Shown: piece by piece, positions 1-64,000 of the stretch | Layout of the letters: each line of letters begins with the position of its first letter | Position numbering within the stretch: position 1 is the first letter of the stretch | Assembly (NCBI GenBank): GCA_965249835.1 | Contig: CBDFMY010000003.1 | Coordinates: forward strand, 1,249,979 to 1,313,978 | DNA: 64,000 nucleotides | DNA from: Candidatus Poriferihabitaceae bacterium | Lineage (GTDB): Bacteria; Pseudomonadota; Gammaproteobacteria; Arenicellales; Poriferihabitantaceae | Direction of reading: 5' to 3' | Notes under the pieces: generated by a model | What the model saw: the letters and a program-made list of their open reading frames with translations, nothing else | The model's database searches: none | Told to the model about the DNA's origin: nothing | Translations under genes and position numbers: made by a program

Positions 1-2711
1 CCGCCGATCTTCGCACGCTTGCTTTTCAAAGCGCGACTGGTTCCGGCAAGACGCTTCTTTTGCACGCCAATATTTTGCAATACAAACACTATCTGAAAAA
101 ATACAAACGACTACACAAACTCAACAAAATAATACTGGTAACACCGGACGAAGGACTTTCCCGACAGCACCTGCGTGAATTGCAATCAAGTGGCATCCCG
201 GCACAACTATTTTCCGATAATTCAGGCGGAGGGATGTTTTCTCACAGTGGCGGGGTAGTGGACATCATTGACCTTCACAAACTGGATGACAAGAAAGGCA
301 TTAAGCGGGTCGCTTTGGCATCCTTTGAAGAAAACAATCTTGTGATGGTGGATGAGGGTCATCTGGGCACCGGCGGCAAGGTTTGGAGAAACCGTCGCAA
401 GCAACTGGCGAAAAACGGTTTTACCTTTGAATACTCGGCAACATTTAATCAGGCGGTTTCCGGCAGTGGCGATGAAATCAAAAAACTGCGAGACGAATAC
501 GGCAAATCAATGTTGTTTGATTATTCCTATAAATTTTTCTATGAAGATGGCTACGGCAAGGATTATCAAATATCCAATCTGCAAAACACCAACGATGGCG
601 AAGCGAACAATGTTTATTTGCTTGCCTGCCTGTTGAAGTTTTATCAACAATGTCGGATTTTCGAGGATAAGGGCGGGCAGTGGCGGGAGTTCAACATCGC
701 ACCACCGCTTTGGGTGTTTCTCGGCAAGACGGTTACCGGCGGCAAGAGTGCCGGTAAGAAGGAGACAGAAACCGACGTACTCCGAATTATCTCTTTTCTA
801 TCTTGGGTACAAAGCCAACAACGAGAAGTGATAGTAATGATTAAGAAACTTGTTAGCAATAATACCGGGCTTGTCGATGAACAAGGCACGGACATATTCA
901 GTGGATCATTTTCCTACATAGAAAAGAAATCGCCGACAAGTATCTATAAGGATTTATCTTCGGTGGTTTTTCGTGGTAAGGGACAACTGCATATATCTCA
1001 TCTCAGCGGTATGGATGAAATTCAACTCAGTGCCGGAGACGGCAATCCGTTCGGGGTCATCAATGTCGGCGATGCATCCGGGCTTTATAGCAAACTTGGA
1101 GATGTCAAAAATCAACTCTTTACACTTTCAAAGGACGCATTTTCCAAACCGCTGTTTGCCGATGTGGATAACAACAATTCGCCGGTGAATATCGTTATCG
1201 GTGCGCGCAAATTTGCCGCCGGATGGAATTCTTGGCGTGTCAGCACCATGGGGCTGATGCATGTGGGCACTGGCGAGGGGCCGCAAATCATCCAGATGTT
1301 TGGCCGGGGTGTTCGTCTCAAGGGACGCGACATGTCGCTCAAGCGGCATACCGCACTTGAAGGCGCAAGTCCGCAGGATGGCGACCTGCTCAAATTGCTT
1401 GAAACGCTCAACATCTTCGGTCTCAAAGCCAACTATATGGATAAGTTCAAACACTACCTTCAACAGGAAACCGGTGAAGTTGAACAGATTGTCGTTAAAT
1501 TGCGGCCAGGGAAGGATTTCAAAAAAGCGCGCCGCCTTAAAATGATTAGGAAGCGCAAGAGCGCAGGAGAGTTTAAGTATTCCGACGAGCGGATTGATTT
1601 GCCCTTGATCCCCGACCTGACAATAAGGATTGACCGTTACAAGCATTTACAGATTCTTGAATCGAGACAACAAAATCATGATGATGCCGAATCTATCACA
1701 ACAGGCAAATTGAAAAAACAGCATGTGGATTTGATTAACAAATTGTCGGTTTATCATCGAGTTCTTGAACGCAAGCATAGACTGTCATGGCATAACATGA
1801 CTGTTTCTCAGAAAGCGGTGGACACGCTACTTGAAAATGGCGATTGGTATGAACTTTACATTCCACTGGAAAAATTGGAGTTTTCCGAACATGGGCGAGT
1901 GCGAGAATGGGAAGACCTTGCGGTGGATTTAATTTGCGAATATGCCGATCAATACTGGCGCAAAGAACGAAATATTTGGGAACACCAGCACATGGAAGTT
2001 GTGCCGCTGGATGATGACGATCCGAACCATGTTTATGAATACAAACTATCGGTTGATGCTAAAGAGAAGGCACTGATTAAAGACATTGAACAGATGGCAG
2101 AAGATGTGAAACAAGGGCAATACAATGAGATATATCCATTATCAGGCGGGTATCAACTTTCATTATTGAATCCAGGTTTCCACGCATATATACCTTTACT
2201 CCATGCCAAACCTCATGACTCAGCAAAAATCACGCCTATTCCTTTGAACGAGGGAGAAGCGAAATTTGTCAAGTATCTGAAGGATCTTGTGGAATACAAA
2301 CATAATTTTGATGTTTTGCAAGGCAAAGAAATCTATCTGATGCGTAACATGAGTCGGGGTAAGGGCGTTTCTTTTTTTGATGATTATTCTTTTTATCCGG
2401 ATTTTATTCTTTGGCTTGATGATTCAACAAGACAGGATATATTGTTTATCGATCCGAAAGGTCTTGTGCATTACGACTCAAAAGTTAACTCAAAAGTGAA
2501 TCTACACGAGCGAATAAAGGACACCGAGAAGAAAATTCAGCAGCAAAATAGCCGTCTTTTCTTACATTCTTATATATGGTCAGCCACGCAACCTAAAGAC
2601 ATTGGCGGAGAGAAACCAATGACAGCAAAAAACCGCCAAAAACAAGGGATAGTCTTGGCGAGCCAAGGGATGTCAGGAATTCAAAATCTCTTACAAGATG
2701 CCCTGAAGTAA
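1..2711 (+). CDS. SF2 (DEAD/DEAH-type) helicase with C-terminal PD-(D/E)xK-like nuclease motif; 5' end outside window
   Basis: Frame is open from nt 3. Upstream of the track's 'M' (actually TTG at 60) it reads ADLRTLAFQSATGSGKTLLL (helicase motif I/Walker A). VMVDEGH = motif II; QMFGRGVRLKG = motif VI. The C-terminus has YPDFILWLDD...ILFIDPKG. AT-rich relative to flanking core genes. Confidence 0.75.
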   Translation, partial: ADLRTLAFQSATGSGKTLLLHANILQYKHYLKKYKRLHKLNKIILVTPDEGLSRQHLRELQSSGIPAQLFSDNSGGGMFSHSGGVVDIIDLHKLDDKKGIKRVALASFEENNLVMVDEGHLGTGGKVWRNRRKQLAKNGFTFEYSATFNQAVSGSGDEIKKLRDEYGKSMLFDYSYKFFYEDGYGKDYQISNLQNTNDGEANNVYLLACLLKFYQQCRIFEDKGGQWREFNIAPPLWVFLGKTVTGGKSAGKKETETDVLRIISFLSWVQSQQREVIVMIKKLVSNNTGLVDEQGTDIFSGSFSYIEKKSPTSIYKDLSSVVFRGKGQLHISHLSGMDEIQLSAGDGNPFGVINVGDASGLYSKLGDVKNQLFTLSKDAFSKPLFADVDNNNSPVNIVIGARKFAAGWNSWRVSTMGLMHVGTGEGPQIIQMFGRGVRLKGRDMSLKRHTALEGASPQDGDLLKLLETLNIFGLKANYMDKFKHYLQQETGEVEQIVVKLRPGKDFKKARRLKMIRKRKSAGEFKYSDERIDLPLIPDLTIRIDRYKHLQILESRQQNHDDAESITTGKLKKQHVDLINKLSVYHRVLERKHRLSWHNMTVSQKAVDTLLENGDWYELYIPLEKLEFSEHGRVREWEDLAVDLICEYADQYWRKERNIWEHQHMEVVPLDDDDPNHVYEYKLSVDAKEKALIKDIEQMAEDVKQGQYNEIYPLSGGYQLSLLNPGFHAYIPLLHAKPHDSAKITPIPLNEGEAKFVKYLKDLVEYKHNFDVLQGKEIYLMRNMSRGKGVSFFDDYSFYPDFILWLDDSTRQDILFIDPKGLVHYDSKVNSKVNLHERIKDTEKKIQQQNSRLFLHSYIWSATQPKDIGGEKPMTAKNRQKQGIVLASQGMSGIQNLLQDALK

Positions 2712-2717
2712 CCCATC

Positions 2718-4052
2718 TCAGCCGGCTTTCATAGAAACTACAATCCGCGGATAATACCGCCACAAAGTCGCTGCGCGGATTAGCATGAAGCACGACAGAG
2801 CGAGGAACAATCCGTGGTTGCCGAGCAATGGAATCAGCAACGCAACGAGTGCAAGGTAGACGGCGGTGGATACCAGCATGGCGTTGCGCATTTCGCGGGC
2901 GTGGCCGGTGCCGATGAAAATACCGTCCAGTTGGAAACTCCACACTGACAGCAACGGCAGCGCCATCATCCACCCCATGTATTGCTTTGATACATCAAGC
3001 ACCGCGTCGATGTTGGTGAACAAGCCGATGATTTGTCCGCCGAACAACAAATAGGCGATGCTCGCCAGCAACGCTCCGGCGGCGGCCCACGCGGTGGACA
3101 CGCGCACCGCACGCCGGAATGTGCGCGGGTTGCGCGCGCCGTAGGCACTGCCCGCCAGTGCTTCGGCGGCGTGAGCGAATCCATCCAACGCGTACGCCAT
3201 GATGCTTTGCAGGTGCAATAAAATCGTATTGGCCGCCAACACCACTTCGCCGAGGCGCGCGCTTTGCGCAGTGAACCAGGCGAACGCAAACATCAGGCAC
3301 ATGGTGCGAACGAAAATATTTCCGTTGGTGCGCATCAACTCGATCATGGCATCGGTCGCCAACACTTCGTTCCATCGAATGGAAGTCAGCGCGCGTCTAA
3401 TTTCAACCCGCAACATAAAGAAGCCGATGGTGGCGGATACATATTCGGCGATCAATGTCGCCCATGCCACGCCGACGACTCCCAGTTTCAACACCGCAAC
3501 GAATAGCAAATCCAACGCCACGTTGGTGAGATTTAAAGTCAGCACCAGGTATAGGGCGCGGCGGGTGTTGTGCATGCCGATGAACAGGCCGGTGAACACA
3601 TAAACACACAGCGTCGCCGGCGCGCTCCACACGCGAATCAACGAATAGTCGGCCGCCAGTTGTTCGACTCGAGGGCTACTTTGCAGAAAGTATAAAGCCA
3701 TTGCAATGAGCGGTTTGCCGAGCGCGATGATGACCAGTCCGAACAACAATGCCAGCAACAGCACCCGTAGTAGCGTGCGCGAAAGCATTCCGGCATCTCC
3801 GGTGCCAACTGCGCGGGCGATGAAACCGGTGGTGCCCATGCGCAGGAAACCAAACCCCCAGTAAAGGAAGGTGAATATCAGCGCGCCGAGGGCGACCGCG
3901 CCGATGTGATGCGGTTGCGGCAGGTGGCCGACCACGGCGGTGTCCACGGCACCCACCAGCGGCACCGAAATATTGGAGATGATCATTGGACCCGCCAGCA
4001 TCCACACCGTGCGGTGGGTGATGTTTGTCGGTGCGCGGTTCGGTGATGTCAT
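2718..4052 (-). CDS. dinF: MATE family efflux transporter (DinF-like)
   Basis: 444 aa polytopic membrane protein. N-terminus HRTVWMLAGPMIISNISVPLVGAVDTAVVGHL is typical of MATE/DinF proteins. Confidence 0.75.
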   Translation of the reverse strand: MTSPNRAPTNITHRTVWMLAGPMIISNISVPLVGAVDTAVVGHLPQPHHIGAVALGALIFTFLYWGFGFLRMGTTGFIARAVGTGDAGMLSRTLLRVLLLALLFGLVIIALGKPLIAMALYFLQSSPRVEQLAADYSLIRVWSAPATLCVYVFTGLFIGMHNTRRALYLVLTLNLTNVALDLLFVAVLKLGVVGVAWATLIAEYVSATIGFFMLRVEIRRALTSIRWNEVLATDAMIELMRTNGNIFVRTMCLMFAFAWFTAQSARLGEVVLAANTILLHLQSIMAYALDGFAHAAEALAGSAYGARNPRTFRRAVRVSTAWAAAGALLASIAYLLFGGQIIGLFTNIDAVLDVSKQYMGWMMALPLLSVWSFQLDGIFIGTGHAREMRNAMLVSTAVYLALVALLIPLLGNHGLFLALSCFMLIRAATLWRYYPRIVVSMKAG

Positions 4053-4238
4053 GGGTGTCGGTCGCCCGGTCGGAGCGTGTTATCGGCGGCATGTCTGCCC
4101 GGATACTATACTTAACTTCCCCCTTTCATTGCCCTTTACTTCACTGCGTTTGGGGATACAATCCGCCGACTTCGTCGAGTCGGGCGGGGATGCGTTATCT
4201 CGGGCGGGAAGCCGCAAGGTTTCCAGATTGGTCAATTT

Positions 4239-5567
4239 TTGGCGAGGCAATGGCTCATGTGGAACGACGTGCGCGCGACCTGGGCGCTACTGGTGGGCAT
4301 CGGTTTCATGATGCTTGGCAATGGTCTGCAAGGGACCTTGCTTGGCCTTCGCGCCACCATGGAAGGATTCCCCACTTTCACCACCGGCATCATGATGTCG
4401 GGCTATTTCGTCGGCATTTTCATCGGCTCGGTTTTTGCGCCGCGACTGGTGGGGCGGGTTGGCCACATCCGCGTTTTCGCGGCCCTCGCCTCGGCCGCTT
4501 CCATCGCCATCCTCATCCACGGACTGTATGTCCATGTGCTCACCTGGACTTTGATGCGCCTGATTACTGGCATCAGTTACGCCGGTTTGTTTGTGGTCAC
4601 CGAAAGTTGGTTGAACGATCGCGCCGGCAACGAAAATCGCGGCAAGTTGCTGTCCATTTATATGGTAATCGTCACCTTGGGATTGGGCTGCGGGCAGTTT
4701 ATGCTGAACCTCGCAGACCCGGCCGGAGTCGATTTGTTTATTCTGGTATCGGTGGTGGTGTCGTTCGGATTGATTCCCATGTTATTGACCGCTCGCCCGG
4801 CACCGGCCTTTGAGATGTCCGGCAAGATGACTCTGCGGCGATTGTTCAAGGCATCGCCGCTGGCGGTCATCAGCAACACCCTGACCGGCGTCGCCCACGG
4901 AACCATCTTCGGTCTCGGCGCGGTGTATGCGCGACAAAAAGGATTCAGCGTGGAGATGGTGTCCATTTTCATGGCTTGTTTTTTGTTCGGCGGGTTGCTG
5001 TTTCAATGGCCCCTCGGCATCTTCTCCGACCGCTTTGACCGCCGCGTGGTGATGGCGGGGATGGCTGGAGTTGCCGTAATCCTGACGTTGCTGACGGTAT
5101 TCCTATCGGCCGGTAGCGTATTCTTTTTTGTGGTCATCGCATTGCTCGGCGGCGTCGCCATGCCGATGTATTCGATGTGCATCGCCTACGCCAACGATCG
5201 GCTGGAACCCGAAGAGATCGTCGCCGCCAGCGGTAGTTTGGTGATGGTCGCCGGAATCGGCTTGAGCACGGGCCCCATCATCGTGTCGTTCTTGATGTCG
5301 CAGTTCGGGCCAAACTTTTATTTCACCGGCATCGGCGGCGCGTTCGCTTTAATCTTTTTGTTCGCGGTGTATCGAATGGGGCAACGCGCCGGTGTGGATG
5401 TCGAAGATCAGTCGCCGACACTTGCGGCCGGACAGATTGGCACACCGATCGCTGAAATCTGTGCCACGGATGCGGTGGATTATGTCGAAGCGGTGGCCAG
5501 CGGCGAGGTGGAACGGCTCGACCAACAAGAAGCGACCACCGAGCAGGATGTGGAACGACGCTTGTAG
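4239..5567 (+). CDS. MFS transporter
   Basis: 442 aa with about 12 hydrophobic segments; MFS-like loop motifs (GRVGHIRVF, DRFDRR). An internal start at MWNDV is possible. Confidence 0.7.
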   Translation: MARQWLMWNDVRATWALLVGIGFMMLGNGLQGTLLGLRATMEGFPTFTTGIMMSGYFVGIFIGSVFAPRLVGRVGHIRVFAALASAASIAILIHGLYVHVLTWTLMRLITGISYAGLFVVTESWLNDRAGNENRGKLLSIYMVIVTLGLGCGQFMLNLADPAGVDLFILVSVVVSFGLIPMLLTARPAPAFEMSGKMTLRRLFKASPLAVISNTLTGVAHGTIFGLGAVYARQKGFSVEMVSIFMACFLFGGLLFQWPLGIFSDRFDRRVVMAGMAGVAVILTLLTVFLSAGSVFFFVVIALLGGVAMPMYSMCIAYANDRLEPEEIVAASGSLVMVAGIGLSTGPIIVSFLMSQFGPNFYFTGIGGAFALIFLFAVYRMGQRAGVDVEDQSPTLAAGQIGTPIAEICATDAVDYVEAVASGEVERLDQQEATTEQDVERRL

Positions 5568-5621
5568 CGCACGCACGGATAACGGATTACCTTTTTGGAG
5601 TATGATTACGCGCAATAGAGG

Positions 5622-6557
5622 ATGGTCAAAGGTGCCATGCATAATAACTTTTCCCTGCGAACTCGAAACGATGCCGGCGGCACACCGCTACTGTCGGACT
5701 GGGGCGCAAACTGCGACTATGGTGTGTTGCGCGATGTGTTGCTTGGTCCGGTCGATCACTATCAATGGTTGAACACCAGTTCGGTGTCGAAAAAAAGTAT
5801 TCGGCGCAATCTTGCGTTTGATCACGCCACCGCCAAAGCCCAACACGCCGAGATGATTTCCGCTTACCAGTCAGCCGGCGTTACCTGCCATTTCCACGAA
5901 GCGGATGCGGCGTTGCCATATCAGGTGTTTGCGCGAGATTCATCGGCGATGACGCCTTTTGGCGCCATCATAACCAACATGGCGAACTGGTGGCGGCGCG
6001 GCGAAAATTTCCGTGCCATCGAAACTTACGCACGCCTCGGCATTCCCATCTACGACTATGTGACCGCCGGACACTTTGAAGGCGGAGATTTTAATGTCAT
6101 TGAACCGGGCACCGTGCTAATCGGTTGGGAAGGCGACGAAGGCCGCAGTCAGCGGCAGGGCGCGTTGCAATTGCAAAACTGGTTTGAAGCCGAAGGTTGG
6201 GAAGTGATGCTGGCTGACATTGATCCGTTCTATGTGCACATTGATCTCATGGTGGTGATGCTGGCACCCAAACTCGCCGCCGTGTGCCTCGAATCCACCG
6301 ACCCGGAAGTGGTCGCGTGGCTTCAATCCAAACAAATCGAATTGGTGGCGGTGCCGTTTCAGGACACGCTGGATCTCGGTTGCAATGTCGTGGCGTTGGG
6401 CGATGACCGCATTTTGCTACCGAAAAAAAGCAAAGTGCTAAAACAAAAAGCCCGCGCGCTGGGGCTTGCGGTGTATGACCCGGATGTGTCCATGATCACA
6501 CCGGGCGGCGGTGGAGTGCACTGCATGTGTCAGGCGTTACGCCGCGACCCGGCATAA
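5622..6557 (+). CDS. Amidinotransferase / dimethylarginine dimethylaminohydrolase-arginine deiminase superfamily enzyme
   Basis: C-terminal GGGGVHCMCQALRRD (catalytic Cys context of guanidino-group modifying enzymes); FEGGDF and ARDS motifs. Confidence 0.65.
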   Translation: MVKGAMHNNFSLRTRNDAGGTPLLSDWGANCDYGVLRDVLLGPVDHYQWLNTSSVSKKSIRRNLAFDHATAKAQHAEMISAYQSAGVTCHFHEADAALPYQVFARDSSAMTPFGAIITNMANWWRRGENFRAIETYARLGIPIYDYVTAGHFEGGDFNVIEPGTVLIGWEGDEGRSQRQGALQLQNWFEAEGWEVMLADIDPFYVHIDLMVVMLAPKLAAVCLESTDPEVVAWLQSKQIELVAVPFQDTLDLGCNVVALGDDRILLPKKSKVLKQKARALGLAVYDPDVSMITPGGGGVHCMCQALRRDPA

Positions 6558-6580
6558 TTGGCATTCCTCGGCATCTCTCA

Positions 6581-7561
6581 ATGTTAATCATAGACGGATT
6601 GCAATACGCCAACTGGAGTCGGCCGCTGTTGGAAGAAATGCGTCGCGGCGGATTGGATTGTGTGCATGTAACCATCGCCTATCACGAAACTTGCGTCGAA
6701 ACCTTGCGTAACATCGGTCAATGGAACCGATTGTTTGAACAACACGGCGACCTCATCACAAAAGTCGGCACCGCGGATGAAGTCATCGCCGCCAAACAAG
6801 CCGGCAAAACCGGCCTAATGTTCGGTTTTCAAAATTGCTCGCCCATTGAAGACGATTATGCGTTGGTGGAAATTTTTCACACGCTCGGTGTGCGCTTTAT
6901 GCAACTCAGTTACAACAACCAGAGTTTGCTCGCCACCGGTTGCTATGAAAAAAACGACTCCGGCATCACCCGCTTCGGCAAGCAAGTCATCCGCGAGATG
7001 AACCGAGTCGGTATGGTGGTGGATATGTCGCACAGTGCCGAGCGTTCCACGCTGGAAGCGATCGAGTATTCATCCCGCCCCATCGCCATCACCCACGCCA
7101 ACCCCGCTTCTTTCGAACCGGCGTTGCGCAACAAATCCGACCAGGTGCTAACCACCCTCGCCCAAAGCGGCGGCATGTTCGGTTTCAGTTTGTATCCGCA
7201 TCATCTCAAAGGCGGCTCGGCTTGCCAGTTGGAAGACTTCTGCATGATGATTGCGCGCACCGCCGAGTTGATTGGCATCAAACACCTCGGCATCGGCTCC
7301 GACCTGTGCCAAAACCAGCCGGATGCGGTGGTCGCGTGGATGCGAAACGGCAGATGGAGCAAGACCACCGACTACGGTGAAGGCACCGCCGACCATGCCG
7401 GCTGGCCGACGCAACCGGAATGGTTCAGCAACAGCACGCACTACGACAATCTCGCCCAAGGGTTGGCGCGAGTTGGATTTTCCGAAGACGAAGTGGAAAA
7501 AATCATGGGACGTAACTGGCTTAATTTTTTTGCGCGATCGTTCGGCGCAGCGGATTCCTGA
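6581..7561 (+). CDS. Membrane (renal-type) dipeptidase, peptidase M19 family
   Basis: MLIIDGLQYANW start, DMSH, ITHANP and GIGSD motifs typical of M19. Start moved to the ATG at 6581, downstream of the preceding stop at 6557. Confidence 0.8.
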   Translation: MLIIDGLQYANWSRPLLEEMRRGGLDCVHVTIAYHETCVETLRNIGQWNRLFEQHGDLITKVGTADEVIAAKQAGKTGLMFGFQNCSPIEDDYALVEIFHTLGVRFMQLSYNNQSLLATGCYEKNDSGITRFGKQVIREMNRVGMVVDMSHSAERSTLEAIEYSSRPIAITHANPASFEPALRNKSDQVLTTLAQSGGMFGFSLYPHHLKGGSACQLEDFCMMIARTAELIGIKHLGIGSDLCQNQPDAVVAWMRNGRWSKTTDYGEGTADHAGWPTQPEWFSNSTHYDNLAQGLARVGFSEDEVEKIMGRNWLNFFARSFGAADS

Positions 7562-7681
7562 CAGGCATTAAAAAAAAAATGAGAATTCATGAGTTTTTTG
7601 TATCCGGTGAAAATACGCCTGTCAGGTTTGGTCGTTGCCGGCGGGTGCATTGTTGTGAGTTGCGCATAAACATAAAAAGGA

Positions 7682-8557
7682 ATGAACCAGATGCTTGAAC
7701 ATAACAAAATCGTTAAAGGCGATACATTTCATTTGCTACCAAAAATCGAAGAGGAAAGCATTGATTTAATTGTTTGTGACGGACCATACAGTGTCACGAC
7801 GAACGAATGGGACAGAGTCGGTTCGATTCAAGAATACAACTTGAATTTATTAAAAATATTTTCCACCAAACTAAAAGATGGCGGTGCTTTATATCTATTT
7901 GGAAAAAATGATTGTATTGATTTTATCGATTATCGATCTTATTTGAATCTTAAATCCAAAATTGTCTGGTATCAGCCCAGTCGGCTTTCCCATGGGCGGG
8001 TCAGTTTCACCAATAATTACGATATAATTTGTTACTTCGTCAAAGGCGATAAACCAAAAACTTTCAATTTGGATTCAATAAGAGTCCCGCAGTTGGTTGA
8101 ACTGCAACATCGCTTAAGATGCGAAAATGTGCCTTCCGTTCGAACCGGAAAATATGGCAGAACAAAATTTAATGACAAAGGAAAAAACCCGGGTGATGTG
8201 TGGGGAGATATAAAGCAATTGACTTATAAATCAAAAGAATTAGTCAGCAGGGAAGCACTCAACACAATTCAAAAGCCAGAAAAACTTTTTGAAAGAATTA
8301 TATTGGCCAGTTCAAATAAAGATGATCTTGTTTTAGATCCTTTTTGCGGAGTTGGAACAACAGCGGTTATGTGTAAAAAGCACAAAAGAAATTTTATTTG
8401 TTTCGAGAAAAATCACCAACTCGTAGAATGGGGGAATGAAAGAATAATGCGGTTGGGAAAAATTGAAATGGCACAACAAAGTGATTTATCCCAACCCATA
8501 ATCGAGCCCCCAATGTCACCAGTGGCAACGCGGCCTTCCCCGCCACACACCGCCTAA
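7682..8557 (+). CDS. Beta-class DNA methyltransferase (N6-adenine or N4-cytosine), orphan
   Basis: Motif IV variant IVCDGPYS near the N-terminus and motif I DPFCGVGTTAV near the C-terminus (beta-class order); TIQKPEKL. AT-rich. AAGGA lies 5 nt upstream of the ATG. Confidence 0.85.
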   Translation: MNQMLEHNKIVKGDTFHLLPKIEEESIDLIVCDGPYSVTTNEWDRVGSIQEYNLNLLKIFSTKLKDGGALYLFGKNDCIDFIDYRSYLNLKSKIVWYQPSRLSHGRVSFTNNYDIICYFVKGDKPKTFNLDSIRVPQLVELQHRLRCENVPSVRTGKYGRTKFNDKGKNPGDVWGDIKQLTYKSKELVSREALNTIQKPEKLFERIILASSNKDDLVLDPFCGVGTTAVMCKKHKRNFICFEKNHQLVEWGNERIMRLGKIEMAQQSDLSQPIIEPPMSPVATRPSPPHTA

Positions 8558-8991
8558 CCCTCCCGAATTCGCTCAATCAACGCCGAAGTGGATAGTTGAA
8601 ACTGGAATTTCAGTGAATGGACTTTACCGCCCCAGCCGATTACTTCTTTGCCACCGACAATCTCTTCCAGCGGCCAGTCGCCGCCTTTCACCAGATAATC
8701 TGGTTTTATGCGGGTGATTAACTCAAGGGGAGTGGTCTGGTCGTAGGAAATCACGGCATCCACCGAAGCCAATGCGGCCAGCAACGCCATGCGATCGGGC
8801 AACGGATTGATTGGTCGCCCGGGGCCTTTGTTCAGTTGGCGAACCGATTGGTCGCTGTTCACGCCCACCACCAGCATCGCGCCCAGGGCGGCGGCCTGTT
8901 CGAGGTAACTGCTGTGGCCTCGGTGCAGCAGGTCGAAACAGCCGTTGGTGAAAACCAGCGGGCGCGGCAACGCGGCGAGCCAGTCATCCAA
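8554..8991 (-). CDS. hldC: D-glycero-beta-D-manno-heptose 1-phosphate adenylyltransferase (RfaE domain II-type cytidylyltransferase)
   Basis: FTNGCFDLLHRGHSSYLEQA (HxGH nucleotidyltransferase motif); a 145-aa stand-alone domain. Confidence 0.8.
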   Translation of the reverse strand: MDDWLAALPRPLVFTNGCFDLLHRGHSSYLEQAAALGAMLVVGVNSDQSVRQLNKGPGRPINPLPDRMALLAALASVDAVISYDQTTPLELITRIKPDYLVKGGDWPLEEIVGGKEVIGWGGKVHSLKFQFQLSTSALIERIREG

Positions 8992-9084
8992 CTCGACCCC
9001 GTGGGCCGGGTCGTAAATTTTTCGTTCAATTTCGATGGGGCTGCGCTCGATGAGTCTGGCAAACCGCGGTCGCCAATCTTGACA

Positions 9085-9654
9085 TCAGTCGATATATTCA
9101 AACACCTTGACGATGTGTGTGATGCCGCGGATGTCACGGATGGCATTCACGGTAGCCTCGGCTTCCACGTTGGTCACTCGTCCCAGCAGATAAACCTTGC
9201 CGTGTTCGGAGACCACTTTGACCGCGCTGGCCGGCAGGTTCGGCGTCTTCAGCAGGCGCGCCTTGACCTTGCCGGTAATCCATATATCGTTCAGTCGACT
9301 GGAGAAATTGGTTTTGCCCGCCAGCGTTAACTCATTTGCCACGCTTGCCACTTCGCCATTTGTTTTGTATTGCTCCACCACCGCGCTTGCTCGTTGCCGC
9401 TGGTCGTCGCTGTTCACCTGGCCGGTCAACAACACCACACCATTGAATGCGGTAACGCTGATGTTCACGCCTGATCCGAGCGCGGGGTCTTGGTCGAAGT
9501 CGCTGCGCAGTTTTAATTCAAGGGTATTGTCATCCAAATATTTCCCCGGGGTGCGCCGGTCCAGGCTGACATCAATCGCGGTCACCGAGGCGGTGATTAC
9601 CAGCGGGATGCAGGCGTTCAAAGGCAACAATGTGGCCAGCAACAAAGTCCGCAT
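9085..9654 (-). CDS. dolP: BON-domain outer-membrane lipoprotein DolP (YraP)
   Basis: Signal peptide plus lipobox MRTLLLATLLPLNAC; two BON-like halves; conserved position downstream of diaA. The track ORF extends to 9753; the lipoprotein start at 9654 is preferred. Confidence 0.8.
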   Translation of the reverse strand: MRTLLLATLLPLNACIPLVITASVTAIDVSLDRRTPGKYLDDNTLELKLRSDFDQDPALGSGVNISVTAFNGVVLLTGQVNSDDQRQRASAVVEQYKTNGEVASVANELTLAGKTNFSSRLNDIWITGKVKARLLKTPNLPASAVKVVSEHGKVYLLGRVTNVEAEATVNAIRDIRGITHIVKVFEYID

Positions 9655-9756
9655 GAAAATTTTCACGGCAGGGACTTTGCCAAAAGCAAGCACCCGGTTG
9701 CGTGCGGTGGGTTTGAAATTGAAATTGAGCGGGGAGGGGGGTTTTGTCGCCATGAG

Positions 9757-10359
9757 TCAGAGGTCTCCGAAAAGTTGATGATCGATCAGTTCGCAAAAAG
9801 CGTGAATGATTATACCGTGAATTTCCTGCACGCGTGCGGTGGAGTCGCCGGGTGCCACGATGTCAATGTCGTGTTCGTTCAAGATCGGTGACAGCGCACC
9901 GCCGCCCTTGCCGTTCAAGGCGATGCAACGCAGATGGTTGGCTTGCGCGGCGCGCACCGCCTGCAGGATGTTGCTTGAGTTGCCGGACGAAGTAATCGCC
10001 ACCAGTATATCGCCGCGTCTCCCCAGCGCTTCCACCTGGCGGGCGAACACTTCGTCATAACTTTCATCATTGGCGATGGAGGTCAGGGTCGAGACATCGG
10101 CGTTCAGACTGATGGCGGCAAGCGGCCGGCGAACGCGCTGGAACTTGTTCACCAGTTCGGCGGAAAAATGCAGACTGTCGGCGGCCGAACCGCCGTTGCC
10201 GCAGAGCAGAATCTTGCCATCGTTGCCAAGCACCTCGGCCAGCGCGGTTGCGGCTTCGGCTACGACATCGGTTATTTCTCGACGAGCGGCCTGGATGGAT
10301 TGAATGCTGTCGGCAAGCAAAGCATCCACGCGCGCGGCGGCGGTTAACTTTTCAGACAC
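9757..10359 (-). CDS. diaA: SIS-domain protein DiaA / phosphoheptose-isomerase-like
   Basis: CGNGGSAADSLHFSAELV and AITSSGNS SIS motifs; yraN-diaA-dolP synteny as in E. coli. Confidence 0.8.
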   Translation of the reverse strand: MSEKLTAAARVDALLADSIQSIQAARREITDVVAEAATALAEVLGNDGKILLCGNGGSAADSLHFSAELVNKFQRVRRPLAAISLNADVSTLTSIANDESYDEVFARQVEALGRRGDILVAITSSGNSSNILQAVRAAQANHLRCIALNGKGGGALSPILNEHDIDIVAPGDSTARVQEIHGIIIHAFCELIDHQLFGDL

Positions 10360-10405
10360 GGGCTTTGGGGTGGGTGGGGCGGGGTGGGCATGGCGCTATT
10401 GTTTA

Positions 10406-10780
10406 TCAAAACGCGTCGCTAATCCAGTCGATGCGATAGTCGGGTGCGGTGCCGGTGATGGCAACCACATCGAAGCGACAGCCATCAAACGACAAGCCCG
10501 GTTGATGCTGCAAAAAATGCTCGCCGGTGCGCCGCAGTTTGCGCTGCTTGTCGGCATCAATGCTGGGTGCCGCTCCGCCGAAGTGGTCGGAACGCCGATA
10601 GCGAACTTCGACGAACACCAATTCCTGCTGATCAAACATCACCAGGTCCAACTCGCCCGACGAGCAACGGTAATTTTGTTCGTGCAATCGCAGACCGCGG
10701 GATTCGAGATAGGCAAGTGCCGCCTTTTCCGCATCAACACCGCGATGCAAATGGAGCGGCAAGGGCGCGTCACGATTCAT
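10406..10780 (-). CDS. yraN: YraN family (UPF0102) endonuclease-like protein
   Basis: GVDAEKAALAYLESRGLRL...GELDLVMFDQQELVFVEVRYRR. The ATG at 10780 overlaps the lpoA stop (ATGA). Confidence 0.8.
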   Translation of the reverse strand: MNRDAPLPLHLHRGVDAEKAALAYLESRGLRLHEQNYRCSSGELDLVMFDQQELVFVEVRYRRSDHFGGAAPSIDADKQRKLRRTGEHFLQHQPGLSFDGCRFDVVAITGTAPDYRIDWISDAF

Positions 10781-13011
10781 TGGCCGGGCGTGGTTGAGGG
10801 AATGGTGGGCGGCAGCACCACCGGCAAGCCACGGGCGAACTGCGCCCAAGTGAGATGGCGCAGGACATTGCCATCGGCTTTCACGCCAAGGTCCATCGCC
10901 GCACCGAAATATCGCAGTTGCGGGTTGCGTCGCAAAGTATCAAGCGCGGGAATTACCTGATAACTCTCCAGACCCAGCGCATACAACCGGTCGAGGTCGG
11001 TGTGGTAATACGCTCCCGGCTCACGCCCGGGGGGCTGCACCGACCAAGATTCTGCTGACTCGGGTTCCGGCTGCGGCTGCGGCAAAACCGCGGCATCCAG
11101 TATCCAGTTCATGTCGCCGAAAATGATGCCGTCAAGGTCGGCATCAATCGCCGGATCGGGTTTGTCGTCATACACTTCGGAGGTGGCGTATAGCGCGAGA
11201 TCGTGGGCTTGATAAAACCGCAGTTGCGGCACAAGTTGCCGCGCCTGTTCGGCGTTGGCAGCGAGAAACAAAAAGTCAATGTCGTGCCGGCGGCGCGGCG
11301 TGAATTCCAGTTTGATGCCCAATCGTGCATCCAGAATGCGTTTGCGTTTGATGCTTTGGTCGAGGCCAAGCAGTTGTTGGATGATCCGGGGATGGTCGGA
11401 ACTGTCATCGGAAAAAGATGTGTCGTCCACCAGCGTCGCGCCGAGCAATTCCCACTGTTCGGCAAAAGCATCGGCGACCCGCTGACCCCAATGCGAATCG
11501 CTTCGGAAAATCCCCGCCTGGCGGTGGCCATCGGCAAACGCCCGCATCGCCACCTGTCGGGCTTCCTGCTCCGGCGACAGGCTGATGCCATACCAATTCG
11601 GTGCGCTTTGCGCTTCAGGGATGCTGCCGACCAACAGCACCGGCAGTGGCGGCGGCGCACCGGAGAGCAACGCATCCACCGCCCGCTGCCCCAGCGGTCC
11701 CACGATGAAATCCACGCCATCATTCACCGCGGCTCCATAATACAACGACACCAACTGCGGGTCTGTGCCGATGTCATACCAACTCACCGTGGGCAGGTCG
11801 CTCGCCGAGTCATCGTTGCGCGCCGCCATAAAGCCATCGTAAAACGCGTGTGCGGCTTCGCCGAATTTTGAGGTCAGCGGCAACAGCAGGGCGATGTGTC
11901 GGGGATGAGTAGCGACCGAATCGTCCGCCAGCAGATGCTGATTGAACAATCGTGGCGAAGCCGGATGCCCGGGATAGAGCGTGCGCCATTGCCGGATTGC
12001 CGCTATTCGCTCGGCAGGCGATTCGGATTGCAACACTTCACTCAGCGCGACCCAGCCGGATAAGATATCGCCAGCGGCATCGTCGTCGGGATTTTCCTGC
12101 AGCAGCAACCGACCGAGCGAATCCAGCGACTCGATCAAATCGAGAATGTGCCGCTGGTTGGCAACCCGCCCGGCCGGCTCCGGCAAGTTATCCAGTTGCA
12201 ACCGAGTCGCCACCGCCGCATCGTTGCGTCCCAGTGTTTGCTCGGAATCGGCGCGCAACCGCAACAGCCGGGCGCGGGTTTGCGCGCTCAGGCTGGGGGT
12301 TTGTTCGAGCGTGCGCAGCCATTCCAGAGCGTGCTCGTGCTGTCCCAGGGTCTGTACCAGATGCGCCTGATGGAGCATCAGACCATGCCGCTGAAAGTCC
12401 GCCATGGGCAGGTATTGCAAACGCACGATGAGGCTTTGCGCGGCGGCCGGTTGGTTCTGCCGGATAAATCCGTCAATGGCGCGCAACAGTAGCGGCACCG
12501 CTTGTTGTGGCGCAAGCGATTCCGCACGATTCGCCAGCATGCGGGGATCATCCTCGGCCACGGTAATCCCCGGTTCATCATTCAGCGCCTGGGCGATGGC
12601 TTGCTCCTCGTCCGGTTCCTCGGTTGGTTCCTTGGCCGGCTGGCTGGGCTGCGTGACCACTGGTTCATCATTCAGCGTCTGAGCGATGGCTTGCTCCTCG
12701 TCCGGTTCCTCGGTTGGTTTCTTGGCTGGCTGGCTGGGCTGCGTGACCACTGGTTCATCATTCAGCGCCTGAGCGATGGCTTGCTCCTCGTCCGGTTCCT
12801 CAGATGGTTCCTTGGCCGGCTGGCTGGGCTGCGTGACCACCGGCCGCTCGGTTATTTGCGGTGTAGTGGGCGGTGTAGTCGGCGGCGCAGTCGGCCAAGG
12901 CCCCGGCAGGGGAATGCAGGCGGCGACCAGCACCGACAGCAGTATGGCGGTGGCGGTGCGGCAAAGGGAAAGCGAAAGGGTTGCCGGCCGACGATCACCT
13001 CCGGCCGTCAT
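10777..13011 (-). CDS. lpoA: Penicillin-binding protein activator LpoA (LppC/YraM family) with repeat-expanded N-terminal linker
   Basis: Lipobox LSVLVAAC after the M at 13011; C-terminal periplasmic-binding-protein-like region (LLLPLTSKFGEAAHAFYDGF, DFIVGPLG). Divergent from rsmI as in E. coli. Confidence 0.8.
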   Translation of the reverse strand: MTAGGDRRPATLSLSLCRTATAILLSVLVAACIPLPGPWPTAPPTTPPTTPQITERPVVTQPSQPAKEPSEEPDEEQAIAQALNDEPVVTQPSQPAKKPTEEPDEEQAIAQTLNDEPVVTQPSQPAKEPTEEPDEEQAIAQALNDEPGITVAEDDPRMLANRAESLAPQQAVPLLLRAIDGFIRQNQPAAAQSLIVRLQYLPMADFQRHGLMLHQAHLVQTLGQHEHALEWLRTLEQTPSLSAQTRARLLRLRADSEQTLGRNDAAVATRLQLDNLPEPAGRVANQRHILDLIESLDSLGRLLLQENPDDDAAGDILSGWVALSEVLQSESPAERIAAIRQWRTLYPGHPASPRLFNQHLLADDSVATHPRHIALLLPLTSKFGEAAHAFYDGFMAARNDDSASDLPTVSWYDIGTDPQLVSLYYGAAVNDGVDFIVGPLGQRAVDALLSGAPPPLPVLLVGSIPEAQSAPNWYGISLSPEQEARQVAMRAFADGHRQAGIFRSDSHWGQRVADAFAEQWELLGATLVDDTSFSDDSSDHPRIIQQLLGLDQSIKRKRILDARLGIKLEFTPRRRHDIDFLFLAANAEQARQLVPQLRFYQAHDLALYATSEVYDDKPDPAIDADLDGIIFGDMNWILDAAVLPQPQPEPESAESWSVQPPGREPGAYYHTDLDRLYALGLESYQVIPALDTLRRNPQLRYFGAAMDLGVKADGNVLRHLTWAQFARGLPVVLPPTIPSTTPGQ
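12564..12842 (-). repeat. Three tandem 93-bp in-frame repeats inside lpoA
   Basis: The unit ttcatcattcagcg... recurs with a 93-bp period (12564-12656, 12657-12749, 12750-12842). It encodes EPVVTQPSQPAKEPxEEPDEEQAIAQxLND three times. Confidence 0.9.
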
Positions 13012-13054
13012 GGGGCATTCTTCGCCGGAGCAAGACCGTGATAGATTGGCGTCC

Positions 13055-13942
13055 ATGGCGACAAGTATACGAGACCTTCGCATGAACGGCAAAACCGCAA
13101 CCACCGAAAGTGGAACACTGTTCATCGTCGCAACCCCCATCGGAAACCTCGGGGACATCACCCTGCGGGCCATCGATGTGTTGACGCGGGTTGATTTAAT
13201 TCTCGCGGAAGACACCCGACGCGCGGCGATTTTGTTGCGCCATCTGAACATCCGCACGCCGGTGAAGTCGTTTCACCGGGACAACGAAGCCGCGCGCCTG
13301 ACCTCGGTGCTACGGCAACTCGGCGATGGCGCGCAAATCGCGCTTATCAGCGATGCTGGCACGCCGCTGATTAGCGACCCGGGTTATCCGCTGGTGCAAC
13401 AAGCCAGAGAACGCGGCATCACCGTAACCCCGGTGCCGGGCCCAAGCGCCCTGATTGCGGCGTTGTCGGCATCGGGATGTCGCGCCGACCGCTTTTGCTT
13501 TGAAGGATTTCTGCTGGCAAAAGCCGAAGGACGCCGCCGACGTTTGCAGGAATTGAAAGGCGAGACCCGCACGTTGGTATTGTATGAATCCAGCCACCGC
13601 ATCAGCGCAACCCTGGCCGCCATCTCGACAACGCTCGGCGGCCATAGAATGCTCACCGTGGCGCGCGAAATCAGCAAAAAATTCGAGACGTTTTACTGCG
13701 GCACGGTGACGGAAGTAATGCAAACCATCGCCGCCGATGCCCGCCATCGCAAGGGCGAATTCGTACTCGTTCTAAGCGGCGCAACCGAACCCGAAGCCGA
13801 CCACGAACGTGCGGTGGAAATCATGGAATTGTTGAGCACGGAAATGCCCCTGAAACGCGCCAGCAAAATCGCCGCACGCCTTCTTCCTGAAAACAGCAAC
13901 GAATTGTATGCGCTTGGGCTTGAGATTAAGCGAAAGGCTTAA
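13055..13942 (+). CDS. rsmI: 16S rRNA (cytidine1402-2'-O)-methyltransferase RsmI
   Basis: GTLFIVATPIGNLGDITLRA and SDAGTPLISDPG motifs. Start is ambiguous (13055 or 13082). Confidence 0.85.
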   Translation: MATSIRDLRMNGKTATTESGTLFIVATPIGNLGDITLRAIDVLTRVDLILAEDTRRAAILLRHLNIRTPVKSFHRDNEAARLTSVLRQLGDGAQIALISDAGTPLISDPGYPLVQQARERGITVTPVPGPSALIAALSASGCRADRFCFEGFLLAKAEGRRRRLQELKGETRTLVLYESSHRISATLAAISTTLGGHRMLTVAREISKKFETFYCGTVTEVMQTIAADARHRKGEFVLVLSGATEPEADHERAVEIMELLSTEMPLKRASKIAARLLPENSNELYALGLEIKRKA

Positions 13943-14210
13943 TTGCGCTTGCTTATTTTGCGCGTATCATCCCTGATACGCGCCCTTCGGGCTCGCTTCG
14001 CTCGCGCCAATCAATTCATGGCGCTCCCGGCGATTTTTTCCGCCATGGTTTATTACGCCGTATAGTGTTGCGTTGCTGCTTATCCGCTTAATGTAGGCGC
14101 GCTCCACCGCTCCTTGCGCGCCTTGCCTGACGAAAAATAATCTGCGCTCAATGTCGCTTGCCTATCAACGAAAATGCGGCGCGCAATGGCGGCGAAAAGG
14201 CAAGCACAAT
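13943..14210. repeat. Modular intergenic repeat element (modules L-A-B plus inverted L), MITE/REP-like
   Basis: Starts at the rsmI stop with ATTGCGCTTGCTTATTTT and ends with its inverted copy AAAAGGCAAGCACAAT. Module A (13960-14039) contains the hairpin GCGCGTATCA-TCCC-TGATACGCGC. Modules recur at 45080-45800, 48494-48604, 54231-54950, 56135-56335 and 58493-58935. Confidence 0.85.
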
Positions 14211-14267
14211 TCACCGCTGACATCTTATAATCCTTAACACACCACGAATCGCCATCGAGAAAAAACC

Positions 14268-14807
14268 GTGAAACATTTCCTTCTCATTGCCATGTTGTTC
14301 GCCAGCCCAATTCGTGCCGACCAGAACCTGCCGGTGCTGGACGAATTGTTTGCGTTGCTGAACGGTGCGCTTGAGGCGGAAACGGCGGTGGCGGTTACGC
14401 GAGAAATTTGGGCGGCGTGGTTGCAACACGATGATGAACAGGTGCGCGCGTTGATGGATGCCGGTATGCGCGACATGAATAGCCAACGCTGGCACGATGC
14501 GCTGGCGCAATTTGATGCGGTGATTGGTCGCGCGCCGGATTTTTCCGAGGCGTGGAACAAACGCGCAACGGTGTATTACCTGATGGGCGACTTCGCCGCA
14601 TCATCCGCCGATGTGGTCGAAACATTGCGCCTTGAGCCGCGCCATTTCGGTGCGCTTGCCGGGCAAGGGATGATGCACTTACAGGAAAAAAATTGGGAGT
14701 TGGCGTTGCTGTATTTTCGTCGTGCGCTGAGCGCAAACCCGCACATGGATAATATTCGGCAATATGTTGAATTGCTGTCGCGGATGCAGAAACAAAAGAC
14801 AATTTAG
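14268..14807 (+). CDS. Secreted TPR-repeat protein
   Basis: GTG start, signal peptide MKHFLLIAMLFASPIRA, TPR-like helices (AWNKRATVYYLMGDFAASSADVVETLRLEP). Confidence 0.65.
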   Translation: MKHFLLIAMLFASPIRADQNLPVLDELFALLNGALEAETAVAVTREIWAAWLQHDDEQVRALMDAGMRDMNSQRWHDALAQFDAVIGRAPDFSEAWNKRATVYYLMGDFAASSADVVETLRLEPRHFGALAGQGMMHLQEKNWELALLYFRRALSANPHMDNIRQYVELLSRMQKQKTI

Positions 14808-14857
14808 TTGCGTCGTATCCCTTTGGTCGGTTGCCTGATTTTATAAATGCTTTGCCA

Positions 14858-15286
14858 ATGCTCTTACCAATGCTCTGGATCAAATCTTTTCATATTCTAT
14901 TTATGGTTACCTGGTTCGCCGGGTTGTTTTATCTGCCGCGCCTGTATGTCTATCACGCTCAGGCAAGCGACCCGATTGGTATCGCGCGGTTCAAGGTAAT
15001 GGAGCGCAAACTTTTCTGGGGCATCATGACCCCAAGCGCGGTGCTGACCATCGGGTTCGGTGCGTGGCTGTGGACTATCTACGGATTTTCCGGGCGCTGG
15101 CTGGTGCTGAAGTTGTTATTGGTGGCGATGGTGATCGCTTATCACATCTGGTGCTACCTGAAACTCAACGATTTCCTCCACGACCGAAACCGTCACGGCT
15201 CGGTCTATTATCGCTGGATGAACGAAGCGCCGGTATTGCTACTCGCCGGAATTATTCTATTGGCGGTGGTCAAACCGCTCGGCTGA
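14858..15286 (+). CDS. hemJ: Protoporphyrinogen IX oxidase HemJ
   Basis: LWIKSFHILFMVTWFAGLFYLPRLYVYH is the HemJ signature. The ATG at 14858 is preferred to the TTG at 14831. Confidence 0.8.
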   Translation: MLLPMLWIKSFHILFMVTWFAGLFYLPRLYVYHAQASDPIGIARFKVMERKLFWGIMTPSAVLTIGFGAWLWTIYGFSGRWLVLKLLLVAMVIAYHIWCYLKLNDFLHDRNRHGSVYYRWMNEAPVLLLAGIILLAVVKPLG

Positions 15287-15294
15287 ATCGTTCG

Positions 15295-16335
15295 TTAGGA
15301 CGCGTGGTTATGTTCGGCTTTTGGATCCCGCGCCAGTAAATCCCGCACCGCGCTTTTGGGGTCGTGTCCCTGATGCAAAACTCGATACACCTGCTCGGTG
15401 ATGGGCATTTCCACGCCCAGTTCACGGCTCATCGAATAAAGTTCGCGGGCGGTGTTGATGCCTTCAATTGCCTGACCGATTTCCCGACACATGCGCTCGC
15501 GCGATTTGCCTTGCCCGATGCCTAGCCCGAAGCGTCGATTGCGCGATTGGTCATCGGTGCAGGTCAAGATTAAATCTCCGACCCCGGCCAGGCCGGTGAA
15601 GGTGTCGGCGCGGCCGCCGCGTGCGACCCCGAGCCGCGTCAGTTCGGCCAGGCCGCGCGTGATTAACGCGGCCCGGGCGTTGGCGCCAAAACCGAGACCG
15701 TCGCTGATTCCGGCGGCGATTGCCATGACGTTTTTAATCGCGCCGCCGAGTTGCACGCCGATCAGGTCATCGCTGAAATAAACCCGCGTGGTGGGGTTGC
15801 GAAACCAGTCAGCCAGCGATTCCGCGGTGCTTTGTTCGGCACATGCCAGGGTCAATGCGGTAGGCAGTCCACTCGCCATCTCGCCGGCGAAACTTGGCCC
15901 GGAGATGACCGTGTGCGCCGCGTGCGCACCGCCGCCAAAAATGTCATCCACCACTTCGCCGGGTAATTGCCCGCCGCGGTCGAAACCTTTGGTGCCCCAG
16001 ATCAGGGTGGCGGCATCTGCCGAATGTCCGGCGGCGATGATGCTGCGGTGAAGCGCGGTTAGCGTCTCGCGAAACGCGTGGCTGGGAACCGCCACCACGA
16101 AAGCAAGGTCATCGTTCGCCAAAGCATCAAAGTCAGTTTCGACTTTGAGGTTGGCCGGAAATTCCAGACCGGGCAGGTAGCGTTGATTGCAACGCCGCCG
16201 TGCCATCTCTTCCATTTGCGCGATGTTCCGACCCCACAGCCGCACATGGTTGATGTTGTCGGCCAGCGCCATCGCCAGTGCCGTGCCCCACGACCCGGCA
16301 CCGACCACGCAAACCGATTCCGGGAGGGTAGTCAT
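15295..16335 (-). CDS. gpsA: NAD(P)H-dependent glycerol-3-phosphate dehydrogenase
   Basis: VVGAGSWGTALA Rossmann motif, GAIKNV, full-length GpsA-like sequence; secB-gpsA synteny. Confidence 0.9.
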   Translation of the reverse strand: MTTLPESVCVVGAGSWGTALAMALADNINHVRLWGRNIAQMEEMARRRCNQRYLPGLEFPANLKVETDFDALANDDLAFVVAVPSHAFRETLTALHRSIIAAGHSADAATLIWGTKGFDRGGQLPGEVVDDIFGGGAHAAHTVISGPSFAGEMASGLPTALTLACAEQSTAESLADWFRNPTTRVYFSDDLIGVQLGGAIKNVMAIAAGISDGLGFGANARAALITRGLAELTRLGVARGGRADTFTGLAGVGDLILTCTDDQSRNRRFGLGIGQGKSRERMCREIGQAIEGINTARELYSMSRELGVEMPITEQVYRVLHQGHDPKSAVRDLLARDPKAEHNHAS

Positions 16336-16370
16336 GACCGAGCAAGCAGAAGGGCGCGAGACGCCCGGTT

Positions 16371-16901
16371 TTAGTTTGGCCGGGTTGCCCCGGAGGGCGG
16401 GGCGCTGCGCGCTTCCTTGGCTTTTTTCTGGTGGTATAACGCCTGAAAATTGATCGGACTGAGCAGCAGTTGCGGGAAGCCGCCCTTGGAAATCAGGCTT
16501 GCCATGGCCTCGCGCGCAAACGGAAGCAGGACATGCGGGCAGGCGGTTTCCAGTATCGCTTCGATGTTTGCGGCATCAATATTGGTGGCGGTACTCTGGG
16601 TGATTTGGAAAATGCCGGCTTGCTGAACTTCGGCGAGGAACAAGTTCTGTTTTTCGTGGGCGGCGGTCACGGTGGTGTTCAGCACCACCTCGTAAAAATC
16701 CTGACCCTCTTCGATGCGCTGGTGGGTCATGGTCATCTGCACATCCAGCGTCGGGTTGATTTCACCTTTGGCAAAAATCTGCGGGCTTGCCGGCGATTCA
16801 AACGAAGCGTCCTTTAAATACACCTTCTTCGCTTCGATGATCGAGCGATTGTTGGTGTGGCCGGGTCCGCTAGCCTGCGCGGGTTTTTCATTCTGGGACA
16901 T
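16371..16901 (-). CDS. secB: Protein-export chaperone SecB
   Basis: VYLKDASFESP...NPTLDVQM...CPHVLLPFAREAMASLISKGGFPQLLLSPINF. Confidence 0.9.
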   Translation of the reverse strand: MSQNEKPAQASGPGHTNNRSIIEAKKVYLKDASFESPASPQIFAKGEINPTLDVQMTMTHQRIEEGQDFYEVVLNTTVTAAHEKQNLFLAEVQQAGIFQITQSTATNIDAANIEAILETACPHVLLPFAREAMASLISKGGFPQLLLSPINFQALYHQKKAKEARSAPPSGATRPN

Positions 16902-16907
16902 GACGAA

Positions 16908-17342
16908 TCAGCCTTTTACCAGCGGCAGGTTTTCTTTTTTCCATGCGGCGAGGCCGCCCTCGAGAACATACAGTTGTTTGAATTCTTTGCCGCGCAGGAT
17001 GGACACCGCCTTGGCCGAGCGCGTGCCGTTCTGGCAGGCGATGATGATCGGTTTGTTTTTGTGTTTGTTGAGTTTGGAGATTTTGTCGTTGATTTGATCG
17101 AAGGGCAGGTTGATGGCTTGCTCAATGTGTCCTTTCTTAAATGCCTCCGCCTCGCACACATCCACCACCACCGCGGACTCGCGGTTTTGCAGTTTTGGCA
17201 ATTGCAGGGGAGAAACTTTCTGCGCGTTGCCGCCGGGATTGAGCGACAGCAACAGCACAATCACCGCCAGCATCACGAACAAATACCAGTTCTGGGAAAC
17301 GAATTCGAGAATCATTAACTTGAGTTTGGAGCGCCTGCGCAA
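16908..17342 (-). CDS. Membrane-anchored rhodanese-domain protein (YibN-like)
   Basis: N-terminal TM helix; rhodanese active-site loop ACQNGTRS; position upstream of secB as yibN in E. coli. Confidence 0.75.
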   Translation of the reverse strand: MRRRSKLKLMILEFVSQNWYLFVMLAVIVLLLSLNPGGNAQKVSPLQLPKLQNRESAVVVDVCEAEAFKKGHIEQAINLPFDQINDKISKLNKHKNKPIIIACQNGTRSAKAVSILRGKEFKQLYVLEGGLAAWKKENLPLVKG

Positions 17343-17626
17343 AGCGGCGATTCTACCCCAACGGCGTAGTCGCTGACAACCGAGCGGATTATAATTTCGC
17401 TCATTTCACCGCGGTGTTTCGGTCAAAACCGGCGAAGGAATCGGCGAAGTGGGTTCCACCGGTGGCTTGCCCGCCCCGGCTTGTATTTCGAAATCCGACA
17501 CAATAATGGTGAACCCCAGTGGTGAACCATGGGTCCGCCGGAATGGTGCCGGATGTAGTTGCGGCGGCTGCCTTTTCCACCCACTGCGCATCGCATCGTT
17601 GCAAATTTGGGTATAGTATTCTCCTG

Positions 17627-18985
17627 ATGAAACTGAAATCTATTTTGCCGCTGCCGCTATTCCTGCTATTGAGCGGGTTGCTGTTTGGCAGCGTAACTTT
17701 CGCCGATGACACGAAATCTGGCGAGCAGCCGTTGCCGCTGGATGAACTGCGGTTATTCACCGAGGTGTTCGGAAAAATAAAAAGCGCATATGTCGACAAG
17801 GCAGATGATGAGACGCTGTTGCGGGATGCGATTCAGGGTATGCTGGCGGGGCTTGATCCACATTCGTTTTTTCTGGATGCGGAAGCGTTTCGCGAGATGC
17901 GGATGTCCAGCGAAGGAAAGTTCAACGGGCTTGGTCTGGAAATCGCCATTGAAGACGGGCTCATCCGGGTAATCGCGCCCATTGATGACACGCCGGCCCA
18001 GCGTGCCGGTATTCAGCCCGGCGACCTGATTATCATGCTGGACGGCGTGTCGGCACAGGGTATGGGGTTGCCGGATGCGCTGGAAGGCATGCGCGGCCCG
18101 CCGGGTTCGGAAGTGGTTCTGACCATTTCCCGCGGCGACAACGAAGTGTTTGATGTTAAGTTGGTGCGCGCCCTCATCGAGGTGGCCGAGGTCAAAAGCG
18201 AAATGCTCGAAGCCGGATTCGGCTACATTCGCATCGCCAGTTTCCAGAACGACACCGGCGCGAACTTGCGCGATGGCATCGAACAACTGGAACAGCAAAA
18301 CGGCGGCGCGCTCAAAGGTCTGGTGCTGGACTTGCGCAACAATCCCGGGGGCGTGTTGCATGGTGCGGCGGATGTCAGCGATGCGTTTCTCAACTCCGGG
18401 CTGATCGTATCCACCCGCGGGCGCAACGCCGATGCCAACCATAGTTTCCGCGCAACCAGCGATGACCTGATCGATGATGCGCCGGTGGTGGTGCTGGTCA
18501 ATGGCGGTTCCGCATCGGCATCAGAAATCGTTGCCGGTGCGTTGCAGGATCACAAGCGTGCGATCATCATGGGAACGCGCACCTTCGGCAAGGGCTCGGT
18601 GCAGACTGTGATTCCTATCGACAACGGCGGCGCATTGAAACTCACCACGGCGCGCTACTACACGCCATCCAACCGCTCAATTCAGGCGCGGGGCATCGTC
18701 CCCGACATCATCATTGAAGCGCGGGAGCCAGCCACAACCGAGCCGAGCGAGCGGGAAATCCGCGAGGCCGACCTGGCCGGTCATTTGCCAAACGACCGCG
18801 CCGGCGATGCCGCAGGCGATGATAAAACCGACTCCTCGGATTTGGCGAAGCGGGAGACGCGGGCCAAGAGGGATTACCAGGTGGGCGAAGCACTTAACCT
18901 ATTGAAGGGTATGAGTCTGGTGCGACTGCGCGGGCAAGAGGGCATTCAACCCGCCCCGGCGCCTGGCGTTTCCGGGGAAGGGTAG
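17627..18985 (+). CDS. Carboxy-terminal processing protease (S41 family)
   Basis: Signal peptide MKLKSILPLPLFLLLSGLLFGSVTFA; PDZ region (GIQPGDLIIMLDG); LDLRNNPGG, GSASASEI, TFGKGSVQ catalytic motifs. Confidence 0.85.
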   Translation: MKLKSILPLPLFLLLSGLLFGSVTFADDTKSGEQPLPLDELRLFTEVFGKIKSAYVDKADDETLLRDAIQGMLAGLDPHSFFLDAEAFREMRMSSEGKFNGLGLEIAIEDGLIRVIAPIDDTPAQRAGIQPGDLIIMLDGVSAQGMGLPDALEGMRGPPGSEVVLTISRGDNEVFDVKLVRALIEVAEVKSEMLEAGFGYIRIASFQNDTGANLRDGIEQLEQQNGGALKGLVLDLRNNPGGVLHGAADVSDAFLNSGLIVSTRGRNADANHSFRATSDDLIDDAPVVVLVNGGSASASEIVAGALQDHKRAIIMGTRTFGKGSVQTVIPIDNGGALKLTTARYYTPSNRSIQARGIVPDIIIEAREPATTEPSEREIREADLAGHLPNDRAGDAAGDDKTDSSDLAKRETRAKRDYQVGEALNLLKGMSLVRLRGQEGIQPAPAPGVSGEG

Positions 18986-19003
18986 TCGGCGGCAATCTTT
19001 CGA

Positions 19004-19270
19004 TCAGGGTGGGCTTTTACTGCGTGCCGCCGATTGCGCTTTGCGTCCTTGTCGGCGGCGGCGAAACCACAACACGATGGACAGGTAGCCGCGTCGCGCC
19101 CAGATAAAATCCAGAGACAGCACCAGCAGTCCGAGGGGCACCATCCAGAATCCGAGAATCGGCAGGGCTCCCAGCAGCCCGCCCAGTATCAACAGAATTC
19201 CGAAGATGATTCGCACGGTTGATGGCATCGACCGGAATGGTCGTATGATGAGTTTCAGGCGGCGGTGCAA
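19004..19270 (-). CDS. Small two-TM membrane protein, function unknown
   Basis: 88 aa with hydrophobic core IIFGILLILGGLLGALPILGFWMVPLGLLVLSL and a basic tail. No family assigned. Confidence 0.4.
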   Translation of the reverse strand: MHRRLKLIIRPFRSMPSTVRIIFGILLILGGLLGALPILGFWMVPLGLLVLSLDFIWARRGYLSIVLWFRRRRQGRKAQSAARSKSPP

Positions 19271-19360
19271 CTGCGGGAGTTCTCCAGTATGGTTGGCTGC
19301 GCTATGATTGCGATTGGCGAATGATGCTTTTTCATGATGCTTTGACGGGTTCCGAATGTT

Positions 19361-20191
19361 ATGCGCTACGAGTTCACAAAAATGCAGTCCCTCGGCAACG
19401 ATTTTATCGTATTTGACGGCGTGTCCGATGAATTAAATGTGACTTCACAAATCGCTCGTCGCCTCGCTGACCGGCATTTCGGCATCGGTTGCGATCAGGT
19501 TCTGCTGGTGCAGCCCGACCACGATGGTGCCGGAGAATTTCTGTTCAGGATTTTCAATCACGATGGCAGCGAAGTGGAGCAATGCGGCAACGGTGCTCGT
19601 TGTCTCGCCCGTTTTCTGTCTGACCGCGGGCTGGCAACGGCTCCGACGATTCGGGCGCGAACCGAAACGCAAACCCTGACGCTGACTTTGAACGACGATG
19701 AGTCGGTCACGGTGGCCATGGGCGTGCCGGAGTTCACCCCGTCTAACATCCCGTTCCACGCCGAGCGTGCGGCGGACACCTACAGACTGGACTTGAATGG
19801 CGTTGACGCGGAAATTTCCGCGCTCGCGATTGGCAATCCGCACGCGGTGCGGCGCGTGGAAGACATCGCCCGGGCGCCGGTGGCGAGCGACGGGCCGCTG
19901 ATGGAAAATCATCCACGCTTTCCGGCACGGGTCAACGCCGGTTTTATGCAAGTCGTCGCCCGCAATCACATCCGGCTGCGCGTGCACGAGCGCGGCGTCG
20001 GCGAGACCCTGGGCTGCGGCAGCGGTGCCTGCGCGGCGGTGGCCACCGGAGTCAATCTCGGTTGGCTCGACCACCGCGTGAAAGTGTCGCTACCCGGCGG
20101 CGATGCCGAGGTGGAATGGCAAGGGCGCGGCCATCCGATTTTCCTGACCGGCACCGCCCACACCGTTTTTTGCGGCGGCATTGATTGGTAA
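19361..20191 (+). CDS. dapF: Diaminopimelate epimerase
   Basis: FTKMQSLGNDFIVFD, NHDGSEVEQCGNGARC, ERGVGETLGCGSGACA (both catalytic Cys contexts). Confidence 0.9.
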   Translation: MRYEFTKMQSLGNDFIVFDGVSDELNVTSQIARRLADRHFGIGCDQVLLVQPDHDGAGEFLFRIFNHDGSEVEQCGNGARCLARFLSDRGLATAPTIRARTETQTLTLTLNDDESVTVAMGVPEFTPSNIPFHAERAADTYRLDLNGVDAEISALAIGNPHAVRRVEDIARAPVASDGPLMENHPRFPARVNAGFMQVVARNHIRLRVHERGVGETLGCGSGACAAVATGVNLGWLDHRVKVSLPGGDAEVEWQGRGHPIFLTGTAHTVFCGGIDW

Positions 20192-20238
20192 AAATCAGTA
20201 CAATCAACCGGCCCAATCAACCGACCCGTCCTCCACCC

Positions 20239-20934
20239 ATGCCCAAATCCCGGGAAGTTGCGGATTACCTCAAGGCGCATCCTGAATTCTTTGCCGAGTA
20301 TCCGGATTTGCTCGCCGCCAACCTGCCGGCGGCAGCGGATGCCGTGCCTGCGCATAAACGCATTCACGAGCGGCAGGTGCAGGCGTTGCGCGAGCGTAAT
20401 CATCGCCAGCAAGCGCGGTTTGACCAGGTGTTGGACACCGCTCGAAGCAATCAGGATCTTGACTTCGGATTGCATCAAATCGCGGTTGCCTTGTTGAACC
20501 CGGATGATATGGATGCCAAAGACCCGACCGCGCCCGGAGCACTGGTGAAGTCCCGGTTTGATATGGATGAGGTGGCGATTTTTCTATCGGCCCCATTATC
20601 TACCAAGGCGAACGCGAAAAAATCCGGGCAAAAAACCAAACAAAAAATACCTGACGCGCAGGTGGACTACGAGCGACTCAGCCAACGCGTGGAACATCTC
20701 GGCAGCGTTTGCGATGACCGGGTGTCGAGCCAATTGGGCACGGCGTTGTTTCCGGATGCCGCCGCCATCGCCTCGTGCGCTTTCGTCCCCATCACCCACC
20801 AACAAAAACTATACGGCGTGATGGTGCTCGGCTCCGCCGACCGCGAACGCTTCCAACCCGACATGGGGGTGCTGATTCTCGACCGCCTCGGGCAATTGCT
20901 CGGTGCTTATCTGGCCGGACGCGGCTTGGTCTAA
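20239..20934 (+). CDS. DUF484 family protein (YigA-like)
   Basis: VADYLKAHPEFFAEYPDLL start typical of DUF484; conserved dapF-DUF484-xerC order. Confidence 0.7.
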   Translation: MPKSREVADYLKAHPEFFAEYPDLLAANLPAAADAVPAHKRIHERQVQALRERNHRQQARFDQVLDTARSNQDLDFGLHQIAVALLNPDDMDAKDPTAPGALVKSRFDMDEVAIFLSAPLSTKANAKKSGQKTKQKIPDAQVDYERLSQRVEHLGSVCDDRVSSQLGTALFPDAAAIASCAFVPITHQQKLYGVMVLGSADRERFQPDMGVLILDRLGQLLGAYLAGRGLV

Positions 20935-20965
20935 GCGCGTCTCGAATGACTTGAACCAGTCAAAC

Positions 20966-21859
20966 ATGCAACCCACCGACCCCGTGCGTGAATTTCTTGC
21001 GCACCTCGCGCGCCATCGGCGGCTGTCTCCCCACACCGTGAATGCCTATCGCCGCGACCTTGGGCGGCTGGCTACGTTTGTCGAGACTGCCGCCGCCGGA
21101 AGTTGGCGCGATTTGTCCGCCAAACAAGCGCGTGCGTTTCCGGCAAAGTTGCATCAGTCGGGGCTATCCGGGCGTAGCATCGCGCGTATGTTGTCCGCCG
21201 CCCGGACGTTTTACCGCCATCTGATTAAAACCGGGGATGCCGCCTCCAACCCCTTTGATGGAATCAGTGCACCGAAGTCGGGACGCAGATTGCCGGCGAC
21301 CCTGAGCGTCGACCAGTTGGATGCGTTACTGGAGCAACACGATGGCAGCGTGTTGTCTATCCGCGACCGCGCCATGCTGGAACTTTTTTATTCCTCCGGA
21401 CTGCGCTTGTCCGAGTTGGTAGCGTTGGATGAAACCGCCATTGATTTCCAACAAAATCAAGTTATCGTCACTGGCAAAGGCAACAAGCAACGCATCGTTC
21501 CGGTCGGGCGCAAAGCCGCGCACGCGGTTTCGGAATGGTTGCCATGTCGCGCATCCATCGCCGCACCCGGCGAGGTCGCGCTATTCGTCAACAACAACGG
21601 CGCACGACTCGGCGCGCGCGGAATTCAATATCGACTTAATCGGTGGGCGAAACAACACGGTCTCGGGCAACGCTTGCACCCGCACATGCTGCGTCATTCC
21701 TTCGCCAGCCATGTGCTCGCTTCCAGCGGCGATTTGCGTGCGGTGCAGGAAATGCTCGGACACGCCGACATCGCCACCACCCAGATTTACACCCATCTCA
21801 ATTTCCAGCATCTTGCCAGGGTTTATGATAAGGCGCATCCACGCGCACGCAAGAAGTGA
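20966..21859 (+). CDS. xerC: Tyrosine recombinase XerC
   Basis: [23 protein letters not shown]; C-terminal [12 protein letters not shown]...[14 protein letters not shown] catalytic R-H-R-Y region. Confidence 0.9.
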
Positions 21860-21877
21860 CGCTGCCCCATTTTTATT

Positions 21878-21920
21878 ATGGTCGCAATGCTGTGTTGTGG
21901 TGCGTTGCGTTGCCGTTACT
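21878..21920. repeat. Short degenerate fragment of repeat module B
   Basis: atggtcgcaatgctgtgttgtggtgcgttgcgttgccgttact aligns with atggtcgttttgctgtgtagtgttgcgttgcgttgtcgcttact at 54250-54293. Confidence 0.4.
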
Positions 21921-22044
21921 ACAAACCATCATTGCCCATCATTGCCATGGGCGAACATCGTGCGATAAACTGCGCACGATTTTTTGCCCCGGTTTTGACG
22001 GATAATCGCGGGTGACTTTTACCTTTTTCTTCGGAGCATAGTTA

Positions 22045-24057
<2,013 letters not shown>

Positions 24058-24089
24058 GTTGAGAAAATCGCAATGTGGAGAGATTTGTC

Positions 24090-24557
24090 ATGACAGGAAA
24101 AATTATCAACCACCACTACACCGAATGCGGATTGCCGAATGTGTGGATTCGGTGTCGTCAGATAATTGATGATGCCGGAGAAAAGGCAATCATCATTTCC
24201 AATATCGGGAGTTTGCATAAATCAATCGCACACAAAATCGTAGTCGCCGATGGCGCTTTGACTGGTGCGGAAATAAAATTTCTGCGCTCCGAGATGGGTT
24301 GGACGCAAGCACAACTGGCCGAGATTGTGCACTGCCAACGGCTGACCATTTCCCGCTGGGAGAACGGCGAAAGCACAATCAACGGCGCGGCCGATTCATT
24401 CATCCGCATGCTGGCGATCGATAAACTAAAACTCAACAAACTCGCCGCGGAAAAGATCAGCCGCAAGTATAAAAATGTGAGTAACGAGAAATCTCGGAAG
24501 AAAATACCTATTCAAATCGGCGGAGTAAATGTAGCGCGTTGTCGGTTGGCGGCTTAA
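24090..24557 (+). CDS. XRE-family HTH protein with MqsA-like antitoxin architecture (no adjacent toxin)
   Basis: [39 protein letters not shown] (HTH_3-type). GGAGA lies 8 nt upstream of the ATG at 24090. AT-rich; bracketed by the 37-bp repeats. Confidence 0.65.
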
Positions 24558-24576
24558 GGATTAGTTGCGTGGAGTA

Positions 24577-24613
24577 GCGATTGTCAGTTTGGTGATTGCG
24601 CCGTTGTTGTAGG
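24577..24613 (+). repeat. 37-bp direct repeat, copy 2
   Basis: Identical to 24022-24058, 555 bp downstream. Confidence 0.95.
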
Positions 24614-24689
24614 CGGGGTTACATCATCTTTGATTTTCTGCTAATGTTTCCGTACGTAATATCAGCATTTCACCCATTGGAGATTCAAC

Positions 24690-24866
24690 ATGTTTTCCTT
24701 GTTTAAGAAAAAGCCAACAACGAGCAGTGCTCTTTCAGAGTTCATGCGCAATGCTTCTTCGCGGGAAAAAAAACGCGCGTTCAAAAAAATTATCGAAGAG
24801 TCAATCAAAGAACAGCAGAAAATCATCGATATGGCAGATCAGATGGATGCCGAAAAGCGCGCATGA
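24690..24866 (+). CDS. Small basic protein (58 aa), candidate antitoxin/partner of the downstream zeta-like kinase
   Basis: Not in the ORF track (under 60 aa). ATG at 24690 preceded by ttggagattcaac. Reads MFSLFKKKPTTSSALSEFMRNASSREKKRAFKKIIEESIKEQQKIIDMADQMDAEKRA. Same strand, 65 nt upstream of the zeta-like gene. Confidence 0.45.
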   Translation: MFSLFKKKPTTSSALSEFMRNASSREKKRAFKKIIEESIKEQQKIIDMADQMDAEKRA

Positions 24867-24931
24867 TTTTCTCGTTGCGTTGACGGTTCAGGGAATATAG
24901 CCGACAACACCAGACACATGGACGATGGATA

Positions 24932-25630
24932 ATGGATAACGCCGAAGCGATTACTGCCCGGGCGGTGCAGTTCGCCAAAGATAATTGCAAGGAAATTACC
25001 CGACGGGCGATAGCAGGGTTTTCGCAGGAAAGTGATCCTGTTTCTATTTTTATGGCGGGTTCGCCCGGGGCAGGTAAAACCGAGGCTTCAAAAAAACTAT
25101 TAAAAAACCATGGTGATATATTGCGCATTGACGCTGACGAGTTACGCGAACATTTCAGGGAATGTGGTTACGATGGAAAAAATTCACATCTTTTTCAGAA
25201 AGCCGCGACCAGATTAGTGCATGAAATACATGACGCTGCCTTAAAAAGTAAAATCAGTTTTTTACTCGATGGCACTTTCGCCGGCGAACCCATGGCGAGA
25301 CAAAATATTCAAAGGTCATTGAAACGAGACCGAGATGTATTTGTTTTGTTTGTGTATCAATCCCCATTGACTGCATGGGTTTTTGTGCAAAAACGCGAAA
25401 AGGTGGAAGGACGACGCATACAACCACAAGATTTCGCGGAAAAGTTTTGCGCATCAAGAAAAGTGGTGAACAAGATGAAGGCGGAGTTTGGAAATAAAAT
25501 TGAATTGTCGCTGGTGCAGAAAAACATTGACGGCACCAACAAAATTTTTAAAGAGAGCATTCAACGAATCGATGATCATATTCCAGAAAAATACAGCGAA
25601 GAGCAAATACTGAAAGAAATTTTGGGTTAG
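24932..25630 (+). CDS. Zeta-toxin-family P-loop kinase
   Basis: Walker A FMAGSPGAGKTE followed by ILRIDADELREHF, then LLDGTF: the layout of Zeta_toxin/PezT-like kinases. AT-rich. Confidence 0.65.
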   Translation: MDNAEAITARAVQFAKDNCKEITRRAIAGFSQESDPVSIFMAGSPGAGKTEASKKLLKNHGDILRIDADELREHFRECGYDGKNSHLFQKAATRLVHEIHDAALKSKISFLLDGTFAGEPMARQNIQRSLKRDRDVFVLFVYQSPLTAWVFVQKREKVEGRRIQPQDFAEKFCASRKVVNKMKAEFGNKIELSLVQKNIDGTNKIFKESIQRIDDHIPEKYSEEQILKEILG

Positions 25631-25644
25631 CGAGACTGATTATT

Positions 25645-26607
25645 ATGAACACAAAAATTGGGAAAATCCGCAAGGTTGCTTTGCGCGAACTCTGGAAAAG
25701 GGAGGATACAAACTTTACCCAGTGGCTCGAAGAAAACATCGATTACCTGACCGATGTCATTGGTTTCAATATCACCGTTGAATCGCGGGAAAAGAAGGTC
25801 GGGCCGTTCAGTGTTGATTTATATGGCGAGGACGATAATGGCGATAAAGTCATTATCGAAAATCAACTGGAAAAAACAGATCACACTCATCTCGGGCAAA
25901 TACTTACTTACCTGACAAACCTTGAGGCAAAGACCGCAATCTGGATTTCGAGCGATCCCGTTGAAGAGCATAAGAAAGCAATTGAGTGGTTAAATGAAAC
26001 GACCCCGGACGATATTTCTTTTTACTTGATACAACTGGAGGTTATAAAAATCGATGGCGAATCGGTGGCAGCACCTTTGTTCACTGTTATCAAGAAACCG
26101 AATATTGAAACTAAACAAATTGGGGATGAAAAAAAGAAATCCTCACATCGGCATACTTTGCTTTACAAATTTTGGGAGCAATTTATTGGAAAAATAAATG
26201 AAAAAAGTCCTATTTATCAAAATATCAGTCCAGGGAAGAACCATTGGCTACCAGTATCGCTTGGCATGAGTGGGGTAAGTATGAATCTGGTTGTGTCCAA
26301 CAGACAAGCACGGGCGGAAATTTACATTGACACAGGAGACAAGGAGAAAAACGAAATCATATTTGATTTTTTCTTTGACAAAAAAGAGCAGATTGAATCT
26401 GATTTTGCGGACAAATTAAACTGGAAAAAATTGGAAAATAATCAGGCTTCCAAGGTTGAACATCAATTAAATAATGTCAGCTTTTCCAACGAAGAAGACT
26501 GGAACAAAATGACTGATTTTTTGATTGATTGTGCCATCATAATGCATCAGGCATTTCAGAAACATATACCGGAAATAAAGGAAAAACTAAAAACCGGCGT
26601 GGCGTAA
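25645..26607 (+). CDS. DUF4268-type protein with N-terminal PD-(D/E)xK-like nuclease core
   Basis: VDLYGEDDNGDKVIIENQLEKTDHTHLGQILTYL is characteristic of the nuclease-like N-domain seen with DUF4268. The start lies 14 nt downstream of the zeta-like gene stop. Confidence 0.55.
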   Translation: MNTKIGKIRKVALRELWKREDTNFTQWLEENIDYLTDVIGFNITVESREKKVGPFSVDLYGEDDNGDKVIIENQLEKTDHTHLGQILTYLTNLEAKTAIWISSDPVEEHKKAIEWLNETTPDDISFYLIQLEVIKIDGESVAAPLFTVIKKPNIETKQIGDEKKKSSHRHTLLYKFWEQFIGKINEKSPIYQNISPGKNHWLPVSLGMSGVSMNLVVSNRQARAEIYIDTGDKEKNEIIFDFFFDKKEQIESDFADKLNWKKLENNQASKVEHQLNNVSFSNEEDWNKMTDFLIDCAIIMHQAFQKHIPEIKEKLKTGVA

Positions 26608-26623
26608 TTTTCATTGCACATTT

Positions 26624-26812
26624 TCACAACTCTTCCCCAACCACAAAATCAAAAACTCGATTCAACTCCAGCTCCACAATCAAATCATCCGCCGCTTTCC
26701 GACCATGTTCGCGCACGACTTCGGCGAGAATCAGTTTGGCCGAGTGGCGGTTATACGAGCCGCCGAAATCGACTTGCACCTGCAACAACTCGCGCGCTTT
26801 ATTCAGCGTCAT
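26624..26812 (-). CDS. Small conserved-looking hypothetical protein translationally coupled to pfp
   Basis: The ATG at 26812 overlaps the pfp stop (ATGA). GC content matches the core genome. No family recognised. Confidence 0.4.
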   Translation of the reverse strand: MTLNKARELLQVQVDFGGSYNRHSAKLILAEVVREHGRKAADDLIVELELNRVFDFVVGEEL

Positions 26813-28062
26813 AACTTAAATACCGATGTTAGTTTTTTGGGTACCGGCGTGTTTTTTAATTGCACATAATCCGGCAAACTATTTTTATACGGCGGATAAT
26901 CTTCGCCCCGCATCAACGGCGCGAGGTATGCGCGACATTTGCGCGTGATGCCAAAACCATCTTTGTCGATAAAACTTCGCGGCATCATTTTTTCCACATT
27001 GGCAACGCGCCCCAGCTTGGCGGCGCCGATCTTCCAGCGATAGGGTTTGTTGCCGGTGCGCACGATGGTCGGCATCACCGCGTTATCGCCGGCCAGCGCC
27101 ATTTTCACCGCGGCCTTGCCGACCGCGTATGCTTGCTCCACATCGGTTTTTGAGGCGATATGCCGCGCCGAGCGTTGCATATAATCCGCCACCGCCCAAT
27201 GAAATTTGTAACCCAAATCTTGTTTGACCATATTGGCCACAACCGGCGCGACGCCACCTAACTGCGCGTGGCCAAAGGCGTCCACCAAGCCCTGATCGGA
27301 GAGAAGCCGGTCGCGCCGGTCGCGCACACCTTCGGAGACGACGATGGAAACATAGCCGTGTTCGCGTACCATGCGTTTCACTCGCGTCATGAATTTTTTT
27401 CGATGGAACGGAATCTCCGGGAACAACACGATAATCGGAATTTCGATGTCGTCGTCCGCCGCCATCGCGCCGGCCGCGGCGATCCATCCGGCGTGTCGCC
27501 CCATGACTTCCAGCACAAAAACTTTGGTCGAAGTTTTTGCCATGGCGGCGACATCAAAACTCGCTTCGCGCACCGACACGGCGATGTATTTCGCCACCGA
27601 ACCGAAGCCCGGACAGTTGTCGGTGATGGGCAAATCGTTATCCACGGTTTTTGGAATGTGAATCGCTTGTAGCGGATATTTCATGCGGCGTGATAATCGC
27701 GAAATTTTCAGGCAGGTGTCGGCGGAATCGCCGCCGCCGTTGTAAAGAAAATAACCAATGTCGTGCGCCGCAAATACTTCAATCAATCGCGCATACTCGC
27801 GCTCGCTTTCGCTTTGCAATTTATAACGGCACGAACCGAATGCGCCGGACGGCGTGTGGCGCAGTTTGCGAATCACGGCGGCGCTGATGCGTGATGTGTC
27901 GATCAAGTCTTCGGTGAGTGCGCCGATGATACCATCGCGCCCGGCAAACACTTTGCCGATTTTGTTTTTATGTTTACGTGCGGTTTCAATCACGCCGGCG
28001 GCGCTGGCGTTAATCACCGCCGTGACCCCGCCGGACTGCGCGTAAAAAATATTTCTTTTCAT
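26809..28062 (-). CDS. pfp: Pyrophosphate-dependent 6-phosphofructokinase
   Basis: FYAQSGGVTAVINASAAGV, IPKTVDNDL, MGRHAGWIAA PFK-family motifs; about 417 aa, the PPi-PFK type seen next to hppA in methanotroph and sulfur-oxidiser genomes. Confidence 0.85.
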   Translation of the reverse strand: MKRNIFYAQSGGVTAVINASAAGVIETARKHKNKIGKVFAGRDGIIGALTEDLIDTSRISAAVIRKLRHTPSGAFGSCRYKLQSESEREYARLIEVFAAHDIGYFLYNGGGDSADTCLKISRLSRRMKYPLQAIHIPKTVDNDLPITDNCPGFGSVAKYIAVSVREASFDVAAMAKTSTKVFVLEVMGRHAGWIAAAGAMAADDDIEIPIIVLFPEIPFHRKKFMTRVKRMVREHGYVSIVVSEGVRDRRDRLLSDQGLVDAFGHAQLGGVAPVVANMVKQDLGYKFHWAVADYMQRSARHIASKTDVEQAYAVGKAAVKMALAGDNAVMPTIVRTGNKPYRWKIGAAKLGRVANVEKMMPRSFIDKDGFGITRKCRAYLAPLMRGEDYPPYKNSLPDYVQLKNTPVPKKLTSVFKL

Positions 28063-28454
28063 GATTTTATGGATGCGCCGGTGCTACCGGAATCCACGCC
28101 GTGCCGCTCGCGCTCGTGGTCGGCTTGAGTTTGCAACACCGCGGCGACGCACTCATCAAGGTTGTCGTATTCATCGATTCCGGTGCCGTATTGTTCGTGC
28201 GGCGTATAGAAAAATTGCGTGCGATAACGTGTCGCGTCAATCTTGATCACCACAAAATTTGCATCACGCGCATGCCAATATACGGTCGGGCAACTGGTCG
28301 CGCCGGCATCATCAGGCGCGTCATCACGCTCGTCGTCATGCTCGTCCAGCAGCAATTCGCAATCGGCCAATTCAATTTCCACTGCCTGTTTATACCGCTG
28401 CATCAACATCTCGCGGATGATGTGAATTTCGGTGTCGGTAAACTCAGATGACAT
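28059..28454 (-). CDS. Acidic hypothetical protein, first gene of the pfp operon
   Basis: The stop overlaps the pfp ATG (ATGA). The start at 28454 (MSSEFTDTEIH) is preferred over the track start at 28547. No family recognised. Confidence 0.45.
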   Translation of the reverse strand: MSSEFTDTEIHIIREMLMQRYKQAVEIELADCELLLDEHDDERDDAPDDAGATSCPTVYWHARDANFVVIKIDATRYRTQFFYTPHEQYGTGIDEYDNLDECVAAVLQTQADHERERHGVDSGSTGASIKS

Positions 28455-28584
28455 GTTCGGATGCCGTGATGACCGGGAAAAATTTACGAGAGCAGATTTT
28501 ACAATAATTTTTGCGATGCGGGTGAAGCGCATGGCGTGATATGGCATAAAATATCAGGGCATAAATGGAGAATGAAAAAGGCAA

Positions 28585-29241
28585 ATGAGTAATCTCGCGT
28601 TTCAACAAAGTTTATTTCCAACAGAAAACAAACAGTCGCATGATTGCACGCGGCTTGTCGTGCCGCCGGAACAAATATGGTGCCTGCGCGCCGGTGGCGG
28701 GGATTATATTTCGGATTTCATTACCTCGGAGGAAGAAACCGATTTGCTCGCCGCGGTTGATCGCGAGATTTGGAAAAACGATTTGCGACGGCGGGTGCAA
28801 CATTATGGCTACCGTTACGATTACACCGAGCGTAATATTACTGCTAGTGACCGGCTTGGCTCGTTGCCGATTTGGGTGAGAGAAATTAGCGAGCGCTTGA
28901 CGACAAAAAAAATATTTCAATCGAAACCCGATCAGTTGATAGTAAATGAATATCAACCGGGGCAGGGCATCGCGCCGCATACTGACCGCGATTGTTTTGG
29001 CGCGGTGGTTGCCTCGCTATCACTGGGTAGCGACTGCATGATGGAAATTACGCCGCATGGTAAAAACAAGCAAGATGATTTTAGTATTGTGCTACAGCGT
29101 CTGAGTCTGGTTGTGTTTCAGGGGCGGAGCCGAAATGTTTGGCGACACAGTATCGCGCCACGAAAAAGCGACCAGCAAGATGGATTCAAAATACCGCGCC
29201 AACGGCGTGTATCGCTCACCTTCCGCACCGTTGCAATTTGA
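28585..29241 (+). CDS. AlkB-like Fe(II)/2-oxoglutarate-dependent dioxygenase
   Basis: NEYQPGQGIAPHTDRD (HxD), WRHSI (distal His), RVSLTFR (2OG-binding Arg). Confidence 0.75.
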   Translation: MSNLAFQQSLFPTENKQSHDCTRLVVPPEQIWCLRAGGGDYISDFITSEEETDLLAAVDREIWKNDLRRRVQHYGYRYDYTERNITASDRLGSLPIWVREISERLTTKKIFQSKPDQLIVNEYQPGQGIAPHTDRDCFGAVVASLSLGSDCMMEITPHGKNKQDDFSIVLQRLSLVVFQGRSRNVWRHSIAPRKSDQQDGFKIPRQRRVSLTFRTVAI

Positions 29242-29367
29242 GCGCACCTGCCCAGATTATGCTCCCTGGCATGCCCGGTGCTGACGAAAATGTAATCATC
29301 CGGTACATCAATACCGACTGCATAAGCTCAGATACTTTTGGCTCTCCTCAACCCAAGAGGAGATGCC

Positions 29368-29610
29368 ATGCAAGTCCAGCATATTGGCTACGGAATAAGA
29401 GGGTTTTACCGCGTTGCCAAAATCGGGCATCGTTGGGACATGAACCCTCATGCCCAAAAACGAATCGACATCCTGCGCTTCTGGGAAGTGCACGGTACCG
29501 CCGCCACCTGCGATGCCTTTGCAGTCAGCCGCCGCACTCTCTACCGCTGGCAGCAAACACTCGCCCAAGCCGGTGGCGACCATGATGCGCACATCGTCCC
29601 ATTGACATAA
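29368..29610 (+). pseudogene. N-terminal HTH fragment of a transposase (IS remnant)
   Basis: KRIDILRFWEVHGTAATCDAFAVSRRTLYRWQQTLAQAGGD resembles the HTH leader of DDE transposases/integrases. No catalytic domain follows. Confidence 0.45.
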
Positions 29611-29785
29611 AACCCCGCGCCACTAAAAAAGTGTCTGGCTTCCACAGGAACAGCGATCTCATCCCCGATTTTCAGGTCATTTATAAGTCTGGATAATTTT
29701 TCAATGAGATATAACTTGGGATAGCAAATAAGAATTTAAATGTATTTCTGTTGCGCAATCTTAATTTCGAGACAATTCCAGGCTT

Positions 29786-30700
29786 CTAACAAGCCCTGGA
29801 AACAATCCACTTGCTGAAAGGCCGACAATAATTTCTGACTTGCGGGTTTTGTGATTGTGTCAGGTAGTAGCCGCACCCAGTCGCAATCTTGTCCTGAAAA
29901 GGCGCGACCAGCAACCCTTTTTCCAGCGCATCGCTGGTTAAAACGTTGCTGGCCAAGGTAAAACCGTTTCCGAGTTCCGCGGACTTTAACGCCAAGTGCG
30001 CGTGATTGTAATGGGGTCCATCTTTGGTTTCTATATTGGTTGCAAGGGAATGTCGCTTGGCGGCTACTGAAATCCAGTCTTGCCAGAAAACACCCACGTT
30101 GTCATCGTGAATAAGCGTGAAATTCGACAAATCAGTCACGTCGATTGATTTCACGTTTTGTATAATTTCAGGACTGCACACCGGAAATATTTCTTCCGGG
30201 AATAATAACCGCGTGTTATTAGTGTTTGCGATCGCGTTGTGTTTTTTATCAGTCATGAATAATATTCCCAAGTCGGCTTCCGATGAACGCAAGCTATCCC
30301 GAAAATCATATGTAACTATTTTTATGGCTATATCCGGGTGAAGCGCCTCGAATTCCGACAAACGAGGGATTAGCCAGCGCGATGCGAACGAGTCCGTAGT
30401 TTGTATGGTGATGATCGCTTTATTTTTACGGCGATCGATTTCACTATTGGAGAATTTCTCCAACAGATCTAGCAGAGAACCCAGTTCCAGCATATAACGA
30501 ATTCCAAAATCGGTCAGCTCGATCGCGCGAGTGCTCCGCTCAAACAGCTTAAGACCCAACCAGTCTTCAAGAAAACGCACTTGATGGCTTATTGCGGAAG
30601 AGGTCACGCACAACTCATCCCCAGCTTTTTTAAAGCTTTTATTGCGCGCCGCGGACTCGAAAGCCACGATGGCGTTTAATGGCGGAAGTCTCCTTCTCAT
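29786..30700 (-). CDS. LysR-family transcriptional regulator (GcvA-like)
   Basis: LPPLNAIVAFESAARNKSFKKAGDELCVTSSAISHQVRFLEDWLGLKLFERSTR; AT-rich; divergent from the DMT transporter. Confidence 0.85.
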   Translation of the reverse strand: MRRRLPPLNAIVAFESAARNKSFKKAGDELCVTSSAISHQVRFLEDWLGLKLFERSTRAIELTDFGIRYMLELGSLLDLLEKFSNSEIDRRKNKAIITIQTTDSFASRWLIPRLSEFEALHPDIAIKIVTYDFRDSLRSSEADLGILFMTDKKHNAIANTNNTRLLFPEEIFPVCSPEIIQNVKSIDVTDLSNFTLIHDDNVGVFWQDWISVAAKRHSLATNIETKDGPHYNHAHLALKSAELGNGFTLASNVLTSDALEKGLLVAPFQDKIATGCGYYLTQSQNPQVRNYCRPFSKWIVSRAC

Positions 30701-30928
30701 TAGTTATTTCTCATGGGTCGTTCATTAATATGTATTCCTGAGATTTATTCAGCGTCCGGTTGAGTTTTTATCGTTTGCAAGCGTTCGCCAAACCCCATTA
30801 CTATTTCACACAGCGTAAACATTATTCATTCTGAAACTCGTCGATGGGAAGAACCAGACCATGGAAGTTATCGCGCAGAAAAATACACGCATGAGGCTTG
30901 TTTTTTCATCATTGAGCGTATTTAGTTT

Positions 30929-31909
30929 TTGCGCACAAATGACATAACAGAAATGAACACCTCCTCCGAAAATAAAAAAGACGACATTGTTCTCGGCGTC
31001 GGCATCATCATTGCGACCGTGTTCACCATGGCGTTCTCCGATGCCATCATCAAATATATCAGCGCGGACTTCCCCCTGTGGCAAATCTTTGTGGTGCGCT
31101 CGCTCGTGGCGATACCCGTTTTAATCGCCATCGTATTGTTCGCATCGCAAATATCCGACATCCGCCCGCGCTCGCTGAAATGGACGATCACGCGCAGCAT
31201 GTTGCTGGTGTTTATGTACATAGCCATCTACGCGGCAGTGCCATTGCTGCCTTTATCGGTCATAGCGGCGTCGCTTTATACCGGACCGATTTTCGTTGCC
31301 TTGTTTTCGGCCTTTCTCATCGGCGAGCCGGTCGGGACACGAAGATGGATCGCGGTTGTTCTTGGATTCATGGGGGTTGTTGTTATTCTCCGCCCGGACA
31401 CGGAGGCTTTTTCATTCTATATGTTGATACCGGTTATCGCCGGCTTGTTTTATGCGCTGGCGGCGATTATCACCAGAGCGAAATGCATCGATGAAAATCC
31501 GAAAATACTTGCCATCATGCTCAACTTATCGATTTTGATTATCGGATTGCTGGCGAGCGGCGTTGTTGTCTTGGCTCAGCCGCTACTCCGACACGGCATA
31601 ACCTATCCGTTCCTTCTCGGCAACTGGATTGCCATGCGGCCGCGCGAATGGGGCGTGATCGCGCTCTTGTCCTTCCTCATCGTCATCATCGGCATCGGCT
31701 TGGCGAAAGCGTATCAATCTGCGCCGCCGCCTATCATCGCCACTTTCGATTACACCTATCTGCTGTTCGCCGCCTGGTGGGGATTTTTGTTTTTCTCCGA
31801 AATCCCGAACCTGGAAACGATCATTGGAATGGTGATAATTGTTATCGCTGGCTTTCTTGTGATTGGTTCTGGTGTCAATAAAGGCGGACAACAAAGACGC
31901 GTCGGTTGA
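30929..31909 (+). CDS. DMT-superfamily (EamA-like) transporter
   Basis: About 10 TM helices in two EamA-like halves. Alternative start at 30953 (MNTSSENKK). Confidence 0.7.
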   Translation: MRTNDITEMNTSSENKKDDIVLGVGIIIATVFTMAFSDAIIKYISADFPLWQIFVVRSLVAIPVLIAIVLFASQISDIRPRSLKWTITRSMLLVFMYIAIYAAVPLLPLSVIAASLYTGPIFVALFSAFLIGEPVGTRRWIAVVLGFMGVVVILRPDTEAFSFYMLIPVIAGLFYALAAIITRAKCIDENPKILAIMLNLSILIIGLLASGVVVLAQPLLRHGITYPFLLGNWIAMRPREWGVIALLSFLIVIIGIGLAKAYQSAPPPIIATFDYTYLLFAAWWGFLFFSEIPNLETIIGMVIIVIAGFLVIGSGVNKGGQQRRVG

Positions 31910-31920
31910 CTCGCTGGCAC

Positions 31921-32094
31921 TGATAGTTACCGCATCGGCCTGAACTGGAAATTCGGTTCGGCGATCGCTCTGGATGTGGTCGACCAGATCAATAACCGGC
32001 CGCGCAAATGCCTTGGCATGAAAACACCGAATCAGGCACTATTCGGCATAAATCCCCCTGTTGCACTTCGAGGTTGAATCCAAGGACTTATACA
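31921..32094 (+). mobile_element. IS30-family right-end remnant (transposase C-terminal about 35 codons plus terminus)
   Basis: Reads ...DVVDQINNRPRKCLGMKTPNQALFGINPPVALRG*, an IS30 C-terminal signature. The terminal ggttgaatccaaggacttataca is shared with 45801-45884. Confidence 0.65.
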
Positions 32095-32185
32095 CGCACT
32101 GGAATCGGCGGCGTGCTCGCCGTATAATCGCCATCATGACCCGCCATCCCCTTCCGGCAACCGCACGGTTGCAACGCCACGGGCA

Positions 32186-33508
32186 ATGGACATGACCGTC
32201 GCCAGCCACGAGACCATCCTCGTCATTGGCGGCGGCATCAGTGGCATGACCACGGCGCTGGAAGCGGCCGAATGTGGCAAGCAGGTAATCTTGATTGAAA
32301 AAAATCCGGCACTCGGTGGGCGCGTATCGCAACTGCATCGCTACTTCCCCAAACTTTGTCGCCCGACTTGCGGGCAAGAAATTAATCTGCGGCGCATCAA
32401 GGCGAATAAATTTCTGCGCGTTTTGACCATGGCCGAAATCACCAGCCTTAGCGGCGAGGCCGGCAACTACACCGCGCACATTAAAATTCATCCGCGTTAT
32501 GTGAATGAAAACTGCACCGCTTGCGGCGCATGCGCACGCGCCGTGAGTGCGCAAATTGACGACCCGCATAATTACGGCATGGGGAAAATCAGTGCCGCGT
32601 ATTTGCCCAACAACATGGCGTATCCGCAACGTTATGTTCTCGACCGGTCCATTGTCGGCACCGAACAGGGCGAAGCCGCAAAAGCCGCGTGTCCGGTGGA
32701 TGCGATTGATTTGGAGATGCAAGAGAAGGAAATAGAAATCACTTGCGGCGCGGTGGTTTTTGCCACCGGCTGGCGACCATATGATGCGGCGCGCATTGAA
32801 CCATATGGATACGCACGCTATGCCGATGTCATCACCAGCGTTGAGTTCGAGCGCATGATGGATCCATTTGGCCCGACCGCGGGAAAATTAACCCGACCGT
32901 CCAACGGTGAGGACGCGAAAGACATCGCATTCATTCAATGCGCCGGTTCGCGTGACCGCAATCATCTCGCGCATTGTTCGCGCATCTGTTGCATGGCATC
33001 GCTGAAACAAGCCACTTACCTTGCAGAGCAATACGGCGATGACCAAGACGCGCGTGCGACCATCTATTATATTGATATCCGAACCATCGATCGCTTTGAA
33101 GATTTTGAACGACAAGTGCGCGCCGATGCGCGCGTGCATTTTATTAAATCCAAAGTCGCCAGCATCGAGCAGGACGCGGACGGCAAACCGCTGCTGATCG
33201 GCGTTGACACCCACGGCTATCACCGCTACCAAAACGCGCACGACCTGGTTGTGCTGGCGATCGGTATGACCCCCAGTGTTGACATCGCTGCGTTGCTGAA
33301 AACCAATCACGAGGTCGCGGTGGATGCCGGCGGATTTATCGAACTTGAGCAGATCAATGGCGCAGAGAATGACGACACGCATGGCGTGTTCGCGGCCGGC
33401 TGCGCGTCCAATCCGCTGGATGTAAATCGCTCGGTGCAAAGTGCCACCGCGGCGGCGTTGCGCGCCATTCAGGTAGTCAATCGCGTGTCCCGCGCGCAAA
33501 AAACATGA
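32186..33508 (+). CDS. qmoA: QmoA (HdrA-like FAD-dependent oxidoreductase of the Qmo complex)
   Basis: ILVIGGGISGMTTALEAAECGKQVILIEKNPALGGR dinucleotide motif; HdrA-like body; directly followed (ATGA overlap) by qmoB. Confidence 0.8.
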   Translation: MDMTVASHETILVIGGGISGMTTALEAAECGKQVILIEKNPALGGRVSQLHRYFPKLCRPTCGQEINLRRIKANKFLRVLTMAEITSLSGEAGNYTAHIKIHPRYVNENCTACGACARAVSAQIDDPHNYGMGKISAAYLPNNMAYPQRYVLDRSIVGTEQGEAAKAACPVDAIDLEMQEKEIEITCGAVVFATGWRPYDAARIEPYGYARYADVITSVEFERMMDPFGPTAGKLTRPSNGEDAKDIAFIQCAGSRDRNHLAHCSRICCMASLKQATYLAEQYGDDQDARATIYYIDIRTIDRFEDFERQVRADARVHFIKSKVASIEQDADGKPLLIGVDTHGYHRYQNAHDLVVLAIGMTPSVDIAALLKTNHEVAVDAGGFIELEQINGAENDDTHGVFAAGCASNPLDVNRSVQSATAAALRAIQVVNRVSRAQKT

Positions 33509-35811
33509 ACGACTCAACGATAAAACTCGGCGCGTATTTGTGCAAAGGCTGCGGCTTGGGCGAGCGTCTTGATACGGATAAATTGGCCACGGTCGCCGAA
33601 CAAAGCGGCGCGACCACGGTCAAGACGCATGATTATTTGTGCAGTGCCGACGGCGTCGCCACTATCCGCGATGACATCGAAAACCAACAAGTCACCCATG
33701 TCGTCATCGGTGCTTGCTCGCGCCGCGCCAAAACCGAAGCGTTTGGTTTTGACGAAGCATCACACGAATCACATGGCGCGGCGGTGGCGCGGGCGAATTT
33801 GCGCGAAGGCGTGATTTGGACGCAACCGGATACGCCGGATGCGCGCGAGACCACCCAGGAGATGGCGGATGATTATGTGCGCATGGCATGCACCGAAGCG
33901 AAGTTCATGCAGTTGCCGAAAGCCGATGCCGAGAGCGCTGCCAACAAGCGCATTCTGGTGGTCGGCGGCGGCGTCAGCGGCATGACCGCGGCATGGCAAT
34001 CGGCGCGCGCCGGCTATGCGGTTTTGCTGGTGGAAAAAAGCCCCGCGCTCGGCGGCTGGGCGCGTTCGTTGCATCGTTGTCTGCCGCGCACCGAGCCACA
34101 TGCGCAACCGGTGCACAATGACATCGCGCAACTCATCAAGGCGGTGGAAGATCACGCTAGTATCACGGTGTTTTTGAATGCCACCGTAGCCAAAACCAGC
34201 GGTGCACCGGGGCGTTTTTCGGTGGACATTGCGAGTGGCCGCACCACCGTTACCGAGAACATCGGCGGCATCGTGCAAGCCAGTGGTTTCAGTCGGTACG
34301 ATGCCAACCGCCTGCCGGAATTTTCCTACGGCAAAACTCCGGATGTGATCGACCAAACCGAGTTGGAGGCACTGGCGGTCAAAGCCGGCGACAATGGCGG
34401 CAATGGTGGCAATGGCGGAGTGATAACGCGCCCCTCCAACGGCAAACCGGTTAACAGCGTGGTGTTCGTGCAGTGCGCCGGCCAACGCTCGCAAAAGCCC
34501 GGACATCTGCCATATTGCTCCGGTTATTGTTGCAACGTAAGCATCAAGCAGGCGATGTATTTCAAGGAGCAAAACCCCGACATTGATACCAATGTGATTT
34601 ATTCCGACCTGCGCACGCCCGGCAACGGCGAGGATTTTTATCGTGCGGCGCAACAGCAAGGCGTGGTGTTCACCAACGGCGAGGTGGCCTCGGTTGTGCC
34701 TGATGCCGAACAGTTGGCGGTGCATTTTCGCGATCATATCTTGCACCAAGACGCGGTCGCGCACGCCGATCTGGTGGTGCTGGCAACCGGGCAAGTGCCG
34801 AATTCGGGGGTGGATATCGAGGCCGACAATGACGCCGGGGATGCCGAGGGCAAGAGTGCCGAGGGTAGCGCCGAAAATAAAAAACCCGGCGAGGTCAGGG
34901 TTTCGGTGGAGTCCATTCTCAATCTCGATTACCGTCAGGGTCCCGACCTGCCGCATTTGAAACACGGCTTCAGCGATTCGCATTTCATCTGTTTCCCATA
35001 TGAGACGCGCCGCACCGGCATTTACGCGTGCGGTCCGGTGCGCCGCCCGATGGACATTCAGCAATCCATTGAAGATGCCACCGGCGCAGCGATGAAGGCG
35101 ATTCAATCGGTCGAAGCCGCCAACTTCGGGCGTGCCGCGCATCCGCGTGTCGGCGATTTGTCCTATCCGAGTTTCCGCAAGGACGGCTGCACCCAGTGTA
35201 AGCGTTGCACCGTGGAATGTCCGTTCGGCGCCATCGACGAAGATGAAAACGGCTATCCGCAGTTCAACGAATCGCGCTGCCGGCGTTGCGGCACTTGCAT
35301 GGGCGCGTGTCCGGTGCGCGTGATTTCGTTTGAAAATTATTCGGTGGACACCGTCGGCCAGCAAATCAAAGCCATTGAAATGCCCGATGAATTCGACGAG
35401 AAGCCGCGCATCCTGATTCTCGCTTGTGAAAACGATGCCTATCCGGCGCTGGATATGGCGGCGCACAACCGCATCCAATACAACGCCTTCGTGCGCGTGA
35501 TTCCGATTCGCTGCCTGGGTTCGGTGAATTTGATCTGGGTGACCGATGCGATTAACTCCGGCTTTGACGGCATCATGATGATGGGCTGCAAAAAGGGTGA
35601 TGACTATCAATGTCACTTCGTGCGCGGTTCCGAGTTGGCGCACGAGCGCATGAGCAAGATTGACGACACCTTAACGCAATTGCAACTGGAAACCGAGCGC
35701 GTGCAAACGTTTGAAGTGGAAATCACTGACATTGAACGCGTGCCGAAACTGATTAACGACTACGCCGAAAAAATAGACGCGCTCGGCATGAATCCGTTCA
35801 AAGGGTTTTGA
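33505..35811 (+). CDS. qmoB: QmoB (HdrA-like flavoprotein with 2x[4Fe-4S] and C-terminal MvhD-like domain)
   Basis: ILVVGGGVSGMTAAWQSA; ferredoxin motifs CTQCKRCTVECP and CRRCGTCMGACP; C-terminal ILACENDAYP...IPIRCLGSVN (MvhD/FlpD-like). Confidence 0.85.
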   Translation: MNDSTIKLGAYLCKGCGLGERLDTDKLATVAEQSGATTVKTHDYLCSADGVATIRDDIENQQVTHVVIGACSRRAKTEAFGFDEASHESHGAAVARANLREGVIWTQPDTPDARETTQEMADDYVRMACTEAKFMQLPKADAESAANKRILVVGGGVSGMTAAWQSARAGYAVLLVEKSPALGGWARSLHRCLPRTEPHAQPVHNDIAQLIKAVEDHASITVFLNATVAKTSGAPGRFSVDIASGRTTVTENIGGIVQASGFSRYDANRLPEFSYGKTPDVIDQTELEALAVKAGDNGGNGGNGGVITRPSNGKPVNSVVFVQCAGQRSQKPGHLPYCSGYCCNVSIKQAMYFKEQNPDIDTNVIYSDLRTPGNGEDFYRAAQQQGVVFTNGEVASVVPDAEQLAVHFRDHILHQDAVAHADLVVLATGQVPNSGVDIEADNDAGDAEGKSAEGSAENKKPGEVRVSVESILNLDYRQGPDLPHLKHGFSDSHFICFPYETRRTGIYACGPVRRPMDIQQSIEDATGAAMKAIQSVEAANFGRAAHPRVGDLSYPSFRKDGCTQCKRCTVECPFGAIDEDENGYPQFNESRCRRCGTCMGACPVRVISFENYSVDTVGQQIKAIEMPDEFDEKPRILILACENDAYPALDMAAHNRIQYNAFVRVIPIRCLGSVNLIWVTDAINSGFDGIMMMGCKKGDDYQCHFVRGSELAHERMSKIDDTLTQLQLETERVQTFEVEITDIERVPKLINDYAEKIDALGMNPFKGF
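35481..35811 (+). repeat. 331-bp direct repeat, copy 1 (native 3' end of qmoB)
   Basis: Matches 37536-37866 at 329 of 331 positions (differences at 35553 and 35559, both synonymous). Confidence 0.95.
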
Positions 35812-35905
35812 TAGTACTCTGAAGATTTCGGCACGGAATCAGTTTGCAATCCCATGAAAGAAACTATAGTGTTCATAACTAGGTGATTTCAACCAACCCA
35901 ATTTT

Positions 35906-36808
35906 ATGTATCAGCGACCGGCATCCACTCTTTCCACATTTGCCGAAGCAAATGTCAGGCAAGCCGATATTTTTCAGGCTGACGGGACGGACGTTTGCAG
36001 TGAGAAATTTGTGGGTTGCAGTATTGACCAGTATTATACCAAACCTGAAATAGTTTCGATCTGTTTGCGCGAATTGGGCAGGTTGTCCGAGTTTGATTGC
36101 GTGATTGAACCTAGTGCCGGCGATGGTGCATTTTTTTCCAAGATTAAGCATAGCAACTTAATAGGATTGGATATTACTCCGCATCATCCAGCGATTAAAA
36201 AAGCAAACTGGCTGACTTACAAAATAGACAGCGCATACAAAAAAGTGGTGGTGGTGGGTAACCCGCCATTTGGCAGATTTAATAATTTGTCCGCGGCATT
36301 TATCCAACATGCATTAAAATTCCCCGCAGTTTCGTGCATCGGTTTTATTTTGCCCGATGTGTATAACAAACATACCCGACAAGCGATACTGCCAAGCCAT
36401 TGGCGCATTAAAACGAACCATAAATTGCCGCGCAATGCGTTTTTGTATGAAGGAGAAACCCAACATGTGCCATGTTCGTTTTTTGTGTTTTGTCGGTCAC
36501 AGGGCAAGGATTTGCGTGTACCGACCAAATTGCCGAACATTGCGGATTTTAGCTTTTCCAATTGCAAAGATTACGATGTGTTTATTTTTGGTGCTGCACC
36601 AAAAAATATATTACGGCAGGGGGAAGTTAAGAAAAATAATCGCGGGCATTTTCTGAAATCACATATTGATGTTAATCGGTTAATTGCCAACTTAAACGCG
36701 GTGGTTTGGCAAGGCAACTCATGTGCAAGCGGCGGTGTGTATTGGCTGACCAAAAATGAATTGGCGATGCAGTATTATCACAGACACACGATTGGGCCAA
36801 AACCATGA
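35906..36808 (+). CDS. Gamma-class N6-adenine DNA methyltransferase (compact, 300 aa)
   Basis: Order QYYTKPEIV (motif X), VIEPSAGDGAFF (motif I), VVVGNPPFG (motif IV NPPF). AT-rich. Confidence 0.8.
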   Translation: MYQRPASTLSTFAEANVRQADIFQADGTDVCSEKFVGCSIDQYYTKPEIVSICLRELGRLSEFDCVIEPSAGDGAFFSKIKHSNLIGLDITPHHPAIKKANWLTYKIDSAYKKVVVVGNPPFGRFNNLSAAFIQHALKFPAVSCIGFILPDVYNKHTRQAILPSHWRIKTNHKLPRNAFLYEGETQHVPCSFFVFCRSQGKDLRVPTKLPNIADFSFSNCKDYDVFIFGAAPKNILRQGEVKKNNRGHFLKSHIDVNRLIANLNAVVWQGNSCASGGVYWLTKNELAMQYYHRHTIGPKP

Positions 36809-37395
36809 AATTAACAAGACAAGACAAAAGAGACATGAGGTCATTGGCAACGACTGTTTATGAAAGCCAAGCAAAGTCCAGTGTTTTGGTGATGCGAGTC
36901 AAAGATAAATTAATAGCGGCCGAACTTACCGGAGTAGTAACCGCGGTGGAATTTTATCGAATCACTGCATTGATGAGCACTCAAATGCGCGCGCCGTTAT
37001 GGGAAAAATATTTTATTGAAAAACATGGATTTAATCGGGTTCAACCCGCTGAAAACCAAGGTGATATGGAAAAAAACGGAAATTACTACGAATATAAGGC
37101 ATCTGGATTTAACGCCAAAAATGAATTGAGACTCCTCCAAATTCGGCATTGGCAAAATTGCGATTACATATTCCAATTTATATCCGGCGAAGGGGCAGAC
37201 ACATTTTGCCTTACCAAAAAACAAATGAAAGTCGAAATGAAAATCAATAAAGCTCACCCGGCACATGGCACAAAGACAGTCAATTTAAATAATAAAATGG
37301 TGGAATACATGATGACTGTGAAGAGAGAAAGAATGAATGATGTTTGGATGAAAAAGTATTTTGTTGCAGACCCGTTACAGATAGGCGTTGTCTGA
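36805..37395 (+). CDS. Hypothetical protein, candidate PD-(D/E)xK restriction endonuclease partner
   Basis: The start overlaps the MTase stop (ATGA). GDMEKNGNYYEYKAS gives D-x9-E-x-K spacing. 196 aa, AT-rich. No recognisable family otherwise. Confidence 0.45.
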   Translation: MKLTRQDKRDMRSLATTVYESQAKSSVLVMRVKDKLIAAELTGVVTAVEFYRITALMSTQMRAPLWEKYFIEKHGFNRVQPAENQGDMEKNGNYYEYKASGFNAKNELRLLQIRHWQNCDYIFQFISGEGADTFCLTKKQMKVEMKINKAHPAHGTKTVNLNNKMVEYMMTVKRERMNDVWMKKYFVADPLQIGVV

Positions 37396-37512
37396 TATTA
37401 AATTACAAAGACGATTTTTCATTACAAAAATAACTGCTCCAACCATGTCCGGTATCCGCCCACAAGTCGGTATAATTGACGGAATTCGGAAAATCTCCAA
37501 TCAATCGCCCCA

Positions 37513-37866
37513 ATGAATCCAATCGAAAAATATCGCAACGCCTTCGTGCGCGTGATTCCGATTCGCTGCCTGGGTTCGGTGAATTTGATCTGGGTGACCG
37601 ATGCGATCAACTCTGGCTTTGACGGCATCATGATGATGGGCTGCAAAAAGGGTGATGACTATCAATGTCACTTCGTGCGCGGTTCCGAGTTGGCGCACGA
37701 GCGCATGAGCAAGATTGACGACACCTTAACGCAATTGCAACTGGAAACCGAGCGCGTGCAAACGTTTGAAGTGGAAATCACTGACATTGAACGCGTGCCG
37801 AAACTGATTAACGACTACGCCGAAAAAATAGACGCGCTCGGCATGAATCCGTTCAAAGGGTTTTGA
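37513..37866 (+). pseudogene. Chimeric fragment: hdrC-like start (MNPIEKYRN) fused to a duplicate of the last 110 codons of qmoB
   Basis: From 37536 on it is identical (2 synonymous changes) to the qmoB 3' end. 37513-37539 (ATGAATCCAATCGAAAAATATCGCAAC) resembles the hdrC start ATGAACTCC...GAAAAATACCGCAAC at 39220. Confidence 0.8.
37536..37866 (+). repeat. 331-bp direct repeat, copy 2
   Basis: See copy 1; offset is exactly 2055 bp. Confidence 0.95.
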
Positions 37867-38018
37867 GCGTGATTATATTTGGCATGTTGTTTTTAATTGT
37901 GGTGATATTCGCATCTATATCTGCTATCTTTGTATGCCACCACCTTCTTGGTCGCATTCTGGCCGTTTAGTATATTGCTCTCATTATTAGAAATCGCTGT
38001 CAATCAAGTGTTTGAACA

Positions 38019-39218
38019 ATGAATCTGCAAATTCCCAACCGCGCATTATTCACCGGCGACAACCTGCCGATTTTGCGCGGCATAAACTGCGACAGCGTTG
38101 ATTTGATTTACCTCGACCCACCGTTCAACTCCAACAAAGAATACTCGGCAGTGGAAGGAAGCGAAGCGGCCGGCGCGTCTTTCAAGGATGCGTGGACGCT
38201 TTCGGATGAAGATGAATCGTGGCACGCCGCGTTGAAATCGCATCATCCGAAGTTATACGCGATCATTCATGTGGCCGGTGCGGTTGGTGACTCCGGCGAC
38301 AAATCGTATTTGATTTACATGGCGGTTCGCATTTTGGAATTGCGCCGCATTATGAAAAACACCAGTAGCATTTATTTGCATATCGACCCGACCATGAGTC
38401 ACAGTCTGAAGTTGGTGATGGATGCGATTTTTGGCAATGGCGGATTTGTTAATGAGATTATCTGGTATTACAAAAACGCATCGCGTGGCAAAAAACGTTT
38501 TGCCAAAAGCCACGATGTGATTTTATGGTATGCAAAGGGCGCGCCGCAGTTTAACCGTGATGATGTGCTGACACCGTTTGCAAGCGGCATGACCAAATGG
38601 CGTTATACGCATGGCGGTCAGCGCGGCAATCCCATTCCAAAAGGAAAAACGCCGGATGATGTGTTTGAGATTCCCGCGTTGAATGCCATGGCAAAGGAGC
38701 GCATGGGTTACCCGACGCAAAAACCGCTGGCGTTGCTGAATCGCATCATCAAGGCGAGCAGCAACGAGGGCGACACCGTGCTCGATCCGTTTTGCGGTTG
38801 CGCCACCACTTGCGTTGCGGCGGAAGTGTTACACCGCAAATGGATTGGTATTGATATCAGCCCGAAGGCGTTGGAGTTGGTGAAGACGCGGCTCGGCCGG
38901 GAAGTGCTCGGTGAGGGCAAAGTGTTCAAGGGCGAAGTCGTTCATCGCACCGACATCCCGCATCGTATCGATATTCCGCGCATCACACTGTCGGACACCG
39001 AAATTCGCAAAAGGTTATATGGCAACCAGGCCGGGCTATGCAATGGTTGCGGATTTCATTTTCCCATTCAGAACTTTGAGCGCGATCACATTGTCCCGCC
39101 CTGCCAAGGCGGTGCCGATATAATGGAAAACTTTCAATTGCTGTGCGGTAACTGCAATCGCGTCAAAGGCAATCGCACCATGGAATATTTGAAAGCGCGC
39201 CTTCTCGAGAAACAATAA
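38019..39218 (+). CDS. Beta-class DNA methyltransferase fused to a C-terminal HNH endonuclease domain
   Basis: IYLDPPFNSN (motif IV) then DPFCGCATTCVAAE (motif I) and PTQKP. The C-terminal 70 aa read CNGCG...FERDHIVPPCQGG...NFQLLCGNCNRVKGN (HNH with a Cys4 zinc pattern). Confidence 0.85.
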   Translation: MNLQIPNRALFTGDNLPILRGINCDSVDLIYLDPPFNSNKEYSAVEGSEAAGASFKDAWTLSDEDESWHAALKSHHPKLYAIIHVAGAVGDSGDKSYLIYMAVRILELRRIMKNTSSIYLHIDPTMSHSLKLVMDAIFGNGGFVNEIIWYYKNASRGKKRFAKSHDVILWYAKGAPQFNRDDVLTPFASGMTKWRYTHGGQRGNPIPKGKTPDDVFEIPALNAMAKERMGYPTQKPLALLNRIIKASSNEGDTVLDPFCGCATTCVAAEVLHRKWIGIDISPKALELVKTRLGREVLGEGKVFKGEVVHRTDIPHRIDIPRITLSDTEIRKRLYGNQAGLCNGCGFHFPIQNFERDHIVPPCQGGADIMENFQLLCGNCNRVKGNRTMEYLKARLLEKQ

Positions 39219-39219
39219 A

Positions 39220-39852
39220 ATGAACTCCGCCAACACATCCGCCGTGGAAAAATACCGCAACCAGTTCCTGCGCGAGGTCGAAGCCAATGTCGAGGACGGC
39301 GAGTGGGTGAAGATGTGCATGCAGTGCGGGGTGTGTTCCGGCTCGTGTCCGCTGGGGAGTGCGTGGGCGCATCCGCCGCAGGAATTGTTTATGATGATTC
39401 GCGCCGGGCAACGCGACGAAGTGCTCAGATCGGAGTCCATGTGGATGTGCACTTCCTGTTACAACTGCGTCACGCGTTGCCCGCGCGGGCTGCCGATTAC
39501 GCACATCATGCACGGCTTGGCGAACTACGCCAACCGCCTCGGGATCGCGCCGAAGATGAATCCGACCAAACGTTTTGCGAAAATATTTTGGGACAACATC
39601 GCCGACACCGGACGCGTGAATGAATCGAAACTGTCGATAAAACTGTATTTTATGAACGGTTTGATGAGCGGCATAAAAACCGCGTTCGGCATGCGCAAGG
39701 TCGGTTTGGGTATGCTTCGAACCGGACGACTGAATCCGCTTGGGTTTTTCCGCGCCGGCGGTATCAAAGAAAAAAATCAGTTACGACAGATGTTGAAAAA
39801 GGCGCATGAAATTGAAGACAAACGCAGAGGGCTGAAACAGCCCGGAGGATAA
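39220..39852 (+). CDS. hdrC: Heterodisulfide reductase subunit C-like iron-sulfur protein
   Basis: CMQCGVCSGSCP and CTSCYNCVTRCP 4Fe-4S motifs. The ATG lies 1 nt after the preceding stop. Confidence 0.85.
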   Translation: MNSANTSAVEKYRNQFLREVEANVEDGEWVKMCMQCGVCSGSCPLGSAWAHPPQELFMMIRAGQRDEVLRSESMWMCTSCYNCVTRCPRGLPITHIMHGLANYANRLGIAPKMNPTKRFAKIFWDNIADTGRVNESKLSIKLYFMNGLMSGIKTAFGMRKVGLGMLRTGRLNPLGFFRAGGIKEKNQLRQMLKKAHEIEDKRRGLKQPGG

Positions 39853-39856
39853 CGCA

Positions 39857-40771
39857 ATGGCACGAAAAGAATATTCCTTTTATCCGGGCTGCTCATCTGA
39901 GCGCAAGTCCTCGGCATCCAACTACATGGTATCGGTCAATACCATGTGCAAGACGCTGGATATTAAACTAAACGAGATTCCCGACTGGAATTGCTGCGGC
40001 GCGTCCATCGGTTATGCCGACGGCGGCGAGTTGCCGCGTCATGTGATGAACGCACGCAACGTGGCGTTGTCGCAACAACATAACAAAGGGCAGGACATCG
40101 TCGCCACTTGCGCGGCCTGCTGGCTTGGCGCGAAAGAATCGGTGGAGCGGTTGTCTAAGTCCGAGCAATTGCTCGCCGACACGCAAAGTATTCTTGCCGA
40201 TGTCGGGTTGAAAGTGGACATCGATGAAAAAACCGCGAGCAGCGTGCGTCACATGGTCGAAGTATTGATCGAGGATTTTGGCTACGATGAACTCGCGGCA
40301 CCGGTCAAAAAACCGTTGGAAGGATTAAAGATCGCCGGTTATGTCGGTTGCCAGACCAACCGCCCGTTCGGCATAGACGGCGAGTCTTTTGAAAATCCAA
40401 AATATCTGGACAAGATGGTGGAAATTATGGGTGCTGAGCCGGCCGAAAAATACGAACAAAAGGTCACCTGCTGCGGCGGCGCGCTGGCGTTTTCGGAGCC
40501 GGAAAAAAGCCAGGCGCAAATCAAGGACATTGTTGAATCAGCCTACGACCACAATGCCGACATGATCGTCACGCCGTGTCCGGTGTGTCAGATGAATGTT
40601 GAAGTGTATCAGGAGCAAATCAACAAAACCTACGGCAAAAATTTCAACATGCCGGTGGTGTATTATAGCCAGTTGATGTCGGTCGCCTATGGTAGCACCG
40701 CCAAACAAGCGGGCCTGGACGGGCAGGTGATACGCACGAAGAAACTGGAGGAGATTGCGGCAAAAAAGTGA
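39857..40771 (+). CDS. hdrB: Heterodisulfide reductase subunit B-like (CCG-domain) protein
   Basis: FYPGCS...NCCG and GCQTNRP...TCCGG...PCPVCQ (two CCG domains). GGAGG lies 7 nt upstream of the ATG. Confidence 0.85.
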   Translation: MARKEYSFYPGCSSERKSSASNYMVSVNTMCKTLDIKLNEIPDWNCCGASIGYADGGELPRHVMNARNVALSQQHNKGQDIVATCAACWLGAKESVERLSKSEQLLADTQSILADVGLKVDIDEKTASSVRHMVEVLIEDFGYDELAAPVKKPLEGLKIAGYVGCQTNRPFGIDGESFENPKYLDKMVEIMGAEPAEKYEQKVTCCGGALAFSEPEKSQAQIKDIVESAYDHNADMIVTPCPVCQMNVEVYQEQINKTYGKNFNMPVVYYSQLMSVAYGSTAKQAGLDGQVIRTKKLEEIAAKK

Positions 40772-40993
40772 GTGGTCGGCGTGTGGCGACTTGACAAAAG
40801 TAATCCAATGGATTGCGAGGCGCGGCGAATCGTGGGAAGATGCGAGTGATGAAAACGGCAATCCAGTTGGTCGCGCCAGTTGGTCTTGATTTAGGGATTA
40901 CTGTGGGCAACTCGGTGTGATTTTTGTCGGGCATCTGTGCTAATGAATTGGCCAAACTAACGAATCTGCTCGTTAAAAACCACGGAGAAAGCG

Positions 40994-41189
40994 ATGTCTG
41001 AATCTTTCGACAGCATCAAGCGGGGTTTCACCGAAGCGGTTCGGTATTCCGCAGGCAAACGCGTGCAAGCGATTGTCCATGAGTCTGCACCGATTGATGT
41101 GAAAAACACTCGCGCTACTCTTAAAATAAGTCAAGTTGAATGTGGTGGCAAAAAAGCCAAAGGCGGTGCTGGATGCGCTTGCGCGGTGA
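40994..41189 (+). pseudogene. Internally deleted/frameshifted XRE-type antitoxin-like gene
   Basis: The N-terminal MSESFDSIKRGFTEAVRYSAGKRVQAIVHESAPIDVKNTRATLKISQVE matches the common leader of HTH antitoxins. The HTH core is missing. A C-terminal-like LNVVAKKPKAVLDALAR* is readable in the +1 frame ending at 41189. Confidence 0.5.
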
Positions 41190-41226
41190 GCCGGTGCAAA
41201 TCAAAACTCGCAAGAGAGACGTTTTT

Positions 41227-41367
41227 ATGAGTGGAAAAGTAATGAGTGCTTGGGATAGAGTGGAAATCACAACAGACATATACCTTGGCGATAGCAAAGA
41301 TCAACTGAAATCGCTTCCAAGCGATTCTGTCGATCTCATCATTACATCGTCCCTTAGGCAAGAGTAA
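41227..41367 (+). pseudogene. N-terminal stub of a DNA methyltransferase, truncated at motif IV
   Basis: IYLGDSKDQLKSLPSDSVDLIITS is followed by SLRQE* where (S/D)PPY is expected. Confidence 0.6.
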
Positions 41368-41392
41368 AGCGAATAGCGACCATTATTTTAGG

Positions 41393-42359
41393 ATGAACAT
41401 ACAAAATAAAAAGCCCGGAGTGAAAATGAGTTATGAAGGCAGGATGCTTGAGGATTACAATATGCCGGATCGTGATGAGGTTGCGAAGGTCTTGCTAATA
41501 ATGCTTTTTAGACATGGTGGCACAGTCAGAGAGTTTTCAATCGACGAAGCAGTAGTCACGGAAGTCGCTGACAATTTCGGCCTTACCAAAAATCAAAAAG
41601 ATGTTGTTCTTGAGAGAATTTACAAAAAAGAAAACAGAACTGTGCGAACACCTTTGTGGCACAGATTATTGTATAGGGCGGGCGATATATTAGCGAAAGA
41701 AAAATTGGTTACGCGCCCAACAAAAACTTTGAGGCTCACAAATAAAAGAGAATGAATGTTAACCGAGAAAGGATATGACAAGGCCTTGGATCTTCTAAAC
41801 ATTCCATCCGACTACAAATCTGAATTACCAATCAAGCCATATGAAGTCCAAAAAATAGTCGAAAGCATTTCTGCACAATTAAAACCAGAGAGTTATAATC
41901 CTTTCAATAAAAGAAAAAAAAACAAAAATCACAACGAAAAAATCTATTATGAGAAACAGAGGATTCAGACAAGCAATAATTAATGTTTATGATTACAAAT
42001 GTTGTGTTTGCGGGTTGAAGTTGCGTTCACCCGATAAATTACGATGGGAAGTGCAAGCCGCGCACATAGTTCCTCATAGATATTTTGGAAGAGACGATAT
42101 ATGGAATGGGTTGGCATTATGCCAATTGCATCATTGGGCTTTTGATGTAGGACTATTTAGTTGTGATGGGAATTTTAAAGTAGTGTCTTTAATGGAATCA
42201 CAATCCTTAGGAAGTGATTACGGTATGATATTTGGTTATGATTTTTTGGATCATTTAAAGTCTGGCAGATGTTTCTTGAAGTTGCCAAAAGCAGCAAAGC
42301 ATTATCCGGATATGGCTGCTATAAATTGGCACAGAACTAACATTTATAATGGCAGGTAA
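41393..42359 (+). pseudogene. Disrupted HNH (HNH_2-type) restriction-endonuclease-like gene in three pieces
   Basis: Three abutting ORFs: 41393-41755, 41756-41983, 41949-42359. The first ends ...LRLTNKRE* and is followed directly by MLTEKG. There is a frameshift between YYEKQRIQTSNN* and MRNRGFRQAII. The last piece carries CCVCG...AAHIVPH...NGLALCQLHHWAFDVG. Confidence 0.55.
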
Positions 42360-42568
42360 TGGCCATCGGTATGGAAAATCACTTAATCAACCAACTAATC
42401 TACCAGTTAGATGAAGACGATGCGCAACAAGTTGCTATGGGAAGTCTCGGAAGATATCTTATTAAGAATGAATTGACCGCATTAAAAGATAAAATTTGCG
42501 AAAAGATAGATTGGCATGAAGCGATTGATTCTGCTATATCCGATATAACATCGTCCGAAGCGTCCTGA
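42359..42568 (+). CDS. Hypothetical acidic protein (69 aa)
   Basis: The ATG overlaps the preceding TAA (TAATG). AT-rich. No family recognised. Confidence 0.3.
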   Translation: MAIGMENHLINQLIYQLDEDDAQQVAMGSLGRYLIKNELTALKDKICEKIDWHEAIDSAISDITSSEAS

Positions 42569-42632
42569 AACGCGTGGAGCTTCGCTTCATCCAAAGTAAA
42601 TTAATATTCCTGAAATTCACCGAACCGAGCAG

Positions 42633-43790
42633 ATGAAAACCACCGAAACCACCCGCATTCTCACCGACCTCATTGCGCTGGATACCACCAGTCGTAATTC
42701 GAATCTGGTGTTGATCGAATACGCGCAGTCGTTGCTCGCCGACCATGGCGTTCAATCTGAATTGACTTTTGATGCCGAGAAAAACAAAGCCAATCTGTTC
42801 GCCACCCTCGGGCAGAGCGAGCAGCCCGGCATCGTGCTTTCCGGACATACCGATGTGGTGCCGGTGGACGGGCAGGATTGGCGCACCGACCCGTTTGCGG
42901 CGGAAGTGGTCGGCGACAAGTTATACGGTCGCGGCAGTTGCGACATGAAAGGATTCATCGCCATTTGTCTCGGGCATATCGACCGCATTCTCAAAGCCAA
43001 ACTAGACACACCGGTGCATTTTGCTTTTTCCTACGACGAGGAGGTGGGTTGCATCGGCGTCAATGGATTGCTCGCCGAACTCGCCAAACGCGAAGTGCAA
43101 CCTCGCGCCTGCATCATCGGCGAGCCGACCAGCATGGGCGTGGTGCGCGCGCACAAGGGAATGTTGTCCAAACACTGCCGGGTGCGCGGCAAGTCATCGC
43201 ATTCATCCTTGACCCACCACGGCGTCAATGCGGTCGCCATGGCGGCCAAAACCATCGCTTTCATCGACGCCATTGCCGAGCGCATCGCCCGCGAGGGGCC
43301 CTTTGATGCGGGCTTTGAGCCGCCCCACACGACCCTGCACACCGGCGTGATTCACGGCGGCACGGTCAACAACATCATTCCCAATAGATGCGAGTTTGAG
43401 TTTGAAATTCGCAACCTGCCGCAACATCCGCCGTTGCCGTTGTTTGAAGAAGTGGAGCGTTATGTCGAGGAAACCCTGATTCCGAAAATGCATGCGGTCA
43501 GTGCCGAGACCGGTTTTGACTGGGAGACCTCGTCGAATTATCCGGGCATGAACACCGATGCCGGCCATGCGGTGGTCGACATGGCATCCAAATTGCTGGG
43601 GGATGTCGGCGACCCCGGCAAGGTCAGTTACGGCACCGAAGGCGGGCTGTTCCAGAAGGCCGGCATTCCCACGGTAATTTGCGGTCCCGGCTCCATCGAA
43701 CAAGCACATAAGCCCGATGAGTATGTTGAACTCGCGCAACTTTCCAAAGGCGAGCAATTCATTTCTGATTTGATCGACTCATTGCGGTGA
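42633..43790 (+). CDS. argE: Acetylornithine deacetylase (M20 family)
   Basis: LSGHTDVVP, GRGSCDMKG, YDEEVGC, GTEGG motifs; ArgE-like length. Confidence 0.8.
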   Translation: MKTTETTRILTDLIALDTTSRNSNLVLIEYAQSLLADHGVQSELTFDAEKNKANLFATLGQSEQPGIVLSGHTDVVPVDGQDWRTDPFAAEVVGDKLYGRGSCDMKGFIAICLGHIDRILKAKLDTPVHFAFSYDEEVGCIGVNGLLAELAKREVQPRACIIGEPTSMGVVRAHKGMLSKHCRVRGKSSHSSLTHHGVNAVAMAAKTIAFIDAIAERIAREGPFDAGFEPPHTTLHTGVIHGGTVNNIIPNRCEFEFEIRNLPQHPPLPLFEEVERYVEETLIPKMHAVSAETGFDWETSSNYPGMNTDAGHAVVDMASKLLGDVGDPGKVSYGTEGGLFQKAGIPTVICGPGSIEQAHKPDEYVELAQLSKGEQFISDLIDSLR

Positions 43791-45079
43791 CCATTTATCT
43801 TGGCCTCGGTGCCAACCACGGAGACCGCAAACACAACCTGGAGCGCGCCATCTGCGAGTTGGTGGCTGCCGGGTTTCGCTTGCAACGGGTTTCCCCGCTA
43901 GTCGAATCGCCCGCCTTGCTGCCGCCGGAGGCCGACCCGGCGTGGCACAAACCCTATCTCAACCTCGTCATCAGTGGCGATGCCGACTGGCAGCCGCATG
44001 CGGGCTTGGCAATCGCCAAACAAATCGAGTGCGCGCTTGGTCGTGGTAGCGGCGCACGGTGGTCACCGCGCCCGATTGATATTGACCTGTTGCATTGGCA
44101 TGACCACAAAACCATCTCCGGCAAGTTGACCCTGCCCCACGCCGATGCCCGTCGCCGGGATTTCGTGCTGACGCCGCTTTTGCACTTGCAAGCGGATTTG
44201 CCGGTGGGCGAAAACGGCGAGAGCGTATTTGAACTAACCCAAACCATCCGCCCCATTCCACTGTGGATGGCAATCGTCAACCTGACTCCGGATTCATTTT
44301 CCGACGACGGCAGTTGGCGCAACAAAGAAGAGGCCGATGCACTCGACGCCTATCTCGACAAACTCATCGAGCGCAATGTGCACATCATAGATATCGGCGC
44401 GGAATCCACCCGCCCCGGCGCCCGCCCCCTCAGCCCGGCTGAGGAATGGTTGCGCCTAGAGTCGGTGCTCGGCAACGTCGCCGATAGATTGCATGGCAAA
44501 CACATCAAGCCGTGGTTGTCGATAGACAGCCGCCATCCGGCAACCATTGAAAAAGCGTTGCGCTACGGCGTGGATATCATCAACGATGTGACCGGCCTTG
44601 CCGACCCGGAAATGATGGCAGTGGTGAGACAAAACGGTTGTCAGGTGGTGGCAATGCACAGCATGAGTGTGCCGGTGGAACCGGCGTTGACATTGCCCGA
44701 TGAGCGCGGCGCGGTGGAGCAGATGGTGGAGTGGGCGGAGAAAAAAATGGAAATCTGGGCGAAGGCCGGTCTCGACTTCAACCGCATCATTCTTGACCCC
44801 GGCATCGGTTTCGGCAAATCCGCCATTCAAGCCTTTGACCTGCTTTCCCACTGCCGGGAACTTCGGCAAGGTGGCTTGCGGCTACTCATTGGCCATTCAC
44901 GAAAATCCTTCATGAGCGGCTTGACCGACCGCCGCGCCGCGCAACGCGACCTGGAAACGCTGGGGATGTCGCTGGCGTTATGCCAGCAGGGGGTGGATAT
45001 TATTCGCGTACATTCGCCATTCATCCACCAACGCGCCGCCCTCGCCTGGGCGCATATCGCTGCCCTCCCGCACAATTGA
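43787..45079 (+). CDS. Bifunctional HPPK (FolK) / dihydropteroate synthase (FolP) fusion
   Basis: The N-terminal IYLGLGANHGDR...RWSPRPIDIDLL matches HPPK. From MAIVNLTPDSFSDDG...DIGAESTRPG...INDV...LIGHSRKSF it matches DHPS. The GTG start overlaps the argE stop (GTGA). Confidence 0.85.
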   Translation: MTIYLGLGANHGDRKHNLERAICELVAAGFRLQRVSPLVESPALLPPEADPAWHKPYLNLVISGDADWQPHAGLAIAKQIECALGRGSGARWSPRPIDIDLLHWHDHKTISGKLTLPHADARRRDFVLTPLLHLQADLPVGENGESVFELTQTIRPIPLWMAIVNLTPDSFSDDGSWRNKEEADALDAYLDKLIERNVHIIDIGAESTRPGARPLSPAEEWLRLESVLGNVADRLHGKHIKPWLSIDSRHPATIEKALRYGVDIINDVTGLADPEMMAVVRQNGCQVVAMHSMSVPVEPALTLPDERGAVEQMVEWAEKKMEIWAKAGLDFNRIILDPGIGFGKSAIQAFDLLSHCRELRQGGLRLLIGHSRKSFMSGLTDRRAAQRDLETLGMSLALCQQGVDIIRVHSPFIHQRAALAWAHIAALPHN

Positions 45080-45800
45080 GCCATTGCGCTTGCCTTTTAT
45101 TCTCGTTTACTTTTGGCGTCTCAAAGAGAGTCACACTTTGCGATTCACCATTGCCTATCATTTGTCATCCTCGCCGGCAGGCGGGGATCCAGACGCGGCG
45201 AAGCCGCGCAAATGGCGGCGGCTTCGCCGCCGGTTTTTCGAGCCAGAATAACGAGACGAAAAGCGTGTTGTCCGGCGTAGCCGGACTATTAGCGATGTCA
45301 CGCGTAGCGTGACTCATTTGCGGCGAAGCCGAACTCCTTATAATCCAGACAAACATTGCGCGCCGCATTTTCGTTGTCAGGCAAGGCGCGCGAGGAGCGA
45401 GGGAGGGAGCATACATTAAGTATGTGAGCGACCGAGAGACGATGCGCAACACCGCATGGCGACGAAAAGGCAAGCGCAATGACGGCAAGGCGATGGTGCT
45501 TGTTGCTTACTAATGTATGAGCGCGTCCCGGCGGCTACGCCACTCTGGATCCCCGCCTGCTGGCGAGGATGACGAATACTGATTCTTTCGTTGCCACGCT
45601 CACAGCCAGAGCGTGCAGGGACGCACGCTGGCGCGTGGAAACAGGATGTTTCCTCCTGCGATGGGGGGGGCGCGGGGGTATCTCCCCCGCAAAGCGCGAG
45701 CACGCGCAAGCTGAACCTTTGCATATCAGCCACAGGTTACTCGGCGGCGTAAGCCGCCGCCATCGCCCGTCGCACACCACTGTCATTTGCGGCGGAGCCA
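45080..45800. repeat. Composite/nested block of the intergenic repeat family
   Basis: Module L (+) at 45083-45105 and L (-) at 45458-45480. The inverted pair gtcatcctcgccggcaggcggggatccag (45164-45192) and ctggatccccgcctgctggcgaggatgac (45545-45573). Module B is inverted at about 45355-45457. Segments are shared with 58740-58860. Confidence 0.8.
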
Positions 45801-45884
45801 CGCAAATGCCTTGGCATGAAAACACCAAATCAGGCATTATTCGGCATAAGTTGCACTTCGGGGTTGAATCCAAGGACTTATACA
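45801..45884 (+). mobile_element. IS30-family right-end remnant, second copy
   Basis: cgcaaatgccttggcatgaaaacaccaaatcaggcattattcggcataa...ggttgaatccaaggacttataca parallels 32003-32094. Confidence 0.6.
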
Positions 45885-45889
45885 TTGAC

Positions 45890-45918
45890 TTGAATTGTCT
45901 CGCTAAACAGGTTAAATT
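45890..45918 (+). promoter_or_regulatory. Candidate sigma70 promoter of rpmH operon
   Basis: TTGAAT-N17-TAAATT, 32 nt upstream of the rpmH ATG. It abuts the IS30 remnant end. Confidence 0.3.
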
Positions 45919-45949
45919 CCCCGCTTTTTAAGGTCTTTGCACTGACACC

Positions 45950-46084
45950 ATGAAACGCACCTTCCAGCCCAGCATACTGAAGCGCAAGCGAACCCACGGT
46001 TTTCGCGAGCGGATGCGCACCCGCGCCGGGCGCGCGGTCATCAATGCTCGTCGCGCCAAACGCCGGGCGCGCCTGAGCGCCTGA
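45950..46084 (+). CDS. rpmH: 50S ribosomal protein L34
   Basis: Not in the ORF track (44 aa). Reads [44 protein letters not shown]. Confidence 0.95.
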
Positions 46085-46098
46085 GCACGCCTCCGGGG

Positions 46099-46491
46099 TT
46101 GTCTGAATCGCCCGACCCTGTGCCCGTGGCGGCGGGTTTCAGTCGTTGCCTGAGGTTGGTGGACGGCAAGCAGTTCAGCGCGGTTTTCGATCACAAAAGG
46201 CGGTTGCACGGAGCGTGTTTCAATATTCATGTCGCCCCCAACCGACTGCCCCACGCCCGCATCGGGTTGGCGGTGTCGCGGCGGGTCAGTAAAAAAGCGG
46301 TCGAGCGCAATCGCATCAAGCGCATCATCCGCGAATCGTTTCGTCGCCACCAGCGCGACCTCGGCGCGATTGATTATGTGGTAATCGCCAGAGTCGGTGC
46401 CGCCGATCGGGTTGGCAAGCCGAACCGCGTGCTACGCTCGGAACTGGATGAGTTATGGGGCAAAGCCGGCCAAAAGTGTCGCCCGAAATGA
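46099..46491 (+). CDS. rnpA: Ribonuclease P protein component
   Basis: [11 protein letters not shown]...[33 protein letters not shown] start; rpmH-rnpA synteny. Confidence 0.85.
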
Positions 46492-46538
46492 AACACCCCA
46501 TACTAAAACAACCTAAAACAAACCCAAAACAAACAACG

Positions 46539-46775
46539 ATGAAACGCCCGATACTACTGCTTATCAAAGCCTACCAACTGACGCTGAGTCCGTATCTCGG
46601 TCGCTGTTGTCGTTTTCATCCCAGTTGCTCGGCCTACGCGTTGGAAGCGGTCGAACGCCACGGCGCGCTCAAGGGCAGTTGGCTGGCACTCAAGCGCATC
46701 GGTCGATGCCACCCGTGGCGCGAAGGCGGCGAAGACCCGGTGCCGCCGGTTGTTCGGCAACCGAAAACAATTTAG
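46539..46775 (+). CDS. yidD: Membrane protein insertion efficiency factor YidD
   Basis: [53 protein letters not shown]. Confidence 0.9.
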
Positions 46776-46795
46776 CGGCACATTACATGTTTAAT

Positions 46796-48493
46796 ATGGA
46801 AATCCAGCGGATGATCTTGTTCGGTGCCCTCGGCCTGGTGCTGATTATGCTCTGGCAGTCGTGGGTGGAATTTCAGCAGCAAACCACCGCCGCCAACGAC
46901 CCGGCCGCGGGTTCCGGTTTGAACCAGCGCACCGAAGTTGCCGGCACCGCTTCCGGTTCCCGAGTTGGTGATGTTCCCGAAGCCCCGGCATTGTCGGTGC
47001 CATCTGCGAATACCGACCCAACCATCGAAGCGGTCGCCACGCAGGTTTCGGCTACCGATGGCCGGTTGATCAACGTCGCTACCGATTTGATGCGCGTCCA
47101 GATTGATCCACGTGGTGGCGATCTGGTACGGGTGGAATTGCTGCGTCATCCGGTGAGCGTTGATCGGCCGGATGAACCGTTCGTATTAATGCACCGCGAT
47201 GACGGCGGCTTGTTTATCGCCCAGAGCGGACTCATCGGCGCCGACCGTAAGTATCCAGACCACGGCGTGACCTATTCGGTTTCCGCTTTGGATTACGACC
47301 TCGGCGACCACGAGCAAATGGAAGTCGTCCTTGACTGGCGTGCGCCGGACGGAGTCGCCTATCAAAAAGTATTCCACTTCCGGCGCAACGCCTACCGCAT
47401 CGAAGTGGACTTCCGCGTAGACAACCAAAGCCCCGAGCCGTGGACTGGTTTTGTGTATGGCCAGTTGAAGCAGACCGAAATCGTTCAGCAAGGTTCCATG
47501 GGTTTTCTTGGCCGTCTGCCAAGTTATAACGGCGCGGCGGTCTACACCGCCGAAGACAACTACGAAAAAATTACCTACGACGACATGCGCGAGGAACCGC
47601 TTAATCTTTCCACCGAATCCGGCTGGGTTTCCATGATGCAACATTACTTCGTGGCGGCGTGGTTGCCCTCCGACTCCGAGCGCTATCAATTTTTCTCCGG
47701 TGTTGCCGATACCGCATCCAATCCCCAATATCGCATCGGTTATAAAACCACGCAACCGGTGCGAATCGGCGGCGGCGAGGAAGGCGTAATTCGCACGGTG
47801 TTGTTCGTTGGACCCAAAGAGCAAAAACGCCTGAGCCAACAGCAAGCCGAAGGGTTGCTCCTGGCGGTGGACTACGGCTGGCTGACGCCCATCGCCGACC
47901 CGTTGTTCTGGCTGCTGAGCAAAATTCATGACGTGGTCGGCAACTGGGGCTGGGCGATCATTTTGCTGACCCTGCTGGTCAAGGCGGTTTTCTATCCGCT
48001 GTCCGCCACCAGTTACAAGTCCATGGCGAAAATGAAAAAACTGCAGCCGCGTTTGAAAACCCTCAAGGAGCGTTACGGCGACGACAAGCAGAAGTTCCAG
48101 CAAGAAATGATGAAGTTGTATAAAGCCGAAAAGGTAAATCCGGCCGGCGGCTGCTTGCCGATTCTGGTGCAGATTCCGGTGTTCATCGCGTTGTATTGGG
48201 TGCTGCTCGAGAGCGTGGAATTGCGTCAGGCGGACTTCATGTTCTGGCTAAAAGATTTGTCCATACCCGACCCGTATTTTGTCCTGCCGTTGATCATGGG
48301 CGCCTCAATGCTGGCGCAATACTTTCTCAACCCGGCACCGGTAGACCCGCTGCAAAAGAAAATCATGATGGCCATGCCCATCGTTTTCACGGTGTTCTTC
48401 CTGTGGTTTCCCGCCGGGCTGGTGTTGTATTGGGTGGTGAACAATCTGCTTTCCATTACGCAGCAATATTATATTTCCAGAAAATACACTTGA
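46796..48493 (+). CDS. yidC: Membrane protein insertase YidC
   Basis: MEIQRMILFGALGLVLIMLWQSW start; C-terminal KMKKLQPRLKTLKERYGDDKQKFQQEMMKLYKAEKVNPAGGCLP. An alternative ATG is at 46787. Confidence 0.9.
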   Translation: MEIQRMILFGALGLVLIMLWQSWVEFQQQTTAANDPAAGSGLNQRTEVAGTASGSRVGDVPEAPALSVPSANTDPTIEAVATQVSATDGRLINVATDLMRVQIDPRGGDLVRVELLRHPVSVDRPDEPFVLMHRDDGGLFIAQSGLIGADRKYPDHGVTYSVSALDYDLGDHEQMEVVLDWRAPDGVAYQKVFHFRRNAYRIEVDFRVDNQSPEPWTGFVYGQLKQTEIVQQGSMGFLGRLPSYNGAAVYTAEDNYEKITYDDMREEPLNLSTESGWVSMMQHYFVAAWLPSDSERYQFFSGVADTASNPQYRIGYKTTQPVRIGGGEEGVIRTVLFVGPKEQKRLSQQQAEGLLLAVDYGWLTPIADPLFWLLSKIHDVVGNWGWAIILLTLLVKAVFYPLSATSYKSMAKMKKLQPRLKTLKERYGDDKQKFQQEMMKLYKAEKVNPAGGCLPILVQIPVFIALYWVLLESVELRQADFMFWLKDLSIPDPYFVLPLIMGASMLAQYFLNPAPVDPLQKKIMMAMPIVFTVFFLWFPAGLVLYWVVNNLLSITQQYYISRKYT

Positions 48494-48604
48494 GCTTGTC
48501 TTTTCGTCGCCATGCTTCGTCGCGTTGTTGCTTATCCGCTTAATGTAGGCGCGCGTCACCGCTCCTCGCGCGCCTTGCCTAACGAAACATATGCGGCGCG
48601 CAAT
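48494..48604. repeat. Intergenic repeat (L-like plus module B), starts at the yidC stop
   Basis: gcttgtcttttcgtcgccatgc...cttatccgcttaatgtaggcgcgcgtcaccgctcctcgcgcgccttgcctaacgaaa parallels 14040-14147. Confidence 0.8.
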
Positions 48605-48673
48605 GTTTGTCCGGATTGTCCGGTCAACCCGGATTAATGACGAGTGGAGAGAAATCACCTGAGTGCAATGGGA

Positions 48674-50023
48674 ATGAATGTATCTGACGACATCGTGGCT
48701 GTGGCAACGCCGCCGGGGCGGGGCGCCATCAGTATCGTGCGACTGACCGGCTCCGGTATTCCGGCGTTGTGCAACACACTAACCGGCGCATTGCCCGAAC
48801 CGCGTTACGCCGCATTGTGCGACTTTGTTGCGGCGGACGGCACCGCCATTGACCGCGGACTCGTGCTTTATTTCCCCGCGCCGCACAGTTACACCGGCGA
48901 ACACGCGTTGGAACTGCACGGCCACGGCAGCCCGGTGGTAATGAAAATGTTGCTTCGCCGGTGCCTCGAATTGGGCGCACGGCTGGCGCGCCCCGGCGAA
49001 TTCAGCGAACGCGCATTTTTGAATGGCCGCCTCGACTTGACGCAAGCCGAAGCCGTCGCCGACTTGATCGCCGGAGGCACCGAATCCGCCGCACGCTCGG
49101 CCATGAACTCGTTGCAGGGCGCATTCTCATCCCGCATTGATGAACTGGTGGTTGACCTCACCGAACTGCGGATACTGGTGGAAGCGGCCATCGACTTCCC
49201 CGAAGAAAGCGTGGACCACGCCAAAGACGCCTTTGCCGACGAGCGCATCCACGAACGCCTTAATCGATTGCGAAAACGTTTCGACGAATTGCGCGCATCC
49301 GCCCACCGCGGGAAACTCCTGCGAGACGGACTCAAAGTTGTGCTCACCGGGCCACCCAATGCCGGCAAGTCCAGTATCTTGAACGCGCTGTCCCAACAAC
49401 AACGCGCCATCGTCAGCACCATTCCCGGCACCACCCGCGACTTGCTGGAACAGGTCATCGAAATAGACGGCTTGCCTTTGGAAATTACCGACACCGCCGG
49501 CATCCGCGACAGCACCGATGAAATCGAAATTGAAGGCGTGCGCCGTGCGCGTGATGCACAACGGCGTGCGGATTTAATTTTGCTGGTGATTGACGACTCC
49601 GCTACCACCGAACAGGAAGCGGCGCAGTTGTTGCAACAAACTAGCGGCGGCGCGTGCGTTTGTTTGGTGCGCAATAAAATCGACCTGAGCGGACGAAGCG
49701 CGGGTGCCGACGAGCACGGCGTAGCGTTGTCGGCGCTTAGCGGCGAGGGCATGAACGAACTGGCCGAGCGGATCAAACATCACGCCGGATTTCGCCACAG
49801 CGAAGATAGCCCGTTCATCGCCCGCCAACGCCATCTCGACGCCTTGCAACGCGCCACCGCCAGTTTGGAGGCCGGCATCAAGCAATTCACCGCTCATCAC
49901 GCCGGCGAACTCCTCGCCGAAGAACTCGGCGCCTGCCAACGCGTCCTCGGAGAAATCACCGGCACCGTCACCAGCGACGACTTGCTCGGTTTGATATTTG
50001 CTTCGTTTTGTATTGGCAAATAA
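48674..50023 (+). CDS. mnmE: tRNA uridine-5-carboxymethylaminomethyl modification GTPase MnmE
   Basis: DIVAVATPPGRGAISIVRLTG, G-domain GPPNAGKSSILN / DTAGIR, C-terminal FCIGK. Confidence 0.9.
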   Translation: MNVSDDIVAVATPPGRGAISIVRLTGSGIPALCNTLTGALPEPRYAALCDFVAADGTAIDRGLVLYFPAPHSYTGEHALELHGHGSPVVMKMLLRRCLELGARLARPGEFSERAFLNGRLDLTQAEAVADLIAGGTESAARSAMNSLQGAFSSRIDELVVDLTELRILVEAAIDFPEESVDHAKDAFADERIHERLNRLRKRFDELRASAHRGKLLRDGLKVVLTGPPNAGKSSILNALSQQQRAIVSTIPGTTRDLLEQVIEIDGLPLEITDTAGIRDSTDEIEIEGVRRARDAQRRADLILLVIDDSATTEQEAAQLLQQTSGGACVCLVRNKIDLSGRSAGADEHGVALSALSGEGMNELAERIKHHAGFRHSEDSPFIARQRHLDALQRATASLEAGIKQFTAHHAGELLAEELGACQRVLGEITGTVTSDDLLGLIFASFCIGK

Positions 50024-50106
50024 ACAAATTCCTCGGCAGTTGCGGCTATAATCCCCCCCCCGACCATCACCTTTATATTTCTGCCCGCCCGGCAGTCTTA
50101 TCCGAA

Positions 50107-51063
50107 ATGACCATGCCCACCGCCACTGAAGCCGCCACTGAAGCCGCCACCGAAACCAATCGGCAACCCGAAGCCAGCCCCCAGCATCGTTACACCCGCA
50201 ACATACTCGTGCAGATGCTGGCGGTGTTCTTGTTGCTGTTGGGCGTAATCGTCTGGCAGTGGGATGTGGTGCAGCAGATTTATCTGAAAAATCAGATCAA
50301 CGCCATCGGCTGGATCATCAACGGCGGCATCGTGCTGCTGTTTCTGTTCGGGTTGGCGGTATTGGTGTGGCGTTTTTTCGAATACCGCGATCAGGAACTT
50401 GCCATCGCCCGCTTTTTGCGGAACATAGAACAAGGTCGGGATCCATTGCTGGAAGTGAACCCGAATTGCATGCTTGCCGAGCGTTATCACACCTTGCACG
50501 AACTCAGTCGGCGGCACACCGACATCAACCAGAACGCGCTGGCGGCGACCCTGCTGGCATCGGAATCCAGCCGCAACAGTTTCCCGAAGTTTGTTCATAA
50601 TGTGCTGATACTCACCGGCGTTTTCGGCACCATCATTTCCCTGTCGCTGTCCCTGCTGGGTGCCTCGGAGATGATTCACGGCACCGCGGTGAATGGTCTC
50701 GGCACCATGATCTTCGGCATGTCGACCGCGCTGTCCACCACCATGACCGCGATTCTCGCCTACCTCATCTTCGGCTACTTCTACATCAAACTCACCGACA
50801 CCCAGACCTACCTCATCAGCCGCGTCGAAGAAGTCACCGCCACCATTTTATTGCCGCACCTGCGACTCAACCAGCATGCGGAGAAAGATTCCACCGACAG
50901 CGTGCGCAGTGTCGGCCAGCCGGTCGATGCCATCACTCGAGCGGAACTCGAAGCGATGCTGACGCGCATCGTTGAAGCGCAGCAGCGTTCCGACGAAGAA
51001 AGCCGCGCATTGTTGGCCGATGCGGTTGAGCTGCTTCGCGAAGGTTTCCGCCTGCGCAAATAA
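50107..51063 (+). CDS. MotA/TolQ/ExbB-family proton-channel-like membrane protein
   Basis: Two N-terminal TM helices, a cytoplasmic loop, then ILTGVFGTIISLSLSLLG and GMSTALSTTMTAILAYLIFGYFY, which resemble the ExbB/TolQ/MotA C-terminal TM pair. Start at 50107 (MTMPTATEAATEAATE). Confidence 0.6.
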   Translation: MTMPTATEAATEAATETNRQPEASPQHRYTRNILVQMLAVFLLLLGVIVWQWDVVQQIYLKNQINAIGWIINGGIVLLFLFGLAVLVWRFFEYRDQELAIARFLRNIEQGRDPLLEVNPNCMLAERYHTLHELSRRHTDINQNALAATLLASESSRNSFPKFVHNVLILTGVFGTIISLSLSLLGASEMIHGTAVNGLGTMIFGMSTALSTTMTAILAYLIFGYFYIKLTDTQTYLISRVEEVTATILLPHLRLNQHAEKDSTDSVRSVGQPVDAITRAELEAMLTRIVEAQQRSDEESRALLADAVELLREGFRLRK

Positions 51064-51093
51064 ACTCGAACGAATTTCCACGCCAACCGACCC

Positions 51094-52296
51094 GTGCATC
51101 CCACCGCCAACAACGGATTCATCGATTTGCGCGTGGGCCACGGCGCGCGCGGAATCGGCGACGACAGCGTGTGGCCGTCGTTCACCGACATCATGACGGT
51201 GATCGTGATGATATTCCTGATGGCGTTCGTGATCATGATGATGCGCAACTTTGAACTAGACCGCCAATTGACCACCACCGAAATTTCCCGCGAAGCCGGC
51301 CTCGCGGCCAATCGCGGTTTGCTGGATAAAATCCACGCCCTTGAAGCCCAAACCAAGGGCCTTCAACAGTCCCTCGGCATCAGCCAGGGCGAGCGAGACG
51401 CGCTGCAGGCGCAACTGCTGGAAGAATTGAAACGCATCAAGTTGATGGTCGCCGACAACCGCAACCTTGACGAGCAACTCGCCGCCATCATCGTCGAGCG
51501 CAGCCGCTTGTTCGAGGAAAAGCAGCAACAGGCGGAGCAGTCCGGTGCGCGCATCGCCGCGCTGACCGCCAGCGAAGCGGACTTAAGTCAACGCATCAGC
51601 GCAGTGAGCGAGCAGCTCGCCAATCTCGAACTCCGCTCGGCCGGTGAAATCGAAACTTTGAGCACCGCCAACCTGACGCTCACTCAGCAACTCGACCAAG
51701 TGGCAACGCAACTGGAACAGGTTAGAGTGTTATTGCAAACCGAACAGCAACAGCGTCGCGCGCTCGGTCTGCAGATTGAAGTTCAGGAGCGCGAATTGGC
51801 CGAAAAACAGGAATGGCTCACGCAGTTGCAGTCCATGCAAGAGCAATCCACCGAACGCTACGCCGAAGCCCGTGCGCAAATCGACCGCCTCAACCAATCC
51901 ATCCATCGCCGCGAAATCGAAAACGCCGCCTTGCAAGAACTCGCTGATGTGTCCGACCAACGCTTCCATTCGTTGCAGGAAGAATACGACTCATTGGACG
52001 CCGAATACCGAACTCTGGTTCGTCCGGCGCGCAACTCGGCGGGCAAGTATGTGGTGGAAGTGTGGATTCTAAAATCCGGCGACCAATACCACTTTCGCCT
52101 GAAACAACCCGCGCAACCCGCCGCCGTGGATTACGCGGAAGATCACCTGCATCAACGCCTCGCCGCACTCAAAGCGAAGCAGGGGAAAAATCTCTACACC
52201 AAAATAATCATTCCCGAAAACAACTCGCTGTCGCACAACGAAGCATGGCGCATCACCCGGGAAATTTTGCAAGGATATGATTATTATTATCAGTAA
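51094..52296 (+). CDS. MotB/ExbD/TolR-like anchor with conserved Asp, about 250-aa coiled coil and small C-terminal domain
   Basis: [25 protein letters not shown] (Asp-containing TM as in MotB/ExbD/TolR). Residues about 60-300 are heptad-rich and Q/E/L-rich. The C-terminus ([27 protein letters not shown]) is ExbD-like by eye. GTG start. Confidence 0.55.
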
Positions 52297-52349
52297 CGCA
52301 ATCGGCTGAGAGAAAATTCAAACCCGGGCCAAAGCCCAACCCCAAACCC

Positions 52350-54230
52350 ATGAAATACCCCGACCCATTCGCTGTCATCGTCATCGGTGCCGGACACGCC
52401 GGTGTTGAAGCCGCGCTTGCCGCCGCCCGGGTCGGGTGCCGCACTTTGCTGGTTACCCATAACATTGAAACCATCGGGCAAATGTCGTGCAACCCGGCCA
52501 TCGGCGGCATTGGCAAGGGACACATCGTCAAGGAAATAGATGCCATGGGCGGGGTGATGGCGCGTGCCATTGACCAAGCGGGGATTCACTTTCGCACACT
52601 CAATTCGCGCAAAGGTCCGGCGGTACAGGCGACTCGCGCTCAGGCCGATCGGGCGTTGTATAAAATGGCGATTCGGCGGGCGGTGGAGCATCAACCCAAC
52701 CTGACGCTTTTCCAGCAACCGGTGGATGACCTGCTGGTGCATAACGGCCGCGTCACCGGCATCAAAACCCAATTGGGCATTGAGTTCAACGCCGCCACGG
52801 TTGTGCTTACCACCGGGACTTTTTTGCACGGCAAAATTCATGTTGGCTTCAACAGCGACCGCGCCGGTCGTGCCGGCGACCGGTCGTCTTTGGCGTTGGC
52901 GGATCGTCTGCGCGAGATGCCGTTCACCGTGAGTCGTTTGAAAACCGGTACGCCGCCGCGCATAGATGGTCGGACCATCGACTACACCCAACTCGAAGCC
53001 CAGCCGGGCGATCAGCCGCCGCCGCGTTTTTCCTTTCACGGCGATGTGAGTGCGCGTCCGCCGCAGGTGTGTTGCCACATCACCGCCACCAATTCCGACA
53101 CCCACGACCTCATCGTCGCCGCCCTCGACCGCTCGCCCATCTACGGCGGCGTCATCGAAGGCGTGGGACCGCGCTATTGCCCCTCCATCGAAGACAAAGT
53201 CGTGCGCTTCGCCGAGCGCAACAGCCATCAGATTTTTATCGAACCCGAAGGATTGAATACCACCGAAATTTATCCCAACGGCATCTCCACCAGTTTGCCG
53301 TTTGATGTGCAACATCGTTTCGTTCGAACCATTCGTGGATTCGAACGCGCGGTCATCACACGCCCCGGATACGCCATTGAATACGATTTCTTCGACCCGC
53401 GCGGACTCAAGCAAACCCTTGAGACCAAGTGCATCAAAGGTTTGTTTTTCGCCGGCCAGATCAACGGCACCACCGGCTACGAAGAAGCCGCCGGCCAGGG
53501 ACTCATCGCCGGCTTGAACGCCGCGTTGCTCGCGCACGGTCGCGAAGGCTGGTGCCCGGCTCGCAACCAGGCCTACATCGGCGTGATGATTGACGACCTC
53601 ATCACCCACGGCGCCGCCGAGCCTTATCGCATGTTCACCTCGCGCGCCGAATACCGCTTGCAACTGCGCGAAGACAACGCCGACCTGCGCCTGACCGAAA
53701 TCGCCCATCGCCTCGGTCTGGTGGACGACGACCGCAAACGCGCCTTTGACCGGAAACGCGAATCCATCGAAACCGAACGTCAACGCTTGCAGCAAACCCG
53801 GATTCACGCAAAAACGTTCGCCCCCGAACTGGCACACAAACTCCTCGGCCAGCCGCTGCAACGCGACACCAACCTGCTGGATTTGCTACGCCGTCCCGAA
53901 GTTACCTATAAAGACCTCATCGCCCTGGCCCCCGGCGCGCAGCAACTAACCGACCCGCAAGCCATCCGCCAACTCGAAACCGAGGCGCGATACAGCGGTT
54001 ACATCGAACGCCAAACCGCCGAAATTCAGCGACGGGAAAAATATCAAGACTTGCGTCTGCCGGCCGAGACCGATTATCACTCGGTGCGCGGGTTGTCTAC
54101 GGAAGCCCGTCAGAAACTGACCGAAGCCAAACCGCAAACGCTGGGGCAGGCATCGCGAATCCCGGGAGTAACGCCCGCGGCGGTTTCATTGTTGTTGGTG
54201 TATGTGAGAAAAAATCAGCGCGCAGCGTAG
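52350..54230 (+). CDS. mnmG: tRNA uridine 5-carboxymethylaminomethyl modification enzyme MnmG (GidA)
   Basis: [64 protein letters not shown]. Confidence 0.95.
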
Positions 54231-54950
54231 ATTGCGCTTGCCTATTTTCCGCCATGGTCGTTTTGCTGTGTAGTGTTGCGTTGCGTTGTCGCTTACTTAC
54301 TTAATGTAAGCGCGCTCCACCGCTCCTTGCGCGCCTTGCCTGACAACGAAAATACTGCGCACAATTTTGCGCGTATCATCCCTGATACGCGCCCTTCGGG
54401 CTCGCTTCGCTCGCGCCAATCAATTCATGGTGCTCCCGGCGATTTTTTCTCAATGTGCTTTGGCTTCTCAACGCGCTTTTGTCTTTTCAATTTATTATTG
54501 CCCTTTCATTCGTCATTCTCGCCGGCAGGCAAGTTGTTCTCGCCAAAGGCGAGAACCCAGAACTAAAAAACGATGAGAGTAACTAATACCGTCATAATCC
54601 AAGCCACATCTCCAGACCGTGATTCCTTTTGAGATGCCAAAAGCAACCGAGAAAAAGTTTTAATGTCGTTACGCCTTAGTGCGCTCAAAGCGGCGGCTAA
54701 CGCCGCCACTCTGGATTGCGCGTATCATCCCTGATACGCGCCCTTCGGGCTCGCTTCGCTCGCGCCAATCAATTCATGGCGCTCCCGGCGATTTTTTCTC
54801 AATGTGCTTTGGCTTCTCAACGCGCTTTTGTCTTTTCAATTTACTATTACCTATAATTCGTCATTGTCCGGCTTGTTCCGGGCAATCCAGTTAAAAAACC
54901 CAGCGGCGTTAGCCGCCCGTCACGCAAAGCGCGTTCACGCGCAACCGCAA
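54231..54950. repeat. Large block of the intergenic repeat family (L-B-A-extension, unique core, A-extension-C)
   Basis: Starts at the mnmG stop with ATTGCGCTTGCC. Module B lies at about 54247-54365. The module A plus extension unit occurs twice (54367-54520 and 54716-54870, 349-bp offset). Confidence 0.85.
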
Positions 54951-54953
54951 ACA

Positions 54954-56126
54954 TCATCCTCCGCCAACCACCTCGCCGGTTGCCAACACCCCTTGCAACA
55001 CATCATCCAAAAACAAATACCCGCGCTCGCTGCATCGTATCCTGCCGCTTTCATGCACGACCAGTCCGCGCCCGATGGCATCGTCCAATACCGCCAGCAC
55101 CTCGTCGACATCCCGGCCAGTGCGTGTCGGTATCAGGTCGGTGTCAAAGCCGTCGATCAGGCGCAGGGCGTTCATTAACAATTCAAACCCCACATCCCGG
55201 TTCGCGATTTCTCCGCTCCCACCAACTCCGCACCCGTCCGTCACCGAGGTGAGATAGCGTTGCGGATGTTTGTGTTTCCAGTAGCGCGTGATTGCACCGT
55301 GCCGGGTTATTTTCCCGTGGGCGCCGGCACCGATGCCGAGGTAGTCGCCGAATTGCCAGTAGTTGAGATTGTGCCGACACCGCAGCCCCGCTTTGGCGTG
55401 GGCCGAGACCTCATAGCGTTCATAGCCGTGCTTGCGCGCCAACTCGTGCAGGGCTTCCTGCATTTCCATGAGGCAATCGTGCTCCGGCAGTTTTGGCGGA
55501 TGGCGATGGAACCAGGTGTTGGGTTCAATGGTGAGTTGATAGAGCGACAAATGTGCCGGAGAAAATTCCAGCGCGCCTTCCAAATCGCGGAGTGCCGCCC
55601 GGGTCGTCTGCTGCGGCAAGCCATACATCAAATCAAGATTGAAGTTGACCAACCCGGCATCGACAGCCGCACGAATGGCATTGCGAATTTCTTCGGCGGT
55701 GTGGATGCGTCCGAGTTGCTTGAGATGAGCGTCGTTAAAACTTTGCGCACCCAGCGACAGGCGGTTGACGCCGGCCGCCCGGTAGGCGGCAAAGTCGTCA
55801 TGCTCCACCGCGCCGGGATTGGCTTCCATGGTGATTTCGATGGCTTCGTCAAAGGCGATGCGCGATTGTATTTCGGTCAGCAATCGGGCGATGGCGTTGG
55901 CACCGAACAAACTTGGGGTGCCACCGCCCATGAACACGGAGACCAACTTTCGTTCGCCGCAGGCGTGGGTGGCAAGGTCGTGGTCAAGGTCCCGGATTAA
56001 GGTGGCGATGTAGGTAGGTTGGTCGATGGCACCGCGTTGTTGGTGGGAGTTGAAATCACAGTAGGGGCATTTTTTTACGCACCAGGGGAAATGGATGTAG
56101 AGGGAGAGGGGTGGATGGTTCATCAA
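54954..56126 (-). CDS. hemW: Radical SAM heme chaperone HemW (HemN-like)
   Basis: LSLYIHFPWCVKKCPYCDFNSH (CxxxCxxC), GGGTPSL, HemN_C-like tail. Confidence 0.85.
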   Translation of the reverse strand: MMNHPPLSLYIHFPWCVKKCPYCDFNSHQQRGAIDQPTYIATLIRDLDHDLATHACGERKLVSVFMGGGTPSLFGANAIARLLTEIQSRIAFDEAIEITMEANPGAVEHDDFAAYRAAGVNRLSLGAQSFNDAHLKQLGRIHTAEEIRNAIRAAVDAGLVNFNLDLMYGLPQQTTRAALRDLEGALEFSPAHLSLYQLTIEPNTWFHRHPPKLPEHDCLMEMQEALHELARKHGYERYEVSAHAKAGLRCRHNLNYWQFGDYLGIGAGAHGKITRHGAITRYWKHKHPQRYLTSVTDGCGVGGSGEIANRDVGFELLMNALRLIDGFDTDLIPTRTGRDVDEVLAVLDDAIGRGLVVHESGRIRCSERGYLFLDDVLQGVLATGEVVGGG

Positions 56127-56134
56127 TTATACTT

Positions 56135-56335
56135 GCTCGTTCGCTTGCTTATTTTCCGCCATGCTTTGTTGCGCTACGTTGCGTTGTCGCTTACTTACTT
56201 AATGTAAGCGCGCTCCACCGCTCCTTGCGCGCCTTGCCTGACGAAAAATAATCTGCGCTCGTCGTTCTGGCTCAAAACGCCGGCGGCTAACGCCGCCGCC
56301 CGCATCCTCGCCTGCGGCGAGAATAACGAACAACG
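56135..56335. repeat. Intergenic repeat (L-like plus module B plus GC-rich tail modules)
   Basis: tcgcttgcttattttccgccatgc...cttacttacttaatgtaagcgcgctccaccgctccttgcgcgccttgcctgacgaaaaataatctgcgctc is near-identical to 14090-14147. Confidence 0.8.
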
Positions 56336-56339
56336 AACG

Positions 56340-56966
56340 TTATTCTTTCTCCACCCACCGAATCAACGGCCGCCATTGCTCTACATCCTGATCCACCTGA
56401 TACGGCGACATCTCAAAAATCCCATGCCCGGCGTCGGCGGCGCGGATGTAGTTTTGAACATCGCGCAGGCGGGTGATGAGCGGAATTTTCATCTGGCTCA
56501 AAAATTGTTCAAGGTTATGGAAGATGAGCGTGTTTTCGCGGACGCGATTGGCGATTAAGCCAACCGAGGTGGCGTGCAGAAGATCGTCGAGCATAAGTTG
56601 GCCGATGAAGTGGCCGGCGGCGCGGATGTCAAGAGGCGAAGGCAACACCGGTATGATGACGCGGTCGGCAAATTTGAACAGGCGTTTTAACTGCTGTGTC
56701 GGAATGCGCGCCGGGGAATCCATGACCACCCGCTCAATGTCGGCGGAAAGGCTGGCGTGGCCGCGCTGACCGAGGCTGGCGTTGATGCCATGGATGGGGT
56801 TGAGGTTGGGGCTTCGTTGCTCCAGCCACTCAATGCTGGATTGCTGGGGATCGTAATCCACCAGTGCAACAGGCACTTTCCACAGCGCGTAGTAACTCGC
56901 CAGATTGGTCGCCAGCGTGGATTTTCCGCTGCCGCCTTTGGGATTGACCACTAGAATTGTTTTCAT
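56340..56966 (-). CDS. ParA/MinD-family P-loop ATPase (no adjacent parB)
   Basis: MKTILVVNPKGGSGKSTLATNLA deviant Walker A. GGAGAA lies 7 nt upstream of the ATG at 56966. Confidence 0.75.
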   Translation of the reverse strand: MKTILVVNPKGGSGKSTLATNLASYYALWKVPVALVDYDPQQSSIEWLEQRSPNLNPIHGINASLGQRGHASLSADIERVVMDSPARIPTQQLKRLFKFADRVIIPVLPSPLDIRAAGHFIGQLMLDDLLHATSVGLIANRVRENTLIFHNLEQFLSQMKIPLITRLRDVQNYIRAADAGHGIFEMSPYQVDQDVEQWRPLIRWVEKE

Positions 56967-57139
56967 CGTTTTCTCCGGTTGTGCCGACACCGCCGATATT
57001 TCTCTCACGCCGCCGTTCGGCGTGGCCAGCGTGGCCAATGGGGCTATTCTATACAGCAATATCAGGCAGATTCAAGACAAAAACCCACTACAATAGCCCG
57101 CACCACAATTCTGCCCACTGACCCCTGACCCGAAACCTC

Positions 57140-58492
57140 ATGCCCACATCCCACGATTTCATCATCCTCGGCGGCGGTAGCGGCGGGATTGCGGCGGCGC
57201 GGCGGGCGGCGGAGTACGGTGCGCGGGTGGTGCTGTTTGAGCCGGGGCGGTTGGGCGGGACCTGCGTGAATGTGGGTTGCGTGCCGAAAAAAGTGATGTG
57301 GAATGCGGCTCAGATTCACCAGGCGTTGGGGCTGGCCGGGGAGTACGGATTTACCGTTGAGGAGCGGGGATTCCACTGGGCGAAGTTGAAAGCGGCGCGA
57401 GATGTATATGTGCGACGGTTGAACCAGATTTACGCGGATAATTTGCAGGCGTCGGATGTGGAATTGATGGCATCGGCGGCGCGGTTTCATGGGCGCAATT
57501 CGGTGGAGGCAAATGGCACGGTTTATTCGGCGGCGCATATTCTGGTCGCCACCGGTGGATGCCCAACGGTGCCGGATGTGCCGGGCATGGAGTTGGCGAT
57601 TACCAGTGACGGGTTTTTTGAATTGGAGGCGCAACCGCAGCGGCCACTGTTGATTGGCGCGGGGTATGTCGCCACCGAGTTGGCCGGGGTACTGCACGGC
57701 ATGGGCAGTCAGGTTGCGATGTTGTTGCGCAAGGACCGATTGTTGCGCGCGTTCGATCGCACACTGGGGGATATGGTGATGGCGCAGATGCTTGCTGCCG
57801 GCGTTGACATTCGCACCGGCGTATTGTGCGAGGCGTTGTTCCGCGCCGCCGATGGCAGCCTCGGTTATCGTGCGGTGGGTGGGGAGTCGGATTCAGGCTT
57901 TGACTGCGTGATTTTCGCCGTGAGTCGCCATCCCAACACCGCCGAGTTGGTGCTGGAAAACGCCGGCATCGCGCCCGGGCGTAATGGTTTTGTCGAAGTG
58001 GATGCGTTCCAGAACACCGAAGCCGCCGGCATCTATGCGGTGGGCGATGTAACTCCCGCCACCCCGCTCACGCCGGTCGCCATCGCCGCCGCAAGACGCC
58101 TCGCCGACCGCTTGTTCGGCGGCCAGTTGGATGCGCGTTTGGAATACGAAAACATCCCCACGGTGGTGTTCAGCCATCCGCCCATCGGCACCGTTGGTCT
58201 TGGCTTCGAACGCGCCGCTGAAGTGTATGGCGAGGAAAATCTACGGGTGTATGAAAGCCGCTTCGTCAACATGCGCTATGCCGTTGCCGAGCACAAACCG
58301 CCGACCGTGGTGAAACTGATCACCACCGGGCCCGAGGAAAAAATCATCGGTTGTCATGTGGTCGGCGACGGTGCTGATGAAATGATGCAGGGGTTCGCGG
58401 TGGCGGTGAAAATGGGCGCGACCAAAGCGGACTTTGATAATACCGTGGCGATACATCCGACCGCGGCGGAAGAGTTTGTAACGATGAGATAA
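57140..58492 (+). CDS. gor: Glutathione-disulfide reductase
   Basis: [21 protein letters not shown], redox-active [14 protein letters not shown]-terminal [12 protein letters not shown]. Confidence 0.85.
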
Positions 58493-58935
58493 TCCGCCGG
58501 CGGTTGCGCGTGCCTTTTCGTCGCCATGGTTTATTACGGTTTGTTATGCTGTGTAGTATAGTGTTGCGCATCATCGCTCGATCGCTCACATACTTAATGT
58601 ATTGCTCACTCCCTCGCTCCTCACGCGCCTTGCCTGACAACGAAAAAATCGCCGGGAGCGCCATGAATTGATTGGCGCGAGCGAAGCGAGCCCGAAGGGC
58701 GCGTATCAGGGATGATACGCGCAAAATAGGCGCGCAATTTTGCGCGTGCTCGCGCTTTGCGCGGGGTAAGTTTCCACGCGCCAGTTGATTGGGAGAATAG
58801 AGTAAGTGGGCGTGACAACGAAAGAATCAGTATTCGTCATCCTCGCCGGCAGGCAGAATCCAGTTATTAAACCCAGCGGCGTTAGCCGCTATCATTTCGG
58901 CGGCGAAGCCGCCGGTTTTTCGAACCAGAATTGTA
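58493..58935. repeat. Intergenic repeat block (L-like, B, inverted A, inverted E, C, D modules)
   Basis: Module A is in reverse orientation at 58642-58722 (gaaaaaatcgccgggagcgccatgaattgattggcgcgagcgaagcgagcccgaagggcgcgtatcagggatgatacgcgc). cgaaagaatcagtattcgtcatcctcgccggcaggc (58821-58856) is the reverse complement of 45556-45591. Confidence 0.85.
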
Positions 58936-59019
58936 TAAATTCACTGTTTCGCTGACAGTTTTCCCCGCGACCCCCCCAAACACCGCCAAAACCCTCTCAC
59001 CAAGCGGCTGAAATTCTCC

Positions 59020-59072
59020 TTGACAATTCCCTGTCTGTTTACTTATAGTGTCGAAATGTGGGTAATTGTGGA
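59020..59072 (+). promoter_or_regulatory. Pmra-like promoter with MraZ operator repeats
   Basis: TTGACA (59020-59025)-N18-TATAGT (59044-59049). Three direct GTGKN boxes at an exact 10-bp period: GTGTC 59048, GTGGG 59058, GTGGA 59068. It lies 30-80 nt upstream of mraZ. Confidence 0.55.
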
Positions 59073-59103
59073 TATTTCTCCATAAAATGAACCAAATCTG
59101 ACC

Positions 59104-59562
59104 ATGTTTCGAGGAATACATTCACTGAATCTGGATGCCAAAGGGCGTCTGGCCATTCCGGGGCGATACCGGGATGACCTGACGAAGCGTAGCGGCGGGC
59201 AGATGGTGGTGACGGTGAATAACACCCAGGAGCACTGCCTGTGGTTGTATCCGCTGGATTCATGGCGGGGAGTCCAGCAGAAGGTGATGCGGTTGCCGGA
59301 TTTTGACCCCAATCATCAGAAACTCAAGCGGTTTTTCATCGGCTACGCCAGCGACCTGGAGATGGACAAAAGCGGGCGGGTGCTGTTGCCGGTGCCGCTT
59401 CGCGAGTTTGCGGCGATGAAGCGGGAGATTTGTTTGATCGGTCAGGGCAACAAATTTGAATTATGGAGCGCGGAATTGTGGAACGCACGGCGCGACCAAT
59501 GGTTGCAGGAAAACATGGACATGGAAAAGATTTCGGTGGAAATGGAGCAACTGTCGCTGTAG
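59104..59562 (+). CDS. mraZ: Transcriptional regulator MraZ
   Basis: MFRGIHSLNLDAKGRLAIPGRYRD... with the duplicated SpoVT-AbrB half (DKSGRVLLPVPLREFA). Confidence 0.95.
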   Translation: MFRGIHSLNLDAKGRLAIPGRYRDDLTKRSGGQMVVTVNNTQEHCLWLYPLDSWRGVQQKVMRLPDFDPNHQKLKRFFIGYASDLEMDKSGRVLLPVPLREFAAMKREICLIGQGNKFELWSAELWNARRDQWLQENMDMEKISVEMEQLSL

Positions 59563-59567
59563 TCGGA

Positions 59568-60533
59568 ATGCCACGCGCACTCCATACCAATGGCCACACC
59601 CCGGTGCTGAAAGACGCCGTGATAAACGCCCTCAAAATCCACGCAGACGATCTGGTTGTTGATGCCACCTACGGGCGCGGCGGCCATGCGCGTGCCATCC
59701 TTGCGCACCTTGGCAATGGTGGCCGACTGCTCGCCATTGACCGCGACCCGGCCGCCATCGAGTGCGCACGCCACGACCTCGGTTCGGATTCCCGCGTGGA
59801 AATCATTCACGCGCCGTTTTCCCGACTCGGGGAAATTTTAGCCGAGCGCGGTCTCGGCGGTCGCGTGGCCGGCATGTTGTTTGACTTCGGCGTGTCCTCC
59901 CCTCAACTGGATGAAGCGCAGCGCGGCTTTGGTCTGAAATCCACGGGCCCGTTGGATATGCGCATGGATCCTTCCGATGGGTCGGCCGCCGCCGAATGGT
60001 TGGAAGACGTGGACGAACCGGAACTGGTGAAAGTGTTGCGCAGTTTCGGCGAAGAGCGTTTCGCCCGAAGAATCGCCCGCGCTATCAAGCAAACCCTGGC
60101 GTGCCAGCCGATTACCACTACCACCGAACTCGCCGACCTGGTCGCCGCCGCTTCGCCAACGCGCGAGGTTGGCAAACATCCCGCCACCCGAACCTTTCAA
60201 GCCATTCGCATCGCGGTCAACGACGAACTCGGCGAAGTGCGCAAAGTTCTGCCTCAAGCACTGGCCGGACTTGTCGCCGGCGGGCGACTGGTGATGATCA
60301 GTTTTCATTCGCTGGAAGATCGGCTGGTGAAACGCTTTTTTCGCGAGCAAGCCATCGGCGACCCGTATCCGCCGGACCTGCCGGTTACCGAATCGATGAA
60401 AAATCCCACGCTCAAACGGATTGGCAAACCGCAACGACCCGATGCGCGGGAAGTTGCGCGCAACCGGCGCGCAAGAAGCGCGGTGATGCGGGTTGCCGAG
60501 AAAATCGGGCGTGAGGAGAGAGGTGATTCATAA
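59568..60533 (+). CDS. rsmH: 16S rRNA (cytosine1402-N4)-methyltransferase RsmH
   Basis: HTPVLKDAVINAL, DATYGRGGHA, DFGVSSPQLD, ISFHSLEDRLVK. Confidence 0.95.
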   Translation: MPRALHTNGHTPVLKDAVINALKIHADDLVVDATYGRGGHARAILAHLGNGGRLLAIDRDPAAIECARHDLGSDSRVEIIHAPFSRLGEILAERGLGGRVAGMLFDFGVSSPQLDEAQRGFGLKSTGPLDMRMDPSDGSAAAEWLEDVDEPELVKVLRSFGEERFARRIARAIKQTLACQPITTTTELADLVAAASPTREVGKHPATRTFQAIRIAVNDELGEVRKVLPQALAGLVAGGRLVMISFHSLEDRLVKRFFREQAIGDPYPPDLPVTESMKNPTLKRIGKPQRPDAREVARNRRARSAVMRVAEKIGREERGDS

Positions 60534-60820
60534 TGAATACATCCGGCATCAATAAATGGCTGGTAGTGCTGTGGCTCGCCATCGTGGTAAGTGCCATGGC
60601 CGTGGTCACGGTGCGCCACCAGAACCGTCTGGCTTTCATCGAATGGCGTCAGGTGGAAGCCGAGAAAGTTGAACTGCAATCCGAGCGCGGGCGGTTGATG
60701 TTGGAGAAAGCGACCTGGGCGAGTAGACGAAACATTATGGATGAAGCGCGTCAACGGTTGGGAATGGTGCCGCCACCACCGGATAAAATTATCACGCTCA
60801 CGCTGGAGGCCGGATCGTAG
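60533..60820 (+). CDS. ftsL: Cell division protein FtsL
   Basis: 95 aa, single TM helix (WLVVLWLAIVVSAMAVV) followed by a coiled coil. Position between rsmH and ftsI. Confidence 0.85.
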   Translation: MNTSGINKWLVVLWLAIVVSAMAVVTVRHQNRLAFIEWRQVEAEKVELQSERGRLMLEKATWASRRNIMDEARQRLGMVPPPPDKIITLTLEAGS

Positions 60821-60845
60821 CCGCGCGGCGGCAGATCCAACTCCC

Positions 60846-62603
60846 ATGTCCTCACGCAAAAAAATCAGCAAGCCGCCGGTGTGGCGTCGGCGGTTAATTT
60901 TGACCGCGATGCTGTCGGTGTTCGCGGTGTTGAATTGGCGCGTGGTGGACTTGCAACTCACCCAACACGAACACCTGCAGACGCAGGGTGATGCGCGTTA
61001 CTTACGCATTCTGACGGTGACGCCGGACCGCGGGCGCATTCTTGACCGCAACGGCGAGGTGCTGGCGGTAAGCACGCCGGTGGGTTCGTTGTGGGCCAAT
61101 CCGTCGGAGTTTTGCGCGGCGCAGGCAAGTTGGCAACCGATGCTTGCGTTGGTCAAGCTTACGCAAAAACAACTTCGCGCGGCATGTGACAAACATAACA
61201 ATTCCGACTTCATGTATATCCGGCGGCGGCTGTCACCGATGCTGGCGCAGCAGGTGCGGCAACTCGCCATTCCCGGGGTCGGGGTGCAACAGGAATACAA
61301 ACGCTACTATCCGGGCGGTCCGGCCGGCGCGCATTTGATCGGTTTCACCGATGTGGATGACATTGGCCAGGAAGGGCTGGAACGCACCCACCAGACGCAA
61401 CTCGGCGGTCATCCCGGGCGCATCGGCGTGCTCAAAGATCGAGCCGGGAATTTCGTCGAGCGGGTCGAGAGCCTTCAGCCGGTGCGTCACGGTCGGGATC
61501 TGGTCATCAGCGTTGACCAGCGCATTCAGTCGCTGGCTGGCGATTATCTCGAAGCGGCGGTGCGCAAACATCGTGCCATCGCCGGCAGTGTGGTGGTGCT
61601 GGCGGTTCCCAGCGGCGAGATTCTGGCAATGGTCAACTCCCCCCAGTTCAATCCCAACGACCGCAGCACCATGACTCGTGACGCGTTGCGAAACCGCAGC
61701 GTAACCGATCTCATTGAACCGGGTTCCACGGTCAAACCATTCACCGTGGGCATGGCACTGGAGAGTGATGAGGTGGATGCCGACACGATGGTGGACACCG
61801 CCCCCGGCACCCACCAGATTGGCGGCCACACCATCCACGATGTTCACGACTACGGAAAACTGTCGGTGGCCGATGTGTTGGTGCGATCAAGTAATGTCGG
61901 CGTCACCAAAATCGCCATGGCGTTTCCCTACGACGACCTGTTCGACACGCTGGTTGAAGTCGGTTTCGGGCAACGCGCCGCCGACCTGCCCGGCGAAGTT
62001 GCCGGTGCGCTCAAAAGACGCAATCTCGAGATTGAACACGCTACCTTGTCGTACGGCTATGGCTTCTCGGTTACGCCGTTGCAACTGGCACGCGCCTACA
62101 CCGTGTTCGCCACCGACGGCGTGTTGTTGCCGGTTACGCTAACGCCCAAAGCACCGGGTTATCACGCTGCCGGAACTCGCGTGTTTAGTTCGAAGACGGT
62201 GCGCGCCATCCGCCCCATGCTGGAGCGTGCGGCAAGCCCCGAAGGCACCGCGCGCAAGGCGCGCATTCCGCGCTATCGGGTCGGCGGCAAAACCGGCACC
62301 ATTCACAAATTACACAACGGCACCTATCAGAACAAACGCTATGTGTCGTCGTTCGCCGGCTTCGCACCGGTCTCCGACCCGAAGTTCGTCATGGTGGTGA
62401 CCGTGGATGAACCACGCGGTCAGTTTTATTACGGTGGCGATGTCGCGGCGCCGGTGTTCGCCACCTTGATGAATGACTTGATGCGACTCTACAACATCAA
62501 GCCCGATGCGGCGTTGCATGCCCCGGTTCCGGTTCAGTCTGCGCCTCAGGCGGCAAGCGCGGCAAGCGAGGTAAGCACGGCAAATCAGGAGGGCGACGCA
62601 TGA
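60846..62603 (+). CDS. ftsI: Peptidoglycan D,D-transpeptidase FtsI (PBP3)
   Basis: N-terminal TM anchor, GSTVKPF (SxxK), SSN, KTGT motifs. Confidence 0.9.
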   Translation: MSSRKKISKPPVWRRRLILTAMLSVFAVLNWRVVDLQLTQHEHLQTQGDARYLRILTVTPDRGRILDRNGEVLAVSTPVGSLWANPSEFCAAQASWQPMLALVKLTQKQLRAACDKHNNSDFMYIRRRLSPMLAQQVRQLAIPGVGVQQEYKRYYPGGPAGAHLIGFTDVDDIGQEGLERTHQTQLGGHPGRIGVLKDRAGNFVERVESLQPVRHGRDLVISVDQRIQSLAGDYLEAAVRKHRAIAGSVVVLAVPSGEILAMVNSPQFNPNDRSTMTRDALRNRSVTDLIEPGSTVKPFTVGMALESDEVDADTMVDTAPGTHQIGGHTIHDVHDYGKLSVADVLVRSSNVGVTKIAMAFPYDDLFDTLVEVGFGQRAADLPGEVAGALKRRNLEIEHATLSYGYGFSVTPLQLARAYTVFATDGVLLPVTLTPKAPGYHAAGTRVFSSKTVRAIRPMLERAASPEGTARKARIPRYRVGGKTGTIHKLHNGTYQNKRYVSSFAGFAPVSDPKFVMVVTVDEPRGQFYYGGDVAAPVFATLMNDLMRLYNIKPDAALHAPVPVQSAPQAASAASEVSTANQEGDA

Positions 62604-64000
62604 ATCCGCAAACTCGCCCGATCAACTTGCGCGGCGGGTGTAAGACACCGCCGATCAAGTCCCTCGGCGCATTGCTTGCCGGGTTGGCAACGGTAACGCC
62701 GCATAACGAACGCGGCATCAAAGGCATCAGTCTCGACAGTCGGCGGGTCAATGCCGATGACTTGTTCCTCGCCGTGCCCGGTGAGACTTGCGATGGACGC
62801 GACCACATCAAGCAAGCGATACAAAACGGTGCGGCGGCGGTGGCTTGTGAAAAATTTCGAATTGCCGGTGGTCGGGGAAATGAATGGAGCAATGAATGGA
62901 GCAATGATCGACACGCACATGGAGTGCCGAGTTTTGACATCGCCGGTCTTAAGAAAAACATCGGTGTCATCGCCGACCGCTTTTATGACCATCCTTCGGC
63001 GCGCATGCAACTCATCGGCATTACCGGCACCAACGGCAAAACCACCTGCGCCTATCTGCTGGCCCAGGCACTGCACCGCCGCGGCCAACGTTGTGCGTTA
63101 CTGAGCACCATCGGCAGCGGCTTCGTCGACCAGTTGGAACCGGCAACGCTGACCACCGTCGATGCCATCGCCACCCACCGCAAGTTGGCGGAGTTGCTGG
63201 CGGCCGGTGCCGAAGCGGTGTGCGTGGAAGTGTCGTCCCACGGGCTGGAGCAGGGGCGGGTCAATCAAGTAGCGTTTGATGTGGCATTGCTGACCAACTT
63301 AAGCCGCGATCATCTCGACTATCACCACAGCATGGAGCGCTATGCTCGCGCCAAGCGCAAACTGTTTCGCTTTGACCGACTGCAAAGCGTGGTGGTCAAT
63401 GTGGATGACGCGTTTGGCAGACGATTGCTGCGCGAGCACACCGCCGAGCAATGTTTCGGCTACGGCATCCGAGACGGCGACCTGCGCCCGCACGACCTGC
63501 AATTAAATGAAAACGGTATCGCCTTTGCGGTGGAATACCGCGAACAAACCGCGACCATCCGCTCGCCCCTGATTGGCGCGCTCAATGTTTTCAACTTATT
63601 GGCGGTCATCGCCACGCTACTCGCCTGCGGCCACGACCTTGACCGCATCGCCGCTGTCATTAGCCAATGCGGTGCGCCGCCCGGACGCATGGAGTTGCTA
63701 CGCAAAGACGCATCCCAACCCGCGGTGGTGGTGGACTACGCCCACACCCCGGACGCGTTGCAGCAGGCATTGTCTTGTTTGGCTGCGTTGTGCCGAGGGC
63801 GGCTGTGGGTGGTGTTTGGTTGTGGCGGCGACCGCGACCGCGGCAAGCGTCCGCAGATGGGCAAGGTGGCTGAGCGTTTCACCGACCGCGTGATCATCAC
63901 CGATGACAACCCGCGCACCGAGAATCCGAATGACATCGCCGCGCACATATGCAAGGGCATGACAAGGGGCATGCAGGACCAAGTCGTGGTGATCCACGAC
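62600..64000 (+). CDS. murE: UDP-N-acetylmuramoyl-L-alanyl-D-glutamate--2,6-diaminopimelate ligase MurE (3' end outside window)
   Basis: Not in the ORF track (no stop before the window end). The ATG at 62600 overlaps the ftsI stop. GITGTNGKTT, DYAHTPDAL, GCGGDRDRGKRP, TDDNPR. The frame stays open to nt 64000. Confidence 0.9.
   Translation, partial: MNPQTRPINLRGGCKTPPIKSLGALLAGLATVTPHNERGIKGISLDSRRVNADDLFLAVPGETCDGRDHIKQAIQNGAAAVACEKFRIAGGRGNEWSNEWSNDRHAHGVPSFDIAGLKKNIGVIADRFYDHPSARMQLIGITGTNGKTTCAYLLAQALHRRGQRCALLSTIGSGFVDQLEPATLTTVDAIATHRKLAELLAAGAEAVCVEVSSHGLEQGRVNQVAFDVALLTNLSRDHLDYHHSMERYARAKRKLFRFDRLQSVVVNVDDAFGRRLLREHTAEQCFGYGIRDGDLRPHDLQLNENGIAFAVEYREQTATIRSPLIGALNVFNLLAVIATLLACGHDLDRIAAVISQCGAPPGRMELLRKDASQPAVVVDYAHTPDALQQALSCLAALCRGRLWVVFGCGGDRDRGKRPQMGKVAERFTDRVIITDDNPRTENPNDIAAHICKGMTRGMQDQVVVIHD

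Follow-up and report, generated by a model that had tools for sequence, protein, structure and literature searches.

Repeat arrays at gene ends of a sponge-associated gammaproteobacterial lineage: probable mosaics of nested small repeats, one with a putative Correia-like core

Why do genes of this genome end in hairpin-bearing repeats, and what are these repeats? The window, the whole 64 kb stretch of DNA analysed here, had been described in a preliminary description as carrying one modular family (modules L, A and B) that inserts at or near stop codons. Repeats were present at all seven loci named (chance expectation about 0), the sequences quoted for them were found at the coordinates given, and self-comparison of the window returned the same repeat families. 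The 3′ box of B, CGCGCCTTGCCTRAC, occurs six times in 64 kb, compared with 0.00 expected from 100 shuffles. The L arm also occurs six times in the window, five of them at repeat loci, for 0.13 expected. The four copies of A in the window are 97-100% identical, and the B copies are 70-88% identical to one another. Genes flanking the arrays are rsmI, a folK-folP fusion, yidC, mnmE, mnmG, hemW, a parA-like gene, gor and rsmH. The sequences given earlier for the junctions with stop codons hold for all four genes concerned, rsmI, mnmG, yidC and folK-folP, whose identities were confirmed as well. All features of the arrays are collected in Table 1.

Table 1. Features of the repeat arrays in the window
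Feature	Position	Strand	Remarks
B copy 1 (Correia-like MITE), A nested in left arm	13942..14152	+	L arm starts on last A of rsmI stop TAA
A element, 76 nt plus TTTT	13960..14039	+	Inserted at TATTTT^CCGCC of B arm; z = -3.5
A 5′ hairpin GCGCGTATCA-TCCC-TGATACGCGC; second hairpin GCGCCA/TGGCGC	within 13960..14039
Tandem extra B right arm (14157-14187), then inverted L arm (14189-14210)	14157..14210	.	Families D6, D15
Degenerate 5′ half of B	21866..21925	+	Just past stop codon of xerC-like gene (21859); family D8
L-arm fragment (45083-45098), then module C ending in CGTC-type REP hairpin (45162-45192)	45083..45192	+	Array starts 3 nt past folK-folP stop codon
Terminator-like hairpin plus T-run within repeat module D17	45213..45240	+
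Full B copy, opposite orientation, in array upstream of rpmH	45355..45480	-	z = -4.8 on + strand
CGTC-tagged REP hairpin, dRS3-like: TCGTCATCCTCGCCAGCAGGCGGGGATCCAG	45545..45575	-
B copy	48490..48604	+	yidC stop TGA (48491-48493) inside L arm; TTGAGC for TTGCGC
CGTC-type hairpin CGTCATTAATCCGG-GTTGA-CCGGACAATCCGGA, between B and mnmE	48610..48645	-	Read directly from sequence
B copy	54231..54365	+	Begins directly after mnmG stop TAG
A (54369-54448), then module C with CGTC REP (54510-54560)	54369..54560	+
Second A-C unit; ends in CGTC REP (54858-54890)	54718..54890	+	95% identical to first unit; family D3
B copy between parA-like gene and hemW, antisense to both	56139..56261	+	Right arm truncated; L arm 15 nt from hemW start codon
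CGTC-like REP hairpin beside parA-like stop codon	56296..56335	-
B copy, 11 nt past gor stop codon	58503..58738	+	A inverted at 58647-58726, equivalent right-arm T-run
Degenerate CGTC REP (58834-58863); terminator-like module (58897-58915 plus T-run)	58834..58925	+
Arm type of the element: ATTGCGCTTGCC

The module orders first reported, L-A-B (13943), L-B-A (54231) and L-B-A with A inverted (58493), are correct, but the single family of shuffling modules proposed from them did not stand. L and B form one element of arm and core, a palindromic unit of 115-140 bp in which L is the terminal arm. A complete copy reads ATTGCGCTTGCCTATTTTC, followed by CGCCATG..GCGTTGC..apical hairpin..CGCGCCTTGCCTGAC and then GAAAAT..GCGCAAT. 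Its arms are imperfect inverted repeats (ATTGCGC..ATTTTCG) at both ends, and the whole element folds as a single long hairpin. Module A is an insertion of its own, nested in other repeats. The left arm of B is broken by it at 13960 (TATTTT-A-CCGCC), and the mirror-image motif of the right arm, by A in inverted orientation, at 58647; in both cases excising 76 nt plus TTTT rejoins a normal B arm. At 54369 and 54718 it sits ahead of module C, and in the relative L230 (see below) it lies again at the left-arm T-run and once within a CGTC hairpin. It is always found 3′ of a T-run, has no inverted ends, and carries two hairpins, one of 10 bp at its very 5′ end and one of 6 bp. Insertion of A at T-runs in B arms or beside other repeats thus explains the three orders, which are nesting and not shuffling. 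As the arrays also hold CGTC-type REP hairpins, the modules are separate kinds of small repeat and not one modular family. Since the A copies are nearly identical, recent activity or co-amplification of A is the best explanation for them.

Three of the loci needed redrawing. The ‘fragment’ at 21878 is B-related, but consists of just a degenerate 5′ half. At 45080 a repeat is present; it is a 16-nt fragment of the L arm, and the full B copy lies in opposite orientation at 45355-45480. An inverted L does lie at the end of the 13943 array, but the first B copy, which ends at 14152, does not have it as partner arm; the inverted L comes after a tandemly duplicated R arm. A terminator role had also been suggested. 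Neither A nor B gives a terminator-like site or T-run, and neither shows the GC-rich hairpin plus T-run, oriented with the upstream gene, of an intrinsic terminator; strong terminator-like sites occur in the arrays only in module D17 (45213-45232 and 58897-58915).

To what extent are the repeats multiplied in the genome? In three public runs holding this DNA, word depth was about 1,100-1,300 for unique genes and 14,000-371,000 for repeat bins, that is, 10- to 300-fold that of unique DNA, and the contigs of these runs end at every repeat locus. The depth excess and the contig breaks together suggest that the repeat families have tens to hundreds of copies per genome. The arrays break short-read assemblies at each locus. 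Some public-run contigs join the left arm of B straight to its right-arm region, skipping 80 or 47 nt (window positions 48516-48597 and 45396-45444). Internally deleted, arms-only variants of B therefore exist elsewhere in the genome and may be compared to the short forms of Correia elements.

Mobility was apparent from two relatives found by a search with MnmE, L230 (91% identical MnmE) and L231 (81%). In L231, yidC ends in ..KYEAA-stop and mnmE starts 3 nt later; neither B nor A was found in 21 kb of this syntenic locus. The same spot carries a 180-nt insert in the window, where yidC ends in ..KYT-stop; in L230 it has 1,164 nt of repeats, among them B of another subtype. The C-terminus of mnmG is native in the window (..NQRAA-stop, compared with ..NRRAA-stop in L231) and B comes right after its TAG, while in L230 a CGTC hairpin replaces the last mnmG codons. 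From this comparison, insertions fall at gene ends or a few codons inside them, and the content of the arrays turns over fast. Arrays thus rewrite gene ends, as for the C-termini of yidC and mnmG, which matters for the annotation of such genomes. The L+B unit has these features of a MITE: it is small, non-coding and repeated (115-140 bp, six copies in 64 kb, high depth), it has terminal inverted repeats, and it is present or absent among related genomes (L231 empty, window and L230 filled). The MITE-like, mobile nature proposed for the element is borne out by its inverted arms, its high copy number and the empty site in a relative.

The association with stop codons was also recovered in this lineage. 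Four of the six B-arm copies lie within 3 nt of a stop codon, and the L arm of a fifth window copy within 11 nt. Because the repeats fill almost the entire spacers, plain abutment to stops carries little surprise; more telling is the consistent orientation, the L arm coming first in all six independent stop-adjacent cases (five in the window, one in L230). About 140 copies of the wider superfamily described below show no preferred orientation relative to flanking ORFs (co-directional 20 and 23, convergent 21, divergent 19), and no bias of B orientation relative to GC skew was found (54 versus 43). Many long ORFs flanking superfamily members end exactly in the TAG of a CTAG tip. An element starting with G and inserted into the TA of a stop codon would regenerate TAG, and such an insertion would be silent.

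These junctions bear on the enzyme involved. Element tips common to many lineages read (C)TAGTGT..ACACTA(G), and the target N-TA-N deduced from them reads CTAG for 19 of the 26 copies. Six of the 26 have non-palindromic outer bases, so that these bases belong to the flank and not to the element. Sister-lineage junctions fit a TA duplication within CTAG. The arm tips of the window copies (ATTGCGC...GCGCAAT) show neither the TAGTGT tip nor a clear TA duplication, and the target-site argument is therefore carried over from the sister lineages. IS630 inserts in CTAG and duplicates TA. Given the N-TA-N sites, mostly CTAG, of superfamily members with recognisable tips, the most probable mover of B is a DDE transposase of IS630/Tc1-mariner type that duplicates TA and acts in trans. 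As had been noted, the window showed no transposase, Y1 enzymes included, in the 40 of its proteins that were checked. No ORF or transposase recurs as a neighbour of 141 superfamily loci, and no autonomous-looking long version of the element was found. We know of no transposase tied to Correia elements in the literature.

To place B among known elements, its core was searched in other DNA. A scan of genome contigs with a 17-mer gave mostly chance matches; about 21 among the matches listed were true and led to L087 and the hosts named here. L087 is a Candidatus Spongiihabitans MAG that carries A, B and C at 85-97% identity. In other taxa, the B core lies within palindromic elements of quite different arms: Salinisphaeraceae, Alcaligenaceae, Rhodocyclaceae, Aromatoleum, Gallionellaceae, Microbulbifer, Rhodanobacteraceae, two Clostridia MAGs and, with a copy in an rRNA spacer, Marinimicrobium and Shewanella benthica. 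The core GCGTTGC-N33-63-CGCGCCTTGCCTRAC was found in at least 120 metagenome contigs, the invariance of its boxes being partly circular as they were the search pattern. The distribution of the Correia-like core is unexpectedly wide, taking in Beta- and Gammaproteobacteria, two Clostridia MAGs and many metagenomes. Searches of viral contigs with B and with A, BLAST of plasmids with B and with the arrays, and BLAST of phages with Correia gave nothing.

The Correia sequence used for comparison was confirmed in two N. gonorrhoeae records, each with at least 40 matching places (best 99.1% identical). Aligned to the antisense strand of 120 distinct copies, it scored a mean z of +4.7 over shuffles, compared with -1.1 for their sense strand. 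The best alignment covers 84 columns with about two thirds of positions identical, and the aligned core is TCAGG-CAAGGCG..hairpin..GGCGAGGCGGCGCAACGCAGCA-TGG. A profile HMM built from 79 copies, with the window and Neisseria left out, matched the window copies with E = 7e-8 to 1e-3, also recovered the L230 copies, and matched an element of Cupriavidus metallidurans with E = 9e-5. On 50 kb of gonococcal DNA, the two Correia loci were its top two matches (E = 0.05 and 0.9). A conserved core, as strictly required of a CREE, was thus found by both alignments and profile, the Neisseria match alone being weak (E = 0.05). We conclude from these comparisons that B belongs to a Correia-like superfamily, with a Neisseria link that rests on moderate scores.

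The likeness to CREE/NEMIS goes beyond the core. The size class is 69-156 bp for CREE and 115-140 bp here; both form one long imperfect hairpin around a homologous core (..TCAGG(A)CAAGGCG..apical GTAC-type hairpin..GGCAACGC.G.A..GG..); both are intergenic, in many copies, and often touch gene ends; for neither is a cognate transposase known. The target is of TA type in sister lineages here, and CREE duplicate TA (PMC2229807), whereas the window copies show no such duplication. The ends also differ: the 26-bp Correia repeat TATAGTGGATTAA... is absent from the window, where the arms are ATTGCGCTTGCCTATTTTC, and its motif was found in the gonococcal loci only, so that the window copies lack the ends of a strict CREE. 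CREE of Neisseria carry promoters at their ends and an IHF site, and their transcripts are cleaved by RNase III; a consensus promoter scan of the elements studied here gave no enrichment. The host, finally, is a sponge-associated gammaproteobacterial lineage and not Neisseria. ERIC, RUP and other TA-flanked MITEs are likewise small, palindromic and intergenic, with TA termini and co-transcribed hairpins (PMC2229807), but they have no sequence similarity to the elements described here and are restricted to a genus or family, whereas a Correia-like core is found in more than one class and also in two Clostridia MAGs.

The first MITEs to be described in bacteria were Correia elements. In the reviews consulted they are given for Neisseria alone, and NIME arrays have been stated to be absent outside the genus (PMC3184786, PMC1797815). 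A literature search for the core strings found no match; none of these repeat kinds, best known from Neisseria, is previously described in this lineage. A homologous core beyond Neisseria provides a far larger comparative set for asking which transposase moves Correia-type elements and what the role of the core is.

Several individual occurrences were recorded on the way. The chromid of C. metallidurans CH34 holds, in five places (L228:155-282), a palindromic element that has arms of its own, TACAGTGTAAGAGGCGCTATCAAAATGA..., and whose apical part, CCGCAGACAGTACAAGTAGTACGGCAAGG, is all but identical to the Correia core of Neisseria. The A/B/C repeats of L087:6600-7330 are 85-97% identical to window positions 13951-14154 and 54365-54658, while the MnmE of a Ca. 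Spongiihabitans genome is just 61% identical to that of the window; these values point to a horizontal spread among sponge symbionts, or else to a difference between the two Spongiihabitans genomes. In the spc operon, a Correia-like core lies between rpsN (S14) and rpsH (S8), 0 nt past the stop codon, in two Clostridia MAGs and one metagenome contig (L043:6150-6260; L088:1135-1250; L162), and stems P1 and P3 of these copies differ by compensatory changes. Spacers between 16S and 23S rRNA genes hold Correia-like elements as well (L074:3560-3680; L014:2380-2500; L068; L109; L188). These copies abut the 5′ end of tRNA-Ala or sit about 25 nt upstream of the 23S gene, all in the orientation whose transcript forms the stabler hairpin.

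A further type of repeat in the arrays also has its counterpart in Neisseria. CGTC-tagged REPs carry a CGTC tag, a stem of 8-9 bp starting with AT, a loop of 4-5 nt and a CCA tail; the CGTC-1 elements of Neisseria are the dRS3 repeats, which cluster in mosaic regions and have no transposase associated (PMC3733652). Units of the arrays read TTCGTCAT-[9-bp stem, 4-nt loop]-ATCCAG and have all parts of the CGTC-1 definition, for example TCGTC-ATCCTCGCC-AGCA-GGCGGGGAT-CCAG at 45545-45575. They share with NIME/dRS3 the CGTC tag, the 9-bp stem starting with AT, the 4-nt loop and the CCA(G) tail. Between the copy in L087, CGTCATTCTCGCCGGCAGGCGGGAATCCAG, and a dRS3 context of the gonococcus, GTCATTCCCGCGCAGGCGGGAATCCGG, there are about two substitutions and a 2-nt indel. 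Like NIMEs, they are clustered in long mosaic arrays, interleaved with other repeats of 50-150 bp (PMC1797815, PMC3733652). In contrast, the strict dRS3 form ATTCCC-N8-GGGAAT (PMC1797815) was unmatched: the arms here are ATTCTC or ATCCTC and the spacer is 10 nt, not 8. The arrays are irregular, with no regular dRS3-RS-dRS3 series as in a NIME array, and neither a phage nor a recombinase that targets dRS3 was seen. With the arrays as queries, BLAST gave nothing on two gonococcal chromosomes.

We regard the repeat blocks as probable mosaics of at least four selfish or semi-selfish small repeats inserted beside and into one another. L+B would be a non-autonomous palindromic MITE with a Correia-homologous core, moved in trans by a transposase that lies elsewhere or is already lost. 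A would be a 76-nt element with a hairpin at each end that inserts at T-runs, the TTCGTCAT-hairpin-ATCCAG units would be CGTC-tagged REPs of the class that includes Neisseria dRS3, and the fourth kind would be a module with a genuine terminator-like hairpin. In a genome with tiny spacers (3 nt between yidC and mnmE in the empty-site relative), arrays would begin at stop codons, and these would supply the TA. Insertion at the extreme 3′ edge of a gene alone would spare both the protein and the start signals of the next gene, and later insertions would target repeats already present. Co-transcribed hairpins may affect mRNA processing. Two observations speak against this account: pure neutral insertion would not predict the uniform L-arm-first orientation of stop-adjacent copies, and the three Clostridia-type rpsN-rpsH copies keep their stems through compensatory changes and thereby hint at selection on structure in at least some copies.

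Could the elements instead be kept for what they do in RNA? They would then be 3′-UTR or intercistronic modules whose hairpins are cut or bound, for example by RNase III, setting mRNA stability or uncoupling genes, and their orientation after stop codons would be selected. The six of six L-arm-first copies agree with this, and so does the difference between the strands: in 112 of 120 copies the fold of the antisense strand is stabler by about 9 kcal/mol, because conserved C·A mismatches of the sense strand become G·U pairs. The rRNA-spacer copies, all antisense to the B orientation, and the Clostridia rpsN-rpsH copies, which keep P1 and the apical hairpin through compensatory changes, point the same way, and RNase III is known to cleave Correia hairpins of Neisseria transcripts (PMC10969869, PMC2229807). 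Against it, orientation relative to flanking genes is unbiased over about 140 copies, the 81% relative lacks the elements throughout 21 kb of syntenic DNA, the 91% relative carries arrays of another composition at orthologous sites, and neither A nor B has a terminator-like T-run. We consider such a role unlikely. The dedicated 3′-UTR function offered in the preliminary description gives way to TA-specific insertion with purifying selection in very short spacers, which better explains the stop-codon link; the rpsN-rpsH copies leave room for co-option in some places.

A broader version places selection on the core itself. The Correia-type core may be a conserved structured module (RNA or single-stranded DNA, antisense strand) kept by selection across bacterial classes and co-opted in places, such as rRNA spacers (tRNA-Ala/23S) and the rpsN-rpsH spacer of Clostridia, as a signal for processing or uncoupling; we put this forward only as a tentative possibility. 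If true, and together with the dRS3-like hairpins, the ‘Neisseria-specific’ Correia/NIME repeats would be one instance of an ancient, widespread intergenic system.

Another way of moving the repeats was weighed against the mosaic reading, in which B depends on a DDE enzyme. An HUH tyrosine transposase (IS200/IS605 or RAYT) would move the system, or at least A and the CGTC hairpins, in the form of folded single strands of DNA. A resembles IS200/IS605-derived elements and REPINs in having no inverted ends, hairpins near both ends and an insertion site always 3′ of a T-run; the features of an IS200/IS605 miniature element (no inverted ends, subterminal hairpins, short-motif insertion) are roughly present. 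It differs from them in lacking a GTAG tag, in having no TnpA or RAYT nearby and in its hairpin at the very end. Ends of IS200/IS605 elements seldom have a hairpin directly at the tip, as A does. The two strands of the B core fold very differently, as this mechanism would have it, but B does not fit the class at all: its clear inverted arms and TA-type targets suit DDE enzymes, and its orientation is unbiased with respect to GC skew. In other bacteria, hairpins of REP type are tied to RAYTs, yet CGTC REPs had no associated transposase in the published survey (PMC3733652). With no Y1 transposase found among 40 window proteins, we judge this mechanism improbable.

That the B core is an independent family of structured non-coding RNA genes, transposon-like in looks only, is very improbable and already disfavoured: the core is conserved, its flanking basal stem co-varies (12-15 double changes per pair in 29 sequences, MAFFT-based, which worked for the basal stem only) and the apical region folds better than shuffles (mean z = -1.6 sense, -2.1 antisense), but inverted transposon arms co-vary by construction, no Rfam family matched the window at gathering threshold or, with E<=1, the elements at seven loci, no promoter or terminator association was seen, both orientations relative to genes occur, and the copies are many per genome, with nested insertions and presence/absence between relatives.

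Other identities were dropped for B or the repeats. Integron attC sites, XerCD/dif, a sigma-54 promoter, similarity to SRP RNA and an S8 binding site were set aside on reading the sequences, Tn3-type inverted repeats on their wrong orientation, a hammerhead ribozyme as its CUGANGA match is not conserved, and a small conserved peptide for want of a conserved frame.

The window contains further repeats and genes outside these arrays. A 300-bp direct repeat (35481-35780 and 37536-37835, 99% identical) duplicates the 3′ end of an HdrA/FlpD-like gene and brackets two ORFs without Pfam match (35906-37395); a DNA methylase-HNH gene comes next (38019-39218). This region looks like an inserted cassette. 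Another repeat, of about 107 bp and 85-94% identity (31999-32105 and 45797-45895), closely precedes the gene at 32186 and rpmH, and may carry a promoter. Three tandem 90-nt units, 92% identical, are found at 12563-12843 on the minus strand in an LppC/LpoA-like gene, where they encode a 30-residue protein repeat. Finally, the window encodes defence- or addiction-type genes: a zeta-toxin-like kinase adjoining a DUF4268 protein (24932-26607), two N6/N4 DNA methylases (7682-8557 and the HNH-fused one at 38019-39218) and a ResIII helicase-like protein (3-2711).

Follow-up and report, generated by a model that had tools for sequence, protein, structure and literature searches.

The window analysed here is the whole stretch of 64,000 nucleotides taken from Candidatus Poriferihabitaceae bacterium (GTDB lineage Bacteria; Pseudomonadota; Gammaproteobacteria; Arenicellales; Poriferihabitantaceae; assembly GCA_965249835.1, contig CBDFMY010000003.1, positions 1,249,979–1,313,978, forward strand), and all coordinates are positions within it. 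The host is a sulfur-oxidising gammaproteobacterium, with sponge symbionts as nearest relatives; its QmoB shows 76% amino acid identity with that of Ca. Spongiihabitans thiooxidans. The operon qmoAB-hdrCB contains two cassettes related to restriction-modification (R-M) between qmoB and hdrC, with the following features (numbers preceded by L designate related loci; MTase, methyltransferase):

32186–33508, + strand: qmoA, 440 aa (Pfam FAD/NAD-binding families; NCBIfam HdrA-like)
33505–35811, + strand: qmoB, complete, 768 aa (Pfam FlpD, 1.3e-38, plus Fer4 and FAD domains)
35481–35811, + strand: direct repeat copy 1, the final 331 bp of qmoB with the stop codon
35488–35497, + strand: qmoB microhomology site 1, TTCGTGCGCG (F-V-R), from a regex scan; the joint of the window maps here
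35617–35626, + strand: qmoB microhomology site 2, TTCGTGCGCG (F-V-R); the L081 joint maps here
35812–35905, + strand: IG1, left flank of cassette 1, homologous in L085, 94/94 identical in L081 and L168
35906–36808, + strand: cassette 1 MTase, 300 aa, predicted Type II gamma-order amino-MTase (PADLOC MTase_II, 1.2e-31)
36805–37395, + strand: cassette 1 putative restriction-endonuclease-like protein, 196 aa, with a 4-nt overlap (ATGA) with the MTase stop
37396–37512, + strand: IG2, spacer from cassette 1 to the hdrC' start, common to L081 and L168
37513–37539, + strand: hdrC', 5' fragment of hdrC (MNPIEKYRN; ATGAATCCAATCGAAAAATATCGCAAC), its last 4 nt (CAAC) overlapping the repeat
37536–37866, + strand: direct repeat copy 2, probable qmoB 3' relic, forming a chimeric ORF with hdrC'
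37867–38018, + strand: IG3, AT-rich spacer of 152 nt, confined to the window/L168 lineage
38019–39218, + strand: cassette 2, predicted N6_N4 DNA MTase with a C-terminal HNH nuclease, 399 aa (Pfam N6_N4_Mtase, 1e-47; HNH, 1e-10)
39220–39852, + strand: hdrC, 210 aa (Pfam, NCBIfam), starting 1 nt past the cassette 2 stop
39265–39274, + strand: hdrC microhomology, TTCCTGCGCG (F-L-R), inside hdrC
39857–40771, + strand: hdrB, 304 aa (two Pfam CCG domains; NCBIfam HdrB-like)

The gene identities of the qmo/hdr operon proposed in an earlier note on this DNA agreed with both Pfam and NCBIfam, and 80 related loci showed qmoA in synteny with qmoB-hdrCB. The C-terminal FlpD/MvhD domain of QmoB covers aa 636–761 (Pfam). 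Repeat search, pairwise alignment and base checks showed that the 331-bp qmoB 3' end recurs with 99.4% identity at a spacing of 2055, and realignment reproduced exactly the repeat first described in the note. The only two mismatches (35553 T/C and 35559 C/T) are at third codon positions and synonymous. Such a repeat cannot be due to chance. On the left, identity begins at CAAC, the preceding bases being different (35480 A versus 37535 G). On the right, it stops exactly at the qmoB TGA (35812 T versus 37867 G), as expected if the homology between two alleles stops where differing cassettes start.

The 27 nt preceding copy 2 correspond to a genuine, ATG-initiated hdrC 5' end. The conserved HdrC N-terminus is (V/I)EKYRN, with (V/I)EKYRN(N/D)FL as consensus; a motif of the xxYRNxFL type was present at the HdrC start in 71 of the 79 related loci (EKYRN in 27, IEKYRN in 6). 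In L081, the joint retains two extra hdrC codons (MNPIEKYRNDF) and QmoB sequence follows. The three-residue leader preceding IEKYRN was seen only in the joint and in the L085 hdrC, which starts with MNTIEKYRN (nucleotides ATGAATACCATTGAAAAATACCGCAAC / MPMNTIEKYRNNFL), and the HdrC leaders of the genomes with cassette 2 have 8–9 residues, like the real hdrC of the window. The conserved N-terminus, the L085 leader and the L081 extension agree in upholding the hdrC origin previously suspected for this segment. A metagenome scan with back-translated MNPIEKYRN gave 0 matches for a donor genome with the exact hdrC' sequence.

A scan for TTC[CG]TGCGCG from 32 to 41 kb returned only the qmoB sites at 35488 and 35617, the copies of both, and the hdrC site at 39265, which directly follows the YRNx codons. 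All sites are in codon phase 0. Site 1 with the preceding CAACG matched the inferred hdrC' at 14 of 17 positions. The joints of the window and L168 lie at site 1 with AACGCC, that of L081 at site 2 with AACGAT, 129 nt (43 codons) away, and no simple deletion turns one into the other. The joint may have formed once and been altered later by conversion or extension, or the two versions may have formed independently.

The chimeric ORF (37513–37866, 117 aa) repeats the C-terminal 108 residues of QmoB without change as its residues 10–117. It might be a functional new gene encoding a stand-alone MvhD-like iron-sulfur protein under selection, as it is in frame, uses an hdrC-derived start codon, occurs in three genomes and strongly matches Pfam FlpD (2.3e-29). 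This is very improbable. The match spans only profile positions 27–123, the first 26 domain positions being missing, and the in-frame state is automatic because the microhomology sites have a common codon phase. Changes private to copy 2 are found in L168 (R-to-C) and in L081 (D-to-G), where the ORF has only 74 aa and none of the Cys-containing motifs. The incomplete domain and the short L081 version thus point to a scar, not a conserved gene, and the second copy is, judging from its sequence, most probably a non-functional relic.

The cassette 1 MTase contains motifs I (EPSAGDGAF) and IV (NPPF). It gave no Pfam or NCBIfam match and only a weak profile match to M.TaqI; its AF2 model has the Rossmann SAM-MTase fold, with N6-adenine MTases as the nearest structures. 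The 196-aa protein belongs to a family of 16 members located on contigs equal in size to those of the MTase homologues, in which G86-D87...E96-Y97-K98 are invariant. Its AF2 model (pLDDT 90) best resembled the restriction endonucleases NhoI, DpnI and PvuII (E 6.5e-4, TM 0.5–0.6). It is thus predicted to be a PD-(D/E)XK restriction-endonuclease-like nuclease, which would make cassette 1 a complete Type II R-M pair. The cassette had been described as a gamma-MTase plus a 196-aa ORF; this holds, and the fold and invariant residues refine the ORF to a predicted nuclease. The same pair was found beside rplU in an unrelated genome. Cassette 2, also classed as MTase_II by PADLOC, has orthologues in the same slot in L002 (67%) and L005 (71%). 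The spacer preceding it, IG3, is missing in L081, whose MTase-HNH gene begins 8 nt past the stop, and in L002 (gap of 1 nt). IG3 holds a 28-aa hydrophobic ORF (37884–37970).

Comparison of the qmoB-hdrC intergenic region of the relatives, called for in the earlier note, revealed both the single-cassette and the empty alleles that it had predicted. The gap is at most 50 nt in 74 of the 79 related loci. L002 and L005 carry cassette 2 alone (qmoB, MTase-HNH, hdrC); other cargo was observed in L005 (HAD hydrolase) and L007. Cassette 1 is alone in L085, which reads qmoB, homologous IG1 (within one contiguous 75.6% alignment), MTase (72–76% aa identity), truncated nuclease gene and hdrC. L085 is a short contig of 3.5 kb with a QmoB of only ~71% amino acid identity, and IG2 is not traceable to it because both its nuclease gene and the spacer preceding hdrC have partial deletions. 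All occupied-slot loci fall within one subclade in rough NJ trees.

The composite with both cassettes was present in L081 (ERZ25069810, 821-kb contig, 92.5% identical) and in L168 (ERZ26167708, 2.8-Mb contig, 98.6% identical), in which a 225-nt MITE-like insertion interrupts IG2. Two strain haplotypes with different cassettes might have been joined by the assembler via their common qmoB 3' sequence, given that the two copies are nearly identical and that strains with alternative cassettes exist. The probability of such a chimera is very small: no simple mix of haplotypes would create the novel sequence of the hdrC'::qmoB joint, the same architecture stands on contigs of 0.82 and 2.8 Mb, one with a different joint position, and an identical 117-aa ORF occurs on a 1.9-Mb NCBI/ENA contig. 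Since the two further assemblies are independent and come from other samples, the concern about an assembly artefact raised in the note can be dismissed at the assembly level.

The two cassettes differ in age. Between the window and L081, dS was 0.08 and 0.06 for the cassette 1 genes and 0.22–0.31 for qmoA, qmoB, MTase-HNH, hdrC and hdrB. Synonymous divergence of cassette 1 is therefore 3–4 times below that of the operon and of cassette 2, the latter being equal to each other; the comparison with L168 showed the same trend. GC3 was 0.40–0.44 in cassette 1 (MTase 0.44), 0.61 in cassette 2 and 0.63–0.70 in the operon genes. Cassette 2 is a long-term, host-like resident of the slot. Cassette 1, AT-rich and less diverged, thus arrived or spread later, which makes it younger than both the operon and cassette 2. 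This bears on the possibility that the composite was ancestral in the clade and that single-cassette alleles were derived by deletion. Recombination between the qmoB 3' repeats would yield exactly the arrangement of L002 and L005, a deletion between hdrC' and hdrC would yield the short MN(P/T)IEKYRN leader of L085, and the confinement to one subclade fits as well. However, the low dS and foreign GC3 place cassette 1 after the lineage split, L085 is devoid of the IG2 that an hdrC'-hdrC deletion would have retained, and the joint would still require the same microhomology-mediated event. An ancestral composite is therefore unlikely.

We propose instead that the locus is a recombination scar in qmoAB-hdrCB, in which two alternative slot alleles were stacked by an illegitimate crossover at microhomology; we consider this origin probable. 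In this model, one partner would be an allele with cassette 1 only, followed by an hdrC that has the short MN(P/T)IEKYRN leader. The 5' end of this hdrC would have been joined to the 3' part of qmoB at the in-phase TTC(G/C)TGCGCG, encoding F-L-R in hdrC and F-V-R at the two qmoB sites. The topology would be that of a tandem duplication, mediated by microhomology, of the segment running from qmoB 3' into hdrC 5' or, equivalently, of a Campbell-type integration of this segment after circularisation. The product is the arrangement observed, qmoB, cassette 1, hdrC'::qmoB-3', cassette 2 and hdrC, with full qmoB and hdrC left intact. The joint, the microhomology and the alleles of the relatives support the tandem duplication or Campbell-type integration put forward in the note. 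As the two units carry different cassettes, one tandem duplication is insufficient: the partners were either two different alleles, or one unit was replaced later. Either allelic replacement as a further step or a partner of heterologous origin must be assumed, both being compatible with the data.

In Campbell-type integration and homology-facilitated illegitimate recombination, a homologous anchor and a microhomology join produce direct repeats of the anchor. The qmoB 3' anchor with one microhomology would give the exact product observed; here, by contrast, the mechanism, its step order and its intermediate are inferred only from the end product. Microhomology-mediated tandem duplication (for example bioRxiv 10.1101/2020.03.03.972455) similarly duplicates, head to tail, a segment that lies between two short near-identical sequences (here TTCGTGCGCG in qmoB and TTCCTGCGCG in hdrC) and leaves one microhomology copy at the novel joint, whereas the units at the present locus differ in cargo.

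The closest precedent is the R-M "insertion with long target duplication" (Nobusato et al. 2000; Furuta, Abe & Kobayashi 2010, PMC2853133), in which host sequence forms long direct repeats on either side of R-M pairs devoid of mobility genes, and related genomes have an empty site. The duplications reach ~400 bp (417/423, 388/397), occur also in operon-like structures and often span the stop codon, so that the target gene stays intact; the mechanism was left open. The note knew of no R-M cassette nested in a qmo/hdr operon, and this must be tempered to the extent that precedents exist for this kind of rearrangement. A free integrase-less R-M element could have inserted behind qmoB in the same way, the likeness to hdrC being coincidental: the repeats exceed 30 bp, no mobility gene is present, relatives have an empty site, and the cassette 1 pair occurs in unrelated contexts. 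Yet precisely at the repeat boundary, 9–11 residues beginning with an ATG agree with the conserved HdrC N-terminus, cassette 1 of L085 immediately precedes a real hdrC bearing this leader, and the junction lies on microhomology common with hdrC; such an insertion is quite improbable. The present locus differs from the published cases in its visible crossover microhomology, in a slot already holding another methylase-nuclease gene, and in an insert that ends on the right with part of the downstream hdrC, so that the duplicated unit is the whole interval from qmoB 3' to hdrC 5'. R-M systems substitute for one another as cassette-like alleles at fixed chromosomal positions such as hsd/ICR of E. 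coli (cited in PMC2853133), where, depending on strain or species, differing or no defence cargo likewise lies between the same conserved genes. In contrast, the flanking genes here are translationally adjacent members of a single energy-metabolism operon, and neither allele has replaced the other: both stand in tandem.

The scar is real and well preserved, yet the rearrangement belongs to a kind already known. The repeats may still undergo exchange or gene conversion, and post-segregational killing by the R-M pair may disfavour the 2055-bp deletion that they would otherwise promote. Homologous recombination between flanking sequences presumably exchanges the cargo of the slot. Strain-variable defence cargo is also carried by integrase-free hotspots between core genes. 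The junction of qmoB and hdrC, normally tight, has become such a variable slot in this sponge-symbiont clade, with two alternative cassettes as occupants.

The slot between qmoB and hdrC in the window held two different methyltransferase cassettes in tandem, connected by an hdrC-5'::qmoB-3' fusion located at a microhomology shared by the two genes, and relatives carried single-cassette and empty alleles of the same slot. The gene names proposed in the earlier note held in ORF calls and domain searches, and the main features were the following (window coordinates).

32186-33508, + strand: qmoA, identified by domain matches
33505-35811, + strand: qmoB, with a C-terminal FlpD/MvhD domain
37513-37866, + strand: chimeric joint ORF, 117 aa, matching FlpD profile positions 27-123 only
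38019-39218, + strand: cassette 2, an N6_N4 methyltransferase-HNH fusion (MTase-HNH), identified by domain matches
39220-39852, + strand: hdrC, beginning 1 nt past the MTase-HNH stop
39857-40771, + strand: hdrB, with CCG domains

The operon showed the attributes of a QmoAB-HdrCB module, with HdrA-like flavoproteins, the MvhD/FlpD domain of QmoB, a ferredoxin HdrC and the CCG domains of HdrB, and its order qmoA-qmoB-hdrC-hdrB was also found in 80 related loci. An adjacent qmoAB-hdrBC arrangement, described for sulfur oxidisers, is known from a sponge symbiont (PMC10356861). The 80 loci were obtained in a QmoB scan keeping one genome per species, and 79 had both qmoB and hdrC on the retrieved sequence. 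In all 79, hdrC followed qmoB, with hdrB next wherever the contig reached far enough, and in 74 hdrC began no more than 50 nt past the qmoB stop. Slot occupancy among the 80 loci was restricted to the sponge-associated gammaproteobacteria closest to the window (QmoB 70-76% at the amino-acid level), namely Ca. Spongiihabitans thiooxidans and Poriferihabitaceae MAGs. In the loci L002 and L005 an MTase-HNH orthologue (67% and 71% aa, respectively) lay immediately downstream of qmoB; the slot of L003 was a 121-nt spacer, and no remnant of either cassette was present in the spacers of L001, L003 and L004. Cassette 1 and a second QmoB C-terminus were absent from all 80 loci, the qmoB 3' end being single in the cassette-2-only loci L002 and L005 and in every other relative. 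Two slots had further content: a HAD-family hydrolase gene behind the MTase-HNH gene (L005, 5986-6708), and an unrelated ORF of 244 aa whose N-terminus was hydrophobic and which matched nothing in Pfam (L007, 2320-3054). The GC content fell from 57-60% in the qmo genes to 36-44% in cassette 1, with cassette 2 between these values. Promoter and terminator scans gave chance-level results, and an Rfam search of the window returned no matches.

The composite was recovered from two other samples. The 821-kb contig L081 was approximately 92.5% identical to the window in nucleotides and the 2.8-Mb contig L168, which carried the 117-aa joint ORF, was 98.6% identical; since both had the same gene order, the arrangement is not the assembly artefact that had been a concern. 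L168 additionally contained a MITE-like insertion of approximately 225 nt (L168 5696-5912, near window position 37433, in the spacer IG2 behind cassette 1), whose ends were perfect inverted repeats of 24 nt (GGGAATAACATACATAAATCCACA) and whose 8-nt target was duplicated (AAAAATAA); no copy of this element was found in the window with up to three mismatches allowed. Right after hdrB, the window showed a second variable island of low GC content (40772-42632, 32-44% GC) with small ORFs, one of them having an HNH_2 domain (41949-42359). At the same position, L081 (14600-18370) carried DUF1902, an N6_N4 methylase, an EcoO109I-type restriction enzyme and TraT, so that the operon is flanked by another defence-gene slot.

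The duplication described in the earlier note was reproduced base for base. The last 331 bp of qmoB (35481-35811) recurred at 37536-37866 with a spacing of 2055 bp and mismatches at 35553 and 35559 alone, both synonymous and at third-codon positions. Identity started at CAAC and ended exactly at the qmoB TGA, and the chimeric ORF was identical to the QmoB C-terminus from residue 10 on. Because the start of the FlpD domain is missing, and because the L081 version is reduced to 74 aa and has lost the segments that contain Cys, the chimeric ORF is a relic; an annotation of its 117 aa as a "hydrogenase iron-sulfur subunit" should be read accordingly. Over the shared 195 nt, seven sites had a within-genome pattern and none an orthologous one, the copies resembling each other more within than between genomes. 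This likeness fits gene conversion between the copies; it fits equally well if the qmoB of each host gave rise to its second copy recently or independently. Our first reading, a joint older than the lineage split with concerted evolution afterwards, was weakened by the synonymous divergences (dS), and either reading may hold. Exact-sequence look-ups of the joint ORF, MTase-HNH and the ORF196 gene of cassette 1 found nothing on record, and relatives were therefore found through homologues. Two short FlpD-only ORFs, P0132 and P0124, considered as further joints, turned out to be frameshifted qmoB genes with an empty slot in a noisy long-read assembly. In this assembly (ERZ21861969; L082 1-1024 and L083 8275-10513) frameshifts split qmoB into two or three called genes, and a protein search can mistake the resulting short proteins for duplication joints. 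In the window, a 152-nt AT-rich spacer (IG3, 37867-38018) separated copy 2 from the MTase-HNH gene. This spacer did not exist in L081 and L002, where the MTase-HNH start lay 8 nt and 1 nt, respectively, behind the stop. It contained an ORF (37884-37970) for a strongly hydrophobic 28-aa peptide MLFLIVVIFASISAIFVCHHLLGRILAV, perhaps a small membrane or toxin-like product, perhaps mere chance in AT-rich DNA.

Cassette 1 consisted of a methyltransferase gene, MT1 (35906-36808, 300 aa), and the ORF196 gene (36805-37395, 196 aa), co-oriented and overlapping by 4 nt (ATGA, 36805-36808). MT1 had no match in Pfam or NCBIfam, and matched the PADLOC Type II methyltransferase models (MTase_II) at 1.2e-31. 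Motif I (EPSAGDGAF) preceded motif IV (NPPF), and the fold was that of a Rossmann SAM-methyltransferase nearest to the N6-adenine methyltransferases, with a weak profile match to M.TaqI. In the ORF196 family of 16 members, G-D...E-Y-K was invariant (a D...ExK motif); the structural model (pLDDT 90) had the restriction endonucleases NhoI, DpnI and PvuII as best PDB matches. From their equal lengths, the contigs with ORF196 homologues appear to be those with MT1 homologues. The pair was also present next to rplU in an unrelated genome (L084), and MT1 occurred elsewhere without ORF196. The methyltransferase-like and endonuclease-like characters, together with these occurrences, therefore make cassette 1 a predicted small mobile Type II restriction-modification (R-M) system.

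Cassette 2 had no similarity to cassette 1. Full-length MTase-HNH fusions were widespread in other metagenomes, sometimes as tandem arrays, and none of the homologues in 80 metagenome loci, 33 full-length matches included, adjoined qmoB or hdrC; judged from these loci, the qmoB-hdrC location is specific to this clade. Two or three diverged MTase-HNH paralogues stood in tandem on unrelated metagenome contigs (L093 1866-5730, also L091 and L114). A 23-nt inverted repeat, 36425-36447 / 38469-38491 (21/23 complementary), had one arm within MT1 and the other within the MTase-HNH gene. Both arms were identical in L081 and L168, the second was not present in L002 and L005, and the repeat is probably due to chance, since a comparable one arose in one of 30 codon-block shuffles.

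The sequence 5' of copy 2, which the earlier note had likened to the beginning of hdrC, is indeed an hdrC 5' end. A motif of the xxYRNxFL type was found in the HdrC N-termini of 71 of the 79 loci (EKYRN in 27, IEKYRN in 6). Given this conservation, the ATG start and the position precisely at the repeat boundary, MNPIEKYRN is no chance resemblance. The hdrC of L085, a cassette-1-only locus, started with ATGAATACCATTGAAAAATACCGCAACAACTTCCTG (MNTIEKYRNNFL), a leader as very short as in the joint; 8-9 residues preceded (V/I/T)EKYRN in the cassette-2 genomes and in the real hdrC of the window. A metagenome scan with back-translated MNPIEKYRN gave no matches.

The sequence TTCGTGCGCG occurred at two sites of qmoB, 35488 and 35617, 129 nt apart, and TTCCTGCGCG was present in hdrC at 39265, immediately 3' of the YRNx codons. 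The duplicated interval thus had near-identical short sequences at either end, with one copy at the joint. The joint of the window and L168 corresponded to the first qmoB site, that of L081 to the second. With the preceding CAACG, site 1 agreed with the reconstructed hdrC 5' fragment at 14/17 positions, and site 2 at 9/10. All microhomology sites were in codon phase 0 (F-V-R in qmoB, F-L-R in hdrC), and both joint types are in frame because they share this phase; selection need not be invoked. In L081 the joint read ATGAATCCAATCGAAAAATATCGCAACGAT-TTCGTGCGCG-GTGCC, which encodes MNPIEKYRNDF and then enters QmoB at a different point; its copy 2 was only approximately 196 nt long. This joint had AACGAT, which fits the HdrC consensus N-D-F, versus AACGCC, a qmoB sequence, in the window. 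On these sequences, no simple deletion between 10-nt repeats can turn the window form into the L081 form. An L081-like joint may have given rise to the window form through a homology-guided event, extension or conversion, with copy 1 as the source; both forms may instead have come from a site-1 joint still having GAT, or the two joints may have formed independently. IG2 (37396-37512) had no similarity to the MTase-HNH 3' end, and there is therefore no sign that cassette 2 was formerly in the first unit.

A search for MT1 homologues provided the two decisive loci, L081 and L085. The latter, a 3.5-kb contig, displayed the predicted single-cassette allele: qmoB (71% aa), a homologous IG1 (the spacer between qmoB and MT1), an MT1 homologue (72-76% aa), a truncated nuclease gene and hdrC. 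The nuclease gene (L085 3103-3354) was truncated after codon 77 by a deletion between two GGATTTAA(T/C) repeats (G-F-N), which took the D...ExK catalytic region and left an orphan methylase.

The two cassettes differed in divergence. Between the window and L081, dS was 0.08 for MT1 and 0.06 for ORF196, compared to 0.26 for qmoA, 0.25 for qmoB, 0.22 for MTase-HNH, 0.30 for hdrC and 0.31 for hdrB. Between the window and L168, 7 differences were counted in 1724 nt of cassette 1 and 80 in 6047 nt of the operon genes and cassette 2. IG1 (35812-35905) was identical at 94/94 positions in L081 and also 100% identical in L168. The GC3 was 0.40-0.44 in cassette 1, 0.61 in MTase-HNH and 0.63-0.70 in the operon. 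Cassette 2 therefore co-diverged with the operon, and the common ancestor of cassette 1 is more recent than that of the surrounding chromosome. These values support a direction in which the cassette 2 allele would be the recipient and cassette 1 the incomer, and suggest that cassette 1, probably with the joint, spread among related lineages by recombination. Across 35812-37395, synonymous divergence was three to four times lower than in the operon and cassette 2 in both comparisons, and the similarity of the ratio may reflect a lateral spread in recent times, a smaller number of imports by recombination, or a combination of the two.

The retained piece of hdrC and the readable microhomology speak for recombination between alleles, unequal or of Campbell type, over a staggered-cut insertion, and the earlier interpretation, a duplication or Campbell-type joining of alternative cassettes, was right. 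The composite could have arisen by a microhomology-mediated tandem duplication of the interval from the qmoB 3' end to the hdrC 5' end together with an allelic cassette exchange. It could also have arisen by Campbell-type integration, into a cassette-2 allele, of an interval from a cassette-1 allele circularised at the microhomology. The 331-bp repeats should favour a deletion of exactly 2055 bp, and an L002-type allele would be restored by it. Their persistence would be most simply explained by post-segregational killing, an established property of R-M pairs.

Furuta, Abe and Kobayashi (PMC2853133) described R-M "insertion with long target duplication", with repeats of up to approximately 400 bp that often span a stop codon, operon-like targets included, and left the mechanism open; allelic substitution of R-M systems was described as well. 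Inserts of this class contain M and R gene homologues, as cassette 1 does, and are shorter than 20 kb without a mobility gene; here 1724 bp separated the repeats, with homologues for the MTase and nuclease ORFs only and no integrase or transposase. Their repeats exceed 30 bp and are single at the empty site of relatives, as was the 331-bp repeat. What this locus adds is a readable junction and a slot that was already occupied. Microhomology-mediated tandem duplication, described as a recognised process, agrees in the end sequences but would give identical units, whereas the cassettes are different. An integrase-mediated genomic island with attL/attR at a gene 3' end would carry a recombinase, and ORF and domain searches found no recombinase domain in any ORF of 35812-39218. 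The locus is a well-documented case within a class of R-M-linked rearrangements that was already known, and no new kind of system. A limited targeted literature search found no published description of R-M genes inside qmoAB-hdrCB.

It is conceivable, though we consider it rather unlikely, that cassette 1 and the joint form a self-propagating, integrase-free R-M unit, which would loop out between the qmoB 3' repeats and re-enter relatives at the conserved qmoB 3' end by homologous recombination. If so, the locus would exemplify in nature the "virus-like" R-M life cycle, which Kobayashi's group put forward as a hypothesis and never documented (PMC2853133). The joint would then record the mechanism of "long target duplication" as a microhomology-mediated crossover between allelic loci, and the spread of the unit would have left its mark in the dS of cassette 1, three to four times below that of its flanks in two independent genome comparisons. 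The core sulfur-oxidation operon qmoAB-hdrCB can tolerate, and long retain, 1.2-3.4 kb of methylase and nuclease genes between two of its subunit genes, which bears on the hiding places of selfish defence genes in symbionts with reduced genomes.

Follow-up and report, generated by a model that had tools for sequence, protein, structure and literature searches.

A methylase-HNH fusion gene at the qmoB-hdrC junction of sponge symbionts: a candidate one-chain restriction-modification enzyme with an exchangeable recognition segment

Does a gene that ends a single nucleotide before the start of an energy-metabolism gene hold that gene hostage, and what might such a gene do for the cell that carries it? 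Both questions are raised by a 64,000-nt stretch of DNA from a Candidatus Poriferihabitaceae bacterium (GCA_965249835.1, contig CBDFMY010000003.1, positions 1,249,979 to 1,313,978; hereafter, the window), in which a DNA methylase joined to an HNH nuclease domain is encoded inside a qmoAB-hdrCB operon, immediately ahead of hdrC. An initial annotation, made from the sequence alone, had read the gene as a foreign one, encoding a candidate one-chain modification-plus-cleavage enzyme on whose translation hdrC would depend. Here, we take the domains and relatives of the gene, its residence in the operon, and its putative activities in turn, and close with a second insertion at the same locus.

Domain composition and family of the methylase-HNH protein

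The gene and the parts of its product referred to throughout are as follows (window coordinates).

38019..39218, + strand: methylase-HNH fusion gene, intact ORF with an ATG start, 399 aa
38115..38126, + strand: motif IV DPPF (aa 33-36), methylase catalytic loop, invariant in 60 homologues
38436..38702, + strand: variable segment for target recognition (about aa 140-228), after motif IV and ahead of PTQKP / motif I
38784..38810, + strand: motif I DPFCGCATT (aa 256-264), AdoMet-binding loop, with D256, P257, F258, G260, A262 and T263 invariant in 60 homologues
39039..39170, + strand: HNH core (aa 341-384), comprising C341xxC344, D356-H357, N371, C376xxC379-N380 and K383, all invariant in 60 homologues

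This is a genuine gene, and a chance ORF is ruled out. The intact 399-aa frame that the initial annotation had described is there, its end coordinate of 39222 merely including the ATG of hdrC, and so is the proposed architecture of a beta-class methylase followed by a C-terminal HNH domain. That is, a profile search placed PF01555 (N6_N4_Mtase) at residues 27-289 (1e-47, 163.4 bits vs. a cut-off of 26.7) and PF01844 (HNH) at residues 341-386 (1.1e-10, 41.9 bits vs. a cut-off of 21.4), with the HNH_5 profile exceeding its cut-off too (38.7 vs. 27.5 bits), and the motifs quoted earlier are all present, including CNGC (aa 341-344), DHIVP (aa 356-360) and CGNCN (aa 376-380) in the HNH part; PTQKP (aa 232-236) lies between the recognition segment and motif I. 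In sets of 60 and 120 homologues, the motif residues of both halves show either no variation or a conservation of at least 95%. The HNH domain might, it had been cautioned, turn out to lack catalytic residues; none is missing, and the zinc ligands and the catalytic D-H...N...CxxCN residues align one by one with those of a Cas9 HNH domain, the core being alignable with the HNH domains of IscB, group II intron and Gme proteins as well.

The AlphaFold model of the protein (pLDDT 85.6, pTM 0.86) was matched by Foldseek, over its methylase part, to M.BceJIV, M.RsrI, M.MboIIA and CcrM (E 4e-18 to 1e-16, CcrM being the top structural match), with target TM-scores of 0.73-0.82 for the first three and 0.52-0.56 for CcrM, while sequence matches to beta-class methylases in the PDB ranged from E 3e-21 to 2e-14. 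Foldseek returned no solved structure spanning both halves (best query TM-score 0.52), and no named NCBIfam family fits, the only matches, all sub-threshold, being to YhdJ/CcrM-type methylases and to Cas9d/IscB HNH domains. The presence of DPPF instead of SPPY presumably points to adenine as the target base; the methylase half is of the beta class and probably modifies adenine at N6. The order of its motifs (DPPF, recognition segment, PTQKP, FxGxG) is that of M.RsrI, M.BceJIV, M.MboIIA, CcrM and Type III Mod, beta-class methylases which, unlike the protein studied here, are without a nuclease domain. Similarly, the HNH half has the CxxC...DH...N...CxxCN...K constellation of Cas9, IscB, group II intron and phage-type HNH domains (8d2k, 4h9d, 6me0), but in those proteins RNA or further protein domains direct the HNH to its target, whereas the HNH domain here is joined to a DNA methylase.

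The fusion is no rarity. All 120 best matches of a database search carry PF01555 plus PF01844 in about 400 aa, and the C-terminal linker-plus-HNH module, used as a query, recovered 592 clusters (50% identity) at E<=1e-10, with PF01555 present in nine of ten sampled members of these clusters. The recommended search for PF01555 plus HNH, and for hdr/qmo neighbours elsewhere, thus found a common fusion and the same qmoB-hdrC junction occupied in six other genomes. This is a very large and apparently uncharacterised family; our search of published papers found none on a methylase-HNH fusion, and reviews and surveys that treat fused enzymes or restriction enzymes of the HNH type do not mention the architecture. 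In 12 of the 13 places examined, the methylase-HNH gene is without a conserved partner beside it, its neighbours being housekeeping genes. In the exception (L090, metagenomic), a family member has another PF01555 methylase as its neighbour, in a region resembling phage DNA, and hence not all members stand alone. None of the 50,697 phage records searched holds a full-length relative, plasmid records hold essentially none, and in both it is just the methylase part that matches; a recent phage or plasmid origin is unsupported by these searches, yet L090 does lie in a phage-like region.

Residence in the operon and the hdrC junction

The operon genes, the spacer ahead of the methylase-HNH gene and the junction behind it are listed next.

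32186..33508, + strand: qmoA, first gene of the operon (FAD/NAD-binding Pfam matches)
33505..35811, + strand: qmoB, full length, 768 aa, with an MvhD/FlpD-like C-terminal domain (PF02662 FlpD 1.3e-38, plus Fer4 and FAD domains)
37867..38018, + strand: AT-rich spacer of 152 nt, from repeat copy 2 (described in the last section) to the methylase-HNH start
39216..39222, + strand: junction of the methylase-HNH stop and the hdrC start, reading gagaaacaaTAAaATGaactcc, TAA-a-ATG
39220..39852, + strand: hdrC-like iron-sulfur subunit (Fer4_8 4e-12; partial matches to HdrC / QmoC N-terminal models)
39857..40771, + strand: hdrB-like CCG-domain subunit (Pfam, NCBIfam), preceded by a strong Shine-Dalgarno (SD) motif, GGAGGA

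The surrounding genes are shared widely, with qmoA being 61-82% identical to the gene before qmoB in nearly all full-length related loci and hdrC showing 63-87% identity to 80 related loci. In 73 of these 80 loci a genome scan found hdrC within about 120 nt of qmoB, mostly within 2-16 nt, and the remaining seven hold a methylase-HNH gene (three loci) or other inserts (four loci). Relative to most relatives, therefore, the gene was correctly described as an insertion. It is found at the qmoB-hdrC junction in seven genomes (the window, L001, L004, L012, L081, L085 and L089), and, judging from its divergence, it is a long resident of this junction in sulfur-oxidising Arenicellales sponge symbionts (Ca. 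Poriferihabitaceae / Spongiihabitans), because the divergence of its framework parallels that of the flanking genes. Specifically, the framework of the same-site copies is 75-85% identical to that of the window, compared to 80-83% for qmoB+hdrC+hdrB, and framework identity correlates with host-gene identity over all 21 pairs (r = 0.80). The GC content of the gene (0.47-0.57) is similar to that of hdrCB and unlike that of its low-GC neighbours. In a neighbour-joining tree of three host proteins, empty sites are interspersed with filled ones (e.g., the empty L002 is sister to the filled L012), and this dispersal through the clade implies repeated loss or exchange of the gene, the tree being compatible with loss and with recombinational gain alike.

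Co-transcription of the gene with the qmoAB-hdrCB operon is most likely. In L001 and L085 the gene begins 1 nt past the qmoB stop, which makes expression from the qmo promoter, as originally proposed, plausible. A promoter of its own is possible inside the spacer at 37867-38018; one promoter-like match (9/12) was found at 37852-37879, the number of matches in the region being at chance level, and a promoter/terminator scan of positions 31800-42700 likewise returned chance-level counts (15 vs. 12.7 expected and 22 vs. 16.2).

The 1-nt spacing at the other end of the gene is real, with a single base ('a', 39219) between the TAA stop (39216-39218) and the hdrC ATG at 39220. From it, the initial annotation had argued that an independent ribosome-binding site has no room, that hdrC therefore depends on termination-reinitiation, and that losing the cassette would be costly, a form of 'positional addiction'. 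Such a model, with hdrC lacking a signal of its own and being translated only by restart after the methylase-HNH stop, draws on the tight stop-start arrangement, on the missing SD motif before hdrC, on the general expectation that some translational coupling is likely at such junctions, and on the persistence of the gene at the site in seven diverged genomes, but we regard it as highly improbable. Ribosome-binding sites are usually located inside the upstream ORF, and hence the no-room inference is invalid; of the 14 start sites checked in the window, in any case, 13 lack a strong SD, hdrC among them, and hdrB alone has one. The distance from the methylase-HNH stop to hdrC is 5 nt in both L001 and L085 but 41 nt in L089, 55 nt in L012, 121 nt in L004 and 150 nt in L081. 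Because no SD motif precedes hdrC in any of the seven filled-site genomes, hdrC appears able to initiate uncoupled where the spacer is 41-150 nt long; that is, the orthologous loci do not indicate a gene unable to start independently. Further, the RNA around the hdrC start is unusually open, being less structured than 199 of 200 shuffles (z = +2.2), and, while the ATG at 39220 is the first start codon past an in-frame stop (39190-39192), an in-frame GTG at 39244, just ahead of the conserved EKYRN motif, may serve as an alternative start. Addiction is contradicted by the empty sites as well: they are intermixed with filled ones, and in clade members without the gene qmoB and hdrC are 2-4 nt apart, so that a clean deletion would restore an equally tight junction.

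Hence, the comparison of orthologous loci favors reading the 1-nt gap as ordinary operon packing that matches the native 2-4 nt spacing and is no trap for the gene; the gap is no proof that hdrC relies on the gene before it, and it does not keep the methylase-HNH gene in place. TAAaATG is typical of coupled operon junctions, and the window has ATGA overlaps at qmoA/qmoB (4 nt) and at M1/R1 (see last section) and a 4-nt gap at hdrC/hdrB, next to which the hdrC junction shows nothing special, its relatives even tolerating much longer spacers. The notion of an essential gene kept hostage by a foreign one through this junction therefore fails.

An exchangeable recognition segment and the putative activities of the enzyme

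The part of the protein that does not follow the host genes is the recognition segment, which in the window is only 27-42% identical to the segments of the six other same-site copies, as opposed to the 75-85% of the framework. The clearest case is the L001/L085 pair, whose DNA is 98-100% identical over qmoB, the methylase-HNH gene and hdrC except for nt ~420-790 of the methylase-HNH gene, where identity falls to just 20-47%, with the HNH part left unaltered by the swap. L001 and L012 share 83% identity in the segment, their host genes being just 80% identical, and the segment of L085 has 81-82% identity to its counterparts in L004 and L081. Thus, the target-recognition segment is swapped as a cassette, including between near-identical strains, and at least three to four distinct cassettes are represented among the seven orthologous copies.

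Under the explanation that we favor, and hold with slightly more confidence than doubt, this is a stand-alone methylase-HNH gene, an old resident of the operon with an ordinary hdrC junction, whose product acts in restriction-modification as one chain that has just one recognition domain. The DNA site would be chosen by the variable segment in the middle of the methylase, the methylase half would mark the cell's own DNA at that site, and the HNH half, having no recognition domain of its own, would nick or cut DNA that is bound but unmethylated. Each HNH domain of this type cuts a single strand, and double-strand cleavage requires dimerisation; by analogy with dimeric beta-class methylases, a dimer would probably be required here for cutting both strands. 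The methylation, cleavage, shared specificity and defence role of the protein are putative, being read from its sequence and those of its relatives. Each protein has a single variable segment, the HNH half carries no extra domain, and in the one near-identical pair the segment has been exchanged with HNH unaltered. Such an exchange could occur without killing the cell because one recognition module would serve both activities, as described for Type IIG enzymes, in which a swapped recognition segment alters both activities together (PMC4081073; PMC4752239), a 'functional synchrony' of specificity change (PMC4081073; PMC2853133), and recognition-domain diversity between alleles is documented (PMC2853133). 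An HNH domain that is inactive, non-specific but tightly controlled, or aimed beyond unmethylated sites would, however, tolerate the swap equally well.

Two other accounts of the gene were weighed against one-chain restriction-modification. A selfish, homing-type element would cut empty alleles with its HNH domain, shield the carrier with its methylase and have repair copy the ORF into tight junctions, and homing enzymes do exist among HNH nucleases. Stand-alone ORFs amid housekeeping genes in unrelated contexts, with very short gaps to one or both neighbours (1 nt in L086 and L087; 1 nt on one side and 5 nt on the other in L001 and L085), a patchy presence within the clade, and two methylase-HNH paralogues on one 1.98-Mb contig, with a second such pair suggested on a 4.74-Mb contig (P0061, P0064), would all fit. 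However, the co-divergence of framework and flanks, together with the matching GC content, speaks for vertical descent and not for recent invasion. At the empty junctions we identified no recognisable target site, a homing nuclease would have no need of an exchangeable recognition segment within its methylase, and the phage records searched hold no full-length relatives; we thus consider homing quite improbable. It is also unlikely, in our judgment, that the gene encodes a solitary epigenetic methylase with a non-restricting HNH domain, which could be a structural or DNA-binding appendage, a repair-type nickase for hemimethylated DNA, or a nuclease whose targets carry other modifications. That the gene stands alone agrees with such a role, as do the C-terminal DNA-binding extensions of CcrM-like methylases (CcrM being the top structural match), the presence in the window of another solitary beta-class methylase (7682-8557), and the fact that a cassette swap is harmless when the nuclease does not restrict. 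Against it, the HNH catalytic and zinc residues are invariant in 60 diverse homologues, indicating selection for catalysis and not for binding alone, and fast cassette exchange between near-identical strains is typical of defence specificity and not of a regulatory methylase (PMC4081073).

Among known systems, Type IIC/IIG enzymes (e.g., MmeI, BpuSI) likewise combine nuclease and methylase in one chain and need no partner gene. The methylase-HNH protein shares the one-polypeptide arrangement (PMC4081073), and separate cognate partners are absent at 12 of 13 places, with L090 as the exception; as in Type IIG, alleles differ through exchange of one variable recognition segment. BtgZI even has the same order, with an N-terminal methylase and a C-terminal nuclease. 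The usual Type IIC/IIG build is an N-terminal PD-(D/E)XK nuclease plus a gamma-class (NPPY/F/W) methylase, and that of BtgZI an alpha-class methylase plus a C-terminal PD-(D/Q)XK nuclease (PMC4081073). The methylase-HNH protein departs from the usual build: its nuclease is a C-terminal HNH (beta-beta-alpha-metal) and not PD-(D/E)XK, its DPPF methylase is of the beta class with a central recognition segment, in contrast to a gamma-class methylase with a C-terminal segment, and it has just about 400 aa, with cleavage and AdoMet dependence putative. Accordingly, its build is unlike that of any one-chain restriction-modification enzyme covered by the reviews used. More tentatively, and somewhat short of what we would call probable, the family may represent a widespread, minimal (about 400 aa) class of one-chain restriction-modification enzymes, with a beta methylase and a Cas9-like HNH sharing one exchangeable segment, of which the sponge-symbiont copy has long been settled in an energy-metabolism operon; the variation of its specificity cassette among strains would then hinder phages and the exchange of DNA at the strain level. 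If one segment does direct both cutting and methylation, the protein would amount to a compact nuclease-methylase that is re-targeted naturally, and to a source of new specificities. The seven orthologous copies, with the clean L001/L085 swap, offer a natural experiment for linking recognition segments to methylation motifs.

The M1-R1 module and its 331-bp repeat

A separate insertion lies upstream of the methylase-HNH gene, and it is this neighbouring module, not the methylase-HNH gene, that a long target duplication concerns.

35481..35811, + strand: direct repeat copy 1, covering the 3'-terminal 331 nt of qmoB up to and including its TGA stop
35906..36808, + strand: M1, gamma-type (VVGNPPFG) Type II DNA methylase (PADLOC MTase_II 1.2e-31)
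36805..37395, + strand: R1, 196 aa, candidate restriction endonuclease and partner of M1 (conserved pairing with M1)
37513..37866, + strand: chimeric ORF, a 27-nt hdrC-like head (MNPIEKYRN) fused in frame to repeat copy 2

M1-R1 is a low-GC two-gene module that was inserted recently, the GC content of M1 being 0.36-0.43 vs. 0.55-0.62 in qmoAB. R1 has no Pfam, NCBIfam or PADLOC match, and only 16 homologues were found by database search, but its pairing is conserved: in all three loci examined (L091-L093), a homologue with 54-56% identity to M1 lies directly ahead of the R1 homologue and overlaps it. On this pairing, R1 is a putative restriction endonuclease. The insert, about 1.7 kb long, contains no transposase or integrase, and is followed by repeat copy 2 (37536-37866), identical to copy 1 at 329 of 331 positions (two mismatches); relatives carry a single copy of the repeat region. 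The chimeric ORF matches FlpD at profile positions 27-123 only, and its 27-nt head resembles the hdrC starts of relatives (e.g., MTEAIEKYRN in L081) and appears to be the start of an hdrC allele of foreign origin.

Insertions with long target duplication have been described (Furuta, Abe & Kobayashi 2010), with repeats of 46 to more than 400 bp, and are recognised by restriction-modification genes in less than 20 kb, the lack of mobility genes, and a direct repeat of more than 30 bp, of which empty sites hold one copy (PMC2853133). All of these are seen in the M1-R1 module (with R1 a candidate nuclease only), which, like the published inserts, is flanked by a direct repeat, here the 331-bp 3' end of qmoB, and has no mobility gene. 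Unlike them, its right junction also has 27 nt of foreign hdrC in frame with the repeat, and, because this head is fused to copy 2, the arrangement points to donor DNA from a relative that already carried the module at its qmoB-hdrC junction. A simple tandem duplication of the 331 bp was rejected, since the DNA past the two copies is wholly different and the hdrC head ahead of copy 2 is unlike the 5' end of the genuine hdrC. An assembly artefact is also unlikely as the origin of the repeat, because a junction that joins a foreign hdrC head to mid-qmoB is not expected from collapsed strain variants. The qmoB-hdrC locus thus shows one clear insertion with long target duplication, and conserved operon junctions in sponge symbionts can serve as long-lived landing sites for defence genes.

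The methylase-HNH gene and its relatives

The gene lying between qmoB and hdrC is real and intact. Its product carries an N6_N4_Mtase domain at residues 27-289 (Pfam, 1e-47, 163 bits, cut-off 26.7) and an HNH domain at residues 341-386 (Pfam, 1.1e-10, 41.9 bits, cut-off 21.4), and its stop codon (39216-39218) is followed one nucleotide later by the next ATG, that of hdrC, at 39220 (sequence across the junction, gagaaacaaTAAaATGaactcc), as the initial annotation had described. Its GC content (0.47-0.57) is near that of hdrCB and slightly lower than that of qmoAB.

Features around the methylase-HNH gene (window positions)
32186-33508: qmoA, upstream of the methylase-HNH gene
33505-35811: qmoB, upstream of the methylase-HNH gene
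35906-36808: M1, gamma-type methylase with NPPF (PADLOC MTase_II, 1.2e-31)
36805-37395: R1, the partner of M1, without a family match
37513-37866: chimeric ORF, a 27-nt head plus the second copy of a 331-bp repeat
38019-39218, + strand: methylase-HNH gene, ORF of 399 aa
39220-39852: hdrC, HdrC-like iron-sulfur protein, downstream of the methylase-HNH gene
39857-40771: hdrB, HdrB-like CCG-domain protein, downstream of hdrC

The fusion is common: both Pfam domains occur in all of the best 120 protein-collection matches examined out of at least 8000 candidates (lengths 375-458 aa), and the C-terminal 110 residues alone recover 592 clusters (50% identity) at E<=1e-10, with PF01555 present in 9 of 10 sampled members, many of these members being truncated metagenomic fragments. 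The homologues, named "DNA methyltransferase" or "HNH endonuclease" by their sources, come from Gammaproteobacteria, Treponematales, Rickettsiales, Planctomycetaceae, Ignavibacteria and one sponge alphaproteobacterium; full-length relatives were absent from phage records and essentially absent from plasmid records. Across 60 diverse members, DPPF, PTQKP and DPF-G-AT are invariant in the methylase half, as are C341, C344, D356, H357, G364-G365, N371, C376, C379, N380 and K383 in the HNH half, so that the nuclease domain retains its catalytic residues; their loss would, according to the initial annotation, have counted against its reading. Position by position, this half can be aligned with the corresponding domains of a Cas9 (8d2k), a group II intron maturase, McrA and a Geobacter HNH endonuclease (4h9d). 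A confident AlphaFold model (pLDDT 85.6, pTM 0.86) has a methylase half matching M.BceJIV, M.RsrI, M.MboIIA and CcrM, and none of its structure matches is a solved structure spanning both halves.

Two paralogous methylase-HNH genes (L086, L087) occupy unrelated housekeeping sites on one 1.98-Mb contig, each with a neighbouring gene 1-2 nt away on one side, and two protein-collection matches (P0061, P0064) may be a second such pair in one genome, their longest contigs being listed with the same length (4.74 Mb). The window also holds a solitary beta-class DNA methylase (7682-8557, 291 aa, CDGPY ... DPFCGVGTT, no HNH domain) between a dipeptidase-like and a cytidylyltransferase-like gene; it shares 32% identity with a portion of the methylase-HNH protein.

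Allelic exchange and inferred function

The initial annotation had asked whether the gene is found beside hdr/qmo genes elsewhere, and it is: six other sponge-symbiont genomes carry it between qmoB and hdrC.

Spacing at the shared site, from stop to start codon (qmoB to methylase-HNH gene; methylase-HNH gene to hdrC)
Window: 2207 nt; 1 nt
L001: 1 nt; 5 nt
L085: 1 nt; 5 nt
L089: 4 nt; 41 nt
L012: 15 nt; 55 nt
L004: 422 nt; 121 nt
L081: 347 nt; 150 nt

Identity of the other same-site copies to the window
Methylase-HNH, N-terminal third: 80-83%
Methylase-HNH, residues 144-227: 33-52% over part of the length, or not alignable
Methylase-HNH, C-terminal part: 73-87%
qmoB: 72-77%
hdrC: 81-86%
hdrB: 91-94%

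Framework identity correlates with host-gene identity (r = 0.80, all 21 pairs of the seven copies), and the gene thus appears to be an old resident of the site. The central segment departs from this pattern. Between L001 and L085, host proteins are 99.5% identical and the DNA is 98-100% identical through qmoB, the methylase-HNH gene and hdrC, except that nt ~420-790 of the methylase-HNH gene (L001, 4718-5992; L085, 4001-5236) are only 20-47% identical, with sharp edges. The L001 segment shares 83% identity with its L012 counterpart, although the host genes of these two are only 80% identical, and the L085 segment shares 81-82% with its counterparts in L004 and L081. Other types occur in the window and in L089. 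This swap, together with the recurrence of segment types in distant genomes, shows that the recognition segment undergoes cassette exchange by recombination within a conserved framework, the HNH half staying the same. The locus thus provides orthologous alleles that differ by swaps of their recognition cassettes.

At 12 of 13 sites examined, the methylase-HNH gene has no conserved partner and lies among housekeeping genes, which vary between sites; the exception is L090, where the region is phage-like and a second methylase is present. Both catalytic centres are strongly conserved. In a genome that is otherwise the same, a nuclease with a fixed specificity of its own could not persist once the methylase's recognition segment had been swapped, whereas one that borrowed that segment could. 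In Type IIG enzymes, a change of specificity module alters restriction and modification together (PMC4081073), and allelic diversity of their recognition domains has been reported (PMC2853133). On these grounds, we favor the hypothesis that the protein is a one-chain, one-recognition-domain restriction-modification enzyme combining a beta-class methylase with an HNH nuclease. It would resemble Type IIG in its proposed way of working but fails the usual architectural definition of the MmeI-type family, and hence we do not class it there. One-chain enzymes are described in reviews as PD-(D/E)XK nucleases with gamma-class methylases, BtgZI (alpha-class methylase, C-terminal PD-(D/Q)XK) being the exception (PMC4081073). 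The build of the present family is unlike these, and the family appears to be unstudied, a literature search (REBASE being outside its scope) having found no paper on the architecture.

Translation of hdrC and persistence of the gene

The HdrC scan (one genome per species) gave 80 loci; those nearest to the window (75-87% identity) belong to sponge-associated Arenicellales, Ca. Poriferihabitaceae and Ca. Spongiihabitans, all represented by metagenome-assembled genomes. The order qmoA-qmoB-hdrC-hdrB holds in 73 of them, with a qmoB-hdrC gap of up to ~120 nt, mostly 2-16 nt. In more distant sulfur oxidisers, a TAGGAG Shine-Dalgarno (SD) motif contains the qmoB stop; members of the sponge clade lack such a motif and have 2-4 nt between the two genes (e.g., ttttaatcATG in L005, ttttgagcATG in L009 and ttttagtgATG in L010), indicating that a very tight, SD-less junction before hdrC was the ancestral state.

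It had been proposed that the 1-nt gap leaves no room for a ribosome-binding site and that hdrC therefore depends on termination-reinitiation. The first point does not hold, since such sites normally lie within the upstream ORF. The best SD duplex before hdrC is indeed poor (-3.0 kcal/mol), but 13 of 14 window starts checked, hdrC included, lack a good SD (only hdrB has one, GGAGGA, -9.5 kcal/mol), and no SD-like motif precedes hdrC in any of the seven filled loci. The RNA at 39150-39290 folds worse than 199 of 200 shuffles (z = +2.2), and the start region is predicted to be open rather than sequestered. Further, some hdrC orthologues start 41-150 nt downstream of this gene, likewise with no SD, and so must initiate independently. 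Hence, dependence is not indicated, while some translational coupling is likely; tight junctions are the rule in the stretch, as in the ATGA overlaps of qmoA/qmoB and M1/R1 and the 4-nt hdrC/hdrB gap. The annotated ATG may also not be the sole start in use, an in-frame GTG (39244-39246), 24 nt into hdrC and immediately 5' of the conserved EKYRN motif, being a possible alternative; several relatives seem to start at the equivalent position (MVEKYRN).

Nor is the gene locked in by "positional addiction". A rough neighbour-joining tree built by a distance method from three proteins (those of qmoB, hdrC and hdrB) intermixes filled and empty sites, with L004 (filled) basal within the sponge clade and L002 (empty) sister to L012 (filled), and the empty sites have clean 2-4 nt junctions. 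This interspersion, coupled to the co-divergence of framework and host, suggests that the gene was inserted long ago and then lost several times. Alternatively, recombination may have exchanged filled and empty alleles.

Other insertions in and beside the operon

In the window, the low-GC (0.36-0.43) module M1-R1 (35906-37395) separates qmoB from the methylase-HNH gene. Only 16 homologues of R1 were found; in all three loci examined, the homologue lies directly 3' of, and overlaps, that of M1. A 331-bp direct repeat, made of the 3' end of qmoB through its stop, borders the module on both sides (35481-35811 and 37536-37866, 2 mismatches). This pattern fits what has been reported for restriction-modification genes as "insertion with long target duplication" (PMC2853133). 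Directly 5' of the second copy, and fused to it in frame, are 27 nt (ATGAATCCAATCGAAAAATATCGCAAC, MNPIEKYRN) that look like the 5' end of another, foreign hdrC allele (cf. MTEAIEKYRN in L081), a short CAAC(G) sequence common to both having served for the join. The probable source of the donor DNA is a relative already carrying the module between qmoB and hdrC. In L081, a short similar remnant (ggtatgaatccggctaaaagtttttga) separates the methylase-HNH gene from an inserted DUF2442 gene.

The junctions of this operon in sponge symbionts look like recurrent insertion sites, with other inserts between qmoA and qmoB (L002, L012) and between qmoB and hdrC (L013, L014).

Other inserts in related loci
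L002:1947-3610 and L012:681-2289: two genes, 1.6 kb, at the qmoA-qmoB junction, one gene with a weak REase-ARP match
L013:2254-3195: 244-aa unknown ORF
L014:4808-6007: HAD hydrolase and a small ORF
L004:4194-4617: 102-aa ORF
L081:4653-5001: DUF2442 gene

On the short sponge-metagenome scaffold L089, a minus-strand 313-aa ORF (4594-5535) was called where hdrB is expected; tblastn recovered hdrB there (93% identity), and the call is probably a gene-calling quirk. Downstream of hdrB, a low-GC (0.34-0.41) island (40772-42632) separates it from argE, which in L014, and probably in L002, lies less than 1 kb after hdrB. Encoded in the island are a 136-aa HNH_2 protein (41949-42359) resembling the C-terminal part of phosphorothioate-dependent restriction enzymes, a decayed beta-class methylase N-terminus (41233-41367, ...DSVDLIITSS...) and several small ORFs without a family.

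Follow-up and report, generated by a model that had tools for sequence, protein, structure and literature searches.

Flagella, nutrient import, upkeep of the outer membrane, gliding, secretion and phage defence all depend on ion-driven motors of 5:2 stoichiometry, and with every new output module a further way of carrying membrane energy to a distant site has come to light. In both MotAB and ZorAB, the B subunits are anchored, and it is the A subunits that rotate (PMC11946911). Flagellar stators (the 'FIT' clade) are characterised by an expanded torque-generating cytoplasmic domain in A, and a plug, linker and OmpA-type domain in B (PMC12505986). GldLM and PorLM are also 5:2 motors; their central dimer has a long reach across the periplasm, and is considered to pass rotation on to a machine in the outer membrane (PMC8986121, PMC9389320). 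Finally, in the proposed TPH-vWA proteins, a B-type Asp helix is joined straight to an effector domain, with a TolQ-like gene as the sole partner (PMC12204202).

This work analyses a pair of adjacent genes within a 64 kb window, meaning the whole stretch of DNA that was studied, which encode an A-type and a B-type subunit. A preliminary description of this DNA held that the pair fits none of the Mot, Tol, Exb or Zorya systems, and indeed the partner genes or domains that define each of these are absent from the locus. No description of this A–B family was found in open-access papers.

A two-gene locus between mnmE and mnmG

Both genes are ORFs on the plus strand, positioned between mnmE and mnmG as originally described (Table 1). 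The peptides by which they were first recognised are present in their translations, these being ILTGVFGTIISL and ALSTTMTAILAYL in gene 1, and the peptide of the Asp-bearing transmembrane (TM) helix in gene 2. As each has hundreds of conserved homologues, both can be regarded as real genes. The frame of gene 1 is open from a TTG at 50008, with its length being counted from the ATG at 50107, near which its homologues also begin when aligned. The gaps are 83 nt between mnmE and gene 1, 30 nt between genes 1 and 2, and 53 nt between gene 2 and mnmG, with no strong plus-strand terminator found between mnmE, the pair and mnmG. The GC content of the pair, at 0.54-0.59, resembles that of the host, as had been remarked from the outset, with the flanks ranging from 0.50 to 0.63.

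Table 1. Positions of the A–B pair, its constituent parts and its neighbours within the window
Feature	Coordinates	Strand	Basis and remarks
yidC	46607-48493	+	Neighbour
mnmE	48644..50023	+	Upstream neighbour, context only; tblastn synteny over 80 loci
Gene 1 (A subunit)	50107..51063	+	ORF; 318 aa; divergent MotA/ExbB/TolQ-type channel or rotor subunit
A subunit TM1 (~29-50), short periplasmic loop/helix (52-65) and TM2 (~66-88)	50191..50370	+	Hydropathy; model helices H26-50, H52-61, H66-108; conservation
A subunit TM3 (~163-186) and TM4 (~200-227)	50593..50787	+	Predicted ion-path helices around the B Asp; invariant columns; hhalign to ExbB
A subunit cytoplasmic C-terminal helical hairpin tail (228-318)	50788..51060	+	Model helices H194-267, H278-314; alignment
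Gene 2 (B subunit)	51094..52296	+	ORF; 400 aa; GTG start at 51094
B subunit conserved cytoplasmic N-terminus (1-26)	51094..51171	+	G-F-x-D-L-R ... G-D-D-S-V; conserved in gene 2 alignments A2, A6
B subunit TM helix (27-50)	51172..51243	+	W27-P-S-F-T-D32-I-M; invariant columns; ZorB matches
B subunit coiled-coil stalk (~51-308, ~257 aa)	51244..52017	+	No Pro; heptad signal; coiled-coil matches; heptad length classes
B subunit C-terminal head (309-400; 92 aa)	52018..52293	+	AF2 model pLDDT 82; profile and fold searches
mnmG	52350..54230	+	Downstream neighbour, context only; synteny

Family placement of the A subunit

Multiple lines of evidence support gene 1 being a divergent four-helix A subunit of the MotA/ExbB/TolQ type, the family to which it was initially assigned. 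The gene 1 protein itself matches PF01618 below the Pfam gathering threshold (18 bits, E=0.0025; cut-off 22.9). Among 30 homologues, 15 match the same model at E<=0.01, with the best at 1.4e-5, and some carry precomputed matches to it. Alignment to E. coli ExbB with hhalign (E=0.004) placed both Thr-ring motifs in register, pairing GVFGT175 with ExbB GLFGT148, and ALSTT212 with ExbB ALLAT181. T175 and T212, the counterparts of ExbB T148 and T181, are both invariant, while Thr207 occupies the position of ExbB Glu176. The AF2 model (pLDDT 84) was similarly informative, as the best 50 Foldseek matches to it in the PDB were all ExbB, TolQ, ZorA, MotA or PomA, with prob about 1.0 throughout and target-normalised TM-scores of 0.5-0.6; the best of these was ExbB 9ddo_A (E=1e-3, prob 1.0). 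When the gene 1 alignment (A1, 30 sequences) was searched against PDB sequence profiles, neither ExbB nor MotA was retrieved, but only designed helical proteins; GldL 6ys8_G appeared at E=0.6, through a match confined to the tail.

In the short conserved periplasmic segment between TM1 and TM2, Y59 is invariant, as is N62 in alignment A1, the latter being near-invariant in a further gene 1 alignment, A3. TM3 contains the invariant motif G171-x-F-G-T175, and TM4 the invariant motif M205-STALSTT212. The cytoplasmic insert separating TM2 from TM3 consists of only ~70 aa, forming short helices in the AF2 model, and the Lys/Arg counts beside the helices fit an N-in topology. The tail falls ~37 aa short of that in most homologues, and ends in an invariant L310..G313-F-R315, the GFRL motif being retained in homologues from Nitrospinae and from a metagenome.

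The Asp-bearing helix of the B subunit

At least 524 homologues of gene 2 were found. The motif of its N-terminus also occurs in fragments from Sulfurimonas and Nitrospinae, and in the TM helix that follows, alignments show W27, P28, F30, T31, D32 and M34 to be invariant. Asp32 (codon 51187-51189) occupies the N-terminal end of this helix, like its counterparts in MotB, ZorB, ExbD and TolR. The conservation expected of this residue is borne out by its being invariant in alignment A2 and retained in divergent representatives, with only one homologue that has an intact N-terminus lacking the Asp.

Gene 2 was first described as MotB/ExbD-like; the B-type Asp helix is upheld, but it is closer to ZorB and MotB than to ExbD. 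The PADLOC ZorB model matched at E=3e-6, and the PDB profile search returned ZorB 8vvn_B at E=8.7e-4, with WPsFtD aligned to WmSFsD. Residues 26-177 also matched NCBIfam NF006543 / PRK09039, 'peptidoglycan-binding protein', at E=1.5e-4, with 21.7 bits against a cut-off of 305. Members of that family typically have an OmpA-like domain at their end. The stretch matched in gene 2 covers the TM helix and the first part of the coiled coil, leaving the family's C-terminal part unmatched.

The coiled coil of the B subunit

The linker between helix and head is free of Pro, with L, Q, E and A as its prevalent residues. It is heptad-phased, in agreement with the coiled coil of roughly 250 aa originally read from the sequence, and would measure ~38 nm if fully extended. 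Within it, the profile matches of gene 2 were to myosin and SMC coiled coils only, and alignment A2 likewise retrieved only coiled-coil proteins from PDB profiles. Across the family, the length of the linker ranges 3.7-fold, from ~170 to 630 aa (about 25-94 nm). The distances from the Asp to the RPAR motif take 63 distinct values, 32 of which fall into a single mod-7 class (chi-square p=1.5e-15), with no enrichment detected when the other moduli from 3 to 11 were tested. Similarly, 53 of the 84 indels distinguishing the linkers of nearest neighbours are multiples of seven, the 7-aa change being commonest, and these events are scattered over deciles 2-9 of the linker. This variation in whole heptads, with indels spread along the length, argues against a hairpin, and indicates from sequence that the stalk is one continuous coiled coil.

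The periplasm is typically 25-30 nm wide. As many stalks would be longer than this, reaching up to ~94 nm, a simple perpendicular span cannot apply to every member of the family. The 3.7-fold range in length also argues against a role as a strict distance ruler.

The C-terminal head

The head is a small alpha/beta domain without a detectable relative in sequence or fold, found in a single architecture. It contains, in order, the motifs R-P-A-R ... L-Y-T-K-I-I-I-P ... H-N-E-A-W ... Y-D-Y-Y-Y-Q-COOH. Searches recovered 368 representatives from 1.84 billion proteins, 337 of them at E<=1e-10, and the domain is at the C-terminus in all 150 among the matches listed. There was no significant match to PDB folds, no meaningful match in a viral fold library, and no match between the head-domain profile and PDB sequences. 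Nor was an OmpA or other peptidoglycan-binding domain found in gene 2 by Pfam, NCBIfam, PDB profile or fold searches, or by Pfam and NCBIfam in 26 homologues, in keeping with the initial observation of a small C-terminal domain without such a motif.

The AF2 model of the head has the secondary structure beta-beta-beta-alpha-beta-alpha, the same order of elements as in the periplasmic domain of TolR/ExbD. Outside this shared order, the idea of a TolR/ExbD-like head gained no support, hhalign to E. coli TolR and ExbD giving E=0.36 and 0.72. No ExbD or TolR chain was among the best 50 fold matches of the head. One homologue (P0175) has a precomputed match to PF02472 (ExbD/TolR).

Distribution and genomic context

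A contig profile search with alignment A1 identified 80 loci, sampled from Arenicellales and sponge symbionts; a single gene 2 protein, used as the query against genome contigs, found no match. Synteny, proposed as a check when the pair was first noticed, proved to be strict within the pair, with gene 2 directly downstream of gene 1 in 80/80 loci. The usual order was yidC-mnmE-A-B-mnmG, which tblastn showed to be held down to ~45% mnmE identity, and mnmG stays linked to the pair even in loci without mnmE. Carriers of the pair amount to roughly 227 species. By its nearest loci, the window itself would be assigned to Ca. Poriferihabitaceae/Arenicellales.

The proposal that the pair is conserved within a lineage is therefore upheld by the 80 sampled genomes, but its distribution is not limited to that one lineage. 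A metagenome contig of unassigned taxon (L084) contains a complete pair in a context unrelated to mnmE/mnmG, and a Nitrospinae MAG encodes an A subunit with a truncated (N-terminal) B fragment after dnaG-rpoD. These out-of-clade loci were reached through a search with the B N-terminal profile, the matches of which were mostly contig-end fragments. As A and B are found together outside the clade, and in other contexts, the pair can be considered an autonomous unit. Furthermore, as it also occurs away from mnmE and mnmG, the position between these genes is a trait of the clade, rather than part of the system.

No conserved third gene accompanies the pair, judging from the loci without mnmE, and from what is inserted between gene 2 and mnmG. 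The inserts next to the pair are unrelated, being, as read from translations, an oppositely oriented MoxR / DUF58 / transglutaminase-like set in L061, and a methyltransferase-like ORF in L017; by the same means, glnA was identified upstream in L001. The lack of neighbouring tonB, tolA, flagellar and zorC/D genes, previously noted for this locus, holds throughout the window, the 80 related loci and two out-of-clade loci, beside none of which was zorC, zorD or another effector found. Searches by tblastn with E. coli TolQ, TolR, ExbB and ExbD gave no match in the 64 kb window or the loci. Homologues mostly go by 'hypothetical', or by the mistaken name 'chromosome segregation ATPase', with 'septal ring factor EnvC' also among the automatic (JGI) names. 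In Arenicellales sponge symbionts, the pair is a core locus, conserved but without annotation.

Discussion

The subunit families, the conserved Asp and Thr ring, the continuous coiled coil, the novelty of the head, the pairing of A with B and the housekeeping context together incline us, with some reserve, to regard the pair as an autonomous ion-driven motor, in which the B dimer itself is the periplasmic transducer of a constitutive envelope-maintenance machine. The motor would sit in the inner membrane, belong to the 5:2 MotAB/ExbBD/TolQR/ZorAB class, and be driven by ions, most likely protons. Its outer ring would be a pentamer of the gene 1 product, each subunit contributing four TM helices, a compact ExbB/TolQ-like cytoplasmic domain and a short helical tail, and two copies of gene 2 would place their Asp32 helices in the centre of this ring. 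Past the membrane, the two B chains are predicted to run on as one parallel, heptad-phased coiled coil, with a pair of small, novel alpha/beta heads at the tip of the stalk. Ion flow via the Thr/Ser-lined interface between A and B would turn A5 relative to B2, with the B dimer acting as a periplasmic transducer of force or torque. This function is proposed for B because there is no TolA/TonB-like partner, OmpA domain or effector gene. The head may then engage a target in the peptidoglycan or outer membrane. From the genomic context alone, we infer a housekeeping role, such that the system would serve in constitutive, vertically inherited envelope maintenance, and be neither a motility nor a defence device.

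A bolder and more doubtful version of this proposal is that the pair is a third self-contained envelope energiser, besides Ton and Tol. The B dimer would be a rotating or twisting coiled-coil shaft of 25-94 nm, ending in a novel head, through which torque or tension drawn from the PMF reaches the wall or outer membrane without an adaptor; the pair itself would be a core, constitutively expressed component of a whole marine sponge-associated gammaproteobacterial order, also present in other phyla. Were the B dimer such a shaft, the pair would provide a minimal two-protein test bed for the debate over whether the central dimer of ExbD, TolR or GldM rotates and does work, as well as a natural series of shaft lengths in whole-heptad steps.

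The similarity of the B helix to ZorB, its nearest relative, raises the alternative of a Zorya-like anchored stator, in which the head holds B2 to the wall in place of an OmpA-like domain. A5 would then rotate, with its GFRLR-ended tail signalling to, or driving, a cytoplasmic partner encoded elsewhere, and the system might serve to sense envelope damage or to defend against phages. Anchored B subunits and rotating A subunits have a precedent in MotAB and ZorAB, yet the A tail here, although conserved as a helical hairpin that retains its invariant C-terminal motif across phyla, is ~90-125 aa, in comparison with ~500 aa in ZorA (PMC11946911). The PADLOC ZorA match is marginal (E=0.013), neither zorC, zorD nor another effector is present in the 80 loci and two out-of-clade loci, and the locus is at a conserved housekeeping position, rather than in a variable island. 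As a simple wall anchor also needs no long stalk of variable length, we consider this alternative unlikely.

The variability of the stalk is better accommodated if the B coiled coil were a passive periplasmic spacer or scaffold, forming a membrane-anchored envelope cytoskeleton, with A as its membrane chaperone or anchor, and neither ion flow nor rotation. A 3.7-fold range of lengths, many beyond the periplasmic width, is easier to reconcile with a lattice or in-plane element than with a precise shaft, and no output partner is known. Nevertheless, this seems improbable, as the W-P-x-F-T-D-x-M motif and the Thr/Ser-rich motifs of TM3 and TM4 in A are invariant, or nearly so, across phyla, which is unexpected for a mere anchor, and conserved Asp and Thr/Ser residues define ion coupling in the superfamily. 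Least credible, and very improbable indeed, is an inverted topology with a cytoplasmic coiled coil near the replication origin functioning in chromosome biology or division, as suggested by the JGI names 'chromosome segregation ATPase' and 'septal ring factor EnvC' on some homologues, matches to SMC and Rad50 models, and an origin-proximal gene block with mnmE/mnmG (gidA), because the SMC and myosin matches are restricted to the coiled coil, with no ATPase head, the Asp has the N-terminal position within its helix that is seen in every N-in B subunit, the Lys/Arg counts fit the standard topology, and the mnmE/mnmG context does not extend outside the clade.

Considered as an ion-driven motor with its B dimer as transducer, the pair combines features of several known systems. 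ZorAB (Zorya; PDB 8vvn, 8vvi, 8qyd; PMC11946911) has the B helix that is the best natural sequence match to gene 2, sharing W-x-S-F-x-D-L/I-M. It is likewise a two-gene A–B core, with an A subunit of the same fold family (8vvn_D was among the Foldseek matches), and one subunit bearing a very long coiled coil. However, the two differ in three respects. Firstly, the coiled coil of Zorya is a pentameric, ~70 nm cytoplasmic tail on ZorA, whereas here it is on B, and predicted to be dimeric and periplasmic. Secondly, ZorB ends in a peptidoglycan-binding domain, whereas a novel head is found here instead of an OmpA-like domain. Thirdly, Zorya has ZorC/D/E-type effectors and a defence-island context, neither of which is evident at this locus, where the A tail is ~90 aa.

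The best structural matches to gene 1 are instead within ExbB-ExbD and TolQ-TolR, which have in common with it a compact cytoplasmic domain, the Thr positions (ExbB T148, T181) and a housekeeping context. Yet ExbB and TolQ have three TM helices rather than four, a Thr here replaces ExbB Glu176, and TolR and ExbD are without the ~170-630 aa stalk between helix and head, the head itself not being significantly similar in sequence or fold. Neither a TonB/TolA-type transducer nor the tolB-pal-cpoB of Tol-Pal was found next to or within the pair, be it in the window or in the 80 loci. The layout of TolA and TonB, with a TM helix, long spacer and small C-terminal domain, does resemble that of gene 2, and TolA domain II is helical in Proteobacteria. 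However, their SHLS-motif helix lacks an Asp and binds the outside of the pentamer, whereas that of gene 2 would be the central, Asp-bearing one; their spacers are Pro-rich or a single helix, whereas that of gene 2 is a heptad coiled coil; and the gene 2 head belongs neither with the TonB/TolA C-terminal domains nor with the vWA domains. For a fusion like gene 2, TPH-vWA provides a published precedent (PMC12204202).

MotAB and PomAB share the four-TM topology of A, and a B helix of the form W...F/Y-x-D-x-M-T, with MotA and PomA among the fold matches, although ExbB and TolQ match the fold better than MotA. The expanded torque domain, the plug-plus-OmpA module (PMC12505986) and flagellar genes are all absent here. 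The closest mechanistic analogy to the pair is GldLM/PorLM, yet GldM has a periplasmic chain of globular domains where gene 2 has a coiled coil, and GldL has two TM helices where gene 1 has four; there is no detectable sequence similarity between GldLM and the pair, and T9SS genes are absent from the locus. Hence, with the long coiled coil on the central B dimer, the wall-binding domain replaced by a novel head, and no gene for an adaptor or effector, this pair looks like a new branch among the known motors.

Results

The two open reading frames noticed in the preliminary description lie on the plus strand between mnmE and mnmG exactly where it had put them, and their translations contain the peptides it quoted. 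Both have large families of conserved homologues, and are therefore real genes. The gaps separating mnmE, gene 1, gene 2 and mnmG are 83, 30 and 53 nt, no strong plus-strand terminator was found between these genes, and yidC lies further upstream than mnmE. The GC content of the pair resembles that of its flanks, in keeping with the host-like composition first reported.

Coordinates of the pair, its neighbours and other features of the window; candidates are named for what their translation (for the fusion, their sequence) alone looks like
Feature	Position	Strand	Details
HPPK (folK) and dihydropteroate synthase (folP) fusion candidate	43787-45079		430 aa
34-nt inverted repeat, two arms	45160-45193; 45544-45577		ATTTGTCATCCTCGCCGGCAGGCGGGGATCCAGA
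mnmE	48644-50023		upstream neighbour of the pair
Gene 1 (A subunit)	50107-51063	+	ORF from 50008; ATG at 50107; 318 aa
Gene 1 tail	50788-51060		
Gene 2 (B subunit)	51094-52296	+	GTG start; 400 aa
mnmG	52350-54230		downstream neighbour of the pair
136-nt element, two copies	54367-54502; 54716-54851		each opens with palindrome GCGCGTATCATCCCTGATACGCGC
Radical-SAM HemW/HemN-type candidate	54954-56126	-	390 aa
ParA-type ATPase candidate	56340-57059	-	239 aa

The two copies of the 136-nt element are 98% identical, occupy the non-coding stretch just 3' of mnmG, and resemble a short intergenic repeat (REP- or MITE-like). The arms of the 34-nt inverted repeat, 94% complementary and 350 nt apart, sit in a non-coding gap of around 850 nt upstream of rnpA/yidC, and are possibly a repeat element or an origin-proximal structure. 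The order rsmG-parA-parB is not found 3' of mnmG in the window (54230-57060).

As had been proposed from its paired helices, gene 1 encodes a MotA/ExbB/TolQ-type A subunit, here a divergent one. PF01618 scores the protein at 18 bits, below its threshold of 22.9, and matches 15 of 30 homologues, while Escherichia coli ExbB (query sequence confirmed against PDB 5sv0) aligns to a profile of 103 homologues at E=0.004. This profile alignment pairs ExbB G-L-F-G-T148 with the invariant G171-V-F-G-T175, and A-L-L-A-T181 with A208-L-S-T-T212, with Thr207 at the position of ExbB Glu176. The AlphaFold2 model is confident (pLDDT 84, pTM 0.70), and its best 50 Foldseek matches in the PDB are all ExbB, TolQ, ZorA, MotA or PomA chains. 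From the model, hydropathy and the Lys/Arg counts beside the helices, the predicted topology is that of MotA, with four TM helices and a cytoplasmic N-terminus, although the cytoplasmic domain is compact, as in ExbB and TolQ. TM4 runs on into a cytoplasmic helical hairpin, which ends in an invariant L..G-F-R motif. Around 37 residues of the hairpin, present in nearly all other homologues, are missing from the tail of the window protein and its closest relative (P0002), a lineage-specific shortening.

The first 50 residues of gene 2 comprise a conserved, predicted cytoplasmic N-terminus and then a TM helix bearing W27-P-S-F-T-D32-I-M, the residues of which are invariant across 26 diverse homologues. 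The Asp, conservation of which had been expected of a MotB/ExbD-like subunit, is kept in all homologues with an intact N-terminus except one. Residues 23-153 are hit by the PADLOC models for ZorB (E=3e-6), and the best natural PDB matches of the N-terminal profile are ZorB chains (8vvn_B, E=8.7e-4; 8vvi_A, E=0.011), in which the Asp motifs line up; ExbD comes next (E=0.57). In the exceptional homologue (alignment A4) the motif WPSFTDIM reads WPSLSGVM, so that the Asp is absent; this copy may be degenerate or inactivated. Several short "proteins" from long contigs (P0416, P0375, P0395) are gene 2 N-termini that go out of frame soon after the TM helix, probably assembly frameshift errors or pseudogenes.

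Residues ~51-308 are free of proline, rich in L, Q, E and A, and carry a heptad signal; their only database similarity is to myosin-, SMC- and Rad50-type coiled coils. Across 152 orthologues, the distance from the Asp to the RPAR motif of the head domain ranges from 187 to 652 residues, and a single class modulo 7 holds 32 of the 63 distinct lengths (chi-square p=1.5e-15), with no enrichment for any other modulus from 3 to 11. The minor classes sit 3 or 4 residues off the main class, the offsets that stutters and stammers in a coiled coil would produce; the window protein (278 residues) falls in a minor class, and more divergent representatives also cluster, in the class offset by 3. Alignment gaps between nearest neighbours are exact multiples of 7 in 53 of 84 cases, against a chance expectation of about 12. 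The commonest gap is a single heptad, and gaps are scattered over deciles 2-9 of the linker, with none at either end. Such single-heptad steps at many positions are in line with a continuous coiled coil, most simply parallel and dimeric, and not with a hairpin growing at its tip. The stalk, free in length but fixed in phase, is a single uninterrupted coiled coil. The rise of a coiled coil is ~0.148 nm per residue, giving a stalk of ~38 nm in the window protein and ~25-94 nm across the family.

The head (residues 309-400) has conserved motifs and ends in Y-D-Y-Y-Y-Q. Its model is confident (pLDDT 82), with a beta-beta-beta-alpha-beta-alpha order shared with the TolR/ExbD periplasmic domain. Neither the PDB nor the viral library yielded a significant fold match, and its profile found no sequence match in the PDB; hhalign comparisons with E. 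coli TolR (E=0.36, sequence confirmed) and ExbD (E=0.72) were not significant, leaving this kinship unproven. Gene 2 has no OmpA-like domain, bearing out the first reading. When 1.84 billion representative proteins were searched exhaustively with the head-domain HMM, 368 members emerged (337 at E<=1e-10). The family is sharply bounded, and in all 150 members listed the head is C-terminal, with no second architecture seen.

Relatives of the A subunit occur in at least 227 species-level genomes, a lower bound from an alignment scan that used two exact peptide patterns. The best 80 of the 227 are Arenicellales, "Ca. Poriferihabitaceae" and "Ca. Spongiihabitans" sponge symbionts, Acidiferrobacterales-labelled MAGs and unclassified Gammaproteobacteria. 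It had been suggested that the pair may be conserved within its lineage, and gene 1 is indeed directly followed by gene 2 in all 80 of these loci, but the pair also occurs outside this clade. Most of the 80 preserve the order yidC-mnmE-A-B-mnmG, even where mnmE is only ~45-50% identical to that of the window; mnmG remains 3' of the pair where the upstream side is rearranged, and genes occasionally inserted beside the pair are unrelated to it. In a Nitrospinae MAG (GCA_015231815.1, L081 1-5359), an A homologue of 323 aa (hhalign E=5e-48, terminal GFRLK included) precedes a B gene cut off by the contig end, in the order yqeY-dnaG-rpoD-A-B. Lying last in a housekeeping operon, the pair may be under selection to be expressed constitutively together with core genes. 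A taxonomically unassigned metagenome contig carries a complete pair surrounded by unrelated genes; its B subunit has the same helix, coiled coil and head, the last again ending in YDYYYQ. The presence of the pair in these other contexts makes it an autonomous unit, whose placement between mnmE and mnmG characterises this gammaproteobacterial clade. The gene 2 N-terminus also recurs in fragments from a Sulfurimonas genome bin.

Discussion

The B-helix Asp, the A-helix Thr positions, the fold and strict pairing define ion-coupled 5:2 motors (PMC9389320, PMC11946911). As all of these are conserved here, the pair is read as such a motor, for which we infer the stoichiometry and rotation. Homology and Lys/Arg counts would place both stalk and head in the periplasm. 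As first remarked of known stator partners, no TolA/TonB-type adaptor or effector gene accompanies the pair, and nor does an OmpA anchor; in the simplest model, therefore, force or torque would pass directly from the B dimer, through its head, to a putative target in the wall or outer membrane. The rod is not a strict perpendicular ruler, as many stalks exceed the ordinary periplasm and their length varies 3.7-fold.

A Zorya-like arrangement, in which B is the anchor and output comes from the A tail, is unlikely given that the pair has no effectors, no long tail and no island context. That the pair is a passive scaffold is less probable still, being hard to square with invariant ion-path residues. 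Copies are mostly unnamed, "hypothetical" or "chromosome segregation ATPase" in databases; a cytoplasmic, chromosome-related role, of which automatic names drawn from the coiled coil and gene context are the sole basis, is highly improbable, as that context is not conserved outside the clade. In two phyla the pair lies within conserved blocks of housekeeping genes, which favours a presumed constitutive envelope function for the motor over defence or motility.

Literature searches found no account of this A-B family, and neither coiled-coil stalks on B subunits nor this head appear in surveys of the superfamily (PMC12505986, PMC12204202). Nearest in concept among published systems are the "TPH-vWA" proteins, which join an Asp-bearing helix straight to an output domain and have a TolQ-like gene as their only partner (PMC12204202); in mechanism, the closest analogy is GldLM (PMC8986121).
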